Positions 1-64,000 of a stretch of DNA of 64,000 bases are shown piece after piece. The notes under the pieces are model-generated. The model was not told the DNA's origin, searched no databases, and saw nothing but the letters and a program-made list of their open reading frames with translations. The first letter of the stretch is position 1, and each line of letters opens with the position of its first letter. Where the stretch lies: NCBI GenBank assembly GCA_035530195.1, contig DATKVG010000128.1, forward strand, positions 597 through 64,596, in the 5' to 3' direction. This DNA comes from Candidatus Bathyarchaeia archaeon (GTDB lineage: Bacteria > Hydrogenedentota > Hydrogenedentia > Hydrogenedentales > SLHB01). A program made the position numbers and the translations under genes.

Positions 1-465
1 AATGCTCGCGATATCCGCCGCACCGCCACGGTTCAGGTGCTTCGGCGCTTTCCGGATCAGGTCGTGGTCAACCAACAGTTCCTCCGGGAAGATATCGCCA
101 ACGTACCGCACCGTGTTGTCCACCCGAACCCCCACCATATTCGTCAGCGGCGCGTCCACCGACACAATGGTCGGAACCAGCACCATCCGTTTCCCCCGTT
201 TCCACGCCAGGTACTTCGCCGTGTCGCAGCACGACCCCCCGCCAACTCCAACCACCACGTCAAACGCCGGCGCCGTCGCCTCCAGCCGCTCGACCGTCTC
301 CAAGTCCATGTCCGTCACCATGTGCACGTGCTCCGGCGACCACCGGAGCTGCTCCTGCAACAGCCCCCATGGTATCTCCATCGTCGCCACAAAAACTTTC
401 CCCGGCAAGTCCTTCAGCTTGCGGACCACCCCCGAACCCGATTCAATCCTCGGCGCCCTATACAT
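1..465 (-). CDS. Fe-dependent alcohol dehydrogenase / glycerol-1-phosphate dehydrogenase-like protein, N-terminal part (gene runs off the left edge)
   Basis: Not in the ORF track because it is edge-truncated. Reverse translation from CAT at 463-465 gives MYRAPRIESGSGVVRKLKDLPGKVFVATME...FDVVVGVGGGSCCDTAKYLAWKRGKRMVLVPTIVSVDAPLTN... This shows the GGGS loop, D.AK and PT..S.D pattern of the Fe-ADH/G1PDH superfamily. Confidence 0.6.
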   Translation of the reverse strand, partial: MYRAPRIESGSGVVRKLKDLPGKVFVATMEIPWGLLQEQLRWSPEHVHMVTDMDLETVERLEATAPAFDVVVGVGGGSCCDTAKYLAWKRGKRMVLVPTIVSVDAPLTNMVGVRVDNTVRYVGDIFPEELLVDHDLIRKAPKHLNRGGAADIASI

Positions 466-504
466 CTCAGCCCTCCCGCCTTATTCTTACTTCTCTCCAT
501 CTTC

Positions 505-596
505 AATCGACAATCAGCAATCGACAATCACGAATTTCCCCGGTCTCATTTGTCCTTTGTAATTTGTCCTTTGTAATTTGTCCTTTGTCCTTTCTT
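505..596. repeat. Short tandem repeats: 7-bp units (aatcgac/aatcagc/aatcgac/aatcacg, 505-535) and 14-bp units (tttgtcctttgtaa x2 plus a partial, 549-596)
   Basis: Read directly in the intergenic DNA between the ADH-like start and the GNAT stop. A related word (caaattacagatgataaa) occurs near 17660-17690. Confidence 0.6.
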
Positions 597-611
597 CCCG
601 CCGGCCACCGT

Positions 612-1238
612 TCACCGGCCACCGGCCACCGGACGCCTCAGCGAATACGCCATCGGCCCGCCGCCGCTCACCGGACATTCGTCAACAAGCACAAACCCAA
701 ACCGCTCATAGAACCCCACGTTCGACTTCTTGTGCGTCACCACAAAGCTGGCAACCCCCTCCCTGTCCGCCAACTCCAATCCCGTCGCGATAAGCCTCCC
801 GCCCACGCCCGACCCCTGCCGCGACGGGTCCACACCAAGCACGTCCAGCACCCAATACGGCTCCCGCCGCATCAACGCCGCCTGATGGTTCACCCCCTCC
901 CTGAAAATGCCCCACGCCCGCAACATCCACCGGAAACCCAAGTCCAACGGCATACGCCAATAACCCGCCCGCAACATCCGACCCAACGGCACCTCAAACT
1001 TCCCCGGCGGAAACCACAGTGCCGCCCCCGTTATCCCGCCCCCGTCGTCCACCGCCACCCACGAGGCGCCCAGCGGCGCCAATACGCTCGCCCAATGCTC
1101 GATCGCCCACGCCGTTGTCCGCGGCCGCGCCGCCGGGTCCGGCGTCAAAAACGACCACATCGGGTCATCCTGAAACGCTCGCGCCAACATCCGCGACGTC
1201 TCCCCATACCGATCCGGCCGAAGCGGTACTATCTCCAT
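612..1238 (-). CDS. GNAT family N-acetyltransferase
   Basis: ORF 612..1271. The VLDVLGVDPSRQGSGVGGRLI...FYERFGF motif is a typical GNAT acetyl-CoA loop. The start at MEIVPL (1238) is preferred because GGAGG lies just upstream; 1271 is the alternative. Confidence 0.8.
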   Translation of the reverse strand: MEIVPLRPDRYGETSRMLARAFQDDPMWSFLTPDPAARPRTTAWAIEHWASVLAPLGASWVAVDDGGGITGAALWFPPGKFEVPLGRMLRAGYWRMPLDLGFRWMLRAWGIFREGVNHQAALMRREPYWVLDVLGVDPSRQGSGVGGRLIATGLELADREGVASFVVTHKKSNVGFYERFGFVLVDECPVSGGGPMAYSLRRPVAGGR

Positions 1239-1399
1239 AAACCCCTCCACACACACGCTAACCAAAAACAATCAACCCCTTCAACCTCCTCGCTTGCGTC
1301 TTTTTTTCATCCTTCCTCCTTCCTCCTTTCCATCTGTCCCATTATTTGACATGCCTTTTTACCTGATCCAATATGGCATTGGTGCCAGGGAGACTTACA

Positions 1400-2557
1400 A
1401 TGACCCGTAATTCCATCGTTCTTCTTGCGATTCCCGTAATCGCCATGGTTTTCTGCACGGCCCTTCACGCGGAGGATTCCACATTGGACGCAAAGCATGT
1501 GCGAGTCTATTACGAGCCGGGCCGGTTCGGCGGCTGGCCCGCCAACCACGGCATGTGGATCTGGGGCAACGAAATCCTGGTCGGGTTCAGCCGCGGCTGG
1601 TATAAAAACCTCGGGCCCGAACGCCACGCCATCGACCGCGAGCGGCCCGAGGAACATTTACTCGCCCGCAGTCTCGACGGCGGCGAAACATGGACCATCG
1701 AGAACCCCGCCGAGAAAGGCTATCTCATACCCGAAGGCAAGAGCCTGCACGGCATCGAGTTGCCAGGCGTCGCCATCAAACCGCTCGCCGACTGCCCCGG
1801 CGGCATCAACTTCACCCACCCGGATTTTGCCATGACGATCCGCATGAACAACGTCGACGGCGGCCAGTCGCGCTTCTACTACTCGTACGACCGGGGCAAA
1901 AACTGGGCAGGCCCGTTCCGATTCCCCGACCTTGGCACTCGAGGCGTCTCCGCGCGCACCGACTACATCGTCGACGGCCCCGCCGAATGCACCGTGTTCC
2001 TCACCGCCGCGAAAAGCAACGGCGAAGAAGGCCGGCCGTTCTGCGCACGCACAACCGACGGCGGCGCCACGTGGGCCTTCCTTTCGTGGATCGGCCCCGA
2101 ACACGACGGGTTCGCCATCATGCCGTCGACGGTCCGCCTGTCCGCCAACGAACTGTACACGGTCGTTCGCCGCCGCGAAGGGCCGAAACGGTGGCAACTC
2201 GCCTACCTCTCCGAAGACAACGGCCAATCCTGGCGCCCGATGCCCGACCCGGTCGACACGCTCGGCGAAGGCAACCCGCCAAGCCTCATCAAGCTCGAGG
2301 ACGGCCGCCTCTGCCTGACGTACGGCTACCGGGCCAAACCGTTCAGCATCTGCGCCAAGATCTCCTCCGACAACGGCAAGTCGTGGAGCAACGAGATCGT
2401 CTTGCGCAACGACGGCATCGACCGCGATATCGGCTACTGCCGGAGCGTCCAGCGGCCCGACGGCAAGGTCGTCACCACCTACTACATCTCCGACCCGCAA
2501 ACCAAGCCAGACCGGTACATCGGCGCTACCATATGGAGCCCGCCGCCACCGCCATGA
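1400..2557 (+). CDS. BNR/Asp-box repeat protein, sialidase-like (GH33-like) exported protein
   Basis: ORF 1373..2557. It has repeated SxDxGxTW-type Asp boxes (SLDGGETW, SYDRGKNW, TTDGGATW, SEDNGQSW, SSDNGKSW). An N-terminal signal peptide starts at MTRNSIVLLAIPVIAMVF, with GGGAGA 6 nt upstream of the ATG at 1400. Confidence 0.8.
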   Translation: MTRNSIVLLAIPVIAMVFCTALHAEDSTLDAKHVRVYYEPGRFGGWPANHGMWIWGNEILVGFSRGWYKNLGPERHAIDRERPEEHLLARSLDGGETWTIENPAEKGYLIPEGKSLHGIELPGVAIKPLADCPGGINFTHPDFAMTIRMNNVDGGQSRFYYSYDRGKNWAGPFRFPDLGTRGVSARTDYIVDGPAECTVFLTAAKSNGEEGRPFCARTTDGGATWAFLSWIGPEHDGFAIMPSTVRLSANELYTVVRRREGPKRWQLAYLSEDNGQSWRPMPDPVDTLGEGNPPSLIKLEDGRLCLTYGYRAKPFSICAKISSDNGKSWSNEIVLRNDGIDRDIGYCRSVQRPDGKVVTTYYISDPQTKPDRYIGATIWSPPPPP

Positions 2558-3525
2558 ACGTCCAGTGCGAACTGTGCCCGAAAGCCTGCATAATCGCCCC
2601 CGGGCAGAGCGGCGAATGCCGGATTCGCGTCAACATCGACGGCACGCTCGCCGCCGTCACGTACGGCCACCCGTGCTCGGTGCATGTCGACCCCGTCGAG
2701 AAGAAGCCCATGTACCATTTCCTTCCGGGCACGGGCATCCTGTCGCTGGCCACGGTCGGGTGCAATCTCCACTGCAAGAACTGCCAGAACTGGGAGATCT
2801 CGCAGGAAAACCCCGAGAACGTCCGCGCCGCCGAACTTCCGCCCGAGAAGATCCCGGCGCTGGCCGTCGAGTACGGCTGCTCGTCCGTTGCCTACACCTA
2901 CAGCGAGCCGCTGGCCTGGTACGAGTACACGCTCGACGGCTGCATCCGCGCCCGCGAAGCAAGGCTGCGCAACGTCATCGTCACCGCCGGCTACGCCAAC
3001 CGGCCGCCGCTCGAGAAACTGTTCAAATACGTCGACGGCGCGAACATCGACATCAAAGCCATGTCCGACCAGTTCTACCGGGACGTGTGCGGCGCCACGC
3101 TCAAACCCGTGCTCAACGCGTGCGTCCTCGCCAAATCCGCCGGCGTCTGGGTCGAACTCACCAACCTCGTCATCCCAACACTCAATGATTCGGACGACGA
3201 CCTTAAGAAACTCGCCCAATGGATCGTTGAAAACATGGGAAACGACACCCCGCTCCATTTCTCGAGGTTCTTCCCGCAGTACAAAATGCGGAACCTGCCC
3301 GAAACGCCCGCAGACACGCTCGATCGCGCCAAACAAATCGCCATCGCCGAAGGCATACAACACGTCTACGTCGGCAACCTCGCCCGGCCCGAAGGCAACA
3401 ACACCTACTGCCCGTCTTGTAACCGGCTCGTCGTCGAGCGCCGCGGGTTCGCCGTCATCCGCAACGAAATCACCGCGGGCAAATGCCCCGCCTGCGGAAC
3501 GGAGATCAAAGGCATATGGATCTGA
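2554..3525 (+). CDS. AmmeMemoRadiSam-system-type radical SAM enzyme (PflA-like activase family)
   Basis: This is the in-frame part of ORF 1690..3525. It reads MNVQCELCPKACIIAPGQSGECRIR...SLATVGCNLHCKNCQNWEISQ, giving a CxxxCxxC radical SAM motif plus the N-terminal Cys cluster typical of this family. The ATGA overlap with the upstream stop supports the start. Confidence 0.85.
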   Translation: MNVQCELCPKACIIAPGQSGECRIRVNIDGTLAAVTYGHPCSVHVDPVEKKPMYHFLPGTGILSLATVGCNLHCKNCQNWEISQENPENVRAAELPPEKIPALAVEYGCSSVAYTYSEPLAWYEYTLDGCIRAREARLRNVIVTAGYANRPPLEKLFKYVDGANIDIKAMSDQFYRDVCGATLKPVLNACVLAKSAGVWVELTNLVIPTLNDSDDDLKKLAQWIVENMGNDTPLHFSRFFPQYKMRNLPETPADTLDRAKQIAIAEGIQHVYVGNLARPEGNNTYCPSCNRLVVERRGFAVIRNEITAGKCPACGTEIKGIWI

Positions 3526-3683
3526 CCCGCAGACATTTCATCCGCAACGTGTTCCTCCTTCTCGCGCCCATCATCATCGCGCCACGCAAATGGACCCGCG
3601 CCATCCGCGCCCGCATCTACCCCGGCCCCGTCGGCCCCCTCGACCCCGCCCAAATCCGCCATCCCGCCAAATGGGCCGGCTGA
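3516..3683 (+). CDS. Small hypothetical protein (55 aa) with an N-terminal RRHF twin-arginine-like motif and one hydrophobic segment
   Basis: Internal ATG of ORF 3483..3683. The ATG overlaps the radical SAM stop (ATGGATCTGA). Sequence is MDLTRRHFIRNVFLLLAPIIIAP... No family is recognised. Confidence 0.3.
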   Translation: MDLTRRHFIRNVFLLLAPIIIAPRKWTRAIRARIYPGPVGPLDPAQIRHPAKWAG

Positions 3684-3700
3684 AGCACTGCCACTTATTC

Positions 3701-3745
3701 ATTCGTCCCATACGTCTCATACGTCCCATACGACCCATTCTCTCT
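3701..3745. repeat. 9-bp periodic mini-array (attcgtccc atacgtctc atacgtccc atacgaccc attctctct)
   Basis: Read directly. It lies upstream of the ECF sigma gene. The reverse complement is GGGACGTAT-like. Confidence 0.6.
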
Positions 3746-3813
3746 GCAATCTCCCCCGTTTGACTCCGTCCCGCGCTCCGGCAATACTGAAACAGGCTCC
3801 GGAGAAGTGAACC

Positions 3814-4413
3814 TTGGCGCAGCTTGTGGCGTATACACACGAGACACCCGACGCGGTGCTGGTCGATCGCGCTCGATCGGGCGACGCGGACGCATTCGCC
3901 GCGCTAGTGCGCCGGTACGAGCGGCCGCTGTACGCTTACGCCCGGCGCATGCTACGTTCCGCCGACGAGGCCGAGGACGTGTTCCAGGAGACGTTCCTGC
4001 GCGTCCATCTCCACTTGGACCGGTTCCGCGAGGGCGCGCCGTTCCGGCCGTGGCTCTACCAGATCGCCACGAACCTCTGCCGAGACCGGCAGAGGTGGTG
4101 GCGCAGGCGTCCCCAGGTGTCGCTGGACTCGGCGCGCGGCGGCCAACCCGATGCGCCGACGTACGCCGACACGCTGGCGGCGCCGGACCCGGGGCCGGAT
4201 CGGCTGGCGCGCGAGGCGGAAGCGGCGGAGCGGCTCGAGAACGCGGTGGCTCGCCTGCCGGTGAAACAGCGTGCGGTGTTTTTGATGGCCCGATACGACG
4301 GGCTGTCCTACGATGAGATTTCGAAAATCTTGAGTATCCCCGTGGGTACGGTAAAATCCCGGATGAACACGGCGGTCAACAGCCTGCTCGCGGCGATCCA
4401 GGAGACGGACTGA
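3814..4413 (+). CDS. ECF-type RNA polymerase sigma-70 family factor
   Basis: Region 2 (EDVFQETFLRVHLHLDRF...PWLYQIATNLCRDRQR) and region 4 (LPVKQRAVFLMARYDGLSYDEISKILSIPVGTVKSRM). It has a TTG start with GGAGAAG 6 nt upstream. Confidence 0.85.
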   Translation: MAQLVAYTHETPDAVLVDRARSGDADAFAALVRRYERPLYAYARRMLRSADEAEDVFQETFLRVHLHLDRFREGAPFRPWLYQIATNLCRDRQRWWRRRPQVSLDSARGGQPDAPTYADTLAAPDPGPDRLAREAEAAERLENAVARLPVKQRAVFLMARYDGLSYDEISKILSIPVGTVKSRMNTAVNSLLAAIQETD

Positions 4414-5390
4414 TGGACGGGCAAAACATACAATGCGCGGACGTGCGCGCCGGCCTGCGCGACTATGTCCTCGAGCGGCGCGCGGATCTCGAAGCCCATT
4501 TCGCGGCGTGCCCCGCGTGCCGCGAGGCGCTCGAAGCCGAACGCGCCACGATCGCCCGTCTCGACATGTTGCCGCAGGTCGAGCCGCCGGAAGGACTCGC
4601 CAAAGAAACGCTCCGGCGTATCGCAGAGACCCAACGCGAGGCCGAACGCGAAGCCGAGGAAAGAAGGCGCAAGCGGGTTCCGCGGCTAGTTTCCGCGGTG
4701 GCGTCGGTATGTCTTGTCGCGGTTTGCGTGGCCATCCTTCTGCCGGCCCTGGCGCGGTCCCGCGAATCTGCCAGGCGGAGTTCGAGCGCCAACAATCTCA
4801 AGCAGATGGGGCTGGTGTTCAAGATGTACGCCAACGAGTCGCCCGGCAGCCAATTTCCGCCAATGGCGCCGTATCCCGACCTGTGTGTATTCGACCTGCG
4901 CACGGTTTATCCGGAATTCTTGTCCGATCCTTCCGTGCTTGTCAGCCCAAAGCTGCCCAAGGCTGAACAATTGGTGGCGAAGTTGCGCGAGGCGTTCGCC
5001 AAAACCCCGCCCGATTGGGACCTCGCCCACCGTATCGTCGCGCAAAGCTACGTCTACACGGGCTACGCTATCAAAGAAGATTCGGAACTGGGCACATTCC
5101 GGGAAGCTCGCGTACGCCTGCACGACAAGGACCTTGAGGTCACCGGCCGGGCTCTGTTCCGCCTGCGCGAAGGCGTCGAACGGTTCTGGATCACCGACAT
5201 CAACAACCCCGCCGCGGACGCCGTAGGGCAATCCGGAATCCCCGTTCTCATGGAGAATCCTTCCACGCGCAAGGACGGAATTAACGTCCTCTACATGGAC
5301 GGCCACGTCGAGTTCGTGCCCAACGGCGAAAAGTTTCCCGCCACAAAAGCGTTCCGGGAAGCGTTTCCGTTGCCGCCGCTGAAAAAATGA
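4413..5390 (+). CDS. Anti-sigma factor (zf-HC2) fused through one TM helix to a DUF1559 / H-X9-DG pseudopilin-like domain
   Basis: The N-terminus has HFAACPAC (HxxxCxxC). The TM segment continues as ILLPALARSRESARRSSSANNLKQMGLVFKMYANES. The C-terminus is NVLYMDGHVEFV. There is a 1-nt overlap with the sigma gene stop. Confidence 0.75.
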   Translation: MDGQNIQCADVRAGLRDYVLERRADLEAHFAACPACREALEAERATIARLDMLPQVEPPEGLAKETLRRIAETQREAEREAEERRRKRVPRLVSAVASVCLVAVCVAILLPALARSRESARRSSSANNLKQMGLVFKMYANESPGSQFPPMAPYPDLCVFDLRTVYPEFLSDPSVLVSPKLPKAEQLVAKLREAFAKTPPDWDLAHRIVAQSYVYTGYAIKEDSELGTFREARVRLHDKDLEVTGRALFRLREGVERFWITDINNPAADAVGQSGIPVLMENPSTRKDGINVLYMDGHVEFVPNGEKFPATKAFREAFPLPPLKK

Positions 5391-5453
5391 ACCTTCCCCG
5401 ATTTCGGGCGTAATAGCCGGTGACGCCGTTGACGGCGCAACCGGAGATTTGCC

Positions 5454-7802
5454 ATGAGACTCGCCCGCCTGTCCTTGCTCTTTCTGCTCGTAAGTGCCTG
5501 CGCATTCGCAGAAGATAAGCCCGCCGCGGCCGCGCCGCCACGGCCCGCTCCCAACCTGCTTATCCCCGACCTGCCCAGCGCCAATATGTATTTGTCGTGG
5601 GACGATTTCTGCCGGATCCTCGATATGCTGGCGGCGGCGCGCATCGAGGAAAAGCCCGCGCCCGAACCCGAGCCGCCCGTGGCATGGAGCCTGGTTGCCG
5701 CCGACTATGTGGCCGAGGCCAACGCGGCCAGTGTCAAAATCCAGGCCGACATTCAACTCAAGGTGTGGAAGAAGGGCTGGATGCAAGCCCCTGTAGTCGG
5801 CGAGTCCGTTGCGCTCGAATCGGCCGAGGTGGACGGCAAACCGTTTGCCCTTCTGTCCAAGGAAGGTTGGCTGGCCGTGATGCTCGACACGCCCGGCGAC
5901 CACACGGTCCGCCTCGTGTTTCACGTGCCCGCACAACAGGCCGAAGGCGTCGGGTCGTTCGCGTTCAAGTGCGCGCGCACGCCGATCACGCGCATGAAGT
6001 TGCACGTCGACACGCGCGGCGTCGAGTTTAGCGCGAACGCCGACACACGGTTCCGGAACGACAGTGAGGGGACGTCGGCGGACCTGGTGTTCCATGGGAC
6101 CGAGGAGATTAACGTGTCATGGCGTTTACCCGCGGAAGCCCTGCCCGCGGCCCCGCCCAAAGAGCCGCCGCGAATCACCTGCCTGGCCTCGACGCTCGCC
6201 ACCGTCACTGAAACCCATATCGCATGCCACACCACGCTCCAATATGACATACTCCGCGGCGAGACTGCCGGATTCAACCTCGCCCTGCCGCTGGGCGTCA
6301 ACCTGCTGCGCGTTGAAGGCAACGGCATCGGGTGGAATGCCACCGAGGACGGCGCCCGGCAGAATGTGTCCGTTGGCGTCAACCACGCCATCACCGATCA
6401 TTTCACGCTCACGCTCGACTATGAAGTTCCGGTTGCCGAAGGCGCGGCCGCCGTCACCGTCCCGCGGCTCGACGCGCTCGAAGTCGCACGGTACAGCGGC
6501 TTCATCGCGCTGGCCACGCGCGGCAACGTCGAGATTGATTTGGGACCCGAATCCGAAGGCGTCCAGCGCATCGACACCTCCGACCTGCCCGCCGGGCTCG
6601 AGATGCAGTCGCCCGAGCCCATCCTCCACGCGTTCCGCCACAACGAACCCGAGTATCTGCTCGCACTCACCTACAGGAAACTCGCCGAAGTACCCGTGCG
6701 AATCGCCGGCATCGAAACCGCCAGCGTCACCTCGATGCTCACCGACGAAGGCGTGCTGGTCACCCGCGCCGCCTACCAGGTGCGCAACAACCTCAAGAAA
6801 TTCCTCCGGGTTAACCTCGGCCCCGGCGCAGAAGTCTGGGGTGCGCAAGTGGCCGGCATGCCGGTGCGGCCCGCCAGGGACAACGCCATCTCCGGCGATC
6901 CGGATCTCGCCGTAAAGCCGGCGGCGGCCGAAGTGGTTCTCATCCCGTTGCGCAAATCCAGCGAAGCCGGCGGCAGGCTGTTCGATGTCGAGATCGTTTA
7001 CGCGCGGCGGCTGGACTCCAAGAAACTCTGGGAAACCCCGCTCGAAGTCGTCGCGCCCGCCACAGACCTCCTTGCCGACCGCCTGCAATGGGACATCTAC
7101 CTCCCCGAAACCCGCCACATCTATCACGCCGCGGGCGATCTCAAGCCGGTCAAGGCTCGAAGCATTGTTGCGAGTGCCGCGGGCCGCGTCCTGCAACCGG
7201 CCGGATGGGAGCGGCGGCCGGAAACCATATACCGGATGCGGGAAGGTATCGAGCGGTACTTCATCAAAGACATCAACAACCCCGCTGCCGTTGCCGCCGG
7301 GACCGGCACGCCACGCTACGACGGCGCAAAGAACAAGGAAGCCGCCGAACGCCTTGCCCCGCTGGCCCCCATCGATACGCGCGTGGCCGGCGTGCTCCCG
7401 ATCCCCGTCAGCTTCCCGCTCGCGGGCACGCGGCAAGCGTTCGAACGCCTGCTCGTGCCGCAGGATACGCCGCTCAAGATGACGTTCCATACGGCCAACG
7501 CGAAGCTGGTTGCGACGGTATGCAAGGGCTTATGGCTGATTCCGATCCTGGCCGGGCTGCTTGGCGGGGTGGCCCTGCGCAGGGCCATGCGCGGCCTCAG
7601 GATCGGCGCGGTCCATCTGACCGTGTTTGTTGCGATGTCGGCGGCGGTTGCCGTGGCCGCCCTCGCAACCGGCGCCACCGGCCGGATGCTGGCGCTCTAC
7701 GTTATAGCCGCGGCCGCACTGCCCGCGGCTCGACTCGCCAAACCGCGCCTCGCAAGACTCCTACGCAGCCCGGCGCCACTGAACGAACCGGAGGAACGCT
7801 GA
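5454..7802 (+). CDS. Large exported protein (782 aa) with C-terminal TM helices, function unknown
   Basis: Signal peptide MRLARLSLLFLLVSACAFA and clean coding composition. Hydrophobic C-terminal segments (LWLIPILAGLLGGVAL..., VFVAMSAAVAVAALA...). It is co-directional and tightly spaced within the sigma/anti-sigma operon. Confidence 0.75.
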   Translation: MRLARLSLLFLLVSACAFAEDKPAAAAPPRPAPNLLIPDLPSANMYLSWDDFCRILDMLAAARIEEKPAPEPEPPVAWSLVAADYVAEANAASVKIQADIQLKVWKKGWMQAPVVGESVALESAEVDGKPFALLSKEGWLAVMLDTPGDHTVRLVFHVPAQQAEGVGSFAFKCARTPITRMKLHVDTRGVEFSANADTRFRNDSEGTSADLVFHGTEEINVSWRLPAEALPAAPPKEPPRITCLASTLATVTETHIACHTTLQYDILRGETAGFNLALPLGVNLLRVEGNGIGWNATEDGARQNVSVGVNHAITDHFTLTLDYEVPVAEGAAAVTVPRLDALEVARYSGFIALATRGNVEIDLGPESEGVQRIDTSDLPAGLEMQSPEPILHAFRHNEPEYLLALTYRKLAEVPVRIAGIETASVTSMLTDEGVLVTRAAYQVRNNLKKFLRVNLGPGAEVWGAQVAGMPVRPARDNAISGDPDLAVKPAAAEVVLIPLRKSSEAGGRLFDVEIVYARRLDSKKLWETPLEVVAPATDLLADRLQWDIYLPETRHIYHAAGDLKPVKARSIVASAAGRVLQPAGWERRPETIYRMREGIERYFIKDINNPAAVAAGTGTPRYDGAKNKEAAERLAPLAPIDTRVAGVLPIPVSFPLAGTRQAFERLLVPQDTPLKMTFHTANAKLVATVCKGLWLIPILAGLLGGVALRRAMRGLRIGAVHLTVFVAMSAAVAVAALATGATGRMLALYVIAAAALPAARLAKPRLARLLRSPAPLNEPEER

Positions 7803-7803
7803 C

Positions 7804-8553
7804 ATGCGCGTCCGCGTCTCATGGAAAGAATGGGTGGCAATCCTGGCGTTGCTGGGCGTGGCAGCCGTCATCATCCTGCCCGCCCTCAGCCGCGCCAGGG
7901 AAAGCGCCCGCCGGGCGTCCTGCGCCAACAACCTCAAACAACTCGGCCTGGTCTTCAAAATGTTCGCCAACGAACACAAGGGCCTGTTCCCGCCCCTCAG
8001 CCCGAACCCCGGCAACTGGATCATGGACGTCAACACCGTGTTTCCCGAGTACGTATCCGACCTCCACATCTTTATCTGCCCCGACAGCCCGTTCGCCTAC
8101 GACGATACCTTCACGCTCCGCAGGACGTTCGACCACCCCGGCGCGAATGCCGGCGACATGCACCCCGACTGCGTCTCGTCCCTCTTCTACACCTACACCG
8201 GTTACACCCTCCTCAGCGACGAGCAGGCGCTGGCCCTCTACGAGGCGTTCGAGCAAGGCTGCGGCGAGTTTGACCAGGCCGGCAACGTCGATGCCGCGGT
8301 CCCCGTATGGCCCGGCAGCGGCCGAACCAACGGCTACGGGCCCGAAGGCATTCCCGTCATGTGGGACCGGATTCCGCCAACCGACCCCGAGTTTTCCCAC
8401 ACGCCCTGCGGCGCAAACATCCTCCACCACAACGGCAGCGTCCAGTTCGTCCCCTACTCGCCGTACAACACCTCCAACAACTTTCCCGTAACCCGCCTCA
8501 CCGCACTCACGTTCGGCAGTTCCATCCCCACCCTCTCCGGCGACTGCTACTGA
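7804..8553 (+). CDS. DUF1559 / H-X9-DG pseudopilin-like protein
   Basis: IILPALSRARESARRASCANNLKQLGLVFKMFANEHKG ... ANILHHNGSVQFVP. It is clearly paralogous to the C-terminal domain of 4413..5390. The start is 2 nt after the upstream stop. Confidence 0.8.
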   Translation: MRVRVSWKEWVAILALLGVAAVIILPALSRARESARRASCANNLKQLGLVFKMFANEHKGLFPPLSPNPGNWIMDVNTVFPEYVSDLHIFICPDSPFAYDDTFTLRRTFDHPGANAGDMHPDCVSSLFYTYTGYTLLSDEQALALYEAFEQGCGEFDQAGNVDAAVPVWPGSGRTNGYGPEGIPVMWDRIPPTDPEFSHTPCGANILHHNGSVQFVPYSPYNTSNNFPVTRLTALTFGSSIPTLSGDCY

Positions 8554-8570
8554 TGAAGAAAGAACACAGT

Positions 8571-9222
8571 GCCCGTCTGGGACGCCCCCCGGCAGTTGTG
8601 GGGGGTGTCCCATTTTTGCCCAGTATAAGAAGCTGAGTCAGTCTCAACATTGGGACACCCCCCACAACTGAGGCTGTCTCAGATTTACCGTAAAAGCCCA
8701 GATGAAGCGCAAAGAACTCCGGAGGAGTTCGATAACTGTCAGCGCATCGCGGCAGAGCCGCAACCAAACCAGTTGCACGAGCCTTTGGATTCAACGCGGT
8801 GGGGTCGCGCTCCCGCGCGACCGGGCGGCGGCGGAGGTCGAGGCGCACATATGCCTTGGGTTTTCTTGCTCGAGACTGCGGTCGAGCGGGAGCTCGACCC
8901 CACCGCGTTGCTCAATAAGATTTACGAAAGAATTTCCACGATTTTGATCATTAAGAACCCAGGGTTGCTCCTGACCCGTTAGGGTCTGGAGCTACCCTGG
9001 GTAAGCAGTCCTCCGTTTATACCCCGGAAGGGGTTAGACAAGAAAGGTTTGTCGAACCCTCAGGGGGTTCTTTCTCGTATGGCACGGCACCCAGGATAGC
9101 GCCCACCCCTCCGGGGTAGACGCAATCCTGGGCTGACGGTTGTCCCACCCCTGCCGGGGTGAAAGAGTGGAGACTGGAATTCTGAGACAGCCACAACTGC
9201 CGGGGGACGTCCCAGACGGCCC
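8571..9222. repeat. Nest of palindromic repeats bounded by ~30-bp imperfect inverted repeats
   Basis: Left end is gcccgtctgggacgccccccggcagttgtgg (8571-). The right end, reverse-complemented, is gccgtctgggacgtcccccggcagttgtgg (-9220). Inside are GGGACGCCCCCCGGCAGTTGTGGGGGGTGTCCC (8579-8611), tgggacaccccccacaactg (8651-8670), one family-A element (8796-8907) and CCCC-N3/4-GGGG hairpins at 9020-9162. Confidence 0.6.
8796..8907. repeat. Family-A MITE/REP-like element, copy 1
   Basis: GCGGTGGGGTCGCGCTCCCGCGCGACC ... GGTCGAGCGGGAGCTCGACCCCACCGC. These are two perfect 8-bp-stem hairpins inside about 27-bp terminal inverted repeats. Confidence 0.7.
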
Positions 9223-9225
9223 GAG

Positions 9226-9711
9226 TCATTTGTTTATCTGCGCAAACAAAACAACGTAATTCTTCCCATAAGCCTTGGCGCAAGCCGGACACGTCGTGTA
9301 ACAAAAATAGATCTTCCTCAACCGCTTGCCCTTTTCCCCCACATACGCCTCCATCTCCTTCGCCCACTTCCCGGCATTCTTGTAAGGACCTTCAAACACC
9401 CGCGTCAAGAACGTCCCCGAAATCGTCGCCATCTCCGCACCCGCCACCTCTTTCGCCACGTCAATATAAATGTCGCAGCCCCAAAGAGACTTCTCGTCAC
9501 ACAACATCAACGGCTCAGCCGCCTCAGCCTGCGCGTTCTGGATCAGTTCCAGATTCTTAACCACCTTCTTGCCCATGTTTATCGGAATATGGAACAGACT
9601 TGTAACGTGATCCTTAACAAAAACCTTCTTATCCCACGTCACTTCCCTCTCCTCCCAGGACGCAGGATCAAACCGCTTGCAACAACCGGTTTCTTTAATT
9701 TGTGTTTCCAT
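9226..9711 (-). CDS. Cys-rich conserved hypothetical protein (161 aa)
   Basis: ORF with CC..FDP..W at the N-terminus and CPAC near the C-terminus. Coding composition is plausible, with visibly lower GC than the flanks. No family is confidently recognised. Confidence 0.65.
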   Translation of the reverse strand: METQIKETGCCKRFDPASWEEREVTWDKKVFVKDHVTSLFHIPINMGKKVVKNLELIQNAQAEAAEPLMLCDEKSLWGCDIYIDVAKEVAGAEMATISGTFLTRVFEGPYKNAGKWAKEMEAYVGEKGKRLRKIYFCYTTCPACAKAYGKNYVVLFAQINK

Positions 9712-9917
9712 GGTTTTTTATCCGTAAACCCAATTAAGTATATAAGTAAGAGGAACCTACAAACAAGCAAGAACGGCAATGTTGTCTTGAGACCTCCTCT
9801 GCGAAATAGATGGCTGTCCCTGCTTTCCCTCGGTTTCCCTCGTTCTCGTATGGAAATCTCTTACATACGTTATCTCAAGAAATTCTTGTTGTTTTGTAGT
9901 TTCCAATCCCTAAGGTA

Positions 9918-11120
9918 TTACTGCGATGACTTGGAAACGGGAAGAAGATAGTCATCGATAAGCAACTTCTGTATGCCCTTTCTGAGCGTCCAGTAGTATT
10001 TGTTATGACGTAGTTCGATGTGGATGTGCCAGTACATTCTATCCTCTCGCTGGGTTGTCCAAGTATCATTTAGGTGGGGCTCCAAGACGGAAAAGGGTAT
10101 CAGGAAAATAACGTTTTCCGAACCACATCCAAGGGCTAGTTTGGCTTCTGGGGATTGCTTCAAGAAATCCCTCTGATGAGGATGGAATGCAAACCAGAAG
10201 GCACGAGCTTTTGACGTGCCGTGGGCTTTGGAGACGGCTACCACAACCCGCAGGTTAGTGTCTGGGGCGGTATAAGAAGTTCGAGACTCTTTCACTAACG
10301 GGGAACCAAGGAATTGTTGGATTCGCTCAACACATTTTTTGTGAAAGTTGACAGGGATGAATTTCTTGGGGTGTGCGAGAGGCTCTGGATGGAGCAGAGC
10401 ATCTTCACTCTCTGGTGTGGCCTCATCTGCCGTGGCAACTTCTTCAGCGGTAATGAAAACAAGGTCGATGATTCCGTCAACTTTCGTGAACTCTTTTGGA
10501 ACGAGAATGTCGGATATCTGAGAGACTGTCTTCGGGTCTTCTAGCGTTTCCTTGACCTTCATAAGACGAATAAGAGCATCGATACTTATGAGGCGCATAT
10601 CCCATGCATACTGGGAGCCACGAATCTGAGCTTCTAGGCCGCCCGTGTCTTTTCGGCCTACGATGAGGAGGAGTGAAGTCTCTTCAAGTGTTATCAGCCC
10701 ATCTCTTGCCAGGATTCTGCGGTATTCAGCAATTGTGTCCAAATCAATGGCATATGCGTCGGTTGTCTTGACCTCGATTACGATTTTACGTCCGTTCTTG
10801 AGCGTCCAAAGTCCGTCATGTCCTGAGACGCCTCTCTTACCCCTGTAGAGTCCTTCCGTGACAACGAAACCGAGTCTGCGGCCTATTTCGTTGACAATAT
10901 CCTGGAGGGCCAGGCCGCTTTGGTCAAAGTGGTTACCCAGGCATTGTTGTGCGTATTCAGAGAGTTTTTCGGAAGGGACTATCCGAAGGAAGTCGCGGAA
11001 TTCCCTGCTTGCGGTACTGTCATTCGTGAGTCTTCCGTCTCCGGAGATAGCAATTATCTGCTGGAGTTTCTTTTCATCCAATTCCGCTTTGTTGGTTTTC
11101 CACAGGTCGATGAGAGCCAT
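9918..11120 (-). CDS. PD-(D/E)XK restriction-endonuclease-like protein with an uncharacterised C-terminal domain
   Basis: LQDIVNEIGRRLGFVVTEG...GHDGLWTLKNGRKIVIEVKT fits the Mrr-like D...E-x-K core pattern. It sits in low-GC context. The C-terminal 150 aa are not recognised. Confidence 0.6.
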   Translation of the reverse strand: MALIDLWKTNKAELDEKKLQQIIAISGDGRLTNDSTASREFRDFLRIVPSEKLSEYAQQCLGNHFDQSGLALQDIVNEIGRRLGFVVTEGLYRGKRGVSGHDGLWTLKNGRKIVIEVKTTDAYAIDLDTIAEYRRILARDGLITLEETSLLLIVGRKDTGGLEAQIRGSQYAWDMRLISIDALIRLMKVKETLEDPKTVSQISDILVPKEFTKVDGIIDLVFITAEEVATADEATPESEDALLHPEPLAHPKKFIPVNFHKKCVERIQQFLGSPLVKESRTSYTAPDTNLRVVVAVSKAHGTSKARAFWFAFHPHQRDFLKQSPEAKLALGCGSENVIFLIPFSVLEPHLNDTWTTQREDRMYWHIHIELRHNKYYWTLRKGIQKLLIDDYLLPVSKSSQ

Positions 11121-11468
11121 CTGTTCATTACCCCAGGTTCGCCCATCATGGTAGATGATATGGGAAACTCATTCAAGGGCACTCAGGCCTAATGAGTATC
11201 CTGTAGAATTCCGTTGGTTCTTTCTTTACAAAGAAAGAACGCTCTTTATCTTTGACCTCTCCTTGGGGGATGTTCCCCCTTTTTGGGGAGCGCCCATCAA
11301 TAGAACAACTGGCCGGTCAGGTACCAGGTCCACCAACTACTTTCCTTGCCCCCTGTTGCCCAGCCCCGTCTTTATTGGTCAAAACTCGATCTGGACCAGT
11401 TGTATTGCTTATTGGGGTAAAAATGTTACCTCTGCTCATGCGTCTCGGGAAAACGCGTAGCGGTATGA

Positions 11469-13004
11469 CTACCCAGACAATACGTTTGTCTGGCCGGGCA
11501 GGGCCATGTACGACTTGACCAATTCGGTCGCGGTTTCGCAGATAGGCCGCAACTGGTTCTGGTCTATCTTGTCGAGCGTGTCATGTTCGTCCAGCAGGTA
11601 GTAGGGGCAGCCGATCCATGAGACCACCGGCATGTTCCCGGCAAGCATATACTTGAGGGCGTCGGACGTGGGGCCTGGACCAAAGAAATCCGCGGGGATG
11701 GCGGCCACGTGCGGCACGGGCTTCGTCTCGAGTGCGCGGCGAACAACCGCGATGTTCCGGGGTTCGGGCGTCGTGAACATGACCGTGAACGCGAGACGGC
11801 CGGTCGGCGCATACCCGCTTTCCGTGCCTTCCACCTCTTTTGCGGCGAGGTGTTCGAGCGTGATCACCACGCACGTGCGTTGGAGGAGGTCCGTGTGCGC
11901 CGCGGCGAACCTTTCCGCGCCGATCGAGCCGTAGAAGTGACCCGCGTCCAGCACGAACACCAGCGTTTTCGGGCGGTGTTCCCGTGGGACGTGCGACCAT
12001 GCCCACGCTTGCCCCAGGACCTGCGCCGCGCCGGACCCGTCCTCGGTCGCGCCCTGAAAGGGGCTGTCGTGGTGCGAGGTCACGAGGATGACGTCGTCCG
12101 AGCAGCCCGGCAAAACGCCCCACACGTTATGCGTGACGCCCTTCTCCATCGTCCCCTCCAGGCGCAGCGTGGCATCTATGCCCGCGCGGGCCGCCCACCG
12201 CAGGTGATGCCCGTCCTGTTTGCCGATCCACAGGCCGGGCATAGGCTTCATGATGCCGTCGTACGGGCCGTAGTGGGAGTTGGTTCCGCCGGGCTGATCG
12301 CGCAGGATTAGGCATATGGCGCGCGCGCCGCGATGACGGCATTGCCAATACACGTCGCGGGCGGGCGCGCTGTTCTCGTCGTCGCCGCCAAGGAAATTCT
12401 GCCGCGCGAAGTTCAGGTACTGTCCGGAGCGCAAGCCGATGGAGCGGTCGGGATCGGAAAGGCAATACTGCGCCCGCAGCACGCGCATCAGGAAGCCGAC
12501 GGGGAGGTATGGAAACGGCACGTCGGCCACCGCGATCTTGTTCCGTACGTCCACGCCTGCAAAATCCCGGTCCGTGCCCGTGCCCACATAGACGAGCGGC
12601 GCCGTTTCACCGTCGGGGCCCGTGAACGCCGTGTTCACGACGTAAAAGCTGGGAATGGTCTCTCCACCAACGGTGAGCGACCACCTGTCGGCGCCCCAGA
12701 CGGTGATCGGAATCGGCTCGACCGCAACGTTGTCCAGGCCGAGGGCTCGCAGTTGATCGGCGACCCATGCTTCGGCGCGATGGCCTTCAGGTGTGCCGGG
12801 ACGACGATGCGGCGTGGCGCATAGGTCCGCAATCCATTGGAAGATGGTGGCGGCATCGGGGAGCGGCACATCTCCTTCGTAGCGCGGCAAAGTCGCTGCC
12901 AAGCGTTTCGCCTCCCGGCGCATGCGCGCGATTTCCCCGATCCGCCAGACCACCCGCAGGGTATCGCTCGTTTTCGTGGTGACCTGGCTTTCGAAGCTCT
13001 CCAC
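11469..13004 (-). CDS. M28-family metallopeptidase with a PA-like insert
   Basis: VILVTSHHDSPFQGATEDGSGAAQVLGQA and LDAGHFYGSIGAERF resemble the M28 zinc-ligand regions. Confidence 0.75.
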   Translation of the reverse strand: MESFESQVTTKTSDTLRVVWRIGEIARMRREAKRLAATLPRYEGDVPLPDAATIFQWIADLCATPHRRPGTPEGHRAEAWVADQLRALGLDNVAVEPIPITVWGADRWSLTVGGETIPSFYVVNTAFTGPDGETAPLVYVGTGTDRDFAGVDVRNKIAVADVPFPYLPVGFLMRVLRAQYCLSDPDRSIGLRSGQYLNFARQNFLGGDDENSAPARDVYWQCRHRGARAICLILRDQPGGTNSHYGPYDGIMKPMPGLWIGKQDGHHLRWAARAGIDATLRLEGTMEKGVTHNVWGVLPGCSDDVILVTSHHDSPFQGATEDGSGAAQVLGQAWAWSHVPREHRPKTLVFVLDAGHFYGSIGAERFAAAHTDLLQRTCVVITLEHLAAKEVEGTESGYAPTGRLAFTVMFTTPEPRNIAVVRRALETKPVPHVAAIPADFFGPGPTSDALKYMLAGNMPVVSWIGCPYYLLDEHDTLDKIDQNQLRPICETATELVKSYMALPGQTNVLSG

Positions 13005-13453
13005 GGTGCTACTTCTCCTTAGCCGCGCCTTCCGTTAACGAGGTGACGGCGGAATGCATCAGCGGCCCCAGTTGATCGCCAAAGAACTGGCTCCATTATA
13101 GCATCGTAATACCCCATGCGCAGACACATCCGTACGGCAACAGCCATTGTTGCGTTATGGAAGGCCCCGCGCAGATCTGCACCAGACCGCTTTGGTTTCG
13201 GTAGGGGTGGCGTGTCAACCACTTTTCGCGAAGACTTCTCACGAGCCTCCATGGCGTCAAGCCTGTCTGGAAGCAGACCTGCCAAGAAGTAGTCCCGCCA
13301 GCGCCGCCAGCAGGGTGAGCGCGTTTTTCGGCAATCTTCTTCTCGTCCGGCGGGACGTATTGGAACTGGGCGGCAGGTGCCGTAGCCGGGGGTGCGGGCG
13401 CACGAGCGCAGCGATGTGCAACCAAACCCCCGGAAAACGGCCCCCTCTTATGA

Positions 13454-13638
13454 AGCCCCGCAGGGGCGTAGGAATCCTTGGCTCAGAACCGTCCTGCGCC
13501 CCTGCGGGGTTCTTGCCACCGACCACCGGCCACAACCATCCTGCGCCCCTGCGGGGCTTTTACTTCTTGGCAGGTTACCGGGGGTTTGGTCGTTCCTCCC
13601 GCACCCCCGGCTACGGTACCCAACGCCCCTGTCGGGGC
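13454..13638. repeat. Cluster of small GC hairpins (GCCCC-GCA-GGGGC type), including tcctgcgcccctgcgggg twice (13491-13509, 13539-13557)
   Basis: Read directly. They resemble the hairpins at 9020-9162. No convincing CDS lies in 13005-13923. Confidence 0.45.
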
Positions 13639-13923
13639 TCAAGACGCACCGGCGCCCTGGCCGGAAAAACCATCCAAGATGCGCCACCAGTTCCATCCCG
13701 TAAAAAAATCTTCTTTGTGCTCTTTGTGCTCTCTGTGGCAAAAGATTCGCAGTTTAATTATTAAACGCATATAGTTTGTCAATCAAATCCCCCTTGTTTC
13801 ACCAAATTTCCCCCTCAAATCCCGGTCCGCTTGCCCCAAAAAGAGCACCAACTTACCCATATATATGGGAGAGGTTGGAGACAACGGTCAGAGCGCCGGT
13901 TGGGTCTTCCTACGGTCTACGGT

Positions 13924-14913
13924 CTACAGTCTTGCGACGGCACGTCGTTTTAGGGATTCGTCGGCGAATACGCCGAGCAGGATAGCGCCGCCGATGACGA
14001 CGTATTCGAGTTGGGACGGTATTTCGAGGATGTTGACGAGGTTTTTGAGTACGACGATGAGTGATGCGCCAACGACGACTCCGGCAATGTTTCCGGTGCC
14101 GCCGCGGAGGGAGCAACCGCCGAGTACGACGCCGGCGATTGCGTAGAGTTCGTAGAAGCTGCCGAAGTCGGTGGGCCCGATGGAGTTGACGTTGAACGCG
14201 ATGAGGAGTCCGCCGACGCCGGTGAGCAGGCTGCATAGTGTGTATGCGACGATTTTTGCGCGGCCTACGTTGATGCCGCTGAATTTTGCGGCGTCTTCGT
14301 TAGCGCCGATGGCGAAGAGGTGGCGTCCGTTAGGCGTGAAGTGGAGGTATGCGCCGACGAGTACGGCGAAGAACAGCATCGTGACGAACGGTACGGATAC
14401 CATGCTCATTCCGGTGTTGGGTATAAACCCGCCGCCAAGCCATTTGAGTGTGGGGAATTCGAGCGGGCCGCCGAACCCGCGGGTGGTGTCGACGGTGATG
14501 AGGCGTGCGACGCCGCGGTAGAAGAACAGGCCGCAGAGGGTGACGACGAAGGGTTGCATCCGGGCTTTTGAGACGAGCGTGCCGTGCCATGCGCCGATCG
14601 CGGCGCAGAGGGCGAGGCCGACGGGTATCGCTGCGGCGGGCGGCCAGCCGTGGTCGCGCATGAGGATGCTGGTGACGATGGCTACAAGCGCGACGACGCT
14701 GCCGACGGACAGGTCGATGCCGCCGGTGATGATGACGAACGATTGGGCGAGGCTGAGTATGCCGAACAGGCCTATCCACGGGAGCAAGTTGCGGATGTTC
14801 TGCGGGGTGAGGAAGCGGACGGTGTCGTGGGCGTATTTTTCCCAGACGCAGACGGCGCCTACCAGCACCACCAGCAGGGCCAGGAGGCCGAGGACTTTTT
14901 TGAACTTCGCCAC
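13924..14913 (-). CDS. Sugar ABC transporter permease (RbsC-like, CUT2 type)
   Basis: LSLAQSFVIITGGIDLSVGSVVAL and multiple TM segments, typical of ribose-type permeases. Confidence 0.85.
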   Translation of the reverse strand: MAKFKKVLGLLALLVVLVGAVCVWEKYAHDTVRFLTPQNIRNLLPWIGLFGILSLAQSFVIITGGIDLSVGSVVALVAIVTSILMRDHGWPPAAAIPVGLALCAAIGAWHGTLVSKARMQPFVVTLCGLFFYRGVARLITVDTTRGFGGPLEFPTLKWLGGGFIPNTGMSMVSVPFVTMLFFAVLVGAYLHFTPNGRHLFAIGANEDAAKFSGINVGRAKIVAYTLCSLLTGVGGLLIAFNVNSIGPTDFGSFYELYAIAGVVLGGCSLRGGTGNIAGVVVGASLIVVLKNLVNILEIPSQLEYVVIGGAILLGVFADESLKRRAVARL

Positions 14914-14935
14914 GAACTATCTCCGCTCAGAATTC

Positions 14936-15034
14936 GGGGCCGCGAAAAGCGGGGACAGTCAGTCACCCGTTTTCTTCCGCTCAACCGGGGCCGCGAAAAG
15001 CGGGGACAGTCCCCGTTTTTCGCCCGTTTTTCGC
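14936..15034. repeat. Family-D palindromic element, tandem pair (ggggccgcgaaaagcggggacagtc...)
   Basis: The core is GCGAAAAGCGGGGACAGTCCCCGTTTTTCGC. Two head-to-tail copies fill the intergenic space between the SBP and permease genes. Confidence 0.6.
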
Positions 15035-16008
15035 TATGCTTTTCCGGTCATTTGTTTGAGTTGGGTCCAGAATTCGTCGACGTTATCGCGGGTGATGGTT
15101 TTTACGGGGACGATGATCTGCTTGTTTTCGGGGACGCCGGATTTGTCGCCGGCCGCGAGTGCCACGAGGAGTTTGACGGATTCGTAGCCGAACATGAACG
15201 GTTGCTGGACGATGGTGCCGTCGATATGGCCGTCCTTGACGCCTTGGAGGGTCTCTTCTTCTTCGTCAAAGCAGACGATCTTGACTTGGCCGAGTTTGCC
15301 GGATGCACGGACGCCGTTGAGTATGGCGGGTCCGTTGTAGCTCCAGAGGCCGACGAGGCATGCTAGGTCGGGGTTGGACACGAGCGCGTCTTGTGCGTTG
15401 GCCTTTGCTTTGACGCGGTCGGTTTCGTCGGTTCGGGTGTCGGCGATTTCGATGCCGGAGCCGGCGAGTGTGTCTTCGATTCCTTTTTTGCGGTCGGTTG
15501 CGTTTTGGGCGTCGAGCGTACCGACAAACAGCATGATTTTGCCGCCGTTGGGCAGCGATTTTTTGATGAGATCGCCCGCGGCGACGCCGGCCTGGTAGTT
15601 GTCGGTGCCGATGTAGCAGGTCCGGTTGCTCGATGGCGCGTCAGAATCTTGTGTGACGAGGTTCACGGCTGCGGCGGTCCGGTTGAGCATTTCGGTCTGG
15701 TTTGCGGGGTCTTTCGGGCTGATGGCGATGCCGGACACGCCGACGGTGATCAGGTCCTGTACGATGTTTTGCTGTTCCTGCGCGGTGCCGGTGGCGGGGA
15801 TGCGGAACAGGACTTCGCAACCGAGTTCGCGGGCGGCTTTTTCCGTGCCGGCCTTGGCGATTTTCCAGAAGTCGGATGCGTTGTTCGTGACAAAGGCCAC
15901 CTTGACGGTTTTTACGGGGGCTGTACCATCAGGTTCGGGCGTCCCGCCGCCTCCGCAACCCGCAACGACTACGGCGATGGCGAGGACGATTAATGTAGCG
16001 TGTTTCAT
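15034..16008 (-). CDS. Sugar ABC transporter substrate-binding lipoprotein (RbsB-like)
   Basis: Lipobox VVAGCGGGG. The periplasmic-binding-protein type I pattern is present (VAFVTNNASDFW..., GTDNYQAG, VCFDE). Confidence 0.85.
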   Translation of the reverse strand: MKHATLIVLAIAVVVAGCGGGGTPEPDGTAPVKTVKVAFVTNNASDFWKIAKAGTEKAARELGCEVLFRIPATGTAQEQQNIVQDLITVGVSGIAISPKDPANQTEMLNRTAAAVNLVTQDSDAPSSNRTCYIGTDNYQAGVAAGDLIKKSLPNGGKIMLFVGTLDAQNATDRKKGIEDTLAGSGIEIADTRTDETDRVKAKANAQDALVSNPDLACLVGLWSYNGPAILNGVRASGKLGQVKIVCFDEEEETLQGVKDGHIDGTIVQQPFMFGYESVKLLVALAAGDKSGVPENKQIIVPVKTITRDNVDEFWTQLKQMTGKA

Positions 16009-16029
16009 TTTTTGAATAATCTCCGGTTG

Positions 16030-16117
16030 CGAAAAGCGTGCTGGCAGCGAAAAGCGGGGACAGCCACCCTTTTTTTAAACTGCCAAAAAAGGGGTGGCAG
16101 TCCCCGTTTTTCGCGTG
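16030..16117. repeat. Family-D palindromic element (88 bp) flanked by 24/25-bp direct repeats
   Basis: gcgaaaagcggggacaGCCACCCtttttt...aaaaaaGGGGTGGCagtccccgtttttcgc. The flanks are tcattttttgaataatctccggttg (16005-16029) and tcattttttgataatctccggttg (16118-16141). Confidence 0.65.
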
Positions 16118-17575
16118 TCATTTTTTGATAATCTCCGGTTGGGGTTTGGTGAGCCTGTCCTGTTCGGGTTCGGAAGGGATCAGCGCGCTCCGTTGTGGCC
16201 GCGGGTGTTTTTTGGCGTAGCACTCGCGCTCGCCGTCCCAGTAAATGACCTTGTCTTGGCGGTAGGCATCCACGCTCATTCGGATGCCGCACATGGCCCG
16301 GTATGAGGTCTCCGCGTCCAGATGTACGGGCACGCGTGTGCGCATGCACTCGAGAAACTTCTCCATGTGACCGAGCCGGGGTTCCCGCGGAATCACTATC
16401 TCTTCGGCCCCGTACTCTTTCTTGAACCACTCCTTGAACTCGTTCTCGGCGGTGACTTGCATGGCGCCCTTTTCTGCCGGCCGTATGGTGGCCTTGTGGC
16501 CGCGGATCATGGTGCTGTTTCCCTGGCGGTTGGCCATGCACCCGGTCATCACGATGGTGTAGTCGTCGGGGTAATCGAGCTGCGCCATGAACGTGTCGGG
16601 CACTTCGCGGTCGTCGTGCTGGACGAAGATGCCGCCGCTGCCGGTGGCGCGTTCGGGCGCCCGGGCGTCGAGCGCGATCGTCATCGGTGCAAGCTGGTGG
16701 TAGAACAGGTCGGTGGCGATTCCGCCCGAGTAGTCCCAGTACTTCCTGAATTGGAAGAACCTGCACTGCGAGAACGGCCGCTTGGGCGCCGGGCCGAGCC
16801 ATTGCGCCCAGTCGATGTAGCGCTCGCCGGCGTTGGGGTCGTCGGTCGAGTTGGGGTCGATATGCCAGTTCCATTCGCCGCCGCGATCGTCGGGCCCGCC
16901 CGCGGAGTTCCGGCTGGCGTCGACCTGGGCCCAGACCACCTTGCCGATCCCGCCGTTCTTGATGAACTTGCGCGCCTGCCACCACCAGTCCGCGGAACAC
17001 CCCTGTGCGCCGCATTGAAACACGCGGCCGGTGCGGTTCACGCAATCGCGGACGTCGAGGGCTTCTTCGATGCTATACGTCATGGGCTTCTGGCAATAGA
17101 CGTCTTTGCCGGCCTCCATGGCGTGGATCGAGTTGAGGGCGTGCCAGTGGTCGGGTGTGGCGATGACGACGCCGTGGATGTCGTCGCGTTCGAGCAGCTT
17201 TCGGTAATCGGTGTAGGCGTCGATGTCGCGGCCCACGTTGCTCTTAACCCAGCGTTTGCGGTACTCCTGGCGTTTGATGTAGCAGTCGGCCACGGCGCGG
17301 ACCTGGATTTTTGCGCCGTCTTTCTCGAACTTGCAGAGTTCCTCAAGGTGGCCGCCGCCCATGCCGCCGATGCCGATAATGCCCAGCCCGATGATTTCGC
17401 CGTCTTTCAACAGGCGGCCCGTTTTCGGGGAGTGCGGGTCGACCGCGGGCACCTTGGGCCGGGTCTTTGCCGCGGCCGCGTCCAACGCCGCCAAGCCCAC
17501 CCCCGCAGCCGCCGCTACACCCAAAAACCCGCGCCGATCCATGCCGCGGCGATCCATGCCGTTGCCCTTTTCCAT
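16118..17575 (-). CDS. Gfo/Idh/MocA family oxidoreductase with a twin-arginine signal
   Basis: MDRRGMDRRGFLGVAAAAG, the Rossmann motif GLGIIGIGGMGGGH and DAVVIATPDHWH. The start at MEKGNG (17575) has GGAGG 5 nt upstream. The ORF track extends to 17647. Confidence 0.85.
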   Translation of the reverse strand: MEKGNGMDRRGMDRRGFLGVAAAAGVGLAALDAAAAKTRPKVPAVDPHSPKTGRLLKDGEIIGLGIIGIGGMGGGHLEELCKFEKDGAKIQVRAVADCYIKRQEYRKRWVKSNVGRDIDAYTDYRKLLERDDIHGVVIATPDHWHALNSIHAMEAGKDVYCQKPMTYSIEEALDVRDCVNRTGRVFQCGAQGCSADWWWQARKFIKNGGIGKVVWAQVDASRNSAGGPDDRGGEWNWHIDPNSTDDPNAGERYIDWAQWLGPAPKRPFSQCRFFQFRKYWDYSGGIATDLFYHQLAPMTIALDARAPERATGSGGIFVQHDDREVPDTFMAQLDYPDDYTIVMTGCMANRQGNSTMIRGHKATIRPAEKGAMQVTAENEFKEWFKKEYGAEEIVIPREPRLGHMEKFLECMRTRVPVHLDAETSYRAMCGIRMSVDAYRQDKVIYWDGERECYAKKHPRPQRSALIPSEPEQDRLTKPQPEIIKK

Positions 17576-17929
17576 GTGCACCTCCTGCCGGCGTTGAGCC
17601 GCGTTTGCGACAGTATACCGGAGCAAGGGGACGGTTCCAAATGACAAAGGATAAATTGCAAATTACAGATGATAAAAGATGAAAAAACCCTCGGAAAAGA
17701 ACGGCAGGGGGGTGGGGTTGACGGGGGTGGGGCATATAGGATAAAGTCCTGCCATTGTGGGATAGGGGAGTTCTTTCTTTTGCGAAAGGAGAGGGATATG
17801 AAGCATGTGAAGTCGACGACGCGGCAGACCCCGGTGAAGGCGCAGGCTTTTAATCCATACCAGGAGAAGAAAGGCCGCCTTTTTGGGCCGTTCATGGCGG
17901 ACGGCACCTTCACGAAGTAAACAAGCTAA

Positions 17930-18021
17930 GGCGGCTGAGAAGCCGCATTCAGAATCGTTGTTCGCGACCTTAAGCCAACATCTACGCGTCGCGCGCAGAT
18001 GTCGCGAACAGAGATTCTAAA
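17930..18021. repeat. Family-G structured ~90-bp element, copy 1
   Basis: ggcggctgagaagccgc hairpin plus internal inverted repeat cagaatcgttgttcgcgac...gtcgcgaacagagattctaa. A near-identical inverted copy lies at 46646-46737. Confidence 0.6.
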
Positions 18022-18076
18022 CGGGGGGGTTTTCCATTCGCGGTCAGGTCGTTTAGGCCTGGCGAGTCGCGCGGGT

Positions 18077-20788
18077 TTACTGTTTTCCCAGCGCCATGAT
18101 GGCTCGGGCGATTTCGTCGCGTTTTTTGACCAGTTGTTCGGGCTCGCGCGGGAACGACACCAGGTCGGGAACCAATCTTTTGATGTTCAACGCCTCTGAC
18201 GCCCGGCTCAGCGCCGGGTGTTGGGAGTTTTTCTTCTGGACCTGCCGGAACCGGTCCATCAGGATCGTCAGGTAGTCGTAATCGTCGATGCCGTCGCGGA
18301 TGTTTTCCCACCGGATCGAGTCGATAGGCCCTTCAGGGCCCGGATAGACGAGCAGGCCGTCGCCATTGACGGGCGTGACGTCGACGAGCGAGGCGTAAGG
18401 GTCTTCGGCGGGGTCGGTGTAGTTGACGGCCCAATAGTGCACACCCTGCACGCCGAGCGCCCAGGCCTGCCAGAACAGCATGCGGTGCTCGACGGAGGAA
18501 AAATCGACGAGGAAATTGCAGTACGGCCGTGGCGTCTGGTGGTTGACATAGAGCCAAGCGGGCTTGCCCTGGGCAATGTGGTCGAGCACGGACTTGTTGT
18601 TGAGCGTATCCATGAGGGGCAAATGGACAGCCCATATCTTGGCGCTTTCCGTGAAAAACGGCTGAAAGCCTTCGTTGGCGATCATCATGGGGATGTTGGG
18701 CGCGATTTCGGCCCAGTTTTTCATTGTCTCGACGAGGTTAGGCCAAGTGGGCGGCGGCGGCTCGTCGGCGATGTGGCAGAACACCACGTCTTGGAGGTCA
18801 TTGGCTTTGACAAACTTGTTGGCCTGTTTGAGTGCCGCGGGATCGTTCAGGAGCGACGCGGGCGCGGAGACGGAGGTAGCGCCTTTGGCCAGCAGGCTGA
18901 TGAGTTTGGGTTTGTATTGGGCCAGTCTGGCTTCATAATTGGCGCCGGGCTCGGGCAGTTGCGCAGACTCGCGCAAGGTGACGCGGTGCTCGATCGCGTT
19001 GAGTGCGTAGGCGTCGGCGAGACTGTCGGGCGCGGCCGGGGGGTGTCCCAACAGGAAGTCCGTTTTAAGTGCGGGGGCCGGCGGCAGTTCAAAATCGTAT
19101 ACGGTCAATTCGACGTTCAACTCGACCGGGTCGGCGTCCTGCGCCGTCATGACGATCTGGCCCGTGTAGAGGCCGGGTGCGATGTCCGGCGGGGCGTACA
19201 CCGTAAACCACACCGGGTAACAGCGGGCGGGCGCCGCGTCGAACGGTTTGAATGGCGGCAGTGCATCGGGCCACTCGCCGGTCGGGCCTTCGAAGTATGA
19301 CGGCACGCGGATCTGCTGGAACAGGACGTTGAACATCGAGACGTTTTCCGGGGGGATGGCGGCATTGGCGGCGATGTTCTTCAGCGGGCCCTTTTTGAAC
19401 TTTATATCGCGCAACGGCTCGAGTTCCGGCCTCACGACGATCTGAAACGACTCGCGTTCATTACGCGCGAGGGCCACGTGGATTGTGTTGTCGAGCTGCG
19501 GGGCCGGCTCGACCTTGTCGTCGGGGTGGATTTTCTCGAGCGACGACTCGACCCAGACGGCGGCGGGTTTTCGCGCGGCGACAGACCGCTTGAGCGTTCG
19601 CTGGCCGCGGTCCAGGACGTGTGGCGCGTCGGTCCATGCGTACATGGCGATGGGCTGTGCGGGCTTGCCGACGACGAACTGGGCATCGATTCCACCGTGT
19701 GGTGTGGCCATGTCGCCACTGAGTGCAAACAGCCCGCCGCCCGGGTGGCGCAACTCGGCGAGGAAATCGAAGGGGCTGTCGCCGGGCGCGGTCCAGTCGA
19801 ACGTGCAGCGGACGAGGTGGTTGGGATCGATCGAGAACTTTTTGGGATTGAGTCTCCATCGCCGGCCGTTGGGTGCGACGACGCTGGCGTGGATTTCGAG
19901 GTCCTTGAGTTCTTTCACGGCCGACACGAGGACTTCGATCCTGCCGGGCTTGTATTCTACTTGGGCGGCCAACTCGGAGGCGGCGAAATCGACGTGGCGC
20001 AGGCCGCGCACGACGTTGAGCCGGTACGCGGTCTCCCACACGCCGCCGGGATTGAGCAGGCGCGGAACGAACGCCGTGTGGAATCCGGCGCTGGGCGCCT
20101 GTTCGTCCCACAGCGTGAGAAACGAATGCGTTTCTTCGGCATTGAACACGCCGTAGATGGTGACCTGCGCGATGGGATCGGTCGAGGCAATCCAGTTGCG
20201 CGACGCGGGATAGTAGCCGGCCCTGCGGATATTGCGCACGCCCGAGAGGGTGGGGACGTCGATGCGGTCTTCCGGGTTGAACTTCCCGCCGGGGAGGACG
20301 TCGTTGCGCACCCACGGGACCACCCATTGTTTTTCGTTGCCCTTGTTCTCGACGCGCCAGCGCACGCGGATGGAAGCCTCGTCGGGCATCGGCTCGATGG
20401 TGCGGACGACGTGGAATTTTTTGATGTTCGCGCCTTCGCAGTCGTAGGTGTAACGCAGGACGGGGCGGTCGGGGACGGACTCGTCGATTTCGAGCGTCTC
20501 GTTTGACCGCACCTGCGGGACGTACGGGTTGCCGACGCCGAACCCTTCGAGAAGGAGGCCGTACTCGCCGGCGTAGTCGCCGACGGTGGCGACGTGGCCG
20601 AGTTGGGTGATGACGGCGCCGTCGTTGGGTGCGACGACGAGCTTGAGGTATTGGCCCGTGATGGAAGCGTCTTCGGTGATGACGGCCGCGCCGGCGGTGA
20701 AAGAAAAAATCAAACAAAAAGCGAGTATCATGGCCCTTTGCCTGCTTTTGAGTAACATGGCGGGATCATGGCATTCTGGCGCGGGCAT
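18077..20788 (-). CDS. DUF4091-type glycoside-hydrolase-like exported protein (903 aa)
   Basis: The C-terminal GDGLLVYPGPEGPIDSIRWENIRDGIDDYDYLTIL matches the DUF4091 signature as I remember it. There is an N-terminal signal-like segment. The start is uncertain; 20758 is the alternative. Confidence 0.7.
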   Translation of the reverse strand: MPAPECHDPAMLLKSRQRAMILAFCLIFSFTAGAAVITEDASITGQYLKLVVAPNDGAVITQLGHVATVGDYAGEYGLLLEGFGVGNPYVPQVRSNETLEIDESVPDRPVLRYTYDCEGANIKKFHVVRTIEPMPDEASIRVRWRVENKGNEKQWVVPWVRNDVLPGGKFNPEDRIDVPTLSGVRNIRRAGYYPASRNWIASTDPIAQVTIYGVFNAEETHSFLTLWDEQAPSAGFHTAFVPRLLNPGGVWETAYRLNVVRGLRHVDFAASELAAQVEYKPGRIEVLVSAVKELKDLEIHASVVAPNGRRWRLNPKKFSIDPNHLVRCTFDWTAPGDSPFDFLAELRHPGGGLFALSGDMATPHGGIDAQFVVGKPAQPIAMYAWTDAPHVLDRGQRTLKRSVAARKPAAVWVESSLEKIHPDDKVEPAPQLDNTIHVALARNERESFQIVVRPELEPLRDIKFKKGPLKNIAANAAIPPENVSMFNVLFQQIRVPSYFEGPTGEWPDALPPFKPFDAAPARCYPVWFTVYAPPDIAPGLYTGQIVMTAQDADPVELNVELTVYDFELPPAPALKTDFLLGHPPAAPDSLADAYALNAIEHRVTLRESAQLPEPGANYEARLAQYKPKLISLLAKGATSVSAPASLLNDPAALKQANKFVKANDLQDVVFCHIADEPPPPTWPNLVETMKNWAEIAPNIPMMIANEGFQPFFTESAKIWAVHLPLMDTLNNKSVLDHIAQGKPAWLYVNHQTPRPYCNFLVDFSSVEHRMLFWQAWALGVQGVHYWAVNYTDPAEDPYASLVDVTPVNGDGLLVYPGPEGPIDSIRWENIRDGIDDYDYLTILMDRFRQVQKKNSQHPALSRASEALNIKRLVPDLVSFPREPEQLVKKRDEIARAIMALGKQ

Positions 20789-20810
20789 GTCAATGAGAAT
20801 GGGCCAATAA

Positions 20811-20840
20811 AATCGGACGGATCGGTCGAATCGGACGAAT
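20811..20840. repeat. 9-bp periodic mini-array (aatcggacg gatcggtcg aatcggacg)
   Basis: Read directly. It abuts the ATG at 20841 in the short divergent intergenic region. Confidence 0.55.
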
Positions 20841-21632
20841 ATGGCGTTTACAAAATTGAGTCAGAAGCTTGAGGAACTGTACGGGCGTTACAACCGGCCG
20901 GAGTATATCTCGCCGGACCCGTTGGAGTTTGTGGTGGGGTGGCGGGACGGGCGGGATTGCGAGGTTGTGGGGCTGGTTGCGGCTTGTTTGGCGTTTGGTT
21001 CGGTGGCGCAGATCAACCGGTCGGTAGCGTCGGTGCTCGAGGTGTTGGCGGAACCGCGGCGGTGTGTGATCGAGATGCCGCGGCGTGAGTTGGCGCGGGC
21101 TTTTGAAGGGTTCCGGCATAGGTACGTGGACGGGCGGAATTTGATCGATCTCCTGCTGGGGGTTCGCCATGTGTTGGAACGCTACGGCACGCTGGAGGCA
21201 TGTTTCGTCGACGGATTTCGCAGGGAAGATGAGACGGTGCTGCCGGCGCTGAACCGGTTTGTGGCGCGGCTGCGCGAAGGTTTCGACGGGAGGAGGAATT
21301 ACCTGCTGGCGTCGCCGTGCGACGGGAGCGCGTGCAAGCGGATGCATTTGTATTTGCGGTGGATGGTGCGGCGGGACGCGGTTGATCCGGGGCCGTGGCG
21401 GGGCGTGCCTGCGGCGAAGCTTGTTGTGCCGCTGGACACGCACATGCATCGCGTGGCGTTGCGGCTTGGGCTGACGCGGCGCAAACAGGCCAACGGCGCG
21501 ACGGCGGCCGAGATCACGCGGGCGTTTAGGAGGATCGTGCCGGAGGATCCGGTGAAGTACGATTTTGCACTGACGCGGCCGGGAATCAGGAAAGAGCTGG
21601 TGGACGATCCGTTCTGGGGATCAATCTGGTGA
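20841..21632 (+). CDS. TIGR02757/DUF2400 family protein (HhH-GPD-like)
   Basis: ISPDPLEF..., ACKRMHLYLRWMVRRD and VPLDTHMHRVALRLGL are characteristic of this family, from memory. Confidence 0.75.
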   Translation: MAFTKLSQKLEELYGRYNRPEYISPDPLEFVVGWRDGRDCEVVGLVAACLAFGSVAQINRSVASVLEVLAEPRRCVIEMPRRELARAFEGFRHRYVDGRNLIDLLLGVRHVLERYGTLEACFVDGFRREDETVLPALNRFVARLREGFDGRRNYLLASPCDGSACKRMHLYLRWMVRRDAVDPGPWRGVPAAKLVVPLDTHMHRVALRLGLTRRKQANGATAAEITRAFRRIVPEDPVKYDFALTRPGIRKELVDDPFWGSIW

Positions 21633-21689
21633 GTTCGGAGGAGCACGGCGCGACCAAGGCCGCAACCAAATAAGGCGGGGAGACTGGAC

Positions 21690-21796
21690 GCGGTGGGGTC
21701 GCGCTCCCGCGCGACCGGGCGGCGGCGGAGGCGGTGCTTTCGAAGCTCAGGTTGGGCTGTTGGAGCCACGGTCGAGCAGGAGCTCGACCCCACCGC
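21690..21796. repeat. Family-A MITE/REP-like element, copy 2
   Basis: It has the same termini as copy 1 with a different central spacer. It lies between convergent genes. Confidence 0.7.
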
Positions 21797-21829
21797 GTTG
21801 CATCCCCAGGCTCGCGTGCGCTTATGCGT

Positions 21830-22879
21830 TCAAGTCAAGATATCCCGGAGCGCCGCAAGGAGGGCGTCGATCTCGCTGTCTGTGCCAACCGTGATGCGCA
21901 GTGCGTTTTCGAGCCGCCACGCGTTGAAATACCGGACCACGATCGCCCGATCGCGCAACAACTCGAAGATCTTTCGCGCGCTGGGCGTCCCGTTCCGCTG
22001 GGCGAACACGAAATTGGACTGGGACGGCGGCACGGCGAATCCAAATCGGATCAGCTCGTCGGACAGGCGTGCGCGGGTTGCCCGCACCCTGGTGACGTTG
22101 GCCTCCATCCATGCTTTATCACCGAGTGCGGCCACCCCGGCCGCCTGGCTTGCGGCGCTCATGTTGTACGAGTCTTTCACCTTCATCAGTTCGGCGACGA
22201 GGTCGGGCTGCGCAAACCCAAAACCAACCCGCATGCCCGCCAGGCTGAACGATTTGGACATCGTTCTTGTCACGATAGCGTTGTCGAACTTTTTGGCGAA
22301 CTCGATGCAGTTGTCATCGGCGAAATCGACATAGGCTTCGTCGATAACGACCAGCCCGTCGAACACGCGGCAAAACCGGTCCACGTCCTGCACGGGCACC
22401 GCAACGCCGCTGGGCGAGTTTGGCCGCGGCAGAAAACACAGGCGCGCGGCCGTCTCGAAGAACTGTTCGGTGAGCAGGAAATCGTCGTCCAGGTCGATCA
22501 GGAGCGGCCGGGCCCCGTGCAGCAGCGCGAGCGTCTCGTAGAGGGTGTACGTCGGGTAGCACGAGAGAATCCGGTCGTTGGGGTCGGTGAACGCCCGAAC
22601 GGCCATCGCGAGCAGTTCGTCCATCCCGTTGGTGACGACCACCCACTCCGGGCCCGGATAGCCGTATTGGGCCGCCAAGGCCGAGCGCAACTCGAGGCTG
22701 ACGGGATCGGGATACCTGCGGACGGCGTTTTCATCCAGCCCCCGCAGGGTCTCGACGACTTTCGGCGACGGCGGGTACGGGTTTTCGTTTGTATTCAGCT
22801 TGACGATGTTGGGGAACGTTGGCTGTTCACCCGGCACATAGCCTTCGACGTTCTGGAGGATTTTCCGCTGCCGCATCAT
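21830..22879 (-). CDS. hisC: Histidinol-phosphate aminotransferase
   Basis: LNTNENPYPPSP and MSKSFSLAGMRVGF (PLP lysine motif). ATGA overlap with hisD. Confidence 0.9.
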   Translation of the reverse strand: MMRQRKILQNVEGYVPGEQPTFPNIVKLNTNENPYPPSPKVVETLRGLDENAVRRYPDPVSLELRSALAAQYGYPGPEWVVVTNGMDELLAMAVRAFTDPNDRILSCYPTYTLYETLALLHGARPLLIDLDDDFLLTEQFFETAARLCFLPRPNSPSGVAVPVQDVDRFCRVFDGLVVIDEAYVDFADDNCIEFAKKFDNAIVTRTMSKSFSLAGMRVGFGFAQPDLVAELMKVKDSYNMSAASQAAGVAALGDKAWMEANVTRVRATRARLSDELIRFGFAVPPSQSNFVFAQRNGTPSARKIFELLRDRAIVVRYFNAWRLENALRITVGTDSEIDALLAALRDILT

Positions 22880-24201
22880 AACCGCACCTCGACGGCGGCG
22901 GCGTGGGCCTCGAGTCCTTCGGCCCGCGCCAGCATGCAGATGTCTTCGGCATCCTTGCGCAGGCGTTCCTGCGAATAGCCGATAACGCTGGTCACTTTCC
23001 GAAAATCTTCGGCCGTCAGGGGCGACAAAAACCGCGCCCGCCGGCCCGTCGGCAAAATGTGATTCGGCCCGGCGTAATAATCGCCCACGGCGACAGGCGT
23101 CGACGCGCCGAGCATTACGGCCCCGGCGTTTCGGACCTTGTCGAACACTTTTCGGGGGAACTCGGTCTGGATCGACAAATGCTCGGGCGCAATCAGGTCG
23201 CTCAACCGGACCGCTTCCTCGATGTCGCGCACTACGATCACGAGGCCGCGCGACGACAGCGCCTGCTCGATAATGGCCTTCCGCGGCTGGGCCGCCGTTT
23301 GTGCGGCAAGCTGTTGGACGACCTCGTCCGCCAGGTTTTTGGACGGCGTCAGGAGGATCGACGTGACTTCTTCGTCGTGCTCGGCCTGAGCGATCATTTC
23401 CGCCGCCACACAGGCCGGGTTGGCCCGTTCGTCGGCGATTACGACGACCTCGGATGGCCCGGCCTCGCTGTCGATGTCGACCACGCTTTTCACGAGCCGT
23501 TTGGCGAGCGCCACATAGATGTTTCCCGGGCCCGTAATTTTCAGCACCTGGGGGACGTGCGGGGTGCCGTACGCGAGCGCCGCGACCGCTTGGGCGCCGC
23601 CGATTCGGAACACGCGCGTTGCCCCGGCCACCCGCGCCGCCGCCAGCACCACGGGCTGTATTCCGCCCTCGAACGACGGGGGGGACACCATGACGATTTC
23701 TTTGACACCCGCGACCGACGCCGGTGTTATGTTCATGAGAACGCTCGATGCGTAGAACGCCTTCCCGCCGGGAACATAGACGCCGGCCCGCTCGAGCGGT
23801 GTCAGCCGCTGGCCTAACACGGTGCCGTCGTCGTCGGATTCTTCCCAGGATTGGCGCAGGTGCTTGGCGTGGAACGCTTTGATATTGGCGTGGGCGCGGG
23901 TGAGCACGGCGATCAGTGCGGGGTCGACCTTAGCGACCTCGAGGTCGATTTCTTCGGGGGAGAGTTCAAACTGTTCCGGGCGCAGCGTGACGCCGTCGAA
24001 CCGCTGGGTGTACTCGGCTACGGCCTCGTCGCCACGCGTCTTTACGGCCTCGACAATCTCGGCCACGGCCCGCAGTTTCTGCTCTTCGTCGGCCTGAGCT
24101 TCGGCGCCGGATCGAGTCAGCCGATCGGCAATTCGGGCCGCGGAGTCCTCATCGGTTATTTCCAGTAATGTAACCATCGCTCCTTCCCCTTCGACGTACA
24201 T
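22876..24201 (-). CDS. hisD: Histidinol dehydrogenase
   Basis: Full-length match to the HisD pattern (GGAQAVAALAYGT, QAEHD, GDYYAGPNHILPT). An alternative start is at 24177 (MVTLLE). Confidence 0.9.
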   Translation of the reverse strand: MYVEGEGAMVTLLEITDEDSAARIADRLTRSGAEAQADEEQKLRAVAEIVEAVKTRGDEAVAEYTQRFDGVTLRPEQFELSPEEIDLEVAKVDPALIAVLTRAHANIKAFHAKHLRQSWEESDDDGTVLGQRLTPLERAGVYVPGGKAFYASSVLMNITPASVAGVKEIVMVSPPSFEGGIQPVVLAAARVAGATRVFRIGGAQAVAALAYGTPHVPQVLKITGPGNIYVALAKRLVKSVVDIDSEAGPSEVVVIADERANPACVAAEMIAQAEHDEEVTSILLTPSKNLADEVVQQLAAQTAAQPRKAIIEQALSSRGLVIVVRDIEEAVRLSDLIAPEHLSIQTEFPRKVFDKVRNAGAVMLGASTPVAVGDYYAGPNHILPTGRRARFLSPLTAEDFRKVTSVIGYSQERLRKDAEDICMLARAEGLEAHAAAVEVRL

Positions 24202-24213
24202 TCAAACAGCCAT

Positions 24214-24316
24214 CGGTGGGGTCGCGCTCCCGCGCGACCGTAGGGCGGTGGTGGTGGCGCATTGTTACCTGGGTCAGCAACGCACCCGCGGTCGAGCAAA
24301 AGCTCGACCCCACCGC
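24214..24316. repeat. Family-A MITE/REP-like element, copy 3
   Basis: cggtggggtcgcgctcccgcgcgacc ... ggtcgagcaaaagctcgaccccaccgc, between the hisD start and the murA stop. Confidence 0.7.
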
Positions 24317-24375
24317 ACGTTTTAACTCGCCTCTACCGAACATCCTCGCTTAATCAAAGGTCAAAACTCAACGTG

Positions 24376-25629
24376 TCACTCCCGTATGCGCTCGATATCC
24401 GCCCCGAGTCCTGCCAATCGCTCTTCGATCCGCTCATAGCCGCGGTCGATGTGATATACGCGCGAGATGGCGGTCTCGCCTTTTGCGGCAATGAGGCCGG
24501 CGATGATGAGGGCGGCACTTGCCCGGAGATCGCTGGCCATGACGGGCGCGCCGCTCAACGCCGGCACGCCACGGACCACGGCGCTGTTCCCATCCAGATC
24601 TATATCCGCGCCCATGCGCATTAATTCGGCCACCTGCATGAACCGGTTCTCGAACACGTTCTCTTTTATCACGCTGGTGCCTTCGGCGGCGCAGAGGACG
24701 GCCATGATCTGGGCCTGGAGATCCGTGGCAAACCCCGGGAACGGCTGGGTCGCCACGTCGACGGCCTTGATTCGGTCGCGGCACCTGGCCCGGATGCGTG
24801 CGCCGTGGACTTCGATCTCGGCGCCGGCGTCGCGCAGCTTGTTGAGAAAACTGGGCAGGTGGTCGGGGTTTGCGTTTGCGACGGTGACGTCGCCGCGGGT
24901 GCCGATGCCCGCCAAAAGGAATGTGCCGGCTTCAATGCGGTCGGGAATGACCTCGTGCTCGGCGCCCCCCAGCGAGTCGACGCCGACGATCGTGATGAGG
25001 TCGGTGCCGGCGCCGGAAATCTGCGCCCCCATCGACACCAGCAGCCGTGCCAGGTCGGTGATTTCGGGTTCGCGGGCCACGTTGCTCAGCCTTGTGACGC
25101 CTTTTGCCCGAACAGCGGCCATCATGAGGTTTTCGGTGGCGCCGACGCTGGGGAAATCGAGGGCGAAATCGGCGCCGCGCAATTGGCCGGATGCGTTGAC
25201 GTAGCCGTCTTCAATGGCGATCTGAGCGCCAAGCGCCTCGATGCCTTTGAGGTGGATGTCCACGGGCCGTGTGCCGATGGCGCAGCCGCCCGGCAACGAC
25301 ACCCGGGCTTTTGCGTAGCGGCCGATCAGGGGGCCGAGTACAAAGAAGGATGCCCGCATTTTTCGGACAAGGTCATATGATGCTGTTTGGGAGTCGATGG
25401 TTGCGGCGTCGAGCGTCATAGACCGGCCGGTGAACTCGGTGGTCATTCCCATTTCGTCGAGGAGCTTTTCCATGCTGAACACGTCGTGGAGGCATGGCAC
25501 GTTATGCAGGATGATGGGTTTCTCGCCGAGGATGGCCGCGGCCATCAGGGGCAGCGTCGCATTCTTCGCCCCCCGCACATGGACCGTCCCGTTAAGCGGC
25601 TTGCCGCCCCGGATGAGTATTCTGTCCAC
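24376..25629 (-). CDS. murA: UDP-N-acetylglucosamine 1-carboxyvinyltransferase
   Basis: MDRILIRGGKPLNGTVHVRGAKNATLP...LPGGCAIGTRPVD, the canonical MurA sequence. Confidence 0.95.
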   Translation of the reverse strand: MDRILIRGGKPLNGTVHVRGAKNATLPLMAAAILGEKPIILHNVPCLHDVFSMEKLLDEMGMTTEFTGRSMTLDAATIDSQTASYDLVRKMRASFFVLGPLIGRYAKARVSLPGGCAIGTRPVDIHLKGIEALGAQIAIEDGYVNASGQLRGADFALDFPSVGATENLMMAAVRAKGVTRLSNVAREPEITDLARLLVSMGAQISGAGTDLITIVGVDSLGGAEHEVIPDRIEAGTFLLAGIGTRGDVTVANANPDHLPSFLNKLRDAGAEIEVHGARIRARCRDRIKAVDVATQPFPGFATDLQAQIMAVLCAAEGTSVIKENVFENRFMQVAELMRMGADIDLDGNSAVVRGVPALSGAPVMASDLRASAALIIAGLIAAKGETAISRVYHIDRGYERIEERLAGLGADIERIRE

Positions 25630-25735
25630 GCTTCCTCACTCCCTGTGCGCTCGAGCGCGCCGTCGCCGCCAACGAAAATGGCCCAAACCGATGCGCGCCC
25701 GGGCGCGCCACGTTGGGCCATTGCAGATTTCGGGC

Positions 25736-26329
25736 CTATTGTGCGCCCGGCGTAGCGGGCGGCGCCGGCGTAGCGGGCGGCGCCGGCGGCACCGGCACGG
25801 CCGGAGGCGTACCTTGCTCGGGTGAAGCCTCGACGGGCTTTGGCGCTTCGACGGACGGCGGGATAGCGGCGCCGGCCTCTCCAGTGGGCGCCTCGACAAC
25901 GGCCTCGGGTGCGGCGACCGGTGCTTCGGCGACCGGTGCTTCGGCGGCCGGTGCTTCGGCGGCCGGTGCTGGTTCGCCCTCGCCGCCTTCGACCGCGGCG
26001 CCGAGGTCCTCGAGCGCAGAATAATCTTCAACGGTCTCGCTGACGGTCTCCGGTGCGACTCCGGCTCCGATGCGGCCGGCAATAAGCGACATCACCAGGG
26101 CCAGCGTCATGAACAGGCCCGCCATGACGTACGTCAGCCGTTGCGGGAGGCTCTTGCTGGCGCGCGGCCCGAACACGGTGTCGCTGCCGCCGCCCATGCC
26201 GAACGCGCCGGCGAATCCCACGCCTTTGCCCTTCTGCAACAGCACCACCACGATCAGGCCCAGGCAGGCGGGGACGTACAGCACCAGGATGAGGTACCAG
26301 ATTGTTTGCCAACTGATAATCGATTGCAT
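25736..26329 (-). CDS. secG: Preprotein translocase subunit SecG with a long Ala/Pro/Glu-rich C-terminal extension
   Basis: LLQKGKGVGFAGAFGMGGGSDTVFGPR followed by a second TM is canonical SecG, and it sits directly downstream of tpiA. The last ~100 aa are low-complexity, encoded by in-frame tandem repeats (15 bp x4 at 25916-25975 and 18 bp x2 at 25747-25782). Confidence 0.8.
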   Translation of the reverse strand: MQSIISWQTIWYLILVLYVPACLGLIVVVLLQKGKGVGFAGAFGMGGGSDTVFGPRASKSLPQRLTYVMAGLFMTLALVMSLIAGRIGAGVAPETVSETVEDYSALEDLGAAVEGGEGEPAPAAEAPAAEAPVAEAPVAAPEAVVEAPTGEAGAAIPPSVEAPKPVEASPEQGTPPAVPVPPAPPATPAPPATPGAQ

Positions 26330-26350
26330 ACCTGACTTATTCCTTTAAGC

Positions 26351-27115
26351 TTAATCCCTTAAGGCCGAATTCTTGACGATATCGGCGAAACTCGGGGCTT
26401 TGAGCGAAGCCCCGCCCACGAGCGCGCCGTCCACGTCGGGTTTTGCCATCAACTCGGCGGCGTTGTCGGCTTTGACGCTGCCGCCATATTGTATCCTCAC
26501 TCGGGCGGCGATGGTTTCGCCGAACTGCTTGCTGACCAGGCCGCGGATGAACGCGTGTGCGTCCTGTGCCTGCTGCGGCGTGGCGGTCACGCCCGTGCCA
26601 ATCGCCCACACCGGCTCATACGCTATCGCGGTGCGGGTAAAGTCGGATTCCGAAAGCCCGGCCAAGCCGTCGAGCACCTGGCGCGTGAGAACTTGATCCA
26701 TTTTACCATTTTCCCGCTCATCGAGCGTCTCGCCGACGCAAAACATGACTTTCAGGCCGGAAGCCAATGCGAACCTGAGCTTCTGGTTGAGGAACTGGTC
26801 GGATTCGTTGAAATACTGGCGCCGTTCGCTGTGGCCGATGATGGTCCATGCGCAGCCGGCATCGAGCAGCATCTGCGGGGAGATTTCGCCGGTGAACGCG
26901 CCGCTTTCTTTGACGTAGCAGTTCTGCCCGCCCATGGCGATGTTCGAGCCTGCCAGCGCCTGGCCAACGGCGTGCAGGGCCGTAAAGACCGGGCACACCA
27001 CGATTTCGACCCCTTTGACGCCTGCCACCAGCGGTTTTAACTCATTCACGAGCTTCACGGCGTCGGCGATCAGCAGATTCATTTTCCAATTACCGGCAAT
27101 CAACGGTATTCTCAC
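26351..27115 (-). CDS. tpiA: Triosephosphate isomerase
   Basis: RIPLIAGNWKMN, IIGHSERR and YEPVWAIGTG. The GTG start at 27115 gives a normal length. ORF track 26351..27316 extends upstream through repeat DNA. Confidence 0.9.
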   Translation of the reverse strand: MRIPLIAGNWKMNLLIADAVKLVNELKPLVAGVKGVEIVVCPVFTALHAVGQALAGSNIAMGGQNCYVKESGAFTGEISPQMLLDAGCAWTIIGHSERRQYFNESDQFLNQKLRFALASGLKVMFCVGETLDERENGKMDQVLTRQVLDGLAGLSESDFTRTAIAYEPVWAIGTGVTATPQQAQDAHAFIRGLVSKQFGETIAARVRIQYGGSVKADNAAELMAKPDVDGALVGGASLKAPSFADIVKNSALRD

Positions 27116-27245
27116 GACAAATTCCTTCCACGGATGCGCAACAGAGGCGGAAAAAAAAGACCTGGATTTCGGGCAGCATGGTAGCACACCCGTGAAACGC
27201 AACGCAAACGCGGACGGGGGACGGGGTATGAAGTTTGGGGTGGGT

Positions 27246-27272
27246 TGGATCGGACGGATCGGACGGATAGGG
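27246..27272. repeat. 9-bp periodic mini-array (ggatcggac ggatcggac ggataggga)
   Basis: Read directly, upstream of tpiA. Confidence 0.55.
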
Positions 27273-27284
27273 ATTAGTGCCGGG

Positions 27285-27452
27285 GTGGAAGCGGTCGCGC
27301 GGGAGCGCGACCCCACCGCCCGAGGATGATGCGCTAAACGGCATATGGTTAGTGGAAGCGGTCGCGCGGGAGCGCGACCCCACCGCCCGAGGACGATGCG
27401 CTAAACGGCATATGGTTAGTGGAAGCGGTCGTGCGGGAGCGCGACCCCACCG
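27285..27452. repeat. Tandem repeat, 67-bp unit x ~2.5, each unit carrying one family-A hairpin in inverted orientation
   Basis: The tggaagcggtcgcgcgggagcgcgaccccaccgcccgagga(t/c)gatgcgctaaacggcatatggttag units start at 27285, 27352 and 27419. Confidence 0.8.
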
Positions 27453-27461
27453 CTGTAGGCA

Positions 27462-29171
27462 CTAGAGGATGAGGTTGAGGCAGATGCCGACGGCGAGACT
27501 CGAGACGAGCATGATGGCGAAGGCTTTTAACAGGCCCGCGACGCCGATTTCGCGCGCGAGGACGACAAACGTGGCGATGCACGGAAACGACATGGCCAGG
27601 ACCGTCACGCTGATTACGAGTTGGTGCGGGGACATCTCGAGGGCGCCGAGCATGCCGACGGCCACGTCTTTCCGGAAGAAGCCCATCAGGATCGCCAGGC
27701 CGGCTTCTTTGGGCAGGCCCAGCAGTTGGGTAAAGACCGGCGCCATCGCCTGGGCCAGGAAGTCGAACACGCGCAGAAAATGGAGCAGGTTCACTACCAG
27801 CACGCCCGCCAGGACGAAGGGGACCGCCTCCTTCACATACCCGCGCATGCGCCGCCAAAGCTTGTAGCCAACCGTCCGGAGAGGCGGAAACCGGTATGGC
27901 GGGATCTCCATGATAAGTTCCGGGCTTTCGCCCGCGAGCACCCGGTTCAGGATGCGCCCAATCACGATCCACACTACGAACAGCGCCGCGTAAACCATCG
28001 CCACGTACTGCGAGCCGTACGGGCCAAGGATGCCCCACATCATCGCCTGCAGGCTGGCACAGGGTACCGCGATCGAGACGAGGGTCGAGGCGATCAGGCG
28101 TTCGCGGCTGTTTTCGAGGACGCGGGTGGCCATGATGCCCGGCACGTTGCAGCCGAACCCGAGCAGCATCGGGATTACGGCCCAGCCGTGCAGACCCAGC
28201 CGGTGCATCAGCGTATCGAGCAGCACCGCCAGCCGCGGCAAGTAGCCAAAGTCTTCGAGGTAGCTCAGCACCAGGTAAAACGAAAACACGTAAGGGAAAA
28301 CCATGCCGAATGCGACGAAAAGACCGGTGCTGAGCAGGCCAAACGACTGGACAAAATCGATCCGGCCGTCCACCAACTCGCCGAGCAGCAGGGTGTATAG
28401 CAGGCCGCCGGGCCGCATCCGCCCGCCGAGTGCTTCGAGCACGGGCCGCCACCCGTTCTCGAACAGCGGCTCGAACACGTAGCCGATCAGGCTCTCGCCG
28501 ATCAGGCGGATCAGCGTGAAAGACACCGTCAGCACCAGCACGGCCAACGGAATGCCGGTTGCGGGTTTTACGGAGAGGTCGCCGAGGAATTCGAGGAAGG
28601 TGTGATGGCGGTGTTCGAGCGATTGTGCGATGCTGAGGATGCGGCCGACCTCGGTCCATCGGTCCTGTTCGGTCATTTCGATGGCGGGGGTACGCGGCTT
28701 GTCGGGGATCCGCTCGATCAGTTTCTTTATGCCTTCGCCGGTGATGCCGACCGTCGGGACCACGGGTACGCCCAACTCCTGTTCGAGCCGGTTGGCGTCG
28801 ATGTGGATGCCCTTGTGCCTGGCGTCGTCCCAGATGTTGAGGGCCACGATCAGCGGGATAGGCTGCTGCAGCAGGTGCATCGTGAGGTGGAGGCTGCGCT
28901 CGAGGTTGGTCGCATCGGCGACGTTGATGACGGCGTCGGCGTTCTTGAGCATCTCGACGGCGATTTCTTCGGCTTTCGATGTGGCGTGGAGGCCGTAGGT
29001 GCCGGGAACGTCAATGAGGATGCATTTTTCGCCCCGGACCATCATGGAACCCTGGGTATACTCGACGGTGGTGCCGGGGTAATTGGCGCTGGTGACGTGG
29101 ACGCCCGTCAGCCGGGAAAAGACGACGCTTTTGCCGACGTTGGGATTGCCCATCAGTAAGATACGTTTCAC
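27462..29171 (-). CDS. feoB: Ferrous iron transporter FeoB
   Basis: LLMGNPNVGKSVVFSRLTG is the G-domain, followed by a polytopic membrane domain. The GTG start at 29171 overlaps the feoA stop by 1 nt. The ORF track extends to 29201. Confidence 0.9.
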   Translation of the reverse strand: MKRILLMGNPNVGKSVVFSRLTGVHVTSANYPGTTVEYTQGSMMVRGEKCILIDVPGTYGLHATSKAEEIAVEMLKNADAVINVADATNLERSLHLTMHLLQQPIPLIVALNIWDDARHKGIHIDANRLEQELGVPVVPTVGITGEGIKKLIERIPDKPRTPAIEMTEQDRWTEVGRILSIAQSLEHRHHTFLEFLGDLSVKPATGIPLAVLVLTVSFTLIRLIGESLIGYVFEPLFENGWRPVLEALGGRMRPGGLLYTLLLGELVDGRIDFVQSFGLLSTGLFVAFGMVFPYVFSFYLVLSYLEDFGYLPRLAVLLDTLMHRLGLHGWAVIPMLLGFGCNVPGIMATRVLENSRERLIASTLVSIAVPCASLQAMMWGILGPYGSQYVAMVYAALFVVWIVIGRILNRVLAGESPELIMEIPPYRFPPLRTVGYKLWRRMRGYVKEAVPFVLAGVLVVNLLHFLRVFDFLAQAMAPVFTQLLGLPKEAGLAILMGFFRKDVAVGMLGALEMSPHQLVISVTVLAMSFPCIATFVVLAREIGVAGLLKAFAIMLVSSLAVGICLNLIL

Positions 29172-29410
29172 TACACGGCCTCGACCAGGATCTTCTGGCA
29201 AATGCCGCGACCGAGCGCGGTCTGAGTCTGCCCGTGCCGAATTACGATCGGCCCATGTGCAAACGAGTCGCTTACCTTCGTGACGCTCACCCCCGCGCGG
29301 ATGCCCAGCGCTTGCAGCCGGTCATGGATGCCGTGGCCACCTTCGATCGCGCACACGCGTACGGTTTCGCCCGCGGCAACCTCCGTCAACGCCAGCCGCT
29401 TCTCACTCAT
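29171..29410 (-). CDS. feoA: FeoA family protein
   Basis: MSEKRLALTEVAAGETVRVCAIEGGHGIHDRLQALGIRAGVSVTKV is an SH3-like FeoA. This is the internal ATG of ORF 29171..29500, with GAGGTG 4 nt upstream. Confidence 0.8.
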   Translation of the reverse strand: MSEKRLALTEVAAGETVRVCAIEGGHGIHDRLQALGIRAGVSVTKVSDSFAHGPIVIRHGQTQTALGRGICQKILVEAV

Positions 29411-29963
29411 GGCGCACCTCGGCAGGATCGCACTCGGTGGGGTCGCGCTCGGTGGGGTCGCGCTCGGTGGGGTCGCGCTCCTGCGCGACCGGGTTTTCAA
29501 ACGCGGCCATGGCCTGGCTTATTGCGGCGGCATGTTCTGCGTTATCCAGCATCAATGCCATCAGCCAAAGGAGCCGCCGGCCCGTTTCGAGGCTGATCAG
29601 GTGCTCCATTTTGCAGGCGTCCGCCTGCGCCACTTCCGGAGAGACCCCCAGAACTTCCTCAAAAAACCGGGAGAGAGTCCTGAAATTCTGCTCGACTTGT
29701 TCCACCACCCGCGCCCCCTCCTCCGTTAGCAGCAAAAACCGGTTGGGATCTTCCGCAACCAGTTCTCGTTTCTTAAGTTGCGACAACGCCGCAGAGGCCG
29801 CCGCACGGGTCACCTCGAGCCGGACCGCCACGTCCGTCACACGCGCATAACCCAACTTGCCGCGCAACGCGTCTATGGCCATCAGGTAATGGGCCGCCGA
29901 GTGAGAAACGCGGTTCTTCTCGAACTCGCGCCAATAACAAGTTTTGTTGGCGTTGGTAATCAC
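29403..29963 (-). CDS. DtxR/MntR-family metal-dependent transcriptional regulator with a repeat-derived C-terminal tail
   Basis: HSAAHYLMAIDALRGKLGYARVTDVAVRLEVTRAAASAALSQLKKRELV is the wHTH, followed by a dimerisation helix region. The tail ...QERDPTERDPTERDPTECDPAEVRHE is encoded by family-A repeat DNA. Confidence 0.8.
   Translation of the reverse strand: MITNANKTCYWREFEKNRVSHSAAHYLMAIDALRGKLGYARVTDVAVRLEVTRAAASAALSQLKKRELVAEDPNRFLLLTEEGARVVEQVEQNFRTLSRFFEEVLGVSPEVAQADACKMEHLISLETGRRLLWLMALMLDNAEHAAAISQAMAAFENPVAQERDPTERDPTERDPTECDPAEVRHE
29436..29490. repeat. 15-bp tandem repeat (ggtggggtcgcgctc x3) completed by ctgcgcgacc, a family-A hairpin derivative inside coding DNA
   Basis: Read directly at 29436-29450, 29451-29465, 29466-29480 and 29481-29490. 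Confidence 0.8.
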
Positions 29964-30040
29964 CCGGGGTTCCTCCTGTCAACCAACCAAAACAAGTGTA
30001 AACGTATGCTATGCCATGTCAATGTTGTTTGTCAAATGGA

Positions 30041-30085
30041 GTGGACATCGTGGACAAGGTGGGCACTGTGGACATCGTGGACGCG
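30041..30085. repeat. 9-bp periodic array GTGGACNNN x5 (gtggacatc gtggacaag gtgggcact gtggacatc gtggacgcg)
   Basis: Read directly, between the folC stop (30088) and the DtxR-like start (29963). Confidence 0.7.
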
Positions 30086-30087
30086 CT

Positions 30088-31356
30088 TTAGAAGCGGAGA
30101 GGGGAGGCGCCGTAGCGGTCGATTAGGATTTGGCGGGCTTGGCCGGCGGTGAAGATCGAGCCGGTGATGAGGAGGGGGGAGTCTTTTGTCGCCAGGTTCA
30201 TACCTGTCGCGAGGGCCGTTTCGAGGGAAGGTTCGATTTGATATGGCAGGCTGCCGGCGGCATTGGCGAGGTCTTCCGGCGGCGTGGACCGCGTCCCGTT
30301 GAACTGGGTGAAGATGAAAAGTCTTGTGGCCGGTGCGAGCGCGTCGATCACTCCGCGCGCGTCCTTGTCGGCGGCCATGGCGAGGATGGTGATGCAGTTC
30401 GCGAGTCCCGGTGCGATTTTTTGGGCGCCGGCGGGGTTGTGTGCGGCGTCGATGATGACGGGCGGGTCGTCGAGCACGCGTTCCATTCGGCAGGGCCAGT
30501 GTGCTTCGGCGAGGCCGCGCTGGATGGCGCTGCGGTCGATTCGGGGGAGCGACCTGTGCAGCCGTTCGGCGACGGCGACGGCGACGGCGGCGTTTTCGCC
30601 TTGGTACGAGCCGGTGAGGCCGAGCAGCGTCGGGCCGATAGACAGTCCGGGGCTGTGGTATTCGAACTCGAGCCGGAACGGAGTGCCGCTTGTGGCGAAC
30701 GTGAAGTCTTTGCCAATCAGGCTGATTGGGCTTCGCATCTGGCGGGCCCTGGCGATCAGGACGTCGCGCGGAGCGGTTTTAGTCTCGCCGATGATGACGG
30801 GTGTGCGGGGTTTGATGATGCCGGCTTTCTCGAATGCGATTTGTTCGATGGTGTCTCCCAGGTAACGCATGTGATCGTAGTCAATGGTCGTGATGGCCGC
30901 CACGATGGGTTTGAGCACGTTGGTGCTGTCCAGGCGCCCGCCCATCCCGACCTCGACAATCGCCAAATCGACGACTGATTGGGCAAACCAGCGGAACGCC
31001 ACAGCGGTGGTTACTTCAAAAAAGGTGGGGGGGATTGGCATGGCGTCGGCGACGCGGCGGAAAAAGCCGATTTGGGCGTCGAGTTGGTCATGCGGAATGG
31101 TTTCCGAGGCGATGGTGAACCGTTCGGCGATATCGATGAGGTGGGGGCTTGTAAACCGGGCGACCCTGTAGCCGGCGGCGCTGGCGACCGCGGCGACCAT
31201 GGCCACCACGCTGCCTTTGCCATTTGTGCCGGCGACATCGACACTGGGGAAGGTCCTGTGCGGGTTTCCGGCGGCACGGAGCAGGGTTCGGATGTTGTCC
31301 AGGCCCAGCTTGATGCCGTGGTGTTCGAGGTGAAACAGGTATTCGAGATTGGTCAA
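30088..31356 (-). CDS. folC: Bifunctional folylpolyglutamate synthase / dihydrofolate synthase
   Basis: VAGTNGKGSV P-loop, TSPHL, and Mur-ligase family layout. Confidence 0.9.
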   Translation of the reverse strand: MTNLEYLFHLEHHGIKLGLDNIRTLLRAAGNPHRTFPSVDVAGTNGKGSVVAMVAAVASAAGYRVARFTSPHLIDIAERFTIASETIPHDQLDAQIGFFRRVADAMPIPPTFFEVTTAVAFRWFAQSVVDLAIVEVGMGGRLDSTNVLKPIVAAITTIDYDHMRYLGDTIEQIAFEKAGIIKPRTPVIIGETKTAPRDVLIARARQMRSPISLIGKDFTFATSGTPFRLEFEYHSPGLSIGPTLLGLTGSYQGENAAVAVAVAERLHRSLPRIDRSAIQRGLAEAHWPCRMERVLDDPPVIIDAAHNPAGAQKIAPGLANCITILAMAADKDARGVIDALAPATRLFIFTQFNGTRSTPPEDLANAAGSLPYQIEPSLETALATGMNLATKDSPLLITGSIFTAGQARQILIDRYGASPLRF

Positions 31357-31383
31357 TCTAAGAAACTCTCTGGCGGCTGCAAT

Positions 31384-31408
31384 TTATGGTGCGGGCGTCT
31401 CGCCTGCA
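31384..31408. repeat. Family-C element (ttatggtgcgggcgtctcgcctgca), single inverted copy
   Basis: It matches the copies at 49501-49633. Confidence 0.6.
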
Positions 31409-31439
31409 CGTTTGGGCTTAACCTGGCAAAGCCGGCTTG

Positions 31440-32153
31440 CTATCGGTCGTTGTCCGGGAAGTTTTCCCGGTCGTACAACAGCCGCCCGCAGTGCGCGCAC
31501 CCATGCAGTTTCCCCGCAAGAACTTCGTTGACGATCTGCGGCGGGACGTGCATGTGACAGCCGCTGCAGACTTCCCCATTAAGCGGAACGACGGCCGGGC
31601 CGGTCTTTTTTGAGGCTCGAATTCGCTGGTAGCGTGAGAGGAGGCCGGGCTCGACTTGTCCGAGCAGCGGCTGGCGCTGGGTTTCGAGCTGCTGGCGTTC
31701 CTGTGCGGCCTCATGGAGTTCCTGGTCAATGAGGGTGGACTGGGCCTCGATTTCCTTTTGTTCAGCGTTGATCCGCTGTTTGTCTTCGACCAGGCGCTCC
31801 TTGGCGTTGTCCAGTTCGACCATGATGAAAATGACTCGCTCTTCCTTGAGGGCGACCTGTTTTTTGAGCATCTCGATCTCGTGGAGGAGCGCCTGGTACT
31901 CTTCGTTCTTTTTGATGGCGAACAGTTGGGCGTCGTACTTCTTGATTTGGCTCTGCTTGGCCTCGATGTCGATTTCGGCCTCGTGCTGTTCGAGTTGGAG
32001 GTGCTTGCGCACCTCCTCGCGTTCGGCCAACTCGGCGGCCAGCCGTTTTTTGTGGATTTCAAACTTGCTTTTTTGTTTTGGGAATTCGGCTTCGCGCGCC
32101 CGCAACGATTCGATTCTGAGGTCCAGATCCTGCAACAGCAATAACGTATTCAA
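31440..32153 (-). CDS. Coiled-coil protein with a C-terminal C4 zinc ribbon (COG1579/DUF164-like)
   Basis: A long heptad-rich region is followed by CSGCHMHVPPQ...CAHCGRLLY. Confidence 0.8.
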   Translation of the reverse strand: MNTLLLLQDLDLRIESLRAREAEFPKQKSKFEIHKKRLAAELAEREEVRKHLQLEQHEAEIDIEAKQSQIKKYDAQLFAIKKNEEYQALLHEIEMLKKQVALKEERVIFIMVELDNAKERLVEDKQRINAEQKEIEAQSTLIDQELHEAAQERQQLETQRQPLLGQVEPGLLSRYQRIRASKKTGPAVVPLNGEVCSGCHMHVPPQIVNEVLAGKLHGCAHCGRLLYDRENFPDNDR

Positions 32154-32217
32154 TTATGCCGATACCTCCCGGCCCGCCGGGCTCGGCCCGGGGTTGATTC
32201 CTGCCCTTGTTGGGTTA

Positions 32218-32253
32218 TAAAAGAAAAACGCCGCAGCATATGCTGCGGCGTTT
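32218..32253 (-). terminator. Rho-independent terminator downstream of ilvN
   Basis: Palindrome cgccgcagca-ta-tgctgcggcg. On the minus strand it is followed by tttttctttt. Confidence 0.6.
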
Positions 32254-32390
32254 GGAGAGCCTGGCCCGCCCCGCCGGAGGTTGGCGCCGGGTAAAATCGA
32301 GTTGCCTCGGGGCCGCCGTACGCAACGGCCTTGGTAGGGCGCCCTTGGGGCGTGGTAGACATTAAAATATCCAATTCTTGCGAGACGGCG

Positions 32391-32870
32391 TTACTTTGCC
32401 GAACGCGCTATCGCAATCTCGCCGGTTCGAACCAGTTCCTGTATGCCTAAAGGCCGAAGCATGTTGATGCACGCTTCCACCTTTCCTTCGGATCCCGTTA
32501 CCTCGACCACCATCGACGACGGGCTGACATCGACGACCTTGGCGCGGAAGATCGAGGCGATTTCAATGACTTCGCGCCGCCGATCTCGGTTAACACCGAC
32601 TTTGATCAACACCAGTTCGCGCTCGATGAAATCCACTTCGGTCAGATCTTCGACCTTGATGGTGTCGACGAGCTTGTTCAACTGTTTCATGATCTGCTGC
32701 ATAACGTTGTCGTCGCCGCGGACGACCACGGTCATCCGGGAGATGCTCGGGTCTTCGGTTTCGCCGACGCACAGGCTGTCAATGTTGTAGCCGCGCGCGC
32801 TGAACAGGCCCGAGACCCGGGCCAGGACGCCAAAATGATTCTCGACCAAGACGCTAATTGTACGTTTCAT
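32391..32870 (-). CDS. ilvN: Acetolactate synthase small (regulatory) subunit
   Basis: MKRTISVLVENHFGVLARVSGLFSARGYNIDSL is an ACT domain typical of IlvH/IlvN. Confidence 0.9.
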   Translation of the reverse strand: MKRTISVLVENHFGVLARVSGLFSARGYNIDSLCVGETEDPSISRMTVVVRGDDNVMQQIMKQLNKLVDTIKVEDLTEVDFIERELVLIKVGVNRDRRREVIEIASIFRAKVVDVSPSSMVVEVTGSEGKVEACINMLRPLGIQELVRTGEIAIARSAK

Positions 32871-32892
32871 GCCAGCTCCAGCCCATCGTGCA

Positions 32893-33477
32893 CTACTCGG
32901 CTCCGCCGTTTCGGTCGGGGCCGGTGTTGAACTCGTTCATGGCCTTGCCGATACCAAACTCCACGAAGCACAAGGCGGCGTCCGCGGCGCGGGCCACGGC
33001 TTTTTCCGCCACAGGCTTCTCGTCGGGTGCGAACGTGCTCAGGACATGGTCGCGCAGCACGGCGCCCCTGCTTTGACCCACTCCTATGCGCAGTCTGGGA
33101 AACTCTTCGGTTCCCAGGCGGTCAATAATCGACTTGAGCCCGTTGTGCCCGCCGGCACTGCCCTCTGGGCGCAGCCGGATCCGGCCCAGTTCGAGGTTCG
33201 CGTCGTCCACCACCACCAAGAGGTCGCACAACTCCACGTTATTGTATCTTACCGCGCGGGCGATGCTCTCGCCACTGAGGTTCATATACGTCATCGGCTT
33301 CATGAACACGAGCCGCTCGCCGTTCCACTCGGTTTCGGCGAGGATGGCGCGGTACTTCTCGCGCACGAACTCGGCCTTCAGTTTTTCCGCCGCCCGGTCC
33401 ACGGCCGCGAATCCGGCGTTATGCCGCGTGTTCCTGTAGCGGGGCCCGGGATTGCCCAGGCCTGCTATCAGTTTCAC
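32893..33477 (-). CDS. pth: Peptidyl-tRNA hydrolase
   Basis: MKLIAGLGNPGPRYRNTRHNAGF...GGHNGLKS. Confidence 0.92.
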   Translation of the reverse strand: MKLIAGLGNPGPRYRNTRHNAGFAAVDRAAEKLKAEFVREKYRAILAETEWNGERLVFMKPMTYMNLSGESIARAVRYNNVELCDLLVVVDDANLELGRIRLRPEGSAGGHNGLKSIIDRLGTEEFPRLRIGVGQSRGAVLRDHVLSTFAPDEKPVAEKAVARAADAALCFVEFGIGKAMNEFNTGPDRNGGAE

Positions 33478-33530
33478 GGCAATGACCTCCGAAACCAGGC
33501 CTTAAACGCCAGCAGACCGGGCACAGCCTC

Positions 33531-34202
33531 CTACTCCTTCTCTTTTTCTTTCTCTTTTTCCTTGCGTTCGCCGATAACTTCAGGCTCAGCGGCCGCCTCT
33601 TCCTCGACGGCTTCTTCAGGTACAACTTCCTTGACCACCCGCGGCGCATGTACGGTGACCACAGGCCGGTCGGATTCGGTCAGTACGGTGACGTTTTCCG
33701 GGAACTTGACCGCGGCCAGGTGAACGCTGTCGCCGATGTGGAGGCTGGACACGTTCACGACCACTTCTTCGGGGACATCCAGCGCAAGGCATTCGACTTC
33801 GACCTCGCGCAACTGGTGGTCAAGGATGCCGCCCTCGGCGACACCCGGGGCCTGCCCCTCGAGCCGCACCGGCACCACGGTCACGATTCGCTCGTCCATC
33901 CGAATCCGAAGGAAGTCGGCGTGGAGGAAGTTGCCCCGCAACGGGTGGTGCTGGACCGCCTTGAGCAACACGGGGCTGCTCAGCTCGGGCTTGTCTTCGA
34001 TTTCGAGCCGGAGGATGGCGTGCTCGCCGCCCCGGCTGTGGTGTACGGCCGCCTCGAACTCGCGGTGGTTGATTACCAGACTGACCGGTTCCTGGCCGCC
34101 ACCATAGAGAACGCCCGGCAGCGCGCCCGCGGCGCGGACGTTGCGCGCGGATTTTTTGCCCCCGGTTTCGCGGGTGGCTGCCTTGAGTGAGTGGATTTCC
34201 AT
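33531..34202 (-). CDS. rplY: 50S ribosomal protein L25 / general stress protein Ctc
   Basis: RETGGKKSARNVRAAGALPGVLYGGG. The long Ctc form has an acidic/Lys-rich tail. Confidence 0.88.
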   Translation of the reverse strand: MEIHSLKAATRETGGKKSARNVRAAGALPGVLYGGGQEPVSLVINHREFEAAVHHSRGGEHAILRLEIEDKPELSSPVLLKAVQHHPLRGNFLHADFLRIRMDERIVTVVPVRLEGQAPGVAEGGILDHQLREVEVECLALDVPEEVVVNVSSLHIGDSVHLAAVKFPENVTVLTESDRPVVTVHAPRVVKEVVPEEAVEEEAAAEPEVIGERKEKEKEKEKE

Positions 34203-34290
34203 TTCTGAATTGCCTCCGGATTAGGCCCGCATCGTGTAGGCCCACATCGTGTGGGGCCGTGACTTAAAGGCCTTCTAACAAAATCAAATA

Positions 34291-35220
34291 CTATACAAAA
34301 AGACTGCTGACTGATTCCTGTTCGTGAATTCGTCTTATCGCCTCGCCAATAAATGGCGCAAAACTGAGCACGCGCAACTTCGGGCTTGCGGCGGCCGCGG
34401 CGTTCAGCGGTATCGTGTCGCCCACCAGCACCTCGGTGAGGACGGAATCCTGGATGCGCTTGACGGCGTCGCCGCTCAAGACCGGATGTGTGGCGCAGGC
34501 CATAACGTCCAGCGCCCCCTGCTCTTTGACGGCCTGCGCCGCCTTGACCAGCGTGCCGGCCGTGTCGATCATATCGTCGAAGATCAGGGCGTGCCGGCCT
34601 TCGACGTTGCCGATGATGTTCATGACTTCGCTGACGTTTTCTTTGGGCCGCCGCTTGTCGACGATGGCAAGCGAGGCGTCGAGCCGGCTCGCGAACTCCC
34701 TGGCGCGCAACACGCTGCCCGTGTCGGGACTGACAACGACGAGGTTGGCCACTTTACGATCGAGCATGTGGCGCCCGAACACGGCGTCGCCGCGGAGGTG
34801 GTCGACGGGGATGTCGAAGAACCCCTGGATCTGGCCACAGTGCAGGTCGGTCGAGAGAATTCGGTCGGCGCCGGCGGCGACGATGACGTTGGCGACGAGC
34901 TTGGCCGAAATGGGGACGCGCGGTTTGTCTTTTCGGTCCTGGCGGGCGTAGCCGAAATAGGGCATGACGGCGGTGACGCGTTCGGCGGAGGCGCGCTTGG
35001 CGGCGTCGATCAGCATCAGCATCTCGACGAGGTGGTCGTTTACCGGGGGAGAGGTGCTGTTGATGATAAAGACATCGCTGCCGCGGACGTTCTCGCCCAG
35101 TTGGACGTGGACCTCGCCGTCGCTGAATTGGGACACCAGCGCCTGGCCCTGTGGCGCACCGAGATGGGCGCAGACGCCCCGGGTGAGGTCGCGGGAACCG
35201 TTGCCGCAAAAGATCTTCAT
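34291..35220 (-). CDS. prs: Ribose-phosphate pyrophosphokinase
   Basis: MKIFCGNGSRDL..., YFGYARQDRK and DLHCGQIQGFF. The start at MKIF (35220) gives the canonical length. The ORF track extends to 35319, almost touching the tRNA. Confidence 0.9.
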   Translation of the reverse strand: MKIFCGNGSRDLTRGVCAHLGAPQGQALVSQFSDGEVHVQLGENVRGSDVFIINSTSPPVNDHLVEMLMLIDAAKRASAERVTAVMPYFGYARQDRKDKPRVPISAKLVANVIVAAGADRILSTDLHCGQIQGFFDIPVDHLRGDAVFGRHMLDRKVANLVVVSPDTGSVLRAREFASRLDASLAIVDKRRPKENVSEVMNIIGNVEGRHALIFDDMIDTAGTLVKAAQAVKEQGALDVMACATHPVLSGDAVKRIQDSVLTEVLVGDTIPLNAAAAASPKLRVLSFAPFIGEAIRRIHEQESVSSLFV

Positions 35221-35333
35221 GTCCTTGCTATAAGCCACAGTCACAACCCCTGGTTTTCGCAGTTGCGCCGTCCGAATGCTCATACTGTGCCTCGGCTGGT
35301 TTAGCGCGTGCGCGCGCACGCGCCATTTAACAT

Positions 35334-35407
35334 GGTTGGGGCGGAAGGATTCGAACCTCCGAATGCCGGGACCAAAACCCGGTGCCTTACCACTTGGCGA
35401 CGCCCCA
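35334..35407 (-). tRNA. tRNA-Gln (anticodon UUG), CCA encoded
   Basis: The reverse complement TGGGGCGTCGCCAAGTGGTAAGGCACCGGGTTTTGGTCCCGGCATTCGGAGGTTCGAATCCTTCCGCCCCAACCA folds as a cloverleaf. It has a 7-bp acceptor stem, anticodon stem CCGGG/CCCGG with loop TTTTGGT, and a GGAGG-TTCGAAT-CCTTC T-arm. It closely resembles E. coli tRNA-Gln. Confidence 0.9.
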
Positions 35408-35510
35408 GCGTGTGTCTCACCCGTGTTTCTAAAGCCACAACTCCCCCACGAACAGGACCCGATTACGCAAGCCTCGGGGGAAGATCACCAGCTACACAGG
35501 CAATTGACAG

Positions 35511-35540
35511 ATTATATCCAACTCCCAAAGGGCAAGTCAA
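35511..35540 (-). promoter_or_regulatory. Sigma70-like promoter for the tRNA-Gln/prs operon
   Basis: The minus strand reads TTGACT-N18-TATAAT, about 100 nt upstream of the tRNA 5' end. Confidence 0.45.
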
Positions 35541-35648
35541 TTAAGCTGCCGCTCCGAAGGTACGGAGCGGGCGCTCCGGGGTGCGGAGCGGACGCCGCAA
35601 GTAAAGGCGAGGCCGCGTCTACAAAGTCGTGCCGAAGGAGTATGGATC

Positions 35649-36548
35649 TCAGATCAGCCGGCCTTCGGCGGTTCCCAGCATTTTGACATCGATCCGGTTT
35701 TTGTCGGCGATTCCGAGGTGGAATTTTTCCGCGGCGAACCGGATGTGGTGGGGCGTGATGGGGAGGGGGGCGTCTTCCTTAAAGAACTGTTTGCGTTTGG
35801 CCTGGATGATGGAAAGCCCGATGGTGTCGACGGCCACGGGATCGGTTCCCAGCAGGAATCCGGCGTAGTCCCAGGCGTACTTGGCGTCGAAATTATGCGG
35901 GCCTTTGCTGTGGAACAGCGGGGTGAGCATGACCAGGATGTTGAGGCGCGTCTTGCCGTTCACGATCGGCAGTTCCCAGAGTTCGCCGAGGTTCTCGCAA
36001 AAGTTGGGGTGCAGGCTCGGGCAGTCTTCGCTGAACGGCATGAAATTCTTGATGCAACTGCCGACCCCGGCCCAGTGGTGGCTTCTCATGGGCCGGACGT
36101 TGATGATGGCGGTCGAGTTCTGGAACACGGGATTGGCTCTGGCGCCACGGTCTTCGACGGCCACTTTGTCGGCGGGAACGCCGGCCCCGGTCACCTTGCT
36201 GACGATGGCGGTTTCGACCTCGGGCGGGGTTCGGAGCGCGGGCCATGTGTTGCTCTTGACGCCGACGGTATCTTCCGGCGTTATGAATTGGGCCCAGGCC
36301 GAGGCCGGGTCGGGCTTTCCGGTCAGCTGGCACACGCCCATGTCCAGCAGCCGGGTGACGACTTCGGGGTTCACCGCCCCATCCGGTCCCAACACGGCCG
36401 GATCGCGTACCAGGACTACGGTAGCCCGTGCCGGTTCCTCGCCGTAGGCAATGGTGGGAAAGGTTGCGGCCGCACCGGCCAGAGTCACCCCTGCGGCTCC
36501 GCGTTTGAGGAAGTCGCGCCGCGTGATTGGCTTATGCCCGTAGATCAT
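35649..36548 (-). CDS. DUF362-like protein with a twin-arginine signal
   Basis: MIYGHKPITRRDFLKRGAAGVTLAGAAA. The start at 36548 abuts the upstream stop. The body resembles DUF362 proteins, from memory. Confidence 0.7.
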   Translation of the reverse strand: MIYGHKPITRRDFLKRGAAGVTLAGAAATFPTIAYGEEPARATVVLVRDPAVLGPDGAVNPEVVTRLLDMGVCQLTGKPDPASAWAQFITPEDTVGVKSNTWPALRTPPEVETAIVSKVTGAGVPADKVAVEDRGARANPVFQNSTAIINVRPMRSHHWAGVGSCIKNFMPFSEDCPSLHPNFCENLGELWELPIVNGKTRLNILVMLTPLFHSKGPHNFDAKYAWDYAGFLLGTDPVAVDTIGLSIIQAKRKQFFKEDAPLPITPHHIRFAAEKFHLGIADKNRIDVKMLGTAEGRLI

Positions 36549-37444
36549 TTGCTTGTCCCTCCCGGACCTGCGATCTTGTCCATCATTTGGATAGCGTCGG
36601 CCTTTGCCGGCGCATCGAAAACCACGCACAGCAGCTTATCTCTTATACGGACGCCAGTCCACCGGCCGTTTTCGGTTTTTGCAAGGGCATCGGGGCCGGC
36701 GTCGGGCAAGTAGGCGTGCAGGAATTCGGAACGCGCGGCGCGGGCAGCCGCCGCAGCCGGATACCGGACGATCAGACTCGTCATGGGCGGCCCTTCCGGG
36801 GTTTTGTATCGCGCCAGTATGCCTTCGGAGTCTGAATCAAGGTTCAGCAGATTCTTATCGGAGACGTAGTAATAGAGGTTGAGCAGGAAGTGGTTGTGGA
36901 AATAGCGGGTATCGCCTGGCAGCAGGCCTTCGGCGGGCAGCAGGTTGAGCAGGCTGGGCGGACCGGCATCGCCGGCGATGGCGGTGGCGGTGGCTTCGCC
37001 AATGGCCATGATGGCCGCTCGTACAGGTTCAGAGGCCGTGGCGGCGGTGACGTAAACTACGTACCGGTCTTTCCAGAAGGCGAGCGTGGCGCTGTCAAAT
37101 TCGGACTCGCGGCCGACATGCACATCGGCGTCGTCGCGCGTATCATGGTGGTATGCGCCGAACGCGTCGGCGGACGTTTTCATTTTGAAGATGTCGGCGG
37201 TGATTTGGGGAAATCCCTGTTTAATGTAACGGCGTGCCACGACGCGCTGCACGTTCAACGCTTTGTAAATCTCCGATGCGCCGTCGATGTATTCATGGAG
37301 ATTTGCCGCGGAATAGACATTGTCCTTTGAGGGTGTCGTCCAGCCCAATACTTCTTTGGGCACAAGTTTTTCGATCTCGGGATCGACTTTCCGGCCCGGA
37401 TGAGCGTAAAATTGACCAACGGCAAATAAGAAGGCGAGTATCAT
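36545..37444 (-). CDS. Hypothetical exported protein, co-transcribed with the DUF362-like gene
   Basis: It has a hydrophobic N-terminus and clean coding composition. No family is assigned with confidence. Confidence 0.6.
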   Translation of the reverse strand: MILAFLFAVGQFYAHPGRKVDPEIEKLVPKEVLGWTTPSKDNVYSAANLHEYIDGASEIYKALNVQRVVARRYIKQGFPQITADIFKMKTSADAFGAYHHDTRDDADVHVGRESEFDSATLAFWKDRYVVYVTAATASEPVRAAIMAIGEATATAIAGDAGPPSLLNLLPAEGLLPGDTRYFHNHFLLNLYYYVSDKNLLNLDSDSEGILARYKTPEGPPMTSLIVRYPAAAAARAARSEFLHAYLPDAGPDALAKTENGRWTGVRIRDKLLCVVFDAPAKADAIQMMDKIAGPGGTSK

Positions 37445-37639
37445 GTGTTAAGCCTTTCGAGAAACCGGTTTCCATTATACTCCGGGGCCAAGAGGTGGTC
37501 ACGCGATTTTGCGGGTCATGCTAAGGATAAACGTAAGTGTTTACGCAGCAACGAATAGTCGCTGCTGTCGGTTGATAGATTGTCCGGGGTTCGAAATGGT
37601 TTGCGTTCAAACCATGCACAAAGAGGAAAGGGAAACCGT

Positions 37640-37768
37640 ATGAAACACGCAAAACCTTTGTCCAAGGCAATTCTTGGACCTACCAGTGGTATCCTGAGTC
37701 TCCTGCAGTTGCTGATAAACTTGGGGGTCCTCAACATTGAAGACATCTTCAAGAAGGACGGCGCCTAG
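37640..37768 (+). CDS. Small peptide P1 (42 aa), candidate precursor/bacteriocin-like peptide
   Basis: MKHAKPLSKAILGPTSGILSLLQLLINLGVLNIEDIFKKDGA. This is an internal start of ORF 37580..37768 with a purine-rich SD (aagaggaaaggga) upstream. It shares the MKH start and the D[IL]F..D.A end with P3. Confidence 0.55.
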   Translation: MKHAKPLSKAILGPTSGILSLLQLLINLGVLNIEDIFKKDGA

Positions 37769-38005
37769 GCGTCTCCCGCGGCCCCACATAACGTGCTGAC
37801 AGTAAAACACTTGTCTGACCGGGGCATATAATTGGCGTCTTTCACCTCGATGCCGGCTTGGAGGGAAAGAGGGTGGTTTGGCGCCGTAACAACTTTTGCC
37901 GAGCCGTGTATAGTTTTGAGAGCAGTGACGGCGGGGCTACCGTTGGCGGTGGTTCTGTCAGGGTAGGGTTTCCACATACTGTGCAGGTGGGTTTTGCGAG
38001 CCGCG

Positions 38006-38035
38006 TTGACAAGGGTTTAGGCAGGGTGATATACT
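38006..38035 (+). promoter_or_regulatory. Sigma70-like promoter upstream of peptide genes P2-P4
   Basis: TTGACA (38006-38011), then N17 to ATATAC or N18 to TATACT. It lies about 60 nt upstream of the P2 ATG. Confidence 0.5.
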
Positions 38036-38094
38036 CGCGGCCAAAAGGGGTTACAGCCTGTCAAGAGACAGGTTAAAGCCCATCAGGAGACGTT

Positions 38095-38244
38095 ATGAAA
38101 CATCTGCAAAAGGTATCGAAACCGCCCGTTCATGCTGCTGACATCCCTGTGGATGCCAAGATGGCGTTCATCATCTCGATTCTGACGGCATTCACCCCGA
38201 TTCTTGAGGCGAAAAACCCGGAGCAAACCACGCCAACCCCGTAG
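38095..38244 (+). CDS. Small peptide P2 (49 aa), candidate precursor peptide
   Basis: MKHLQKVSKPPVHAADIPVDAKMAFIISILTAFTPILEAKNPEQTTPTP. AGGAGA lies 4 nt upstream of the ATG. It is not in the ORF track (below the length cutoff). Confidence 0.6.
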   Translation: MKHLQKVSKPPVHAADIPVDAKMAFIISILTAFTPILEAKNPEQTTPTP

Positions 38245-38349
38245 TGATTCGGGTTAATCCGGAGATCGGCAGTGGGATGTGCTTAATCGCCAAGAAGCGG
38301 CGCCTAATACGCCGACCTTGTATAGGCAAACGAGCAAGGAGAAAAGAAG

Positions 38350-38475
38350 ATGAAGCACATCAGGAAAATGACAGTAGCGAAGGCGGATGTATTTACGGAC
38401 ATTGGCGATTTCTTCACCAACCTGTGGGATGAAATCAGCGGCTTCTTCAAGGACCTGTTTGGCGGGGACGCCTAG
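38350..38475 (+). CDS. Small peptide P3 (41 aa), candidate precursor peptide
   Basis: MKHIRKMTVAKADVFTDIGDFFTNLWDEISGFFKDLFGGDA. AAGGAG lies 8 nt upstream. It is not in the ORF track. Confidence 0.65.
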   Translation: MKHIRKMTVAKADVFTDIGDFFTNLWDEISGFFKDLFGGDA

Positions 38476-38505
38476 TCCAGCGGAGAAAAACGCCGGAGGT
38501 TTACC

Positions 38506-38673
38506 ATGAGACACGTATTGAAGGTATCTGCCACGTTGATGCGGCCCGAGGAGGGCCATCGCGCTCCTGTGGCAGTGCCGGATCGGGCCGACGCGAAGAC
38601 GGACTTCATGAATGCCGTCTATAACGCGTGGACCGATTTTGTGTACCAGAAGAAAAACGAGTTGAGCGTGTAA
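38506..38673 (+). CDS. Small peptide P4 (55 aa), candidate precursor peptide
   Basis: MRHVLKVSATLMRPEEGHRAPVAVPDRADAKTDFMNAVYNAWTDFVYQKKNELSV. GGAGG lies 6 nt upstream. It is not in the ORF track. Confidence 0.65.
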   Translation: MRHVLKVSATLMRPEEGHRAPVAVPDRADAKTDFMNAVYNAWTDFVYQKKNELSV

Positions 38674-38700
38674 ACCTGCCGTCGAAAACTTGCAGTACTG

Positions 38701-38740
38701 ACCGGGACTCCAGTGTCTTGAAGTCCCGGTTCTGTTTTCT
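38701..38740 (+). terminator. Rho-independent terminator/attenuator between the peptide genes and the enzyme genes
   Basis: ACCGGGACT-ccagtgtcttga-AGTCCCGGT followed by TCTGTTTTCT. Confidence 0.6.
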
Positions 38741-38774
38741 ATACGATCCGGTAAGTGAGGAATGATAAGGACTT

Positions 38775-39311
38775 GTGATTAAGGGCGCGCATAGCGTAAT
38801 CCGTTCGACCGACCCCGATGACGCGGGGGCGCTGAAGTCGGTTTACGACTCTCAGGCGCCGCGGTCGTCGCTGCTCGACCAGCGCCGGGAATTGAACCCG
38901 CCGACGCGGGACGAGCTGCGCGAGGTTATGGGCCAGAAGGAGATGGGGAAGGCGGTGTTTTATACGGTGGAGGATCCGGGCGGCGAAATCTGTGGATTCT
39001 GCTGTCTACGGGGGCTGAATCCCGAGGCGCAGTTCAGCGAATTTGTGGTGATTTTTCTGAATGAAGCGGCGTTTTCGACGCCGATGGCGGACGAAGTATT
39101 CGGGTTTTTGTCGCGGCTGGCGTTCCAGCGGATGCACAACCGCAAGGTGGTGACGCACTGCCTGGACAGCGAGACCGAATATCGGAAGTTTCTGATAGGC
39201 CATGGGTTCAAGAGCGCGGGCGTACAGCGGGACGTGGTGTTTTCGCAGGGGAGGTGGTTCAACCTGGAGGCGTTGACGCTTCGGGCCGCTGATTGTACGT
39301 TTGCCGCTTAA
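38775..39311 (+). CDS. GNAT acetyltransferase, RimJ/RimL-like (divergent)
   Basis: GTG start. The C-terminal half (...VFGFLSRLAFQRMHNRKVVTHCLDSETEYRKFLIGHGFKSAGVQRDVVFSQGRWFNLEALTL) follows the Acetyltransf_3 layout. Confidence 0.7.
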   Translation: MIKGAHSVIRSTDPDDAGALKSVYDSQAPRSSLLDQRRELNPPTRDELREVMGQKEMGKAVFYTVEDPGGEICGFCCLRGLNPEAQFSEFVVIFLNEAAFSTPMADEVFGFLSRLAFQRMHNRKVVTHCLDSETEYRKFLIGHGFKSAGVQRDVVFSQGRWFNLEALTLRAADCTFAA

Positions 39312-39341
39312 CAAACGGCCGGTTGAGGATCGATTTCTTAG

Positions 39342-39986
39342 ATGGCAATTAGGACCAGGACGTTCATCCGCCGGGCGGAGCGTGAAGATTTGGATACGGT
39401 GGTGGCGTGGATGGAGGATCCGGATTTTCAGCTTTTCCTTTACGGCGACCCGGCGCGATCGCCCAAGCAGATCCGTGAGCAGATTGTGTCGATGCTTGGG
39501 CGGTCGTCGGCCCAGACGGTGCCGGGCGGCCTGTACCTGATAATCGACTCGGCGGAACATGGTCCGCTGGGTTTGTTGTCGCTTCAGAACATCAGTTGGC
39601 GCAACCGCAGTTGCAGCATTGACTTGTACATGGGCAACAAGGAGATGCGGCACAAGCTGACGGCGGGGATCGCCTTTTACCGGGCGATGCAGTACGCGTT
39701 TGAAGAGCTGAACCTGCACCGGGTCAATGCTTACATTTACGCGTTCAACGAGGCGTCGTGGATGATCCTGGAGCGGATGGGTGCGGTGCGCGAACTGACG
39801 TTGCCCGAACACGTGGCCAGGGACGGCAGACTTTACGATCTTTACGGGTATGGGTTGCTGCGGCACGAGTTCGAGGCGTTCAAGGGAAAGAACCCGCACC
39901 TGGTCGAGGACGTGGTCGAATCCATGAGGGGGTTGAATTCGGGGCCGGCAGGGGGTGGCGAAAAGGCTGCGGAGAAAGATACGTGA
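39342..39986 (+). CDS. GNAT acetyltransferase, RimJ/RimL-like
   Basis: IRRAEREDLDTVVAWMEDPDF...AFYRAMQYAFEELNLHRVNAYIYAFNEASWMILERMGAVRELTLPEHVARDGRLYDLYGYGLL. Confidence 0.85.
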   Translation: MAIRTRTFIRRAEREDLDTVVAWMEDPDFQLFLYGDPARSPKQIREQIVSMLGRSSAQTVPGGLYLIIDSAEHGPLGLLSLQNISWRNRSCSIDLYMGNKEMRHKLTAGIAFYRAMQYAFEELNLHRVNAYIYAFNEASWMILERMGAVRELTLPEHVARDGRLYDLYGYGLLRHEFEAFKGKNPHLVEDVVESMRGLNSGPAGGGEKAAEKDT

Positions 39987-40876
39987 GCCTGCCAGCGGCC
40001 ATTTTTCTGTGCCTGATGCTGGGACACGCAGGCTTTGCGTTTTTTGTCAACCGCAGGCGGGGAGGTGTTGCGGGGGGCACAAACTTGCTGGTGTCGGCGT
40101 GGCCGTTTTACGTGGTTTTTGTTTCAGGCATCCGGCATCGGACGCCGGCGCTGCGGGCAGGCGCGGTTCTTCAGACGCTGCTGTTTGCTGTGGCATGCTG
40201 GATTGCGGCGGGCAGGGGTGTGTGGAGCCGCGAGTTGATATCTCCGATAGCAATCGGGGCCGGGCTGGCAGCCGGTCATCTGATATTCGGAATGAGCGTG
40301 CTGGCGACGCACAGGTCTTTACGGCAGGCGGGGAGGCACCTGATTGACTTGGGGCCGCTTTGGAATTATCTGACGGACAACCCGCGCATCCTGATGCAGT
40401 TTGCCAGCGTGAGCATCGCGGAAGAGACCATTTATCGGGCGGCGTTGCAGCCGCTGGCGGTGAGTTGGGTCGGGCCGGTTTTGGGCGTGGGGGCGGTGGC
40501 GGTGGTGTTTGCGTGCGTCCACGAACACTTTTTCCGGAACAGCTTGAGGCAGTCGGGCGAGTTTTTGGCGTTCGCGCTGTTGCTTGGCGGCCTTTATTAC
40601 TGGACGGGCAGCCTGATTCTTGTTATGGTCGTTCACGCGGCGCGGAACGTGGAAATCGCCTTCATGGAACGGCTCGCCCAGATAGAGGAATCGGGCGACC
40701 CGGACGCGGGCGAACGCGAGGCCCTGTTCGCCGAGGGCAGGCTGATCGAGGCGCTGGTGGTGGCGCCGGGGTGCGGGATGGCGGTGGGGTGCGTGGACCT
40801 GGCGGTCGAGCCGGTCTGTGAACCGGGGGCGTATCCGGTTCAGGCGCGGTGTTTTGGTCCGTTGGAGAACGTATGA
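39983..40876 (+). CDS. CPBP-family (CAAX/Abi-type) intramembrane glutamic metalloprotease
   Basis: It is polytopic, with all three CPBP motifs: EETIYR (EExxxR), FACVH (FxxxH) and HAARN (HxxxN). The GTG start overlaps the GNAT stop (GTGA). This is the in-frame part of ORF 39758..40876. Confidence 0.8.
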   Translation: MSLPAAIFLCLMLGHAGFAFFVNRRRGGVAGGTNLLVSAWPFYVVFVSGIRHRTPALRAGAVLQTLLFAVACWIAAGRGVWSRELISPIAIGAGLAAGHLIFGMSVLATHRSLRQAGRHLIDLGPLWNYLTDNPRILMQFASVSIAEETIYRAALQPLAVSWVGPVLGVGAVAVVFACVHEHFFRNSLRQSGEFLAFALLLGGLYYWTGSLILVMVVHAARNVEIAFMERLAQIEESGDPDAGEREALFAEGRLIEALVVAPGCGMAVGCVDLAVEPVCEPGAYPVQARCFGPLENV

Positions 40877-41886
40877 AAACCGAATATTTGGTGCGCATCG
40901 ACCGGGTCGATAAAACCTTCAAGACACGTCATCTGTTTTATAAGGACGACACGACGCCGCGCCGGCTATTGCACAAAAAGCTGGTGCAGGCGGCGAGGAA
41001 CATCGATTTTGGGATACGGGCCGGGGAGATTTTCGGCCTTCTCGGCCCAAACGGCGCGGGCAAGACCACGACGGTGAAGATGGTCTCGGGGCTGGTGCGG
41101 CCGGACAGTGGCGCGGTGTACGTGGACGGGCTGAACGTCGACAAAAAACGCCTGCAGGTGCTGAGGAAAGTCGGCGTGGTGCTCGAAGGTACGCGCACGA
41201 GCATTTGGCCGCTGACGCCGTACGAAAACCTGATGTATTACGGCAACCTGAAAGACGTGAAGGGGCGGGTGCTGAAAGAGCGTGCGAAGTCGCTGCTGAC
41301 ATTTATCGGGCTTGATCATAAGCAGCACATCGAGGTGAGGAAACTGTCGCGCGGCGAGAAACAGAAGCTGGCTATCTGCATCGCGCTGATTGCGGACCCG
41401 CCGGTGGTCCTGCTGGACGAGCCGACGACGGGCCTCGATGTCCAGAGCAGCCGCAACATCAAGGACAGAATCCTGGAGATGACGAGGGAGCAGGGAAAGT
41501 GCGTGCTGGTGACGACACACGACATGAACGTGGCGCAGGAGATCTGCGATCGGATCGGCATCATCGACCATGGCGTGCTGGTGGCGTGCCAGCCCAAGGA
41601 ATCGCTGCTGGATGTGTTCAGCGACCCGGTGTTCGAGTTCAAGCTGGACCGGCTGGTGCCCAACTCGATTTTGGACGGGATAGCGCATATCAACGAGATG
41701 ACGATGCGGATCGAAGAAGAGGGCCCGGTAGTGTCCGTGGCGCTGGAAACGGACCTCGAGGCGCGGTCGCGGGCACTGTACGACGTGGTGCAGCGGTTTC
41801 GGGATCAGGGCATTCTGTTGCGGTCGGTTTCGCAGCGGCAGCAGACGCTCGAGAACGTGTTTCTGCGGCTGACGGGCAAGAAGTAG
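40873..41886 (+). CDS. ABC transporter ATP-binding protein
   Basis: Walker A GLLGPNGAGKTT, signature LSRGEKQKLAI and Walker B VVLLDEPTTGLD. ATGA overlap with the CPBP stop. Confidence 0.9.
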   Translation: MKTEYLVRIDRVDKTFKTRHLFYKDDTTPRRLLHKKLVQAARNIDFGIRAGEIFGLLGPNGAGKTTTVKMVSGLVRPDSGAVYVDGLNVDKKRLQVLRKVGVVLEGTRTSIWPLTPYENLMYYGNLKDVKGRVLKERAKSLLTFIGLDHKQHIEVRKLSRGEKQKLAICIALIADPPVVLLDEPTTGLDVQSSRNIKDRILEMTREQGKCVLVTTHDMNVAQEICDRIGIIDHGVLVACQPKESLLDVFSDPVFEFKLDRLVPNSILDGIAHINEMTMRIEEEGPVVSVALETDLEARSRALYDVVQRFRDQGILLRSVSQRQQTLENVFLRLTGKK

Positions 41887-41905
41887 GTACTGAGGACGTA
41901 GCCGA

Positions 41906-42799
41906 ATGGGTTTTTTGCTGGTACTGAAGGCTGAATTTATCCGCAACATGATCGTGATGCGGCGGTACTGGTTCAGGACCGTGACGGGAATGATCATCGG
42001 GTATGGGATGCTGATGTCGATGATCTGGATGTTTCATTCGAAGGGGGGCGTAGATCCGGAGGGGTTTGCGAGCCGGTTCAGCGATCCGGAAGATGCGACG
42101 AAATTTGCCCTGACTTTTATCATCGGGATGCTGGCGTTTGGCATAGTGGGCCTTTTCAGCCAGGGTTTGCAGGGGATGGCGCAAAGCGGCCAGTTGGAGC
42201 AGTTGTGCATGAGCCCGCACGGGCTGGTGTCGAATTTCATGGCGCGGTCGTTGATGGCGTCGGTGACGTCGGTGCCGACGTCGGCGCTGATGGTTTGGTT
42301 GATCGCGTACCGGGTGAGATTCGACTTGCCGATGACGACGTTGGCCGACTTTTTGACGCTGGTTCTTCTGTTGGCGCTGGCGTTCTTGAACCTGATTGGG
42401 TTTGGTTTCATGGTGGGCGGATTGGTGCTGGTGTTCAAGCAGACCGGCCAGGTGGCGGTGATCGTGCGGATGGTCTTGTTGGGTATCGCCGTCATGGCCG
42501 ACGACGTGCGGACGTTCCCAAAGATACTTCAAGTGTTTTCGCACGCGTTGCCCATCACAGATGCCACGCTGTGCCTGATCCACCTTGTGATCCGGGGGCA
42601 AATGCAGCCGGTGTATGACGCGAAAGGCAAGCCGCTGATGGAAGGGGCGAAGGTGGTGGCGAACTACGTGCCGATCCTGTTTCACCCGTCGTTTTTGTTG
42701 CTGCTGGTGAACTGCGCCGTCTGGACGTTCCTGGGCATCGCCTGTTTTCGCTTCATGGAGAACTGGAGCCGCAACAAGGGCACCCTGGGGGCCTACTGA
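41906..42799 (+). CDS. ABC-2 type transporter permease
   Basis: Six hydrophobic segments, following the ATPase by 19 nt. Confidence 0.8.
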   Translation: MGFLLVLKAEFIRNMIVMRRYWFRTVTGMIIGYGMLMSMIWMFHSKGGVDPEGFASRFSDPEDATKFALTFIIGMLAFGIVGLFSQGLQGMAQSGQLEQLCMSPHGLVSNFMARSLMASVTSVPTSALMVWLIAYRVRFDLPMTTLADFLTLVLLLALAFLNLIGFGFMVGGLVLVFKQTGQVAVIVRMVLLGIAVMADDVRTFPKILQVFSHALPITDATLCLIHLVIRGQMQPVYDAKGKPLMEGAKVVANYVPILFHPSFLLLLVNCAVWTFLGIACFRFMENWSRNKGTLGAY

Positions 42800-44718
42800 T
42801 GCCGCGGGAGGCCTTGCACCGGTTCGAGCACGACGGCAAACGGTTTGCCATCGACCCCGAGACGTGTTTTTGTTTCGAGTGCGACGCGATCTGCTGGGAC
42901 GTGCTCGAGCACTACGCGCAGGAGACCAGCAACCGGATCTTCCACCTTCTCAAAAACAAGTACAGCCTGAAAGAGTTGGAGGAAGTGGCGGGCGAACTCG
43001 AATGGCTGCGCGCATCCAAATCAATACTCAGGGCGCCCAAAAAGGAAGACCTGCTCAAACAGTTCGAGGTCGAACGCGGGCTGAAACGGGTGTCGGTGTC
43101 CTTGCCGCGGGAGACGGCGGAGCCCATACAGGCGCAGGCGCGGTGGTTTGGCCGGCCGGCGCGGGTGGTATCGTCGGGCGGGCGTGAAATCGGCCGTGGT
43201 GCGGTTTTGCTGCTGCTGGGCCGGTCGGGCGCGCAGAAAGAATTGCAGCTCGAATTTGTCGAAGAGGGGCACATACACCACCCTGAGTTGATTGCGGAAC
43301 TGTGCGGGTGGGCGTTGAACTCGGCGCGGCTTGCCGAGAAAACGCTGACGGTCTCGGTGCATGTCACGAACATTACCGTGGCGAAACTGCCCGAGGCGCT
43401 TGCGGGGCATACGCTGGGTGCGAAGCTCGAACTGACGAGGGCAGAGGGCGTCCTGGCGCACGTGAACGCGCTGGCGGCCGCTATCGGCGAGACGTTGCCG
43501 CGGTTGGCCAAAGCGCTCGAGCCGGACGCCAAAGACGCCGGCGGGCGTGTCGTTGTTCGGCCGAACCACCCCGGGTTTGGAGAAGTGGCGGAAACGCTGG
43601 ACGATTCCGGTTTCACGGGCATCGAGATTGATCTTGACGGTGCGTACGTGGCCAACCCGGGGCTGGAGCCGGGCGCAGTCACGGCCGCAATGGAAGAGAA
43701 CGCGCGCTATTACGCGGGGCGGCTGATGAAACACCATTACTTCCGGCTGGACCCGATTGCGCCGCTGTTCTGGCGGATCTATTCGGGCGCGCCGGTGGCG
43801 AGATCGGACTCCGCGGGTACCAACGAACTGGCGGTCGAGGGCGACGGCAGGATTTATCCGTCGATGCGGCTGTCGGGCAAAGAACCGTTTTGCCTGGGCA
43901 GTTTGACGGACGGGCTGGACGAGGAGAAAGTCCGGCCGTTTGAGGATGTGGGGGCGCTCACCACTCATCCATGCACGGGCTGTTGGGCGCGCAACCTCTG
44001 CGGCGGGGGCACGGCGGCGGTGCATTATGCGCTGGCGGGCTCGATTCGGACGCCACACCCGGCGTGGTGCGGCGGGCAGCGGGCGTGGATGCAGAGCGCG
44101 GTTTCGGCGTTTCAGGTGCTGTCCTCGGCGGGCATCCACTTTGAACGGGTTTACAGGATCCTTGGCCGGCGGGAGAAACCGTCGCTGTTCGCGCTGGCCA
44201 AGGCGGCGATTACGATGAGCATCGGCGTCCGGCCCATCGAAGAAGCCGACGCGGAACTGGTGACCAAATGGGAGAGCTGGAACGAGTCGGCCTACTTCCT
44301 GTTCAACGAATCGGGCGTGTACCTGGCAACGAAATACGACCGCGAGATGGACTCGCTCCATCCGCGGGGCATCGATCAGGAACTGATACTGCTGCGGAAA
44401 TCCGGCGAGCCGTTCGGGCTGCTCAAGCTGCGGCCCAAATGGGTCGGCGGGGCCGTGCTGGTTTGGGTGTACATGCGCGACGAGGCCGACTACGCCGCCG
44501 AGCCCATCCGCAAAAGTTTCCGCGCCATCCTCAAAGAGGCGGCCGGCCAGAGCAGCGTGCGCCAGATCGTCGTGCCGGTCTCGCCAAAGGAGAAGCCGCT
44601 GAGCGAGTTTTTATCTGCGGTGGGTTTTGGGGAAGTGGGCGCGATGCGCGATGCCCTGTACCTGCACGGAAAATACGAGGATGTCACGCTGTATGCGACC
44701 GCGCCAGACAGGCTTTAA
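42799..44718 (+). CDS. Radical-SAM-maturase-like protein lacking the CxxxCxxC motif, with a partial SPASM domain and a C-terminal RimJ/RimL-like GNAT domain
   Basis: The N-terminus LHRFEHDGKRFAIDPETCFCFECDAICWDVLEHY resembles the start of SCIFF/anSME-type peptide maturases. There is no CxxxCxxC anywhere. The SPASM-like region is FCLGS...HPCTGCWARNLCGGGT...AWCGG. The last ~190 aa (IGVRPIEEADAELVTKWESW...DALYLHGKYEDVTLYA) look like a GNAT. TGATG overlap with the permease stop. Confidence 0.75.
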   Translation: MPREALHRFEHDGKRFAIDPETCFCFECDAICWDVLEHYAQETSNRIFHLLKNKYSLKELEEVAGELEWLRASKSILRAPKKEDLLKQFEVERGLKRVSVSLPRETAEPIQAQARWFGRPARVVSSGGREIGRGAVLLLLGRSGAQKELQLEFVEEGHIHHPELIAELCGWALNSARLAEKTLTVSVHVTNITVAKLPEALAGHTLGAKLELTRAEGVLAHVNALAAAIGETLPRLAKALEPDAKDAGGRVVVRPNHPGFGEVAETLDDSGFTGIEIDLDGAYVANPGLEPGAVTAAMEENARYYAGRLMKHHYFRLDPIAPLFWRIYSGAPVARSDSAGTNELAVEGDGRIYPSMRLSGKEPFCLGSLTDGLDEEKVRPFEDVGALTTHPCTGCWARNLCGGGTAAVHYALAGSIRTPHPAWCGGQRAWMQSAVSAFQVLSSAGIHFERVYRILGRREKPSLFALAKAAITMSIGVRPIEEADAELVTKWESWNESAYFLFNESGVYLATKYDREMDSLHPRGIDQELILLRKSGEPFGLLKLRPKWVGGAVLVWVYMRDEADYAAEPIRKSFRAILKEAAGQSSVRQIVVPVSPKEKPLSEFLSAVGFGEVGAMRDALYLHGKYEDVTLYATAPDRL

Positions 44719-44757
44719 TCCAAGAGAAGCAAGAGACGCAAAGGCGTCAGGCGGTTT

Positions 44758-45297
44758 ATGGAGATTGTGGTGAACGAAACGGCTGGTAGCAGAGATCCGT
44801 GGCGGGCGGCGGCGTTTGGTTTGTGGGAGTTGTTTTTTTTGGTGGGCCTGCTTCCGGAACCGGTGTTTCGGTTGCTGCGTGATGCGGGCGCGGTACTGCC
44901 TCAGCGGGCCGTCGTCAATTCGCCGTACGCGATCACGATTGGGCTGGCGGGTTTTCTCGCCGTGTTTGCCTACAACCAGTGCCGCAGGCACGGGCTGTCG
45001 CACGGCGAAGCGGGGGACAAGTCGCTGCAGTATGCGGTCGTGGCGCTGGTCGCGTTTCTCCCGGTGGATTTTATCGGGGTGCTGAACGTCATCGGAAACG
45101 AGCTTGTTCGGAACCGGTCGACCATCTATCTTTCGACGGCGGCCAAATCGGTGGCCTGGCTTTATCTGATGATGCTTATATGCAAGTACTACCTTGGGAA
45201 CGATTCGGCGTTTATGAGCATGCCATCGTTTTTCCCAAGCACGCGCCGAGGCGCGAAGGGCGGTGGCGGTAGTGGCGGGTCGGTTGAAGGGGTGTAA
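44758..45297 (+). CDS. Hypothetical integral membrane protein (about 4 TM) with a Gly-rich tail
   Basis: Hydrophobic segments FGLWELFFLVGLL, ITIGLAGFLAVFAY, AVVALVAFLPVDFIGVL and VAWLYLMMLICKYY. It starts 40 nt downstream of the fusion gene. Confidence 0.55.
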   Translation: MEIVVNETAGSRDPWRAAAFGLWELFFLVGLLPEPVFRLLRDAGAVLPQRAVVNSPYAITIGLAGFLAVFAYNQCRRHGLSHGEAGDKSLQYAVVALVAFLPVDFIGVLNVIGNELVRNRSTIYLSTAAKSVAWLYLMMLICKYYLGNDSAFMSMPSFFPSTRRGAKGGGGSGGSVEGV

Positions 45298-45545
45298 GCG
45301 GCGGGCCAGTTATTTGTAATCTTCCTTACATATTTTCTGAGCGTTTAGGCATGGGTTTGAGTGTTTAAAACGAGAAACGGCGGGTTGACACCCGTATTTT
45401 ATTTCGGTAAGATGTTGTTTTATAAGAGTTTGTGGCGGTGAGGCGTGTTGGCGTCATCAGTAGGCGGGCGTCTTGCGTTGAAGCTTGTAATAGCATTAAA
45501 CTAACCGTGAAGTTCCTGAGCGGGGGCTTCAGGCGGGGAGTGTGA

Positions 45546-46532
45546 ATGAACCGCTTGATGTTGTTAGGCTTCCTGCTTGCCACAGCGACGGCACAAGGCA
45601 GTGGGACGTTGCAACTTGGCGAGCCTACAGTTGAACAAGATCGTATCACGGTACCTGTCGTGCTTGGCGGCGACTTGAGCGGCGGTGTTTCGGCGATGGA
45701 TTTTCGGTTTCGCTACAACCCGGAGGCGTTGCAGCCGGTATCGGTGGTTGCGGGCACGGCGGCTGAGCGCGCCGACAAACGGGTGATGAGCAACCAGCGG
45801 ACGCCGGGCGAGTACGCGGTGGTGATGATGGGCTTCAATCAGTCGTCGTGCGGGCCGGGCGAGGCCATTCGGATTGTGCTGCAGCGTCTGCAAGGGCCGG
45901 ACCAGAAGTGGGACCTGAGCCTGAGCGACCCGACGATGTCGAGTGTGGATGGGCGGCTGATTGAAAGCCAGGTGCTGCCATCGGACATCGAGCCGGCGCG
46001 AGAGGTTGACCAGGGTCAGGAAGAAGAGGAGACGGGGCGTCAACCACGACTTCCGGAGGTGGATACGGGCGCGGAGGAGGCGGGACCGGTGAAAGAACTG
46101 GCGGCGCCGCAGGGTGCAGGCTATGATGCGCCTATGGACGGACCGGTCGCGGAAGGGGCGTCAAGAACCGCGGCGGCTGAAAGTCTGAAAGCCGCCTTGC
46201 AGTCGGCCGAAGAGGTGCGGCAAGGAATTGAGTCGCCGGAACAGAATCCGGCCGATCAGCTTGAGGGGCTGGGGCAAGAAGCCGGTGTCGTGGGCGAAAC
46301 GGGATTGAACGTGGCCACCGAGAGCGGCGGCCGAATAGATACAGCAGGTGTTACAGCTTCGGGTAGGATGTCGCCCGATCAGGCTTTGCGGAACAATACA
46401 GTTGAACCTCAGTCGGGAACCAACGCGGTGGAACGGCGTGGCGGAACCTATATGCCGTTTGCGGTAGCGGGTTTTTGCGTGTTAGCGTTGGCGGCCGTCC
46501 TTGTGTGGCGGCGGTCCAGACTGATTGGCTAA
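45546..46532 (+). CDS. Exported cohesin-like domain protein with an acidic linker and a C-terminal TM anchor
   Basis: It has a signal peptide. ITVPVVLGGDLSGGVSAMDFRFRYNPEALQPVSVVAG...YAVVMMGF resembles the cohesin fold signature. The C-terminus is MPFAVAGFCVLALAAVLVWRRSR. Confidence 0.55.
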   Translation: MNRLMLLGFLLATATAQGSGTLQLGEPTVEQDRITVPVVLGGDLSGGVSAMDFRFRYNPEALQPVSVVAGTAAERADKRVMSNQRTPGEYAVVMMGFNQSSCGPGEAIRIVLQRLQGPDQKWDLSLSDPTMSSVDGRLIESQVLPSDIEPAREVDQGQEEEETGRQPRLPEVDTGAEEAGPVKELAAPQGAGYDAPMDGPVAEGASRTAAAESLKAALQSAEEVRQGIESPEQNPADQLEGLGQEAGVVGETGLNVATESGGRIDTAGVTASGRMSPDQALRNNTVEPQSGTNAVERRGGTYMPFAVAGFCVLALAAVLVWRRSRLIG

Positions 46533-46645
46533 GAGCTTCCCCCGAAGAGAGGATGCCTAATCCTCTGCGGATCTCTAACGCACGTTAGAGTGACGCACCT
46601 CACCGGAGATGCCGGGCGCCCCCTCCCGGCATCTCCACCCCCATT

Positions 46646-46737
46646 TTTAGACTCTTTGTTCGCGACATCTGCGCACGACGCGTAGAGGTTGGCTTAAGGT
46701 GGCGAACAAAGATTCTAATTGCGGCTTCTTAGCCGCC
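46646..46737. repeat. Family-G structured element, copy 2 (inverted relative to 17930-18021)
   Basis: tttagactctttgttcgcgac...ggcgaacaaagattctaattgcggcttcttagccgcc is near-identical to the reverse complement of copy 1. Confidence 0.6.
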
Positions 46738-46826
46738 GTATGGATTTTTTTCTTTCCTTTGAACGAAACGCTGGTAAACAGATCGTTGTTTGATCTATTC
46801 TGTTTGCAAGGGAGGCACGGGAAACA

Positions 46827-47276
46827 ATGCATGACTGGAAAGAGGTCAGGCTGGTGGAAATACTCCTGGTAGAAGACAGCCCCGGCGACGTCCGCCTCAC
46901 GATTGAAGCACTCAAAGAGGCCAAGGTGAACAACCGGCTGAACGTGGTGGGCGACGGGGTGGAAGCGCTCGAGTATCTGCGCCGCCAAGGCAAATATGCA
47001 GACGCCGCGAGGCCGGACGTGGTGCTCCTGGACCTGAATCTGCCCCGGAAAGACGGGCGGAAGGTGCTGGTGGAGATGAAGGAAGATCCGGACTTGAAAG
47101 TGATCCCGATAGTGGTGTTGACGACGTCGCACGCCGAGGAAGACGTCCTGAAGTCTTACGAGAACCATGCGAACTGTTACATCACGAAGCCGGTGGATTT
47201 CCAGCAGTTCCTTCGCGTGGTCCAGAGCATAGAAGATTTCTGGCTCAGCGTGGTCCGGCTTCCCCCCAAATCCTGA
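46827..47276 (+). CDS. Single-domain response regulator (receiver only, Rcp1/CheY-like)
   Basis: [29 protein letters not shown] and ITKP are the canonical receiver residues. Confidence 0.85.
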
Positions 47277-47488
47277 TCGCCGTTGTTCACGACGGTTTCA
47301 ATGCAGGCTCATTGGGCATTTCTCCCCGGTCCGGAGCAGGCGCGGGCAGCCTCGATTCAACTTGTTCATTCTGCCTTCACATCCCTTTGTGTCACCTGTT
47401 CTATAAGGGCAACAAGCAGGGCCAGATGCTTATTGCCTGGTGCTCAAGCCGGCGATATGATACCTCCGGCGAAAAGAGGATTGTTGCC

Positions 47489-49495
47489 ATGTTGCCGTTT
47501 GCACTGCTTCTTGCGGCCGGTGTGCTGAGCCAAGCCGCAACACCGTTACCGGCCGAGTTGGCCGAAGCCGCCGCCTGGGCGGGAGCGAAGTTCGAGGGCA
47601 TTGAACAGCCCGCCCCGTATGCCTTTGACACCGGTCCTTTTTTCGGGACGCCGGATTTTGTGCGGGGCGTCGCGGGATGGGCGGTTGAGCGAGGCAAGCG
47701 GCAAATTGATCCGGCCCGAACCGGCCATACGATCGTTTACCGCGACCCCGCGACCGGGCTTGCGATCCGGTGCGAGGGCGTGGTCTACAGCGATTTTCCG
47801 ACGGTCGAGTGGACGCTCTTTTTGAAGAATGAGGGGACAGCGCCGGTTCCGCTGAAGGATGTGCTGGCGATTAGGACGGGTTTCCGCAAGGAGCCCGGCA
47901 AGAGGTTTGTCCTTTATCACCACTCGGGGGACAATTGCACCGCCGACAGCTACGAACCGCATGTCACCGAGCTGGTGGCCACGGAGAAATTGCGGCTCGC
48001 CAACACCGGCGGCCGGCCCACCCAGACCACCTTCCCGTATTTCAACGTCTCGGCGGGCAACAAAGGCGTGATTTTTGTTGTTGCATGGCCGGGGCAGTGG
48101 TTTGCGGAGTTCGCACGGAACTCCGGCAACTCCCTGACGCTTGCCGCGGGGCAGGATCGGGTGCAACTCGACCTGCAGCCGGGCGAGGAAATCCGCACGC
48201 CGCTGATCGTGCTCCAGTTCTGGCACGGGGAAGGCGAGGCGGGGCGCGTTCGGTCGCAGAACGTGTGGCGGGCCTGGATGATCGCGCACAACATCCCGCG
48301 GCCCGGCGGGAACCTGCCGCCGCTGCCGCAGTTGGCCGCGTGCAGCAGCCACCAGTTCGGCGAGATGATCCACGCCGATTCGGAAAGCCAGAAGTTTTTC
48401 GTGAGCAAATACCTCGAGCGCGGGTTCAAACTGGCGTACTGGTGGATGGACGCGGGCTGGTACTGGTGCGACGGGCAATGGCCAAAAACGGGGACGTGGG
48501 AAGTCGATACGAGCCGGTTCCCGGGCGGGCTTCGTCCGATCAGCGATTTTGCGCTCGAGCGCGGCGTGCACACGCTGGTGTGGTTCGAGCCGGAGCGCGT
48601 CCATAGCGGGACGTGGCTGGCGGATCAGCGGCCGCAATGGGTGCATGGCGGGAAGGACGGCGGGCTGCTGGACCTGGGCAACCCCGAGGTGCGCGCCTGG
48701 CTCACGGACCACGTCGACGGTCTGCTCAACAGCGAAGGGATTCACCTGTACCGCCAGGATTTCAACATCGACCCGCTCGAGTTCTGGAGGAAAAACGATG
48801 CGCCCGGCCGCCGGGGCATCACGGAGATCCGCCACGTCGAGGGTTACCTGGCGTACTGGGACGAATTGCGGCGGCGTCATCCGGATATGCTCATTGATTC
48901 ATGCGCCAGCGGCGGGCGGCGAAACGATCTCGAGACGCTGCGGCGTGCGGTGCCGCTGCTGCGGAGCGATTACATCATGGAACCGGTCGGCAACCAGTGC
49001 CATACCTGGGCGCTGGCGCAATGGTTTCCGTTTTACGGCACCGGCACCTCAAAAACCGATCCATACCTGATCCAGAGCACGTTATGCCCGCATTTCACCG
49101 CGTGCTGGGATATGCGCGACGCGACGATCGATTACGAGGGGATCCGGCGAATCATCGACCAGTGGACCGAGGTGGCGCCGTGCTATTTCGGCGACTACTA
49201 CGCGCTGACGCCGTATTCGCTCGCAGAGGATCAGTGGATCGCGTGGCAGTTCGACCTGCCGGGCGAAGGCAGGGGATTTGTCCAGGCGTTCCGGCGCGGA
49301 GGCTGCGAGGGCGAGTCTGTCAAGCTGAAACTGCAGGGGCTGGACGCGGAAGCGGCCTATACCCTTTGCGATGCAAGCCAGCCTGAACAGGTGAAGACAT
49401 ATACGGGCGCGGAGTTGCTTGCCGCCGGCTTTGATTTGCCTATTACGCAAAAACCCGGCGCAGTACTCTGGAAATACAGCAAAGTTGCTCAATAA
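47489..49495 (+). CDS. GH36-like alpha-galactosidase, exported
   Basis: KLAYWWMDAGWY, WFEPERV, LYRQDFNIDP and DSCASGGRRNDLETL. Signal peptide MLPFALLLAAGVLSQA, with AAGAGGA upstream of the ATG at 47489. The ORF track starts at 47312. Confidence 0.75.
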   Translation: MLPFALLLAAGVLSQAATPLPAELAEAAAWAGAKFEGIEQPAPYAFDTGPFFGTPDFVRGVAGWAVERGKRQIDPARTGHTIVYRDPATGLAIRCEGVVYSDFPTVEWTLFLKNEGTAPVPLKDVLAIRTGFRKEPGKRFVLYHHSGDNCTADSYEPHVTELVATEKLRLANTGGRPTQTTFPYFNVSAGNKGVIFVVAWPGQWFAEFARNSGNSLTLAAGQDRVQLDLQPGEEIRTPLIVLQFWHGEGEAGRVRSQNVWRAWMIAHNIPRPGGNLPPLPQLAACSSHQFGEMIHADSESQKFFVSKYLERGFKLAYWWMDAGWYWCDGQWPKTGTWEVDTSRFPGGLRPISDFALERGVHTLVWFEPERVHSGTWLADQRPQWVHGGKDGGLLDLGNPEVRAWLTDHVDGLLNSEGIHLYRQDFNIDPLEFWRKNDAPGRRGITEIRHVEGYLAYWDELRRRHPDMLIDSCASGGRRNDLETLRRAVPLLRSDYIMEPVGNQCHTWALAQWFPFYGTGTSKTDPYLIQSTLCPHFTACWDMRDATIDYEGIRRIIDQWTEVAPCYFGDYYALTPYSLAEDQWIAWQFDLPGEGRGFVQAFRRGGCEGESVKLKLQGLDAEAAYTLCDASQPEQVKTYTGAELLAAGFDLPITQKPGAVLWKYSKVAQ

Positions 49496-49500
49496 GGATG

Positions 49501-49633
49501 TGCAGGCGGGACGCCCGCACCACAATAAGTTCGAAGTCCGAAGTGCGAAGTTTGTCTGGACGGGAATGCAGGCGGGACGCCCGCACCACAACAGCGGCGT
49601 TTTTCTAATTGTGGTGCGGGCGTCTCGCCTGCA
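49501..49633. repeat. Family-C elements: TGCAGGCGGGACGCCCGCACCACAA at 49501-49525 and 49567-49591, inverted copy at 49609-49633
   Basis: Read directly. The last two copies form a ~25-bp-stem hairpin with one mismatch. Confidence 0.7.
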
Positions 49634-49689
49634 CGCGGTTTTGTGCTAGAATGGGCCGCATTGGTGAAGACATTGTAGGAGAAGAATCA

Positions 49690-51123
49690 ATGAACAAGCG
49701 GACAATTTCACGACGCCATTTCCTGGCCGGTGCGGCGGCTGCCGGTGCGGCCGTAAGCCTGTTCCCCGGGCGGGTGCTGGGGGCGAACGAGCGGGTCAAC
49801 ATCGGCATCATCGGGCAGGGCGGAAAAGGCAGCGCCCATTTCGCCGATTTCAGCAAAGTGCCTAACTGTCAGATCATTGCCGTGTGCGACGCCGACAAAA
49901 AGGCGCTGGCAAAACCGCAGGTGCCGGAAAGCGTGAAGCGGTTCCAGGACCTGCGCCAGTTGCTCGAAATGAAAGACATCGACGCGGTCGTGATCGCCGC
50001 GCCTGACCATTGGCATTGTTTAGCGGCGATCCTCGCGTTCCAGGCGGGCAAACACGCGTACGTCGAGAAACCGGTGAGCCACTACGTGTGGGAAGGCCGG
50101 AAGATGGTCGAGGCGGCCCGCAAATACAACAAGATCGTTCAGGCGGGTGTGCAGCAGCGGTCGTGCCCGGCCGTGCAGGAATGCGCAAAAGATGTCCAGG
50201 CCGGGGCATTCGGCAAAGTGCTTTGGGCACATTGTTACAAGACGGACTCGCGCAAGCCTATCGGGAAGGTGGACGGGCCGCAACCCGTGCCCGAGACGGT
50301 CGATTACAACCTGTGGGCGGGCCCGGCGCCGATGTCGCCGGTGATGCGCAAGAGTTTTCACTACGACTGGCACTGGCAGTGGAACTGGGGCACCGGCGAG
50401 ATGGGCAACTGGGGCGTGCATTACCTCGACGACCTGCGCCACATCCTCGGGTGGGACGACGTCCCCACCAACGCGATGGCAGCGGGCAACCGGTGGTGGG
50501 ACGACGACGGCGAGACGCCCAACATGCACATGTGCCTGATGGAACACAAGGGCGTGAAGGTCGTGATCGACATCCGCAATATGGCCGACCCGGGCCGCGG
50601 CGGCGACGAGGGCGCCGTGTATCTCAAAAGCCGCGGTGGAAACTACATCATGTGCGAAGGCGGGCACATCGCCATCTCGCGCGGCGGCGGCAAGGTCTTC
50701 GATAAAGACGGCAAGATGATCAAGCAGTACAAAGGCACCGGCGGCGCGGGCCACGACGTAAACTGGATCGAAGCCATCCGCGCAGGCTCAAACAAGACCC
50801 TCGCGGCCGAGATCGAAGTCGGCCACCAGAGCACGGTGCTATGCCACCTGGCCAACCTGTCATGGCGCGTTGGCAATGCGACTACCATCGACGAGATCCG
50901 CGAAAACGCCAAGAACCACGAGGATGCGCTGAACACGATCGAACACATGATGGTGCAGCTCGATAACAACAAGGTCGACCTCAAGGCTAAACCGTGGATC
51001 GCCGGGCCGAAACTCACTTACGACACGAAGGCCGAGAAATTCACCGGCGACCACGCCGACCACGCCAACAAATTCATCCGGCTCCCGTGCAGAGCCCCGT
51101 TCGTCGTGCCGGAACAAGCCTAG
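49690..51123 (+). CDS. Gfo/Idh/MocA family oxidoreductase with a twin-arginine signal
   Basis: MNKRTISRRHFLAGAAAAGAAVS, IGIIGQGGKGSAH and DAVVIAAPDHWH. It is a paralogue of 16118..17575. AGGAGAAG lies upstream of the ATG at 49690. Confidence 0.85.
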   Translation: MNKRTISRRHFLAGAAAAGAAVSLFPGRVLGANERVNIGIIGQGGKGSAHFADFSKVPNCQIIAVCDADKKALAKPQVPESVKRFQDLRQLLEMKDIDAVVIAAPDHWHCLAAILAFQAGKHAYVEKPVSHYVWEGRKMVEAARKYNKIVQAGVQQRSCPAVQECAKDVQAGAFGKVLWAHCYKTDSRKPIGKVDGPQPVPETVDYNLWAGPAPMSPVMRKSFHYDWHWQWNWGTGEMGNWGVHYLDDLRHILGWDDVPTNAMAAGNRWWDDDGETPNMHMCLMEHKGVKVVIDIRNMADPGRGGDEGAVYLKSRGGNYIMCEGGHIAISRGGGKVFDKDGKMIKQYKGTGGAGHDVNWIEAIRAGSNKTLAAEIEVGHQSTVLCHLANLSWRVGNATTIDEIRENAKNHEDALNTIEHMMVQLDNNKVDLKAKPWIAGPKLTYDTKAEKFTGDHADHANKFIRLPCRAPFVVPEQA

Positions 51124-51140
51124 GGTTATATTTAACGCTG

Positions 51141-51180
51141 AGGCGCAGAGAGACGCATGTCCCTCTGCGCCTTCTGCTTA
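51141..51180 (+). terminator. Possible terminator hairpin after the oxidoreductase gene
   Basis: aggcgcagag-N12-ctctgcgcct is a perfect 10-bp stem. The downstream tail tctgctta is only weakly U-rich. Confidence 0.4.
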
Positions 51181-51197
51181 ATGAAAGGTGTGGCAGA

Positions 51198-51242
51198 GTG
51201 GACACAGTGGACTTTGTGGACACGGTGGACATTGTGGACAAG
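51198..51242. repeat. 9-bp periodic array GTGGACNNN x5 (gtggacaca gtggacttt gtggacacg gtggacatt gtggacaag)
   Basis: Read directly. It has the same word and period as 30041-30085. Confidence 0.7.
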
Positions 51243-51266
51243 CAAAATCGGCGGGGAGCGAGCGTG

Positions 51267-52259
51267 ATGTGGCGCTTGGACGCTGTTTTAGTTTCAGCGG
51301 TTTTTGTACTGGCCGCTACGATTTCCGCAGCTGAGGAATTATTAGTTGATGCGGGGTATGCGCGAGGTTTCAATGTTACGGCAGCGCGGCATCCGGCTGC
51401 GAAGATCGAGTTGGGGCCGCTGCGGTTTCCGGAGGGGCCGGCGGGGGGCCGGTGTGGCGGCTGGCGCAGTGGGAATCGCGGCATTTGATCGAGCCGCGGG
51501 TGTTCGCGGCGGCGGATGACGGCAAGTGGGTTGCGGAGACGCTGGGGAAACGGGTGGTGGTCGAGCAGCTGCCGAAAGGGACACCCCCCACAACTGCCGG
51601 GGGGCGTCCCGACGGGATCTTGCTCGAGGTGAACGGCGGGGCCGAGTACGGCGGCCATTACCGGCGGATGGGCGAGTTCTGGCCGCACCTGTTGATCGAG
51701 CAGAAGTTCGATCCGCCGATCCAGGTGGCGACTGCGGGCGAGTTGCGGCTTGGGCTGGAGTTTCGGGTGGTGCGTTGCGGGGTCGTGCCGGGGATGGAGT
51801 CGGGGCTCGACCCGGGGTTACATACGGCGTAGATTTCCGCGTATTTCACCGTACACAGCGTGAGGGACGGCCAGCCCAACCCGGACGAGATGTTTTGGTT
51901 TGGCATCCCGCTGTTCGACACGCGGCACGAGGTCCCGCCGGGCCGCTATGCGCTGGATACAGCGCCGCTGTATCCAGCGCCGCTGGATATCGCCCCGGGC
52001 GGCGGCGGCAAGTTCATCTGCAACCTGGACGGCAACCGGTTCTGGCAAGGCAACACGGTCTACTATTCAACGCCGCGCCAACTCAGAACCGCCCGACTCA
52101 TGCTCTACCTCCACCTCATCAGCCGCTACGACCAGACCGGGCAAAAGTTCACGGCATTTCCCAAAAATCGATTCGATCTTCAAGCTGCGCCCGCGCCTGC
52201 TCGAGGTCGACAAAAAATGGATCTACACGCCGCCCGCCGGAGACGAGTGGTACATGTGA
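51267..52259 (+). pseudogene. Disrupted gene for an exported hypothetical protein (two frameshifts at homopolymers plus an in-frame TAG)
   Basis: Three ORF-track pieces (50994..51488, 51452..51832 and 51860.. / 51900..52259) read through as one protein. This requires a frame change at the G6 run (51443-51448), reading through the TAG at 51830-51832, and a frame change at the A5 run (52163-52167). Confidence 0.5.
51578..51610. repeat. Family-B palindrome GGGACACCCCCCACAACTGCCGGGGGGCGTCCC inside the disrupted ORF (33 bp, in frame)
   Basis: It matches the elements at 8579-8611, 8651-8670 and 9190-9215. It translates as KGTPPTTAGGRP. Confidence 0.65.
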
Positions 52260-52295
52260 TGGAAGTGCTCGGTGCTCAGTGTGAAGTTGACCGGT

Positions 52296-52331
52296 GGATC
52301 AGACGGATCCGACCGATCCGACGGATCAGAA
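52296..52331. repeat. 9-bp periodic mini-array (ggatcagac ggatccgac cgatccgac ggatcagaa)
   Basis: Read directly, between the pseudogene and the stop of 52355..55729. Confidence 0.55.
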
Positions 52332-52354
52332 ACAGGGCAGCGTTCCGCAACTTG

Positions 52355-55300
52355 TCAGCGAAGCGCGGGATGCACCGCCGGCTCCAGGCTGATCTGCACT
52401 TCGTGTTCCTGCCCCGCTTCCACCAATACGCGCGCCGTCCCTTCATAATATTGCTCATCCAAGAACCGGTGCGCCTTCACGTCATACTCGCCCGGAGGCA
52501 ATCCGCCCATCCGGAACTCGCCGGTCTCGTCACAGCCGGTTTGCGCATAATTTATCTGTCCGCTGTCCGCCGGCGTCACCTGCAGCCACGCACCCTCCAT
52601 CTCCACCGTCCCATAGATCGTGCCGAACATATTCGGCAACTCGGCGAGGTCAACCGTGACCTCCGTCATTTCGCCTGCGGTCACCACCGCGCTTACAATA
52701 CCCAACTGCCCCCGGTCCCGTGTCCTCATCATGATTTCGTACGGCCCCGCCGGCAGCCCCCGCCAGTCTGGTCCGTCCCAGGCATTGTACGCCTGCGCCC
52801 CAGCATCGGCGTTCGCTTGGCGGCACACCGTTGACACCGGCTCGCCCAGGGCTTCGGGATTCAGAAGTTGGACGACCAGCCGGCCCTCGGGCGCCAGGCG
52901 GATTGTCACCGGCCCGGTGTTTCCTGCTACAAGCGCGGGCAGAATCTGCGTCCCGTACCCCTCATGCCATGCCACCAGCCCCACGGTTTCGCCCGGCGTG
53001 AGGGGATCCAGCTTGAATTGCCCCTCATTATCCGTCTTGGCATCTACACACGTCGCGTAGCCGAGCGTGTCGCGGCTGTCTTCTCGCAGCACACGCGGAT
53101 TGAAATACGGCGGCGCGTAGGCGCAGAGGCGTGCACTCGGCACGGCCGCACCGGTCCGCTCCTCCACCACGCGCCCCGTGAGCTTCGCCCCGCGGCTCAG
53201 CTTGACCACCACATCTTGGATGCTCCCCCCCTCCGGCATCTCCAACCGCGCCGTTTGCTCCGGCGCGTAACCTTTTGCGCTTACGTCGAGGCGTACCGCC
53301 GGCGGCGCGACCTTATCCAGCACGAAAGCCCCGTCTTCAGAGTTCACCGGCGTCCACTCACTCTTGTACTCCGCCACACCTTCCGGCGTTGGGTACAAAC
53401 GCACATGACGGACCCGGTACTCCGTGACGGGCTCGCCCGTGGCCGCGTCAATCACACGGCCCGCCACGGTCCCAAACCCGTATACCACCAACTCCACGTC
53501 CGTCGCGCCCACCGCCACTGCATCCTGGCGGGCCCACTGGTAACCGTTCGGATACGCAGTGACCGTGCACTTGGTCACGTCCCCTAGCGACGTGAACGCA
53601 AACCGGCCGTCGTCGCCGGTCTGGGTTTCCTCGTTAACGGGTCGCTCCTCCGGGTAACTTGATGCAGTCACGCGAACGCCGCCTACTGGTTTCCCGGAAC
53701 TGTCGACCACCCGCCCGCTGACGACGCCGGGGGAATTTCGGTTGAGCGTGACCACGAGATCCGTGAGGTTATGCGCGGGCATCGTAAAGTCAAACTCGGG
53801 GGTCGCGTAGTTCACGTCCTTTTTGTAGATCCACAACGTGTACTCGCCGGGCTCCACGTGTGCGAATGAAAATCGGCCGTTTGTGGCGCTTTTCGCGCGC
53901 TCGCCCCGGCCCCCGTAGAAACACACTTCCGCGCCCGTAATCGGCGATCCGGCCTCGTCGCGCAACAAACCTTCCAGCCGGTTGCCCGCGCCCAGATGGA
54001 CGTCTACTCCATCCACACCGTTTAAATCCGCCAGAGTTACCGGCGCCGACGTTTTAAATGCAAAGTCCTCGTGCTTCGCAAGCACGGTATATGTGGGTTC
54101 GGTCGGCAGGCCGCGGAACTGGTAGCGGCCATCTTCTTGCGTTTTGAGTTCTTCATAATTGAAATAATTGGGCCACGGCATCAGACACACGCGCGCATCC
54201 GCCAGCGGAACGTCTCGCCCCTCATATACCGTCCCGGAAATCGATCCGCCCCGTTCCAGCCGAAAGTCCACGCCCGTCATCATCTGTCCGCTTCGTAGCG
54301 TCACCTCTTTGGGCGGCTCCCGGTAACCCGGAAAGACATAATCGGTCGCGTTTTGGACGCATTGGAAAAAGCACTTGACTGGAAACAGATCCACAAACTG
54401 GTACTGCCCCGCCGCATCGGTCTTTGCGGCCCGGTTGTCATGAAACACCTCCAGCATGTGCCACGCGGTTTGCTGGAGATTAATCTCCGTCCTAAACTGA
54501 CCAAACGCGAACTCACCCAGCGTCATCGGAAAATCAGGAATCGGGTCGCCGGTGGAATTGTCATACACCCGCCCGCTGATGCTCGCCATCGGCTCCAGCG
54601 CCAACTCGCCCACATCTCCTTCCGCACCAACATCCGCCCGGCTGGCAAGGCCCACGCCCGATTTGAATGCGTGCAACACGAACGTCCCCTCGGGCAACGC
54701 TTCGAAACGGAACTGGCCCGTGGCGTCTGTCTTGACGTTTGCGGTCGCGTCATGCCCCACGCCCACCACCACGTCGGCGTCGGCCACGGGTTGCCCGCCC
54801 TGGTCAACGACGCTGCCGACTAAGCCGGTAGCGGATGCATTGGCCGCCTGGCCAGTCTTCCGCGCGGCGGACGTGTCATGCGCCGGCGCAGAGGTCGTGA
54901 CGGGTTTGACGCCTTGTTGCGCAGAATCAGGCGCTGACGCCGCCACCCGTGGTGCGCCAGGCGCGGCCGGAAGCCCTCCTCGTTTGACTGCGGCGACCGA
55001 CACAACCGCCGCTATCAGTATGAGCACCCCACCGGCCACAGCAAGTTTCAACAAGCCCCCGCTTGCCGCCAATGCCGCCGCGCCACCCGTGGCGCCGCGA
55101 GACCCCGCCAACGCCAGTCTTCCCAGCGCCGCCGTAAGAGCCGCCGGGGCCGCCATGGCCGACTTACCCGCCAGCATGCCGGCCAACACGGCCGCGCCGA
55201 CGGAAATCCCGCGGCGCCTGAGGTGTTTCCGCGTCGATTCGATGCCGCGGGCGATCCGTACATTCACCGTCGTCCGCGACAGGCCCAGCGCTTCCGCCAC

Positions 55301-55729
55301 CGCCACCAATGACCGGCCTTCCAGAAAGTGCAGTACAATGGGTTGCCGCAGTTTCTCCGGCAGCGCCGCAATGGCCTCGTCCACGTACTGTTGCACGTCT
55401 TCCCACCCCGGCTCCGCCGGCGCCGCCAACTCCTTTGCGTACCGTTGCTCGCGCGCCACCCGGCGCAGTTGAGACTTGCGACGGTTGATGGCGTGGTTTG
55501 TTGCCACCACATACAGCCACGGGCCCAGCGGCTGGCGCCTCCTCGGCGCTTTTTGCGCCAGCGACAGAAAACACTCCTGTGCCGCGTCTTCCGCGTCGGT
55601 GTCGTTTCCCAATACGCGTCTGCACGTGGCGTACACCAATCCTGCATAACGTCCCGCAACTTCCGCAAACGCCTGCGCGTCACCCGAATCGCGCCAGCGT
55701 TCCAGCAAAGTCGCATCCCCTGAGTGCAT
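52355..55729 (-). CDS. ECF sigma factor fused to a TM helix and a ~850-aa extracytoplasmic array of carboxypeptidase-regulatory-like (CarboxypepD_reg-type) repeats
   Basis: Sigma region 2 (AEDAAQECFLSLA...PWLYVVATNHAINRRK) and region 4 (LPEKLRQPIVLHFLEGRSLVAVAEALGLSRTTVNVRIARG). The TM is LAVAGGVLILIAAVVSVAAV. Then there are about 8-9 repeats of the G-x-V-x-D-x-x-G-x-P-[IV] type (e.g. VSGRVVDSSGKPVGGVRVTA). The start at MHSGD (55729) has GAGGAG 7 nt upstream. The ORF track extends to 55780. Confidence 0.8.
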   Translation of the reverse strand: MHSGDATLLERWRDSGDAQAFAEVAGRYAGLVYATCRRVLGNDTDAEDAAQECFLSLAQKAPRRRQPLGPWLYVVATNHAINRRKSQLRRVAREQRYAKELAAPAEPGWEDVQQYVDEAIAALPEKLRQPIVLHFLEGRSLVAVAEALGLSRTTVNVRIARGIESTRKHLRRRGISVGAAVLAGMLAGKSAMAAPAALTAALGRLALAGSRGATGGAAALAASGGLLKLAVAGGVLILIAAVVSVAAVKRGGLPAAPGAPRVAASAPDSAQQGVKPVTTSAPAHDTSAARKTGQAANASATGLVGSVVDQGGQPVADADVVVGVGHDATANVKTDATGQFRFEALPEGTFVLHAFKSGVGLASRADVGAEGDVGELALEPMASISGRVYDNSTGDPIPDFPMTLGEFAFGQFRTEINLQQTAWHMLEVFHDNRAAKTDAAGQYQFVDLFPVKCFFQCVQNATDYVFPGYREPPKEVTLRSGQMMTGVDFRLERGGSISGTVYEGRDVPLADARVCLMPWPNYFNYEELKTQEDGRYQFRGLPTEPTYTVLAKHEDFAFKTSAPVTLADLNGVDGVDVHLGAGNRLEGLLRDEAGSPITGAEVCFYGGRGERAKSATNGRFSFAHVEPGEYTLWIYKKDVNYATPEFDFTMPAHNLTDLVVTLNRNSPGVVSGRVVDSSGKPVGGVRVTASSYPEERPVNEETQTGDDGRFAFTSLGDVTKCTVTAYPNGYQWARQDAVAVGATDVELVVYGFGTVAGRVIDAATGEPVTEYRVRHVRLYPTPEGVAEYKSEWTPVNSEDGAFVLDKVAPPAVRLDVSAKGYAPEQTARLEMPEGGSIQDVVVKLSRGAKLTGRVVEERTGAAVPSARLCAYAPPYFNPRVLREDSRDTLGYATCVDAKTDNEGQFKLDPLTPGETVGLVAWHEGYGTQILPALVAGNTGPVTIRLAPEGRLVVQLLNPEALGEPVSTVCRQANADAGAQAYNAWDGPDWRGLPAGPYEIMMRTRDRGQLGIVSAVVTAGEMTEVTVDLAELPNMFGTIYGTVEMEGAWLQVTPADSGQINYAQTGCDETGEFRMGGLPPGEYDVKAHRFLDEQYYEGTARVLVEAGQEHEVQISLEPAVHPALR

Positions 55730-55936
55730 AACCGACCTCCTCGACGATTCTAACCCATTCTGCCTATATAACAGCGCCAATGCCGGTTCTGATCAGAATA
55801 ATCTGCAGCGCAACAATCACAAGAATTTGTGGAACAAATGGAAAGCTGGTTGGCTCAATTCCAGCTTAGGCACAAGGCCGACTTCGCCGAAGTGGCCCTC
55901 GCTTTAGCGCCTCTTGCGTCTCTTGTGGTAAGCTTC

Positions 55937-58900
55937 TTACCGCAGCGCGGGATGGACAGCCGGCTGCATTTCGATTTGCACTTCGCGTTCCTGACCTGCC
56001 TCTACCAATACGCGGGCCTGGCCCTCGTAATCCTGCTCGTCCGAAAACCGGTACGCCTTCACATCATACTCGCCCGGCGGCAACCCGCCGATCCTGAACA
56101 TCCCACTCTCATCCGTGTACCCATAGGCATACATAGTGCGTTCACTTCCGGCGGGAGAGACATGTACGCTTGCCCACCCCAGCTCAATCACGCCATAAAC
56201 ACTGCCGAACGCCGCGCCCGCTGTCGCCAGGTCGGCGACTACCTCCGTGGTTTCCCCCGCCGCCACTTCCGCGCTAAGCACGCCTAACTGACGGCTGTCC
56301 GGCGTCTGAATTACGACTTCGTACTGTCCCGCCGGAAGCCCGCGCCACTCCGTTCCCGAATCGCCCTGATACGCACCGTCTACCTGGCGGCACCACGTCA
56401 GAACCGGCGCGTCAATAACGTGCGCGTTCTCAACGCGGACTACAAGCCTTCCTTCGGGTGCCAGCCGGATATCTAAAGGCACGGCGCCTTTGCCGACAAC
56501 GACCAGCGGCAGAATCTGTGTGGCGTAACCGTCATGCCATGCAACCACCCCCACCTTTTCGCCTGGCGTAAACGGGTCCAGCACAAATCTCCCATCGCCG
56601 CCAGCCATGGTGGATATGCACGTCTTCAGGTTCAAAACACCGAGGTTGTCCGATTCTCTTAGCAGCATCGAATTGAAATATGTCGGCGAATAAGCACGCA
56701 CGCGCGCACCCGGCACCGCCGCGCCTGTCCGCTCGTCAATAATCCGTCCCGCAAGACTGGCGCCGCGGTTCAGTTTCAGCACCACATCTTCAATGCTGCC
56801 GCCCTCAGCCAATTCCAGGCGCTCCGTTTGTCCGGGGGCATAACCTTTTGCGCTCACCTCGATGCGCGTGGCCGGCGGCGCGACATCGCCCAGCTGAAAA
56901 GCCCCGTCTTCCGACTGCACCGGGAACCAATCCCTGTCGTACTCCGATTCACCACCCCATGTGCCAGGCCCGAACTGGACATGCAGGATGCGATACTCCG
57001 TCACCGGCTCGCCGCTTCCCGCGTCAACCACCCGGCCCGACACCGTTCCAAATCGCTGCACCACAAGTTCGAGATCCGTCGTCCCCACCGGCACGTGGTG
57101 CTGTCGCACAAACGTATAGTTGCCGGGATAGGCGTCCACGGCGCACGTGTTCGCATCGCCAAGTTCTGTGAACTCAAACCGGCCATCTTCGTCCGTCACG
57201 GTTTCCGCGCTTGCAGATTTCCCGCTGGGCGTGCGCGTATCGCTGAATGCATTTACTCTAACGTCATGCAGCGGTTCCCCTGCGCTGGTTACCACCCGGC
57301 CCCGGATGACGCCCGGTGTGCTCCGGCTTAGCGTGATCACCAGGTCGAGCAGGTCGCCCGCCGGCATCGTGAAGGACAAATAAGGGCTTTCAAAACTCAC
57401 CTCGTCCTTGCGCACCCACAACTTATAATTGCCCGGCGCCACGTGCGCAAACGAAAACCGCCCGTTCGAATCGCTCGTCCTGCTGCCGCCGTGGTCGCTG
57501 AAATGGACGTCCGCTGCGGCAACGGGCGACCCCGTGTCGTCCAGGAGTGTTCCCTCCAGCTTGTAGCCCGACGTCAGGCGAAAATCAATGCCGGACACGG
57601 CGCGCGCATCGGTTAAAGCAACCGGCTCGCTCGTTTGGAGAGCATAATCCTTGTGTGACGCGGCGACCTTGTAGGTTCCTCCGGTCGGCAGGCCCCGGAA
57701 CTCATAAGCGCCATCCGCACCCGTTGTCACGCCTTCAAAGCCGAAGAACGAATGCTTCGCCGGGACCAGTTCCACCCACGCTTTTTCCAGCGCAACGCCC
57801 CGGTCATTCAATACGGTCCCCGAAATCGATCCGCCCCGCTCCAGTGCCAAATCGACGCCCATGAGGGTTTCGCCCCGCCGCACGACAATCTCCTTCGGCA
57901 TGTCGCGCATGCCGGGGAAAACATACTCGCCGTCTTTTTTCTCCTCCGGCCAATAGCCGTATTTTGCCGCAAGCAGATCCACGATTTCATACATGCCCGC
58001 GCCGTCGCTCTGGCCGTACCGGTGCCCTTCCTGGAATGACTCCAGCATGACGCGCGCGCTGTTAAGCAAATCATTGTCTATCTGGAATTGCACCAGTTGA
58101 AACGTCAGATGTGGAATGCCTTCCCCGCTGGCTTTATCGTAGACTCGCCCGCTGACTCTGCCCAGCGGCTCAAGCGTCAAATCACCAAGGTCTCCTTGCG
58201 ACGGAACGTCCTCGAGACTCGCAAGGCCAACCGCTGACTTGAATGCATGCAGCACGAACGGGCCCGCCGGCAAAGATTCGAAACAGAACCCGCCCGATGC
58301 ATCGGTCTGGACGCCCGCCGTCTTTTCGTCGCCCACCCCCACTACCACTTCCGCGCCAGCCACCGGCCCGCCGTTATCATCAACAACGCTGCCGACAAGC
58401 GCACCCCCGGCCGCCAAGACGTCCCCGTCGTCTAACGGCGCACTGGACGAATCCTCAGCAGGCGCTGAACCCGCTACGGCTGCTGTCGCCTCGTCCGCAG
58501 CCACGGCGGGTACAGCAACGGGAGTGACCGCCCCAACCCCAGTCTCCGCGCGCAAATTAACCACAAACACGGCAGCCGCCAATATGAAAAGCACCCCACC
58601 CACCCCGGCAAGCTTCAGTGCAATACCGCCCGCGGCCACGACCGCCGCGCCGCCCGCAGCGCCTCGCGTCCCCGCCAACGCAAGTTTCCCCAGCGCCGCA
58701 GTCAGACCCGCCGGAGCGGCTGTGCCTGTTTCAGCACTCAGCATGGCGGCAAGCGCAACCGCGCCCACTGAAATCCCGCGCCGCTTCAGTTGCTCCCGCG
58801 TCTCTTCAATTCCCCGGGCGATTCGCCCGCTCACCGTCGTCCGCGGCAATCCCATCGCTTCCGCGACCGCCGCCTGCGAACGACCCTCAAAGAAATGCAG

Positions 58901-59296
58901 CACGATCGGCTGGCGCAGTTTATCCGGCAGCGCCGCAACCGCCTCGTCCACGTACTGCTGCACATCATCCCAATCCGCTTCCGCCCCCCTCACCGTCTCC
59001 TCCGCATACCGATGCTCGCGCGCAACCCGGCGTACCTGCGACTTTCGCCGGTTTAGCGCCGAGTTTGTCGCCACAACGTAAAGCCACGGACCCAACGGCT
59101 GGCGCTTCTTCGGCGCCTTTTGCGCCAGCGACAGAAAACAATCCTGCACCACATCCTCGGCGTCGCTGTCGTTACCCAAAATACGCCGGCACGCGGAGTA
59201 CACCAGCCCCGCATACCGCGCCGCCAGTTCCGCAAACGCTTGCGCATCCCGTTCCTCGCGCCAGCGTTCCAGCAACACCGCGTCCCCTGAGTGCAT
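55937..59296 (-). CDS. ECF sigma factor fused to a TM helix and a carboxypeptidase-regulatory-like repeat array (tandem paralogue)
   Basis: It has the same architecture. The N-terminal ~100 aa and the C-terminal ~50 aa are near-identical to 52355..55729 by eye. The start at MHSGD (59296) has GAGGAG 7 nt upstream. Confidence 0.8.
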   Translation of the reverse strand: MHSGDAVLLERWREERDAQAFAELAARYAGLVYSACRRILGNDSDAEDVVQDCFLSLAQKAPKKRQPLGPWLYVVATNSALNRRKSQVRRVAREHRYAEETVRGAEADWDDVQQYVDEAVAALPDKLRQPIVLHFFEGRSQAAVAEAMGLPRTTVSGRIARGIEETREQLKRRGISVGAVALAAMLSAETGTAAPAGLTAALGKLALAGTRGAAGGAAVVAAGGIALKLAGVGGVLFILAAAVFVVNLRAETGVGAVTPVAVPAVAADEATAAVAGSAPAEDSSSAPLDDGDVLAAGGALVGSVVDDNGGPVAGAEVVVGVGDEKTAGVQTDASGGFCFESLPAGPFVLHAFKSAVGLASLEDVPSQGDLGDLTLEPLGRVSGRVYDKASGEGIPHLTFQLVQFQIDNDLLNSARVMLESFQEGHRYGQSDGAGMYEIVDLLAAKYGYWPEEKKDGEYVFPGMRDMPKEIVVRRGETLMGVDLALERGGSISGTVLNDRGVALEKAWVELVPAKHSFFGFEGVTTGADGAYEFRGLPTGGTYKVAASHKDYALQTSEPVALTDARAVSGIDFRLTSGYKLEGTLLDDTGSPVAAADVHFSDHGGSRTSDSNGRFSFAHVAPGNYKLWVRKDEVSFESPYLSFTMPAGDLLDLVITLSRSTPGVIRGRVVTSAGEPLHDVRVNAFSDTRTPSGKSASAETVTDEDGRFEFTELGDANTCAVDAYPGNYTFVRQHHVPVGTTDLELVVQRFGTVSGRVVDAGSGEPVTEYRILHVQFGPGTWGGESEYDRDWFPVQSEDGAFQLGDVAPPATRIEVSAKGYAPGQTERLELAEGGSIEDVVLKLNRGASLAGRIIDERTGAAVPGARVRAYSPTYFNSMLLRESDNLGVLNLKTCISTMAGGDGRFVLDPFTPGEKVGVVAWHDGYATQILPLVVVGKGAVPLDIRLAPEGRLVVRVENAHVIDAPVLTWCRQVDGAYQGDSGTEWRGLPAGQYEVVIQTPDSRQLGVLSAEVAAGETTEVVADLATAGAAFGSVYGVIELGWASVHVSPAGSERTMYAYGYTDESGMFRIGGLPPGEYDVKAYRFSDEQDYEGQARVLVEAGQEREVQIEMQPAVHPALR

Positions 59297-59414
59297 CACA
59301 AGTCTCCTCGCAGATTGTAGCTCATTCTGCCTATATAACAGCGCCGACGGCCGTCTTCGACGAAAACACAGTAGGGCCGACCTCCAGCTCGGCCCGGGCG
59401 TTTCTTTGCTCTTT

Positions 59415-59445
59415 CTCCAGACTCCGGACTCCAGACTCCGGACTA
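59415..59445. repeat. 15-bp tandem repeat (ctccagactccggac x2)
   Basis: Read directly, upstream of 55937..59296. Confidence 0.55.
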
Positions 59446-59498
59446 AAAAGACGCCCCGCGCCGCCTGGGGAAGGCTAAACGGCGGCGCGGGGCGTTTT
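59445..59498 (-). terminator. Strong (bidirectional-looking) terminator after the DUF3857 pair
   Basis: acgccccgcgccgcc-N15-ggcggcgcggggcgt is a 15-bp stem, flanked by aaaaag on one side and tttt on the other. Confidence 0.6.
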
Positions 59499-59555
59499 GG
59501 GTGAACCTATTTGCCGGCGCTGACGCGCCGTATGCGCCGGCCTACTGGGCCGCGC

Positions 59556-61682
59556 CTATTGGGCCGAGCCGGGTTCGGTGGTGAGGATGATGCGTTGCCG
59601 GGTGAGGTTTGCGCGTGCTTCGTGGCACTTTTTGTAGTCGGCGTATGCGTCGCGCGGGGCGGACTGGACTTTTAGCTGGTAGGCGTCGGTGAACTCGATG
59701 GTTTGGCCGTTGGGTGTGAGCGTCGCCTCGTAGGATGCGGGGCCGGAATCGAATTTGACGCTGTCGGGGATTGCGTAGGGTTTGAGGCCGTCGGGCAGGC
59801 GGATGACGCCCGAGGTGGTTTCGCTGACGATCTGGCTCCAGAACAGGTCGAACTCGCGCGTGGGCCTGCCGACGTCGCCCGCGTCGTACGTGACCCCGGG
59901 GATGTTCAGCAGCAGCAGGTCGCCCGCTTTTACGGCAAACCCCGGAATCGTTATCTCTAAAGTGATGGCCGGCGTGACCTTGAGGTCGGTGAAATCGGTG
60001 CAGGTGAAGTTATCGAGTACGGCGGCGTGGTGGAGGCTCGAAGCGATCTGCTGCAACTGGTTGCGGAGTTGCTGCTGGTCGAGGCTTTTCATCCCGCGCA
60101 TCCAGGCGCCGGTGTTTCCCTCGCCGGTGTAGGCCACTTTCAGTTCGAGCGTGCCGTCCGGCTCGAGCGTCGAGTCGAACGTGGTGGCGATTTTCTCCTG
60201 GTCGAGCGATGAAATCTGCGTGTTGGCTACTGTTGCCGGTTGAGCCGAATCGGCGCGCGCGGGCGCGATCACGAGCGCGGGGCTGTTCTGGATGCCCGCG
60301 GGCAGCGTCCCGTACGGGATCAGATCGCTGGCCGCGTTGGTGAATGTCTTTTCGCCGCCCAGATAGACGGCCGACCGGTCAAAAGCACGGATGGACGCCG
60401 CTTCCTGGCAAAGCGGGCCGGCGTTGCGGCTTCGCACGAGGGCAAACACTGCGGGCACGCCGGCCGCCTCGAGCATTTTACAGTAGAGGAAATTCTTGTC
60501 GAGCTCGTTGGCCATGCCCCTGCGCACGGTTTCATCGGGCGAGTGCGGCACGACGCGGTAGTTCTTGTGCGGCACCGGCAGCGTGCGGATCGAGCGGGCG
60601 ATGAAATCGTGGATGGCCTGCGGCCCGCCTTGCGCCGCCAGCTCGACCGCCTTGGCTTTGACGGCTTCCGACAGCGGCGCTACGCCGTCGAGCGCCCGCC
60701 CGTAATCGCGCACGATGTCGTCCCACGTCTTGGCTTCGGCGAGCGTGACAGTCGAGGCGAAACTGGTCACCGGCGGCATCAGCGGCTCGCGCAATATGCC
60801 TGGCTGCGGCGCCGAAAGCGTGTACGTGAAACGGACGATGCCGTCTTTTACTTCGCGGGCCTCCTCGATGGGCGCCGACTCGACCGCGTGCACGTTTCGC
60901 GCGAGTTCGGCCTCGCGCGCGGCCGGGATCAGGACAACGACTTCTTTGCGCAAGAGGGGCGCTTCGTAGCGGAACACTTCGTATGTGTAGAACGGTTCGA
61001 GCGAGGTCTCGCGCGTCCGGACAATCGTGTATTGGACATCCAGGATGCACCAGGGCGCGGGCTCTTTTGCGGCAAACCGGTACCGGGCGAGCCGGCGGTA
61101 ATCGGGCAGCGAGGCGTACACGGACTCGTTCTTGACAGCCGCGTCGGACAGGTGCAGCACACGGCCTTCCGGCGTGACGGTGAGTGCGAAATCGATTTGG
61201 GGCTGATCGGTGTCTTCAAAATACGGCACCAAATGGGAGCCGGCATCCTCGCCGCGCTGCCGCAAAATCTTTGTAATCACCCGGTTGGTGTCTTTGACGA
61301 CGCCGGGCGTGCAGAGGTCGATCGTGCGCCGCTCGAGTAGCGTGGCGGTCCCGTCGGCGGGAAAATCGGCCTCGGCCGGCTGGGACTCGAGGCACACCGT
61401 GAGGTCGGGGTCGGTGATTTGATCGGCCGCCTCGATTTCGTCGAACAGGCGCGCCCGCTGAAGCTGGATCTGGTTGACTTTCTCCTTTGGAAAGGTTTTC
61501 AGTTCGCCGCCGCGCAGCTCAAACACGACGCTGTCCTCGGTGATCTCGCGCAAGCGCCCCAGTTGCTGCTCGCCGTCGCGCAGGTAGAGGGTGTCGGCCG
61601 TGGCGGAGAGAGCGACAGCGTAGGCGCTAAGAGCGTAGGCGGCAAAAACGGCCGCGAAAAGTCTTGCGGAAAACGTTTTCAT
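59556..61682 (-). CDS. DUF3857/transglutaminase-like family protein, apparently lacking the catalytic Cys
   Basis: It has a signal peptide and an overall layout parallel to the upstream paralogue. By-eye alignment places ANELDKNFLYCKMLEAAGVPAVFALV opposite GDCTDKAILFSTMLKVIGVDSFPLIV, so Cys is replaced by Glu. Confidence 0.7.
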   Translation of the reverse strand: MKTFSARLFAAVFAAYALSAYAVALSATADTLYLRDGEQQLGRLREITEDSVVFELRGGELKTFPKEKVNQIQLQRARLFDEIEAADQITDPDLTVCLESQPAEADFPADGTATLLERRTIDLCTPGVVKDTNRVITKILRQRGEDAGSHLVPYFEDTDQPQIDFALTVTPEGRVLHLSDAAVKNESVYASLPDYRRLARYRFAAKEPAPWCILDVQYTIVRTRETSLEPFYTYEVFRYEAPLLRKEVVVLIPAAREAELARNVHAVESAPIEEAREVKDGIVRFTYTLSAPQPGILREPLMPPVTSFASTVTLAEAKTWDDIVRDYGRALDGVAPLSEAVKAKAVELAAQGGPQAIHDFIARSIRTLPVPHKNYRVVPHSPDETVRRGMANELDKNFLYCKMLEAAGVPAVFALVRSRNAGPLCQEAASIRAFDRSAVYLGGEKTFTNAASDLIPYGTLPAGIQNSPALVIAPARADSAQPATVANTQISSLDQEKIATTFDSTLEPDGTLELKVAYTGEGNTGAWMRGMKSLDQQQLRNQLQQIASSLHHAAVLDNFTCTDFTDLKVTPAITLEITIPGFAVKAGDLLLLNIPGVTYDAGDVGRPTREFDLFWSQIVSETTSGVIRLPDGLKPYAIPDSVKFDSGPASYEATLTPNGQTIEFTDAYQLKVQSAPRDAYADYKKCHEARANLTRQRIILTTEPGSAQ

Positions 61683-61686
61683 ACGG

Positions 61687-63957
61687 TCAGCCCTTTTCGG
61701 TTAGGAAGATTTCTTTTTTGGAGAAAGCGGAGATGGACCGGAGCGCGTCGCGGTAGCCTGCGTAGTCCTTGACGGGTACGATCCGTTCAAGCCGCTGGAA
61801 CGATTCGCGGAACACCACGTGCCCGTCGCGCTCGTCGTATTTCGCCGAATAGTCGAGATACGGGTTCTTGATTTCGAGTGCCGGCGGCAGCCATTTCGCC
61901 TTGAAACCTTTGGGCATAGTGAGGTCGATTTCGAGAATCCGCTCCTCGGTCGTCATGTACTGGATGGGATACTTGCGCGATTCAAGCGAGACTTCGCCGT
62001 AATCTCTCTCGAGCGTCGGCATCGTGAGGTACATCACGCTGCCGGTGCGTATGGCGTGGCCCGGGAGCCGGTAATCGAGCGTCATCACGAGCGGCTCGCC
62101 GAGATCCTCGAGCTTCGAGAGCGTGAAATCGTCGAGGAGGGCGCCCGGGCTGATCGAGTTGACGTATTGCGCCATCAGCATGGGCCTCGAGTCTTCACGC
62201 GCGCTTTTCCAGAACCCGCGCACGCCGGCCTCGACGCTGCCGTTGTATTCGGTCCTCGTTTTTACTTCAACATCGCCCTCGGGGCTGAGCTTGATGTTCA
62301 GGCGCGAGAGCCTGCGGTTGTCCGATGGCGCGGGGACTGGGATCTTCTTGATGTCGCCGCGGATCGCGTTGAGTGCGAAAATGCCGTGGTCGTCCATGCG
62401 GAAGTACGGGTACCGGTAATTCTGTGCGGTGGTGTCGAGGTAGAACGACCGGTCGCCGACGCAGACCTCGCTGATGCAATGGTTGCCGCTGAGCACTGGG
62501 ATTTCGGTGATGGCGGTTCCGGCGTCGTTTGTTTGGACGATGAGGGGGAAGCTATCCACGCCGATGACTTTCAGCATCGTCGAGAACAGGATCGCCTTGT
62601 CGGTGCAGTCGCCATACCGGTTCTCGAAGGTTTCGTCGGCGGTGTGGCCGGAAAACCCGGCGCCCAGGCTGCCCTTGATTGAGATGTACCGCGTTTTCTC
62701 CTGCACCCAATGATAGATGCGCGCTATTTTCTCATCGAGTGTGTCGGCCCCCTCGGTGATCTCCTTGACGGCCCCTTCGATCTGGGCCGTCGGAACCATC
62801 CTGGGCGTTTGAAGCTTGCTAAGCAGGTCGTAGACTTCCTCGTGCGACTTGAAGATCGAACTGTCCATCATGGGCACGATGTCTTCGGTGGGCGGCATCG
62901 CCGGCTCGGGCGTGATAGGCGGCATGTTTTCGAGCGTCCAGCAATAAGTCTTGATGCCGTCCTTTTCCTCGACCACCGGCTCGGCCAGCGCCGGGTCGGG
63001 GAAGTTGCGCGTCATGTAGTTGTACGTGGTCCCAGCGGGCACATATACCTTGACGCGGGAGAACAGCACGGGTTCGGCGCCCTGGAATTGAAACCCCGGG
63101 CTGAACAGGCGCGGATCTTCCGGGTTGTAATAGTCATACTCGTACTCGTACTCGACGACCGAGCCCACTTCGACGCCCTGGACCACCCCCGAGAGCATTT
63201 TCAGGTGGGGGTTGAAAAACACCATCTCCTGCGTCGGGCTGGCCACCTTGATCTCGTCCGGCGACAGGGTCGAAACGGCCCCGTCGGGCGATACCGAGCG
63301 GGCGTAAAGGATTCTGGCCCTGCTGCGGCCTTCCGTAAACCCGATCGACACCTGCGCCCAGCCTTTTTGCTCCTCTTTCAAGACCAGCCCGGCGAAATGG
63401 TAGCGATACGCGTTTGAGCCGTCGGGGCGCAGCGTGAATTCGCCGTCGTCCACCAGCACAATGCCCGGCACGCCCGGGAACTGCTTCGCCGTCTCGCCGG
63501 CCGCCTCGAGCTTGGTCTGGGCCAGTGGCGAAAGGGCTTCGGGACCCGCCTCGGCGGCGCCTTCCTGGCGGTTGTCGGGCAGGCGGAACTCGACAAGCTG
63601 GACCTCGTTGCGCGAAACGGGGTCGCGCCCGGGAACGGCAAAATTCTGCCCATCGAATTTGATTTTTCCCGCGGCCTCGATCGGGTCGCCCTGAAACAAC
63701 ACCAAGTCATCGAGGACGGCGACCGCCTTCTCAGACGGCGGCTGCGCGGGCGCCTCCTGGGCGACCGCCATCGGGCCGGCTGAGTAGAGGACAACGGCAA
63801 TCAGCGCCGCCGCTACGGCGCCCGCTGCGGCGCCCATTGCGGCCCCCGCTATGGCAATTGCACGGGGCAGTTTTTTCAAAACGGGTTCCTCCGGTGTTTG
63901 GCCAACAACGGTTTGGCTCCATGCGGCCCGGACGGCCGCAGACGCCACAAAATACAC
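61687..63957 (-). CDS. DUF3857 + transglutaminase-like cysteine protease core + DUF3858-like protein
   Basis: The RYGDCTDKAILFSTMLKVIGVDSFPLIV...GNHCISEV...FYLDTT pattern gives a Cys-His-Asp triad. The stop is 4 nt before the next gene's start. The N-terminal start position is uncertain and may lie about 60-80 nt downstream of 63957. Confidence 0.75.
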   Translation of the reverse strand: MYFVASAAVRAAWSQTVVGQTPEEPVLKKLPRAIAIAGAAMGAAAGAVAAALIAVVLYSAGPMAVAQEAPAQPPSEKAVAVLDDLVLFQGDPIEAAGKIKFDGQNFAVPGRDPVSRNEVQLVEFRLPDNRQEGAAEAGPEALSPLAQTKLEAAGETAKQFPGVPGIVLVDDGEFTLRPDGSNAYRYHFAGLVLKEEQKGWAQVSIGFTEGRSRARILYARSVSPDGAVSTLSPDEIKVASPTQEMVFFNPHLKMLSGVVQGVEVGSVVEYEYEYDYYNPEDPRLFSPGFQFQGAEPVLFSRVKVYVPAGTTYNYMTRNFPDPALAEPVVEEKDGIKTYCWTLENMPPITPEPAMPPTEDIVPMMDSSIFKSHEEVYDLLSKLQTPRMVPTAQIEGAVKEITEGADTLDEKIARIYHWVQEKTRYISIKGSLGAGFSGHTADETFENRYGDCTDKAILFSTMLKVIGVDSFPLIVQTNDAGTAITEIPVLSGNHCISEVCVGDRSFYLDTTAQNYRYPYFRMDDHGIFALNAIRGDIKKIPVPAPSDNRRLSRLNIKLSPEGDVEVKTRTEYNGSVEAGVRGFWKSAREDSRPMLMAQYVNSISPGALLDDFTLSKLEDLGEPLVMTLDYRLPGHAIRTGSVMYLTMPTLERDYGEVSLESRKYPIQYMTTEERILEIDLTMPKGFKAKWLPPALEIKNPYLDYSAKYDERDGHVVFRESFQRLERIVPVKDYAGYRDALRSISAFSKKEIFLTEKG

Positions 63958-64000
63958 CTAGAGAATACCACAAAGAGGGGCGGCGGAGAGTGGGGCAAGT

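Follow-up and report, generated by a model that had tools for sequence, protein, structure and literature searches.

Two tandem genes of an uncultured Hydrogenedentota bacterium encode ECF sigma factors joined through one transmembrane helix to CarboxypepD_reg arrays

Two adjacent genes of an uncultured bacterium, A and B, each encode a single polypeptide in which sigma regions 2 and 4 are followed by a conserved juxtamembrane linker of 55 aa, one transmembrane (TM) helix, a stalk of ~50 aa predicted to be disordered, and nine repeats (Table 1). By domains, modeled fold, and motifs, both are ECF (group 4) members of the sigma-70 family, predicted to bind RNA polymerase (RNAP) and to initiate transcription. 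By analogy with characterized systems, we lean slightly toward the view that each is a one-polypeptide, membrane-tethered pro-sigma factor that would be freed by regulated intramembrane proteolysis. The genes lie in a stretch of 64,000 nucleotides, referred to below as the window. The host belongs to Candidatus Hydrogenedentota, a planctomycete being excluded, and we know of no cultured representative of Hydrogenedentota.

Table 1. Positions in the window of the two genes, their encoded parts, and the flanking elements
Feature	Position	Strand	Basis or remark
Gene B (P0001), 1119 aa, ECF sigma - TM - 9x CarboxypepD_reg	55937..59296	(-)	ATG at 59296
Gene B sigma region 2, residues about 25-89	59030..59224	(-)	Pfam Sigma70_r2, 3.8e-13
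Gene B sigma region 4, residues about 114-163	58808..58957	(-)	Pfam Sigma70_r4_2, 5.1e-10
Gene B juxtamembrane motif P195-AGLTAALGKLAL-207, hallmark PxxLxxxLGKLAL	58676..58714	(-)	Family-wide motif
Gene B TM helix, residues about 228-250, contains Gly-Gly	58547..58615	(-)	Hydropathy
Gene B post-TM low-complexity stalk, residues about 251-298	58403..58546	(-)	Predicted disordered
Gene B ectodomain, nine tandem CarboxypepD_reg-like beta-sandwich repeats, residues 301-1110	55967..58396	(-)	Pfam and iterated HMM
Promoter-like element GGCGCTGTTATATAGGCAGAAT 5' of gene B	59324..59345	(-)	Family-specific
Intrinsic terminator, 15-bp GC stem and U tract, between upstream DUF3857 gene and gene B	59444..59495	(-)	-37.6 kcal/mol, z = -5.9
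Gene A (P0003), 1124-aa paralog of B	52355..55729	(-)	ATG at 55729
Gene A sigma region 2	55463..55651	(-)	Pfam
Gene A sigma region 4	55241..55390	(-)	Pfam
Gene A juxtamembrane motif PAALTAALGRLAL	55109..55147	(-)	Family-wide motif
Gene A TM helix	54980..55048	(-)	Hydropathy
Gene A ectodomain, nine tandem CarboxypepD_reg-like repeats, residues 304-1115	52385..54820	(-)	Colinear with B
Identical 22-nt element 5' of gene A	55757..55778	(-)	Same as B copy

The span 52355-59296 runs exactly from the stop of gene A to the ATG of gene B. Both ATG codons follow a Shine-Dalgarno sequence (GAGGAG, 7 nt upstream, for B; GAGGAGG, 6 nt upstream, for A), and a TTG start listed for gene A at 55780 is probably not used. 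An earlier note had described one polypeptide in which an ECF sigma factor is followed by a single TM helix and then by a large CarboxypepD_reg array outside the cytoplasm, a description borne out by the open reading frames, Pfam, TIGR02937, and hydropathy. Neither frame contains a frameshift or an internal stop, and sigma region 4 continues into the repeats in one ORF in A as in B. That the sigma and repeat parts are separate genes fused by an error of sequencing, assembly, or ORF calling is thus extremely improbable: GC3 is coding-like along the whole of gene A, two independent copies of the architecture occur within the window, and the same fusion is present in over 100 independent sequences that come from various samples and assemblers. 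Its recurrence in dozens of metagenome and MAG sequences that are independent of one another is our reason for not regarding the architecture as an assembly or ORF-calling artifact.

The sigma module appears complete. Sigma70_r2 and Sigma70_r4_2 score above the Pfam cut-off in both proteins, and TIGR02937 (sigma70-ECF) is matched over its full model length at 69-75 bits against a cut-off of 42.9, in line with the earlier claim of complete regions 2 and 4; neither protein has an r1 or r3 Pfam match that would indicate regions 1.1 or 3. Among the NCBIfam models no specific ECF subfamily exceeded its cut-off, TIGR02989 (the Rhodopirellula/Verrucomicrobium family) being rejected at 45 bits against 124.6. 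HMMER aligns the sigma part over its whole length with SigW (E = 6e-15), SigE, and sigmaE, and the alignment, inspected for conserved DNA- and RNAP-binding residues, shows the conserved motifs of regions 2 and 4 (DAEDxxQxxF, WLxxIAxN, and LPxxxR...TVxxRxxRG, for core and DNA binding). Both sigma domains are modeled by AF2 with pLDDT >90, and the best Foldseek matches of the sigma part are ECF sigma factors, regions 2 and 4 of gene B matching the corresponding regions of sigmaE with rmsd of 1.9 and 1.5 Å, respectively.

As had been claimed, Ala and Gly abound in the linker, whose residues 173-228 include neither Cys nor His; no anti-sigma domain of the ZAS or FecR type is recognizable in it by Pfam or sequence. 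AF2 assigns it pLDDT of about 70-80 in a short model and <50 in the full-length model, with no confident docking on sigma. Across the family, the spacer between the conserved motif and the TM helix has a median of 26 residues. The single TM helix that had been proposed is corroborated by Kyte-Doolittle analysis, which gives one strong hydrophobic segment in each protein (19-residue mean 2.4-2.7, about residues 228-250). In 129 family members, the net charge flanking this segment is +1.07 on the N-terminal side and +0.2 on the C-terminal side, a bias that fits an N-in orientation, and we infer an N-in/C-out topology for A and B. The TM helices of site-2 protease (S2P) substrates typically contain Gly, Pro, or Asn, and such a residue is found in 118 of the 129 family helices. 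Conservation is lowest in the stalk that follows, where A and B share 28% identity.

About 870 aa follow the TM helix. PF13620 (CarboxypepD_reg) is matched with E = 9e-68 and 4e-70; Pfam alone yields 7 significant stretches per protein, the count of nine repeats in each being that of an iterated repeat HMM. The AF2 model of the ectodomain is all-beta (pLDDT 80-95), and with the full model Foldseek retrieves generic Ig-array proteins only. No ligand-binding or enzymatic domain was identified by the repeat HMM or Foldseek, and the C-terminal extension has no Pfam match to WD40 repeats. At a textbook value of ~4 nm per Ig-like domain, a nine-domain rod would reach about 35 nm if extended, more than a typical periplasm.

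Alignment of the paralogs, as the earlier note had proposed, gives 57% identity overall, with about 80% in the sigma part (80% in region 2 and 78% in region 4) and 50-68% in the ectodomain (50-56% in the middle repeats and 68% in the last). The description of near-identical ends and diverged repeats is therefore right in that conservation is higher at the ends than in the middle; at 78-80% for sigma and 68% for the last repeat, however, the ends are not near-identical. Nor did the proposed recent duplication stand up: dS is about 0.9-1.5 along the whole gene, with synonymous sites saturated, and sequence comparison places the duplication before the divergence from the closest known relative. 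An ortholog of gene B (88% identical) from another sample has no A-like gene downstream. Overall, dN/dS ranges over 0.13-0.38, with 0.13 in sigma regions 2 and 4 and 0.16-0.38 in the ectodomain repeats, and purifying selection acts on every part of both genes. The supposed diversification of the ectodomain is rather a relaxation of that selection (dN/dS 0.24-0.38), with no positive diversification.

The 22-nt element upstream of each gene is identical in the two copies despite dS of about 1, and these are its only occurrences in the window. Related elements are about 170-fold enriched 5' of family genes relative to the remainder of 776 kb of family loci. This enrichment is consistent with the group-specific autoregulated promoters that are typical of ECFs (PMC7826278). 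As a classical ECF -35/-10 promoter (GGAAC N16-17 CGT), the element was rejected on both spacing and sequence, GGCG being only about 12 nt from TAGAAT, and may instead serve as the target of a different regulator. A scan for canonical sigma-70 promoters 5' of A and of B returned nothing, and a TTTCGTCC block found in four of five early loci failed to generalize. The terminator parts the upstream DUF3857 gene from B, implying that B has its own transcription start; the upstream DUF3857/transglutaminase genes, considered as candidate family neighbors, are not conserved beside other family members.

An exhaustive profile search places the sigma-linker-TM module in a large family of Hydrogenedentota and Planctomycetota, the best 150 representatives all having E<1e-86. 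The family is centered on Hydrogenedentota, in which it is the dominant form and several members occur per MAG. PxxLxxxLGKLAL is present in 112 of the 138 top representatives. CarboxypepD_reg arrays are carried by 33 of 54 genome-encoded members; other ectodomains in the family are FGE-sulfatase, Laminin_G_3, GyrI-like, ankyrin, and DUF1080. Conservation of the cassette over hundreds of proteins whose ectodomains differ is the pattern expected for a transducer module with swappable sensors. Secreted stand-alone CarboxypepD_reg arrays related to the ectodomain also exist (P0032, P0035, P0043, P0047, and P0048), and one such array adjoins a family member (locus L001). A scan of the ~40 genes of the window revealed no S2P or site-1 (DegS/Prc-like) protease, anti-sigma factor, or TonB-dependent receptor, and no conserved partner gene lies beside family members, the contexts of five homologs being without conserved synteny.

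According to the proteolytic release model that we slightly favor, the ECF sigma module would reside in the cytoplasm, with the conserved two-helix linker and the TM helix attaching it to the inner membrane, while the disordered stalk and the rod of nine Ig-like domains would project into the periplasm or envelope. Tethered in this way, and possibly also masked by the PxxLxxxLGKLAL helix, sigma would be unable to form a freely diffusing holoenzyme. A cue at the ectodomain, whether binding of a ligand or partner or damage, would trigger site-1 cleavage of the stalk or of the ectodomain itself, after which a site-2 protease would cut inside the Gly-containing TM helix. The freed module would then turn on its regulon and probably also its own gene via the family-specific upstream element, and the two diverged paralogs may answer different cues. 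Proteolytic release, autoregulation, and the nature of the signal all remain putative. The model is supported by the intact sigma module (Pfam, TIGR02937, alignment, AF2, and Foldseek), and the dN/dS values indicate that sigma and ectodomain are both under selection in both copies. Further support comes from IutY of Pseudomonas putida, which is activated by sequential Prc and RseP proteolysis and whose periplasmic part is trimmed to about 50 aa to become an RseP substrate (PMC5411451), a length matched by the disordered stalk. The model is weakened by the lack of a protease among the window genes scanned and of a conserved partner gene, by a linker that has no anti-sigma domain and is not confidently docked by AF2, by an ectodomain whose generic Ig-like repeats reveal no ligand-binding or enzymatic domain, and by an upstream element unlike a classical ECF promoter.

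The same neighborhood, devoid of a dedicated protease or anti-sigma factor, would suit a sigma factor that works while anchored, like ToxR, CadC, and TcpP, reaching RNAP and membrane-proximal promoters through a flexible linker and requiring no proteolysis. The long linker with its Gly/Ala spacer, modeled at low AF2 confidence, is probably flexible, and tandem Ig arrays, which are the structural neighbors of the ectodomain, commonly take part in homo- or heterophilic interactions; the ectodomain might modulate activity by oligomerization or conformational change. We nevertheless judge this unlikely, as we know of no sigma factor shown to function while membrane-anchored, a holoenzyme of ~400 kDa at the membrane would be confined to nearby DNA, and the strong conservation of PxxLxxxLGKLAL suggests a specific interaction instead of a passive tether. 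Moreover, IutY, the characterized fused sigma factor, needs release (PMC5411451).

The existence of related stand-alone secreted arrays, one beside a family member, and a potential rod length beyond that of the periplasm raise the alternative that the extracytoplasmic role is primary. A and B would then be structural or adhesive Ig-repeat proteins of the envelope or surface, and sigma a coupling or feedback device, reporting, for example, turnover or shedding of the array, or a largely vestigial anchor left by duplication of a sigma module and capture of a downstream gene. Pinto and da Fonseca have proposed for Planctomycetes that duplicated sigma modules captured downstream sequence by chance (PMC7671368). 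Regions 2 and 4 are, however, the most constrained parts of the proteins and keep their core- and DNA-binding motifs, and the cassette with the same ectodomain type is maintained across two phyla, which together disfavor a vestigial anchor or accidental fusion; the feedback-coupling version is hardly distinct from release of a pro-sigma factor. We consider a primary extracytoplasmic role improbable. Similarly doubtful is a bolder, joint reading in which an unclassified ECF group has expanded in Hydrogenedentota, and in some Planctomycetota, as a modular one-component envelope sensor having PxxLxxxLGKLAL as a minimal built-in anti-sigma, a periplasm-spanning rod, and its own promoter. If this were true, the nine-Ig rod would contact the outer membrane or cell surface, and envelope distance, integrity, or surface-bound polymers would be read via proteolytic release of sigma; GGCG-N-TATA-GG-TAGAAT would be the family's non-canonical autoregulated promoter.

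ECF sigma factors that bear membrane-spanning extensions abound in phyla that have received little study, and almost none besides IutY and SCO4117 have been tested. The combination of a sharply conserved cassette with swappable ectodomains offers a tractable case of how a membrane-tied sigma factor becomes activated, for which the linker motif and upstream element are concrete handles in mutagenesis and reporter assays. The family may also be a source of compact, possibly orthogonal, one-protein devices leading from sensor to transcription.

The A/B family belongs to a known kind, the sigma factor with a transmembrane extension; it introduces no new principle and overturns no concept. As had been stated, TM-containing C-terminal ECF extensions have been cataloged computationally, in ECF57 (formerly ECF01-Gob) of Planctomycetes and ECF48, ECF52, and ECF53 of Actinobacteria (PMC8999054, PMC7826278, PMC7671368). 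The further statement that the architecture is experimentally uncharacterized holds for the ectodomain type, literature searches yielding no paper on an ECF sigma factor with a CarboxypepD_reg ectodomain and nothing relevant on sigma factors of Hydrogenedentes. It does not hold for the general principle: for a sigma domain carried on a membrane-spanning sensor, release by proteolysis has been the subject of experiments in IutY (PMC5411451), and experimental work on the fused sigma factor SCO4117 (ECF52) of Streptomyces coelicolor has been reviewed (PMC8999054).

In sigmaE-RseA and SigW-RsiW, whose sigma modules are homologous to those of A and B, a cytoplasmic sigma factor is held at the membrane by a single-pass protein that has an extracytoplasmic sensing part and is removed by regulated intramembrane proteolysis. 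The logic proposed for A and B would be the same, but in one polypeptide rather than two, and with neither a recognizable anti-sigma domain nor a co-encoded anti-sigma. IutY, an ECF243 sigma/anti-sigma hybrid, likewise unites a cytoplasmic ECF sigma, one TM helix, and a periplasmic part in one polypeptide. However, it has a FecR-type anti-sigma/periplasmic domain and pairs with the TonB-dependent receptor IutA in iron signaling, whereas A and B have no FecR or DUF4880 Pfam match (E<=0.01), no adjacent TonB-dependent receptor, and an ectodomain of about 870 aa built from Ig-like repeats. In ECF48, ECF52 (e.g. SCO4117), and ECF53, too, sigma continues into a C-terminal extension that crosses the membrane and carries a domain of carbohydrate-binding type on the extracytoplasmic side, and proteolytic regulation is predicted (PMC8999054). 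These groups differ from A and B in phylum, in ectodomain, and in the ZAS-like zinc finger (HxxxCxxC) between sigma4 and the TM helix, the A/B linker being free of Cys and His.

A and B also resemble ECF57, from which they are set apart, by features and alignment, in having neither WD40 repeats nor the sigma4 Cys. On alignment, both types share the sigma module, an RRG-[VI]-x-L...A-x-P-x-x-L linker, an amphipathic helix, and a single TM helix within a long C-terminal extension that includes a huge extracytoplasmic repeat domain. They also share the sigma2.1 Cys (xCRR), an absence of experimental characterization, and multiple copies per genome, ECF57 averaging 5.3 in planctomycetes (PMC7826278). 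The extension of ECF57 consists of WD40-like repeats and its two conserved cysteines lie in sigma2 and sigma4 (PMC8999054); in A and B the ectodomain is a CarboxypepD_reg array, and where the WD40-type proteins have their sigma4 Cys (LVLCYLEG), both A and B and the consensus of the family have His (IVLHFxEG), the family having in addition an invariant Cys in Q[ED]CF. Finally, whereas ECF57 is planctomycetal, the A/B family is centered on Hydrogenedentota, and the PxxLxxxLGKLAL juxtamembrane motif is specific to it.

The description in the earlier note of two proteins that join an ECF sigma factor through a transmembrane (TM) helix to CarboxypepD_reg repeats is borne out. The architecture is real and is not an artefact of ORF calling, since domain searches in Pfam and NCBIfam, hydropathy, an iterated repeat HMM and AF2 modeling all agree on it. 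In Pfam, the N termini of both paralogues, A and B, match Sigma70_r2 and Sigma70_r4_2/r4 above gathering scores, and CarboxypepD_reg is found in the two proteins at E values of 9e-68 and 4e-70, with seven individually significant stretches in each. The generic ECF model TIGR02937 of NCBIfam gives a full-length match above cut-off, and none of its specific ECF subfamily models does so. Kyte-Doolittle hydropathy peaks strongly once in each protein, at residues ~228-250 (19-residue mean 2.4-2.7), and neither A nor B has a second segment comparable to it. Residues ~300-1110 consist of nine colinear beta-sandwich repeats in each protein, with no other domain detected between them by the repeat HMM. 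In the AF2 model of full-length B, a helical sigma part is followed by a low-confidence stretch (190-297) comprising the TM helix (229-246) and then a structureless stalk, beyond which lie all-beta domains with pLDDT of 80-95. Foldseek matches to the array of B are generic Ig-type strings only (pilins, macroglobulin MG domains, contactin and myosin-binding protein). Repeat 2 carries an expansion of ~100 residues that holds a short helical insertion (H409-417 and H419-424; B residues 409-424, window ~58025-58072), the sole non-beta element of the array; it has an equivalent in repeat 2 of A and is weakly conserved between the two.

Coordinates of the paired genes and of neighboring features
Feature	Position	Strand	Detail
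ORF of A	52355-55780 as listed (TTG start)	minus	uninterrupted
ORF of B	55937-59299 as listed (GTG start)	minus	uninterrupted
22-nt element GGCGCTGTTATATAGGCAGAAT	55757-55778 (A), 59324-59345 (B)	minus	identical at both
Intrinsic terminator hairpin	59444-59495	minus	15 GC-rich pairs, -37.6 kcal/mol, z -5.9, then UUUUU
DUF3857 gene pair, 708 and 756 aa	59556-61682, 61687-63957	minus	adjacent, paralogous

Translation probably does not begin at the listed TTG and GTG codons. An ATG lies at 55729 in A and at 59296 in B, each preceded at 6-7 nt by a Shine-Dalgarno sequence, GAGGAG(G), and from these codons both proteins open with MHSGDA and measure 1124 (A, database entry P0003) and 1119 (B, P0001) residues. 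The span of 52355-59296 first assigned to the pair thus begins precisely at the stop of A and ends at the ATG of B.

The sigma module is intact. For residues 1-252, the AF2 model exceeds a pLDDT of 90 across sigma2 and sigma4, its closest PDB neighbors are SigW, sigmaE, AlgU, SigH, SigL and SigK, and superposition by domain on sigmaE gives an rmsd of 1.9 Å for region 2 and 1.5 Å for region 4. Residues 15-171 align with residues 14-185 of the 187-residue SigW of B. subtilis (E 6e-15), and their alignment with M. tuberculosis SigE and E. coli sigmaE likewise runs end to end. The blocks xCxRxLGNxxDAEDxxQxxF, WLYxxATN and LPDKxRxxIVL...TVxxRIxRGxExxRxQL are common to all, so the conserved residues, whose loss the earlier note had considered, are kept. 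In the family alignments A1 and A4, a Cys in sigma2.1 (xCRR) is conserved, the Cys of the Q[ED]CF motif in sigma2.2 is invariant, and a His in sigma4 occupies the position of a Cys in WD40-type planctomycetal relatives. Together these residues (C35, C53 and H133 of B) may form a site for redox sensing or metal binding.

Full-length homologues combining sigma and CarboxypepD_reg domains occur in many metagenomes and MAGs. Alignment of the N-terminal 250 residues of 20 homologues gave a juxtamembrane consensus following sigma4, RRG-[IV]-x-V-x-A-x-x-L-x-x-L-L ... A-A-P-x-x-L-T-A-A-L-G-K-L-A-L-A-G, after which come an Ala/Gly/Thr/Ser-rich spacer (median 26 residues), usually Lys-Lys, and then the TM segment. 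When 1.84 billion representatives were searched exhaustively with a sigma-linker-TM profile, the best 150 matches all had E<1e-86 over the whole profile, with a median length of 928 residues. Among the matches listed, 112 of 138 new proteins have, near residue 195, a motif of the PxxLxxxLGKLAL type, and a strong hydrophobic window lies ~40 residues past it in 133 of the 138. Across the family, net charge is +1.07 in the eight residues that precede the TM segment and +0.2 in the eight that follow, which fits a cytoplasmic N terminus; Gly, Pro or Asn is present in 118/129 TM segments. Members encoded in GTDB species genomes are concentrated in Candidatus Hydrogenedentota MAGs, where a single genome often has several, and fewer are found in Phycisphaerae, Pirellulales and other Planctomycetota. 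The host here is itself an uncultured member of the Hydrogenedentota and not a planctomycete: the named relatives of the histidinol dehydrogenase in the window are all Hydrogenedentota (64-66% identity). What follows the membrane segment is variable. CarboxypepD_reg forms the ectodomain in 33 of 54 complete genome-encoded members, others of which have FGE-sulfatase, Laminin_G_3, GyrI-like/Cass2 or STN domains, and further versions among homologues carry ankyrin, DUF1080 or thioredoxin domains.

A and B arose by an old duplication and are under purifying selection in every part. They are 57% identical over their full length (BLASTP). Compared by region at the codon level, amino acid identity is 80% in sigma2, 78% in sigma4, 68% in the conserved linker, 28% in the post-TM stalk and 50-68% in the repeats, with peaks in the last repeat and at residues 761-850. 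The ends are therefore the more conserved parts, as the earlier note had it, and fall well short of the near-identity that it described. Nor does its reading of a recent duplication with ectodomain diversification stand: dS is 0.9-1.5 and saturating along all regions, and the dN/dS of the ectodomain (0.16-0.38) is that of purifying selection, with sigma2 and sigma4 (0.13) under the tightest constraint in the genes. An orthologue of B, P0002 (88% identical), is present in three independent assemblies, and 3' of it lie two unrelated genes on the opposite strand and no A-like gene. Same-strand tandem pairs recur in other Hydrogenedentota and Pirellulales genomes, at loci L009 (942, 5144), L050 (2703, 6001), L058 (6001, 9265) and L073 (4323, 6001), so local duplication is a regular route of family growth.

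The most telling noncoding feature is the 22-nt element. It lies 28-49 nt 5' of both ATGs, the window has no further copy of it (0 expected), and it is unchanged between A and B despite saturated synonymous sites in the adjoining genes. Related elements, GGCG-N2-G-N-TAT-N3-GG-TAGAAT, precede many family genes by 15-45 nt (sites in loci L015, L019, L024, L030, L033, L039, L051, L052, L074, L001 and L003). With a relaxed pattern, nine of 15 matches in 776 kb of family loci fall within 70 nt 5' of a family gene, a space of ~0.35% of the sequence searched, and the element is thus specific to the family and does not serve these organisms as a general promoter. It includes a good -10-like hexamer, has no classical -35, and is unlike GGAAC/CGT ECF promoters. 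It may be an autoregulated promoter of the group itself, or a shared regulator may bind there.

Upstream of B, the terminator hairpin ends the DUF3857 pair and parts it from B; with a loop of 15 nt, the hairpin escaped a simple scan for terminators. The DUF3857 proteins, the second of which has a transglutaminase(-like) core, are 23% identical over ~480 residues, and no such genes were found beside other family members. Between the terminator and the promoter-like element of B sits a short tandem repeat, CTCCAGA/CTCCGGA (59415-59444; 4.3 copies of 7 nt or 2.1 perfect copies of 14 nt). The contexts of five homologues have no neighbor gene in common. Elsewhere in the window, a stand-alone ECF sigma gene (199 residues, 3814-4413, plus strand; conventional in type and sharing 28% identity with the sigma part of B) overlaps by its stop the start of a 325-residue gene (4413-5390) with a weak DUF1559 match, which is followed by a 782-residue protein without Pfam match (5454-7802) and another DUF1559 protein (7804-8553); these genes may form a separate sigma/anti-sigma operon. 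The window is also rich in glycan-related genes (45546-46532 and 47312-49495, plus; 18077-20788, minus; 1373-2557, plus), among them a cohesin-domain protein, GH36/melibiase-like and GH123-like enzymes, a BNR/sialidase-like protein, two Gfo/Idh/MocA oxidoreductases (one with a TAT signal) and a sugar ABC system.

We infer that A and B are each sensor and pro-sigma factor in a single polypeptide, because a sigma module is joined to one TM segment with N-in flank charges, a disordered stalk of ~50 residues and a rod of Ig repeats, because selection acts on every part and a conserved cassette bears interchangeable ectodomains, and because the genes are independent transcription units with a common upstream element. 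The best-supported route of activation would be regulated intramembrane proteolysis, the canonical switch-on of membrane-held ECF systems. This route has been demonstrated in the one well-studied fused protein, IutY of P. putida, where RseP frees the sigma domain once Prc has cut the periplasmic part back to ~50 residues (PMC5411451), and it is predicted for ECF48/52/53 (PMC8999054). The main rival has the sigma domain active at the membrane, unreleased, as ToxR and CadC are. The Gly-containing TM segment, the Ala-rich cytoplasmic spacer and the stalk are compatible with proteolytic release without proving it, and among the ~40 window genes scanned there is no site-2 protease, DegS/Prc-type protease, anti-sigma factor or TonB-dependent receptor. 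The conserved amphipathic PxxLxxxLGKLAL helix (pLDDT ~70-80 in the short AF2 model, <50 in the long one) may be a minimal built-in anti-sigma element or a docking site for a protease or partner.

A literature search found no publication on sigma-CarboxypepD_reg fusions or on sigma factors of Hydrogenedentota. The architecture belongs to a known, computationally catalogued kind and would not surprise a specialist, who would value the large size of the family, the tight conservation of its linker motif and the upstream element peculiar to it as entry points to the activation mechanism. A and B have neither the FecR domain of IutY nor the zinc-finger anti-sigma domain of ECF52/53. Conserved sigma modules with unrelated C-terminal extensions show the same evolutionary behavior in Planctomycetes (Pinto and da Fonseca, PMC7671368). 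Of the groups described so far, the nearest is the planctomycetal ECF57 (formerly ECF01-Gob), multi-copy ECFs with long WD40-rich extensions and two conserved cysteines (PMC8999054, PMC7826278, PMC4937300). WD40-type relatives (P0023, P0026, P0027, P0038, P0039, P0044 and, from Urbifossiella, P0049) share the sigma-RRG-linker-TM plan of the family, but have Cys in sigma4 (LVLCYLEG) where the family has His (IVLHFxEG), and lack both its invariant Cys in Q[ED]CF and its LGKLAL motif. Two defining features of ECF57 are absent from A and B, which are therefore not filed under it; they work like ECF57 proteins and probably form a sister group or divergent subgroup.
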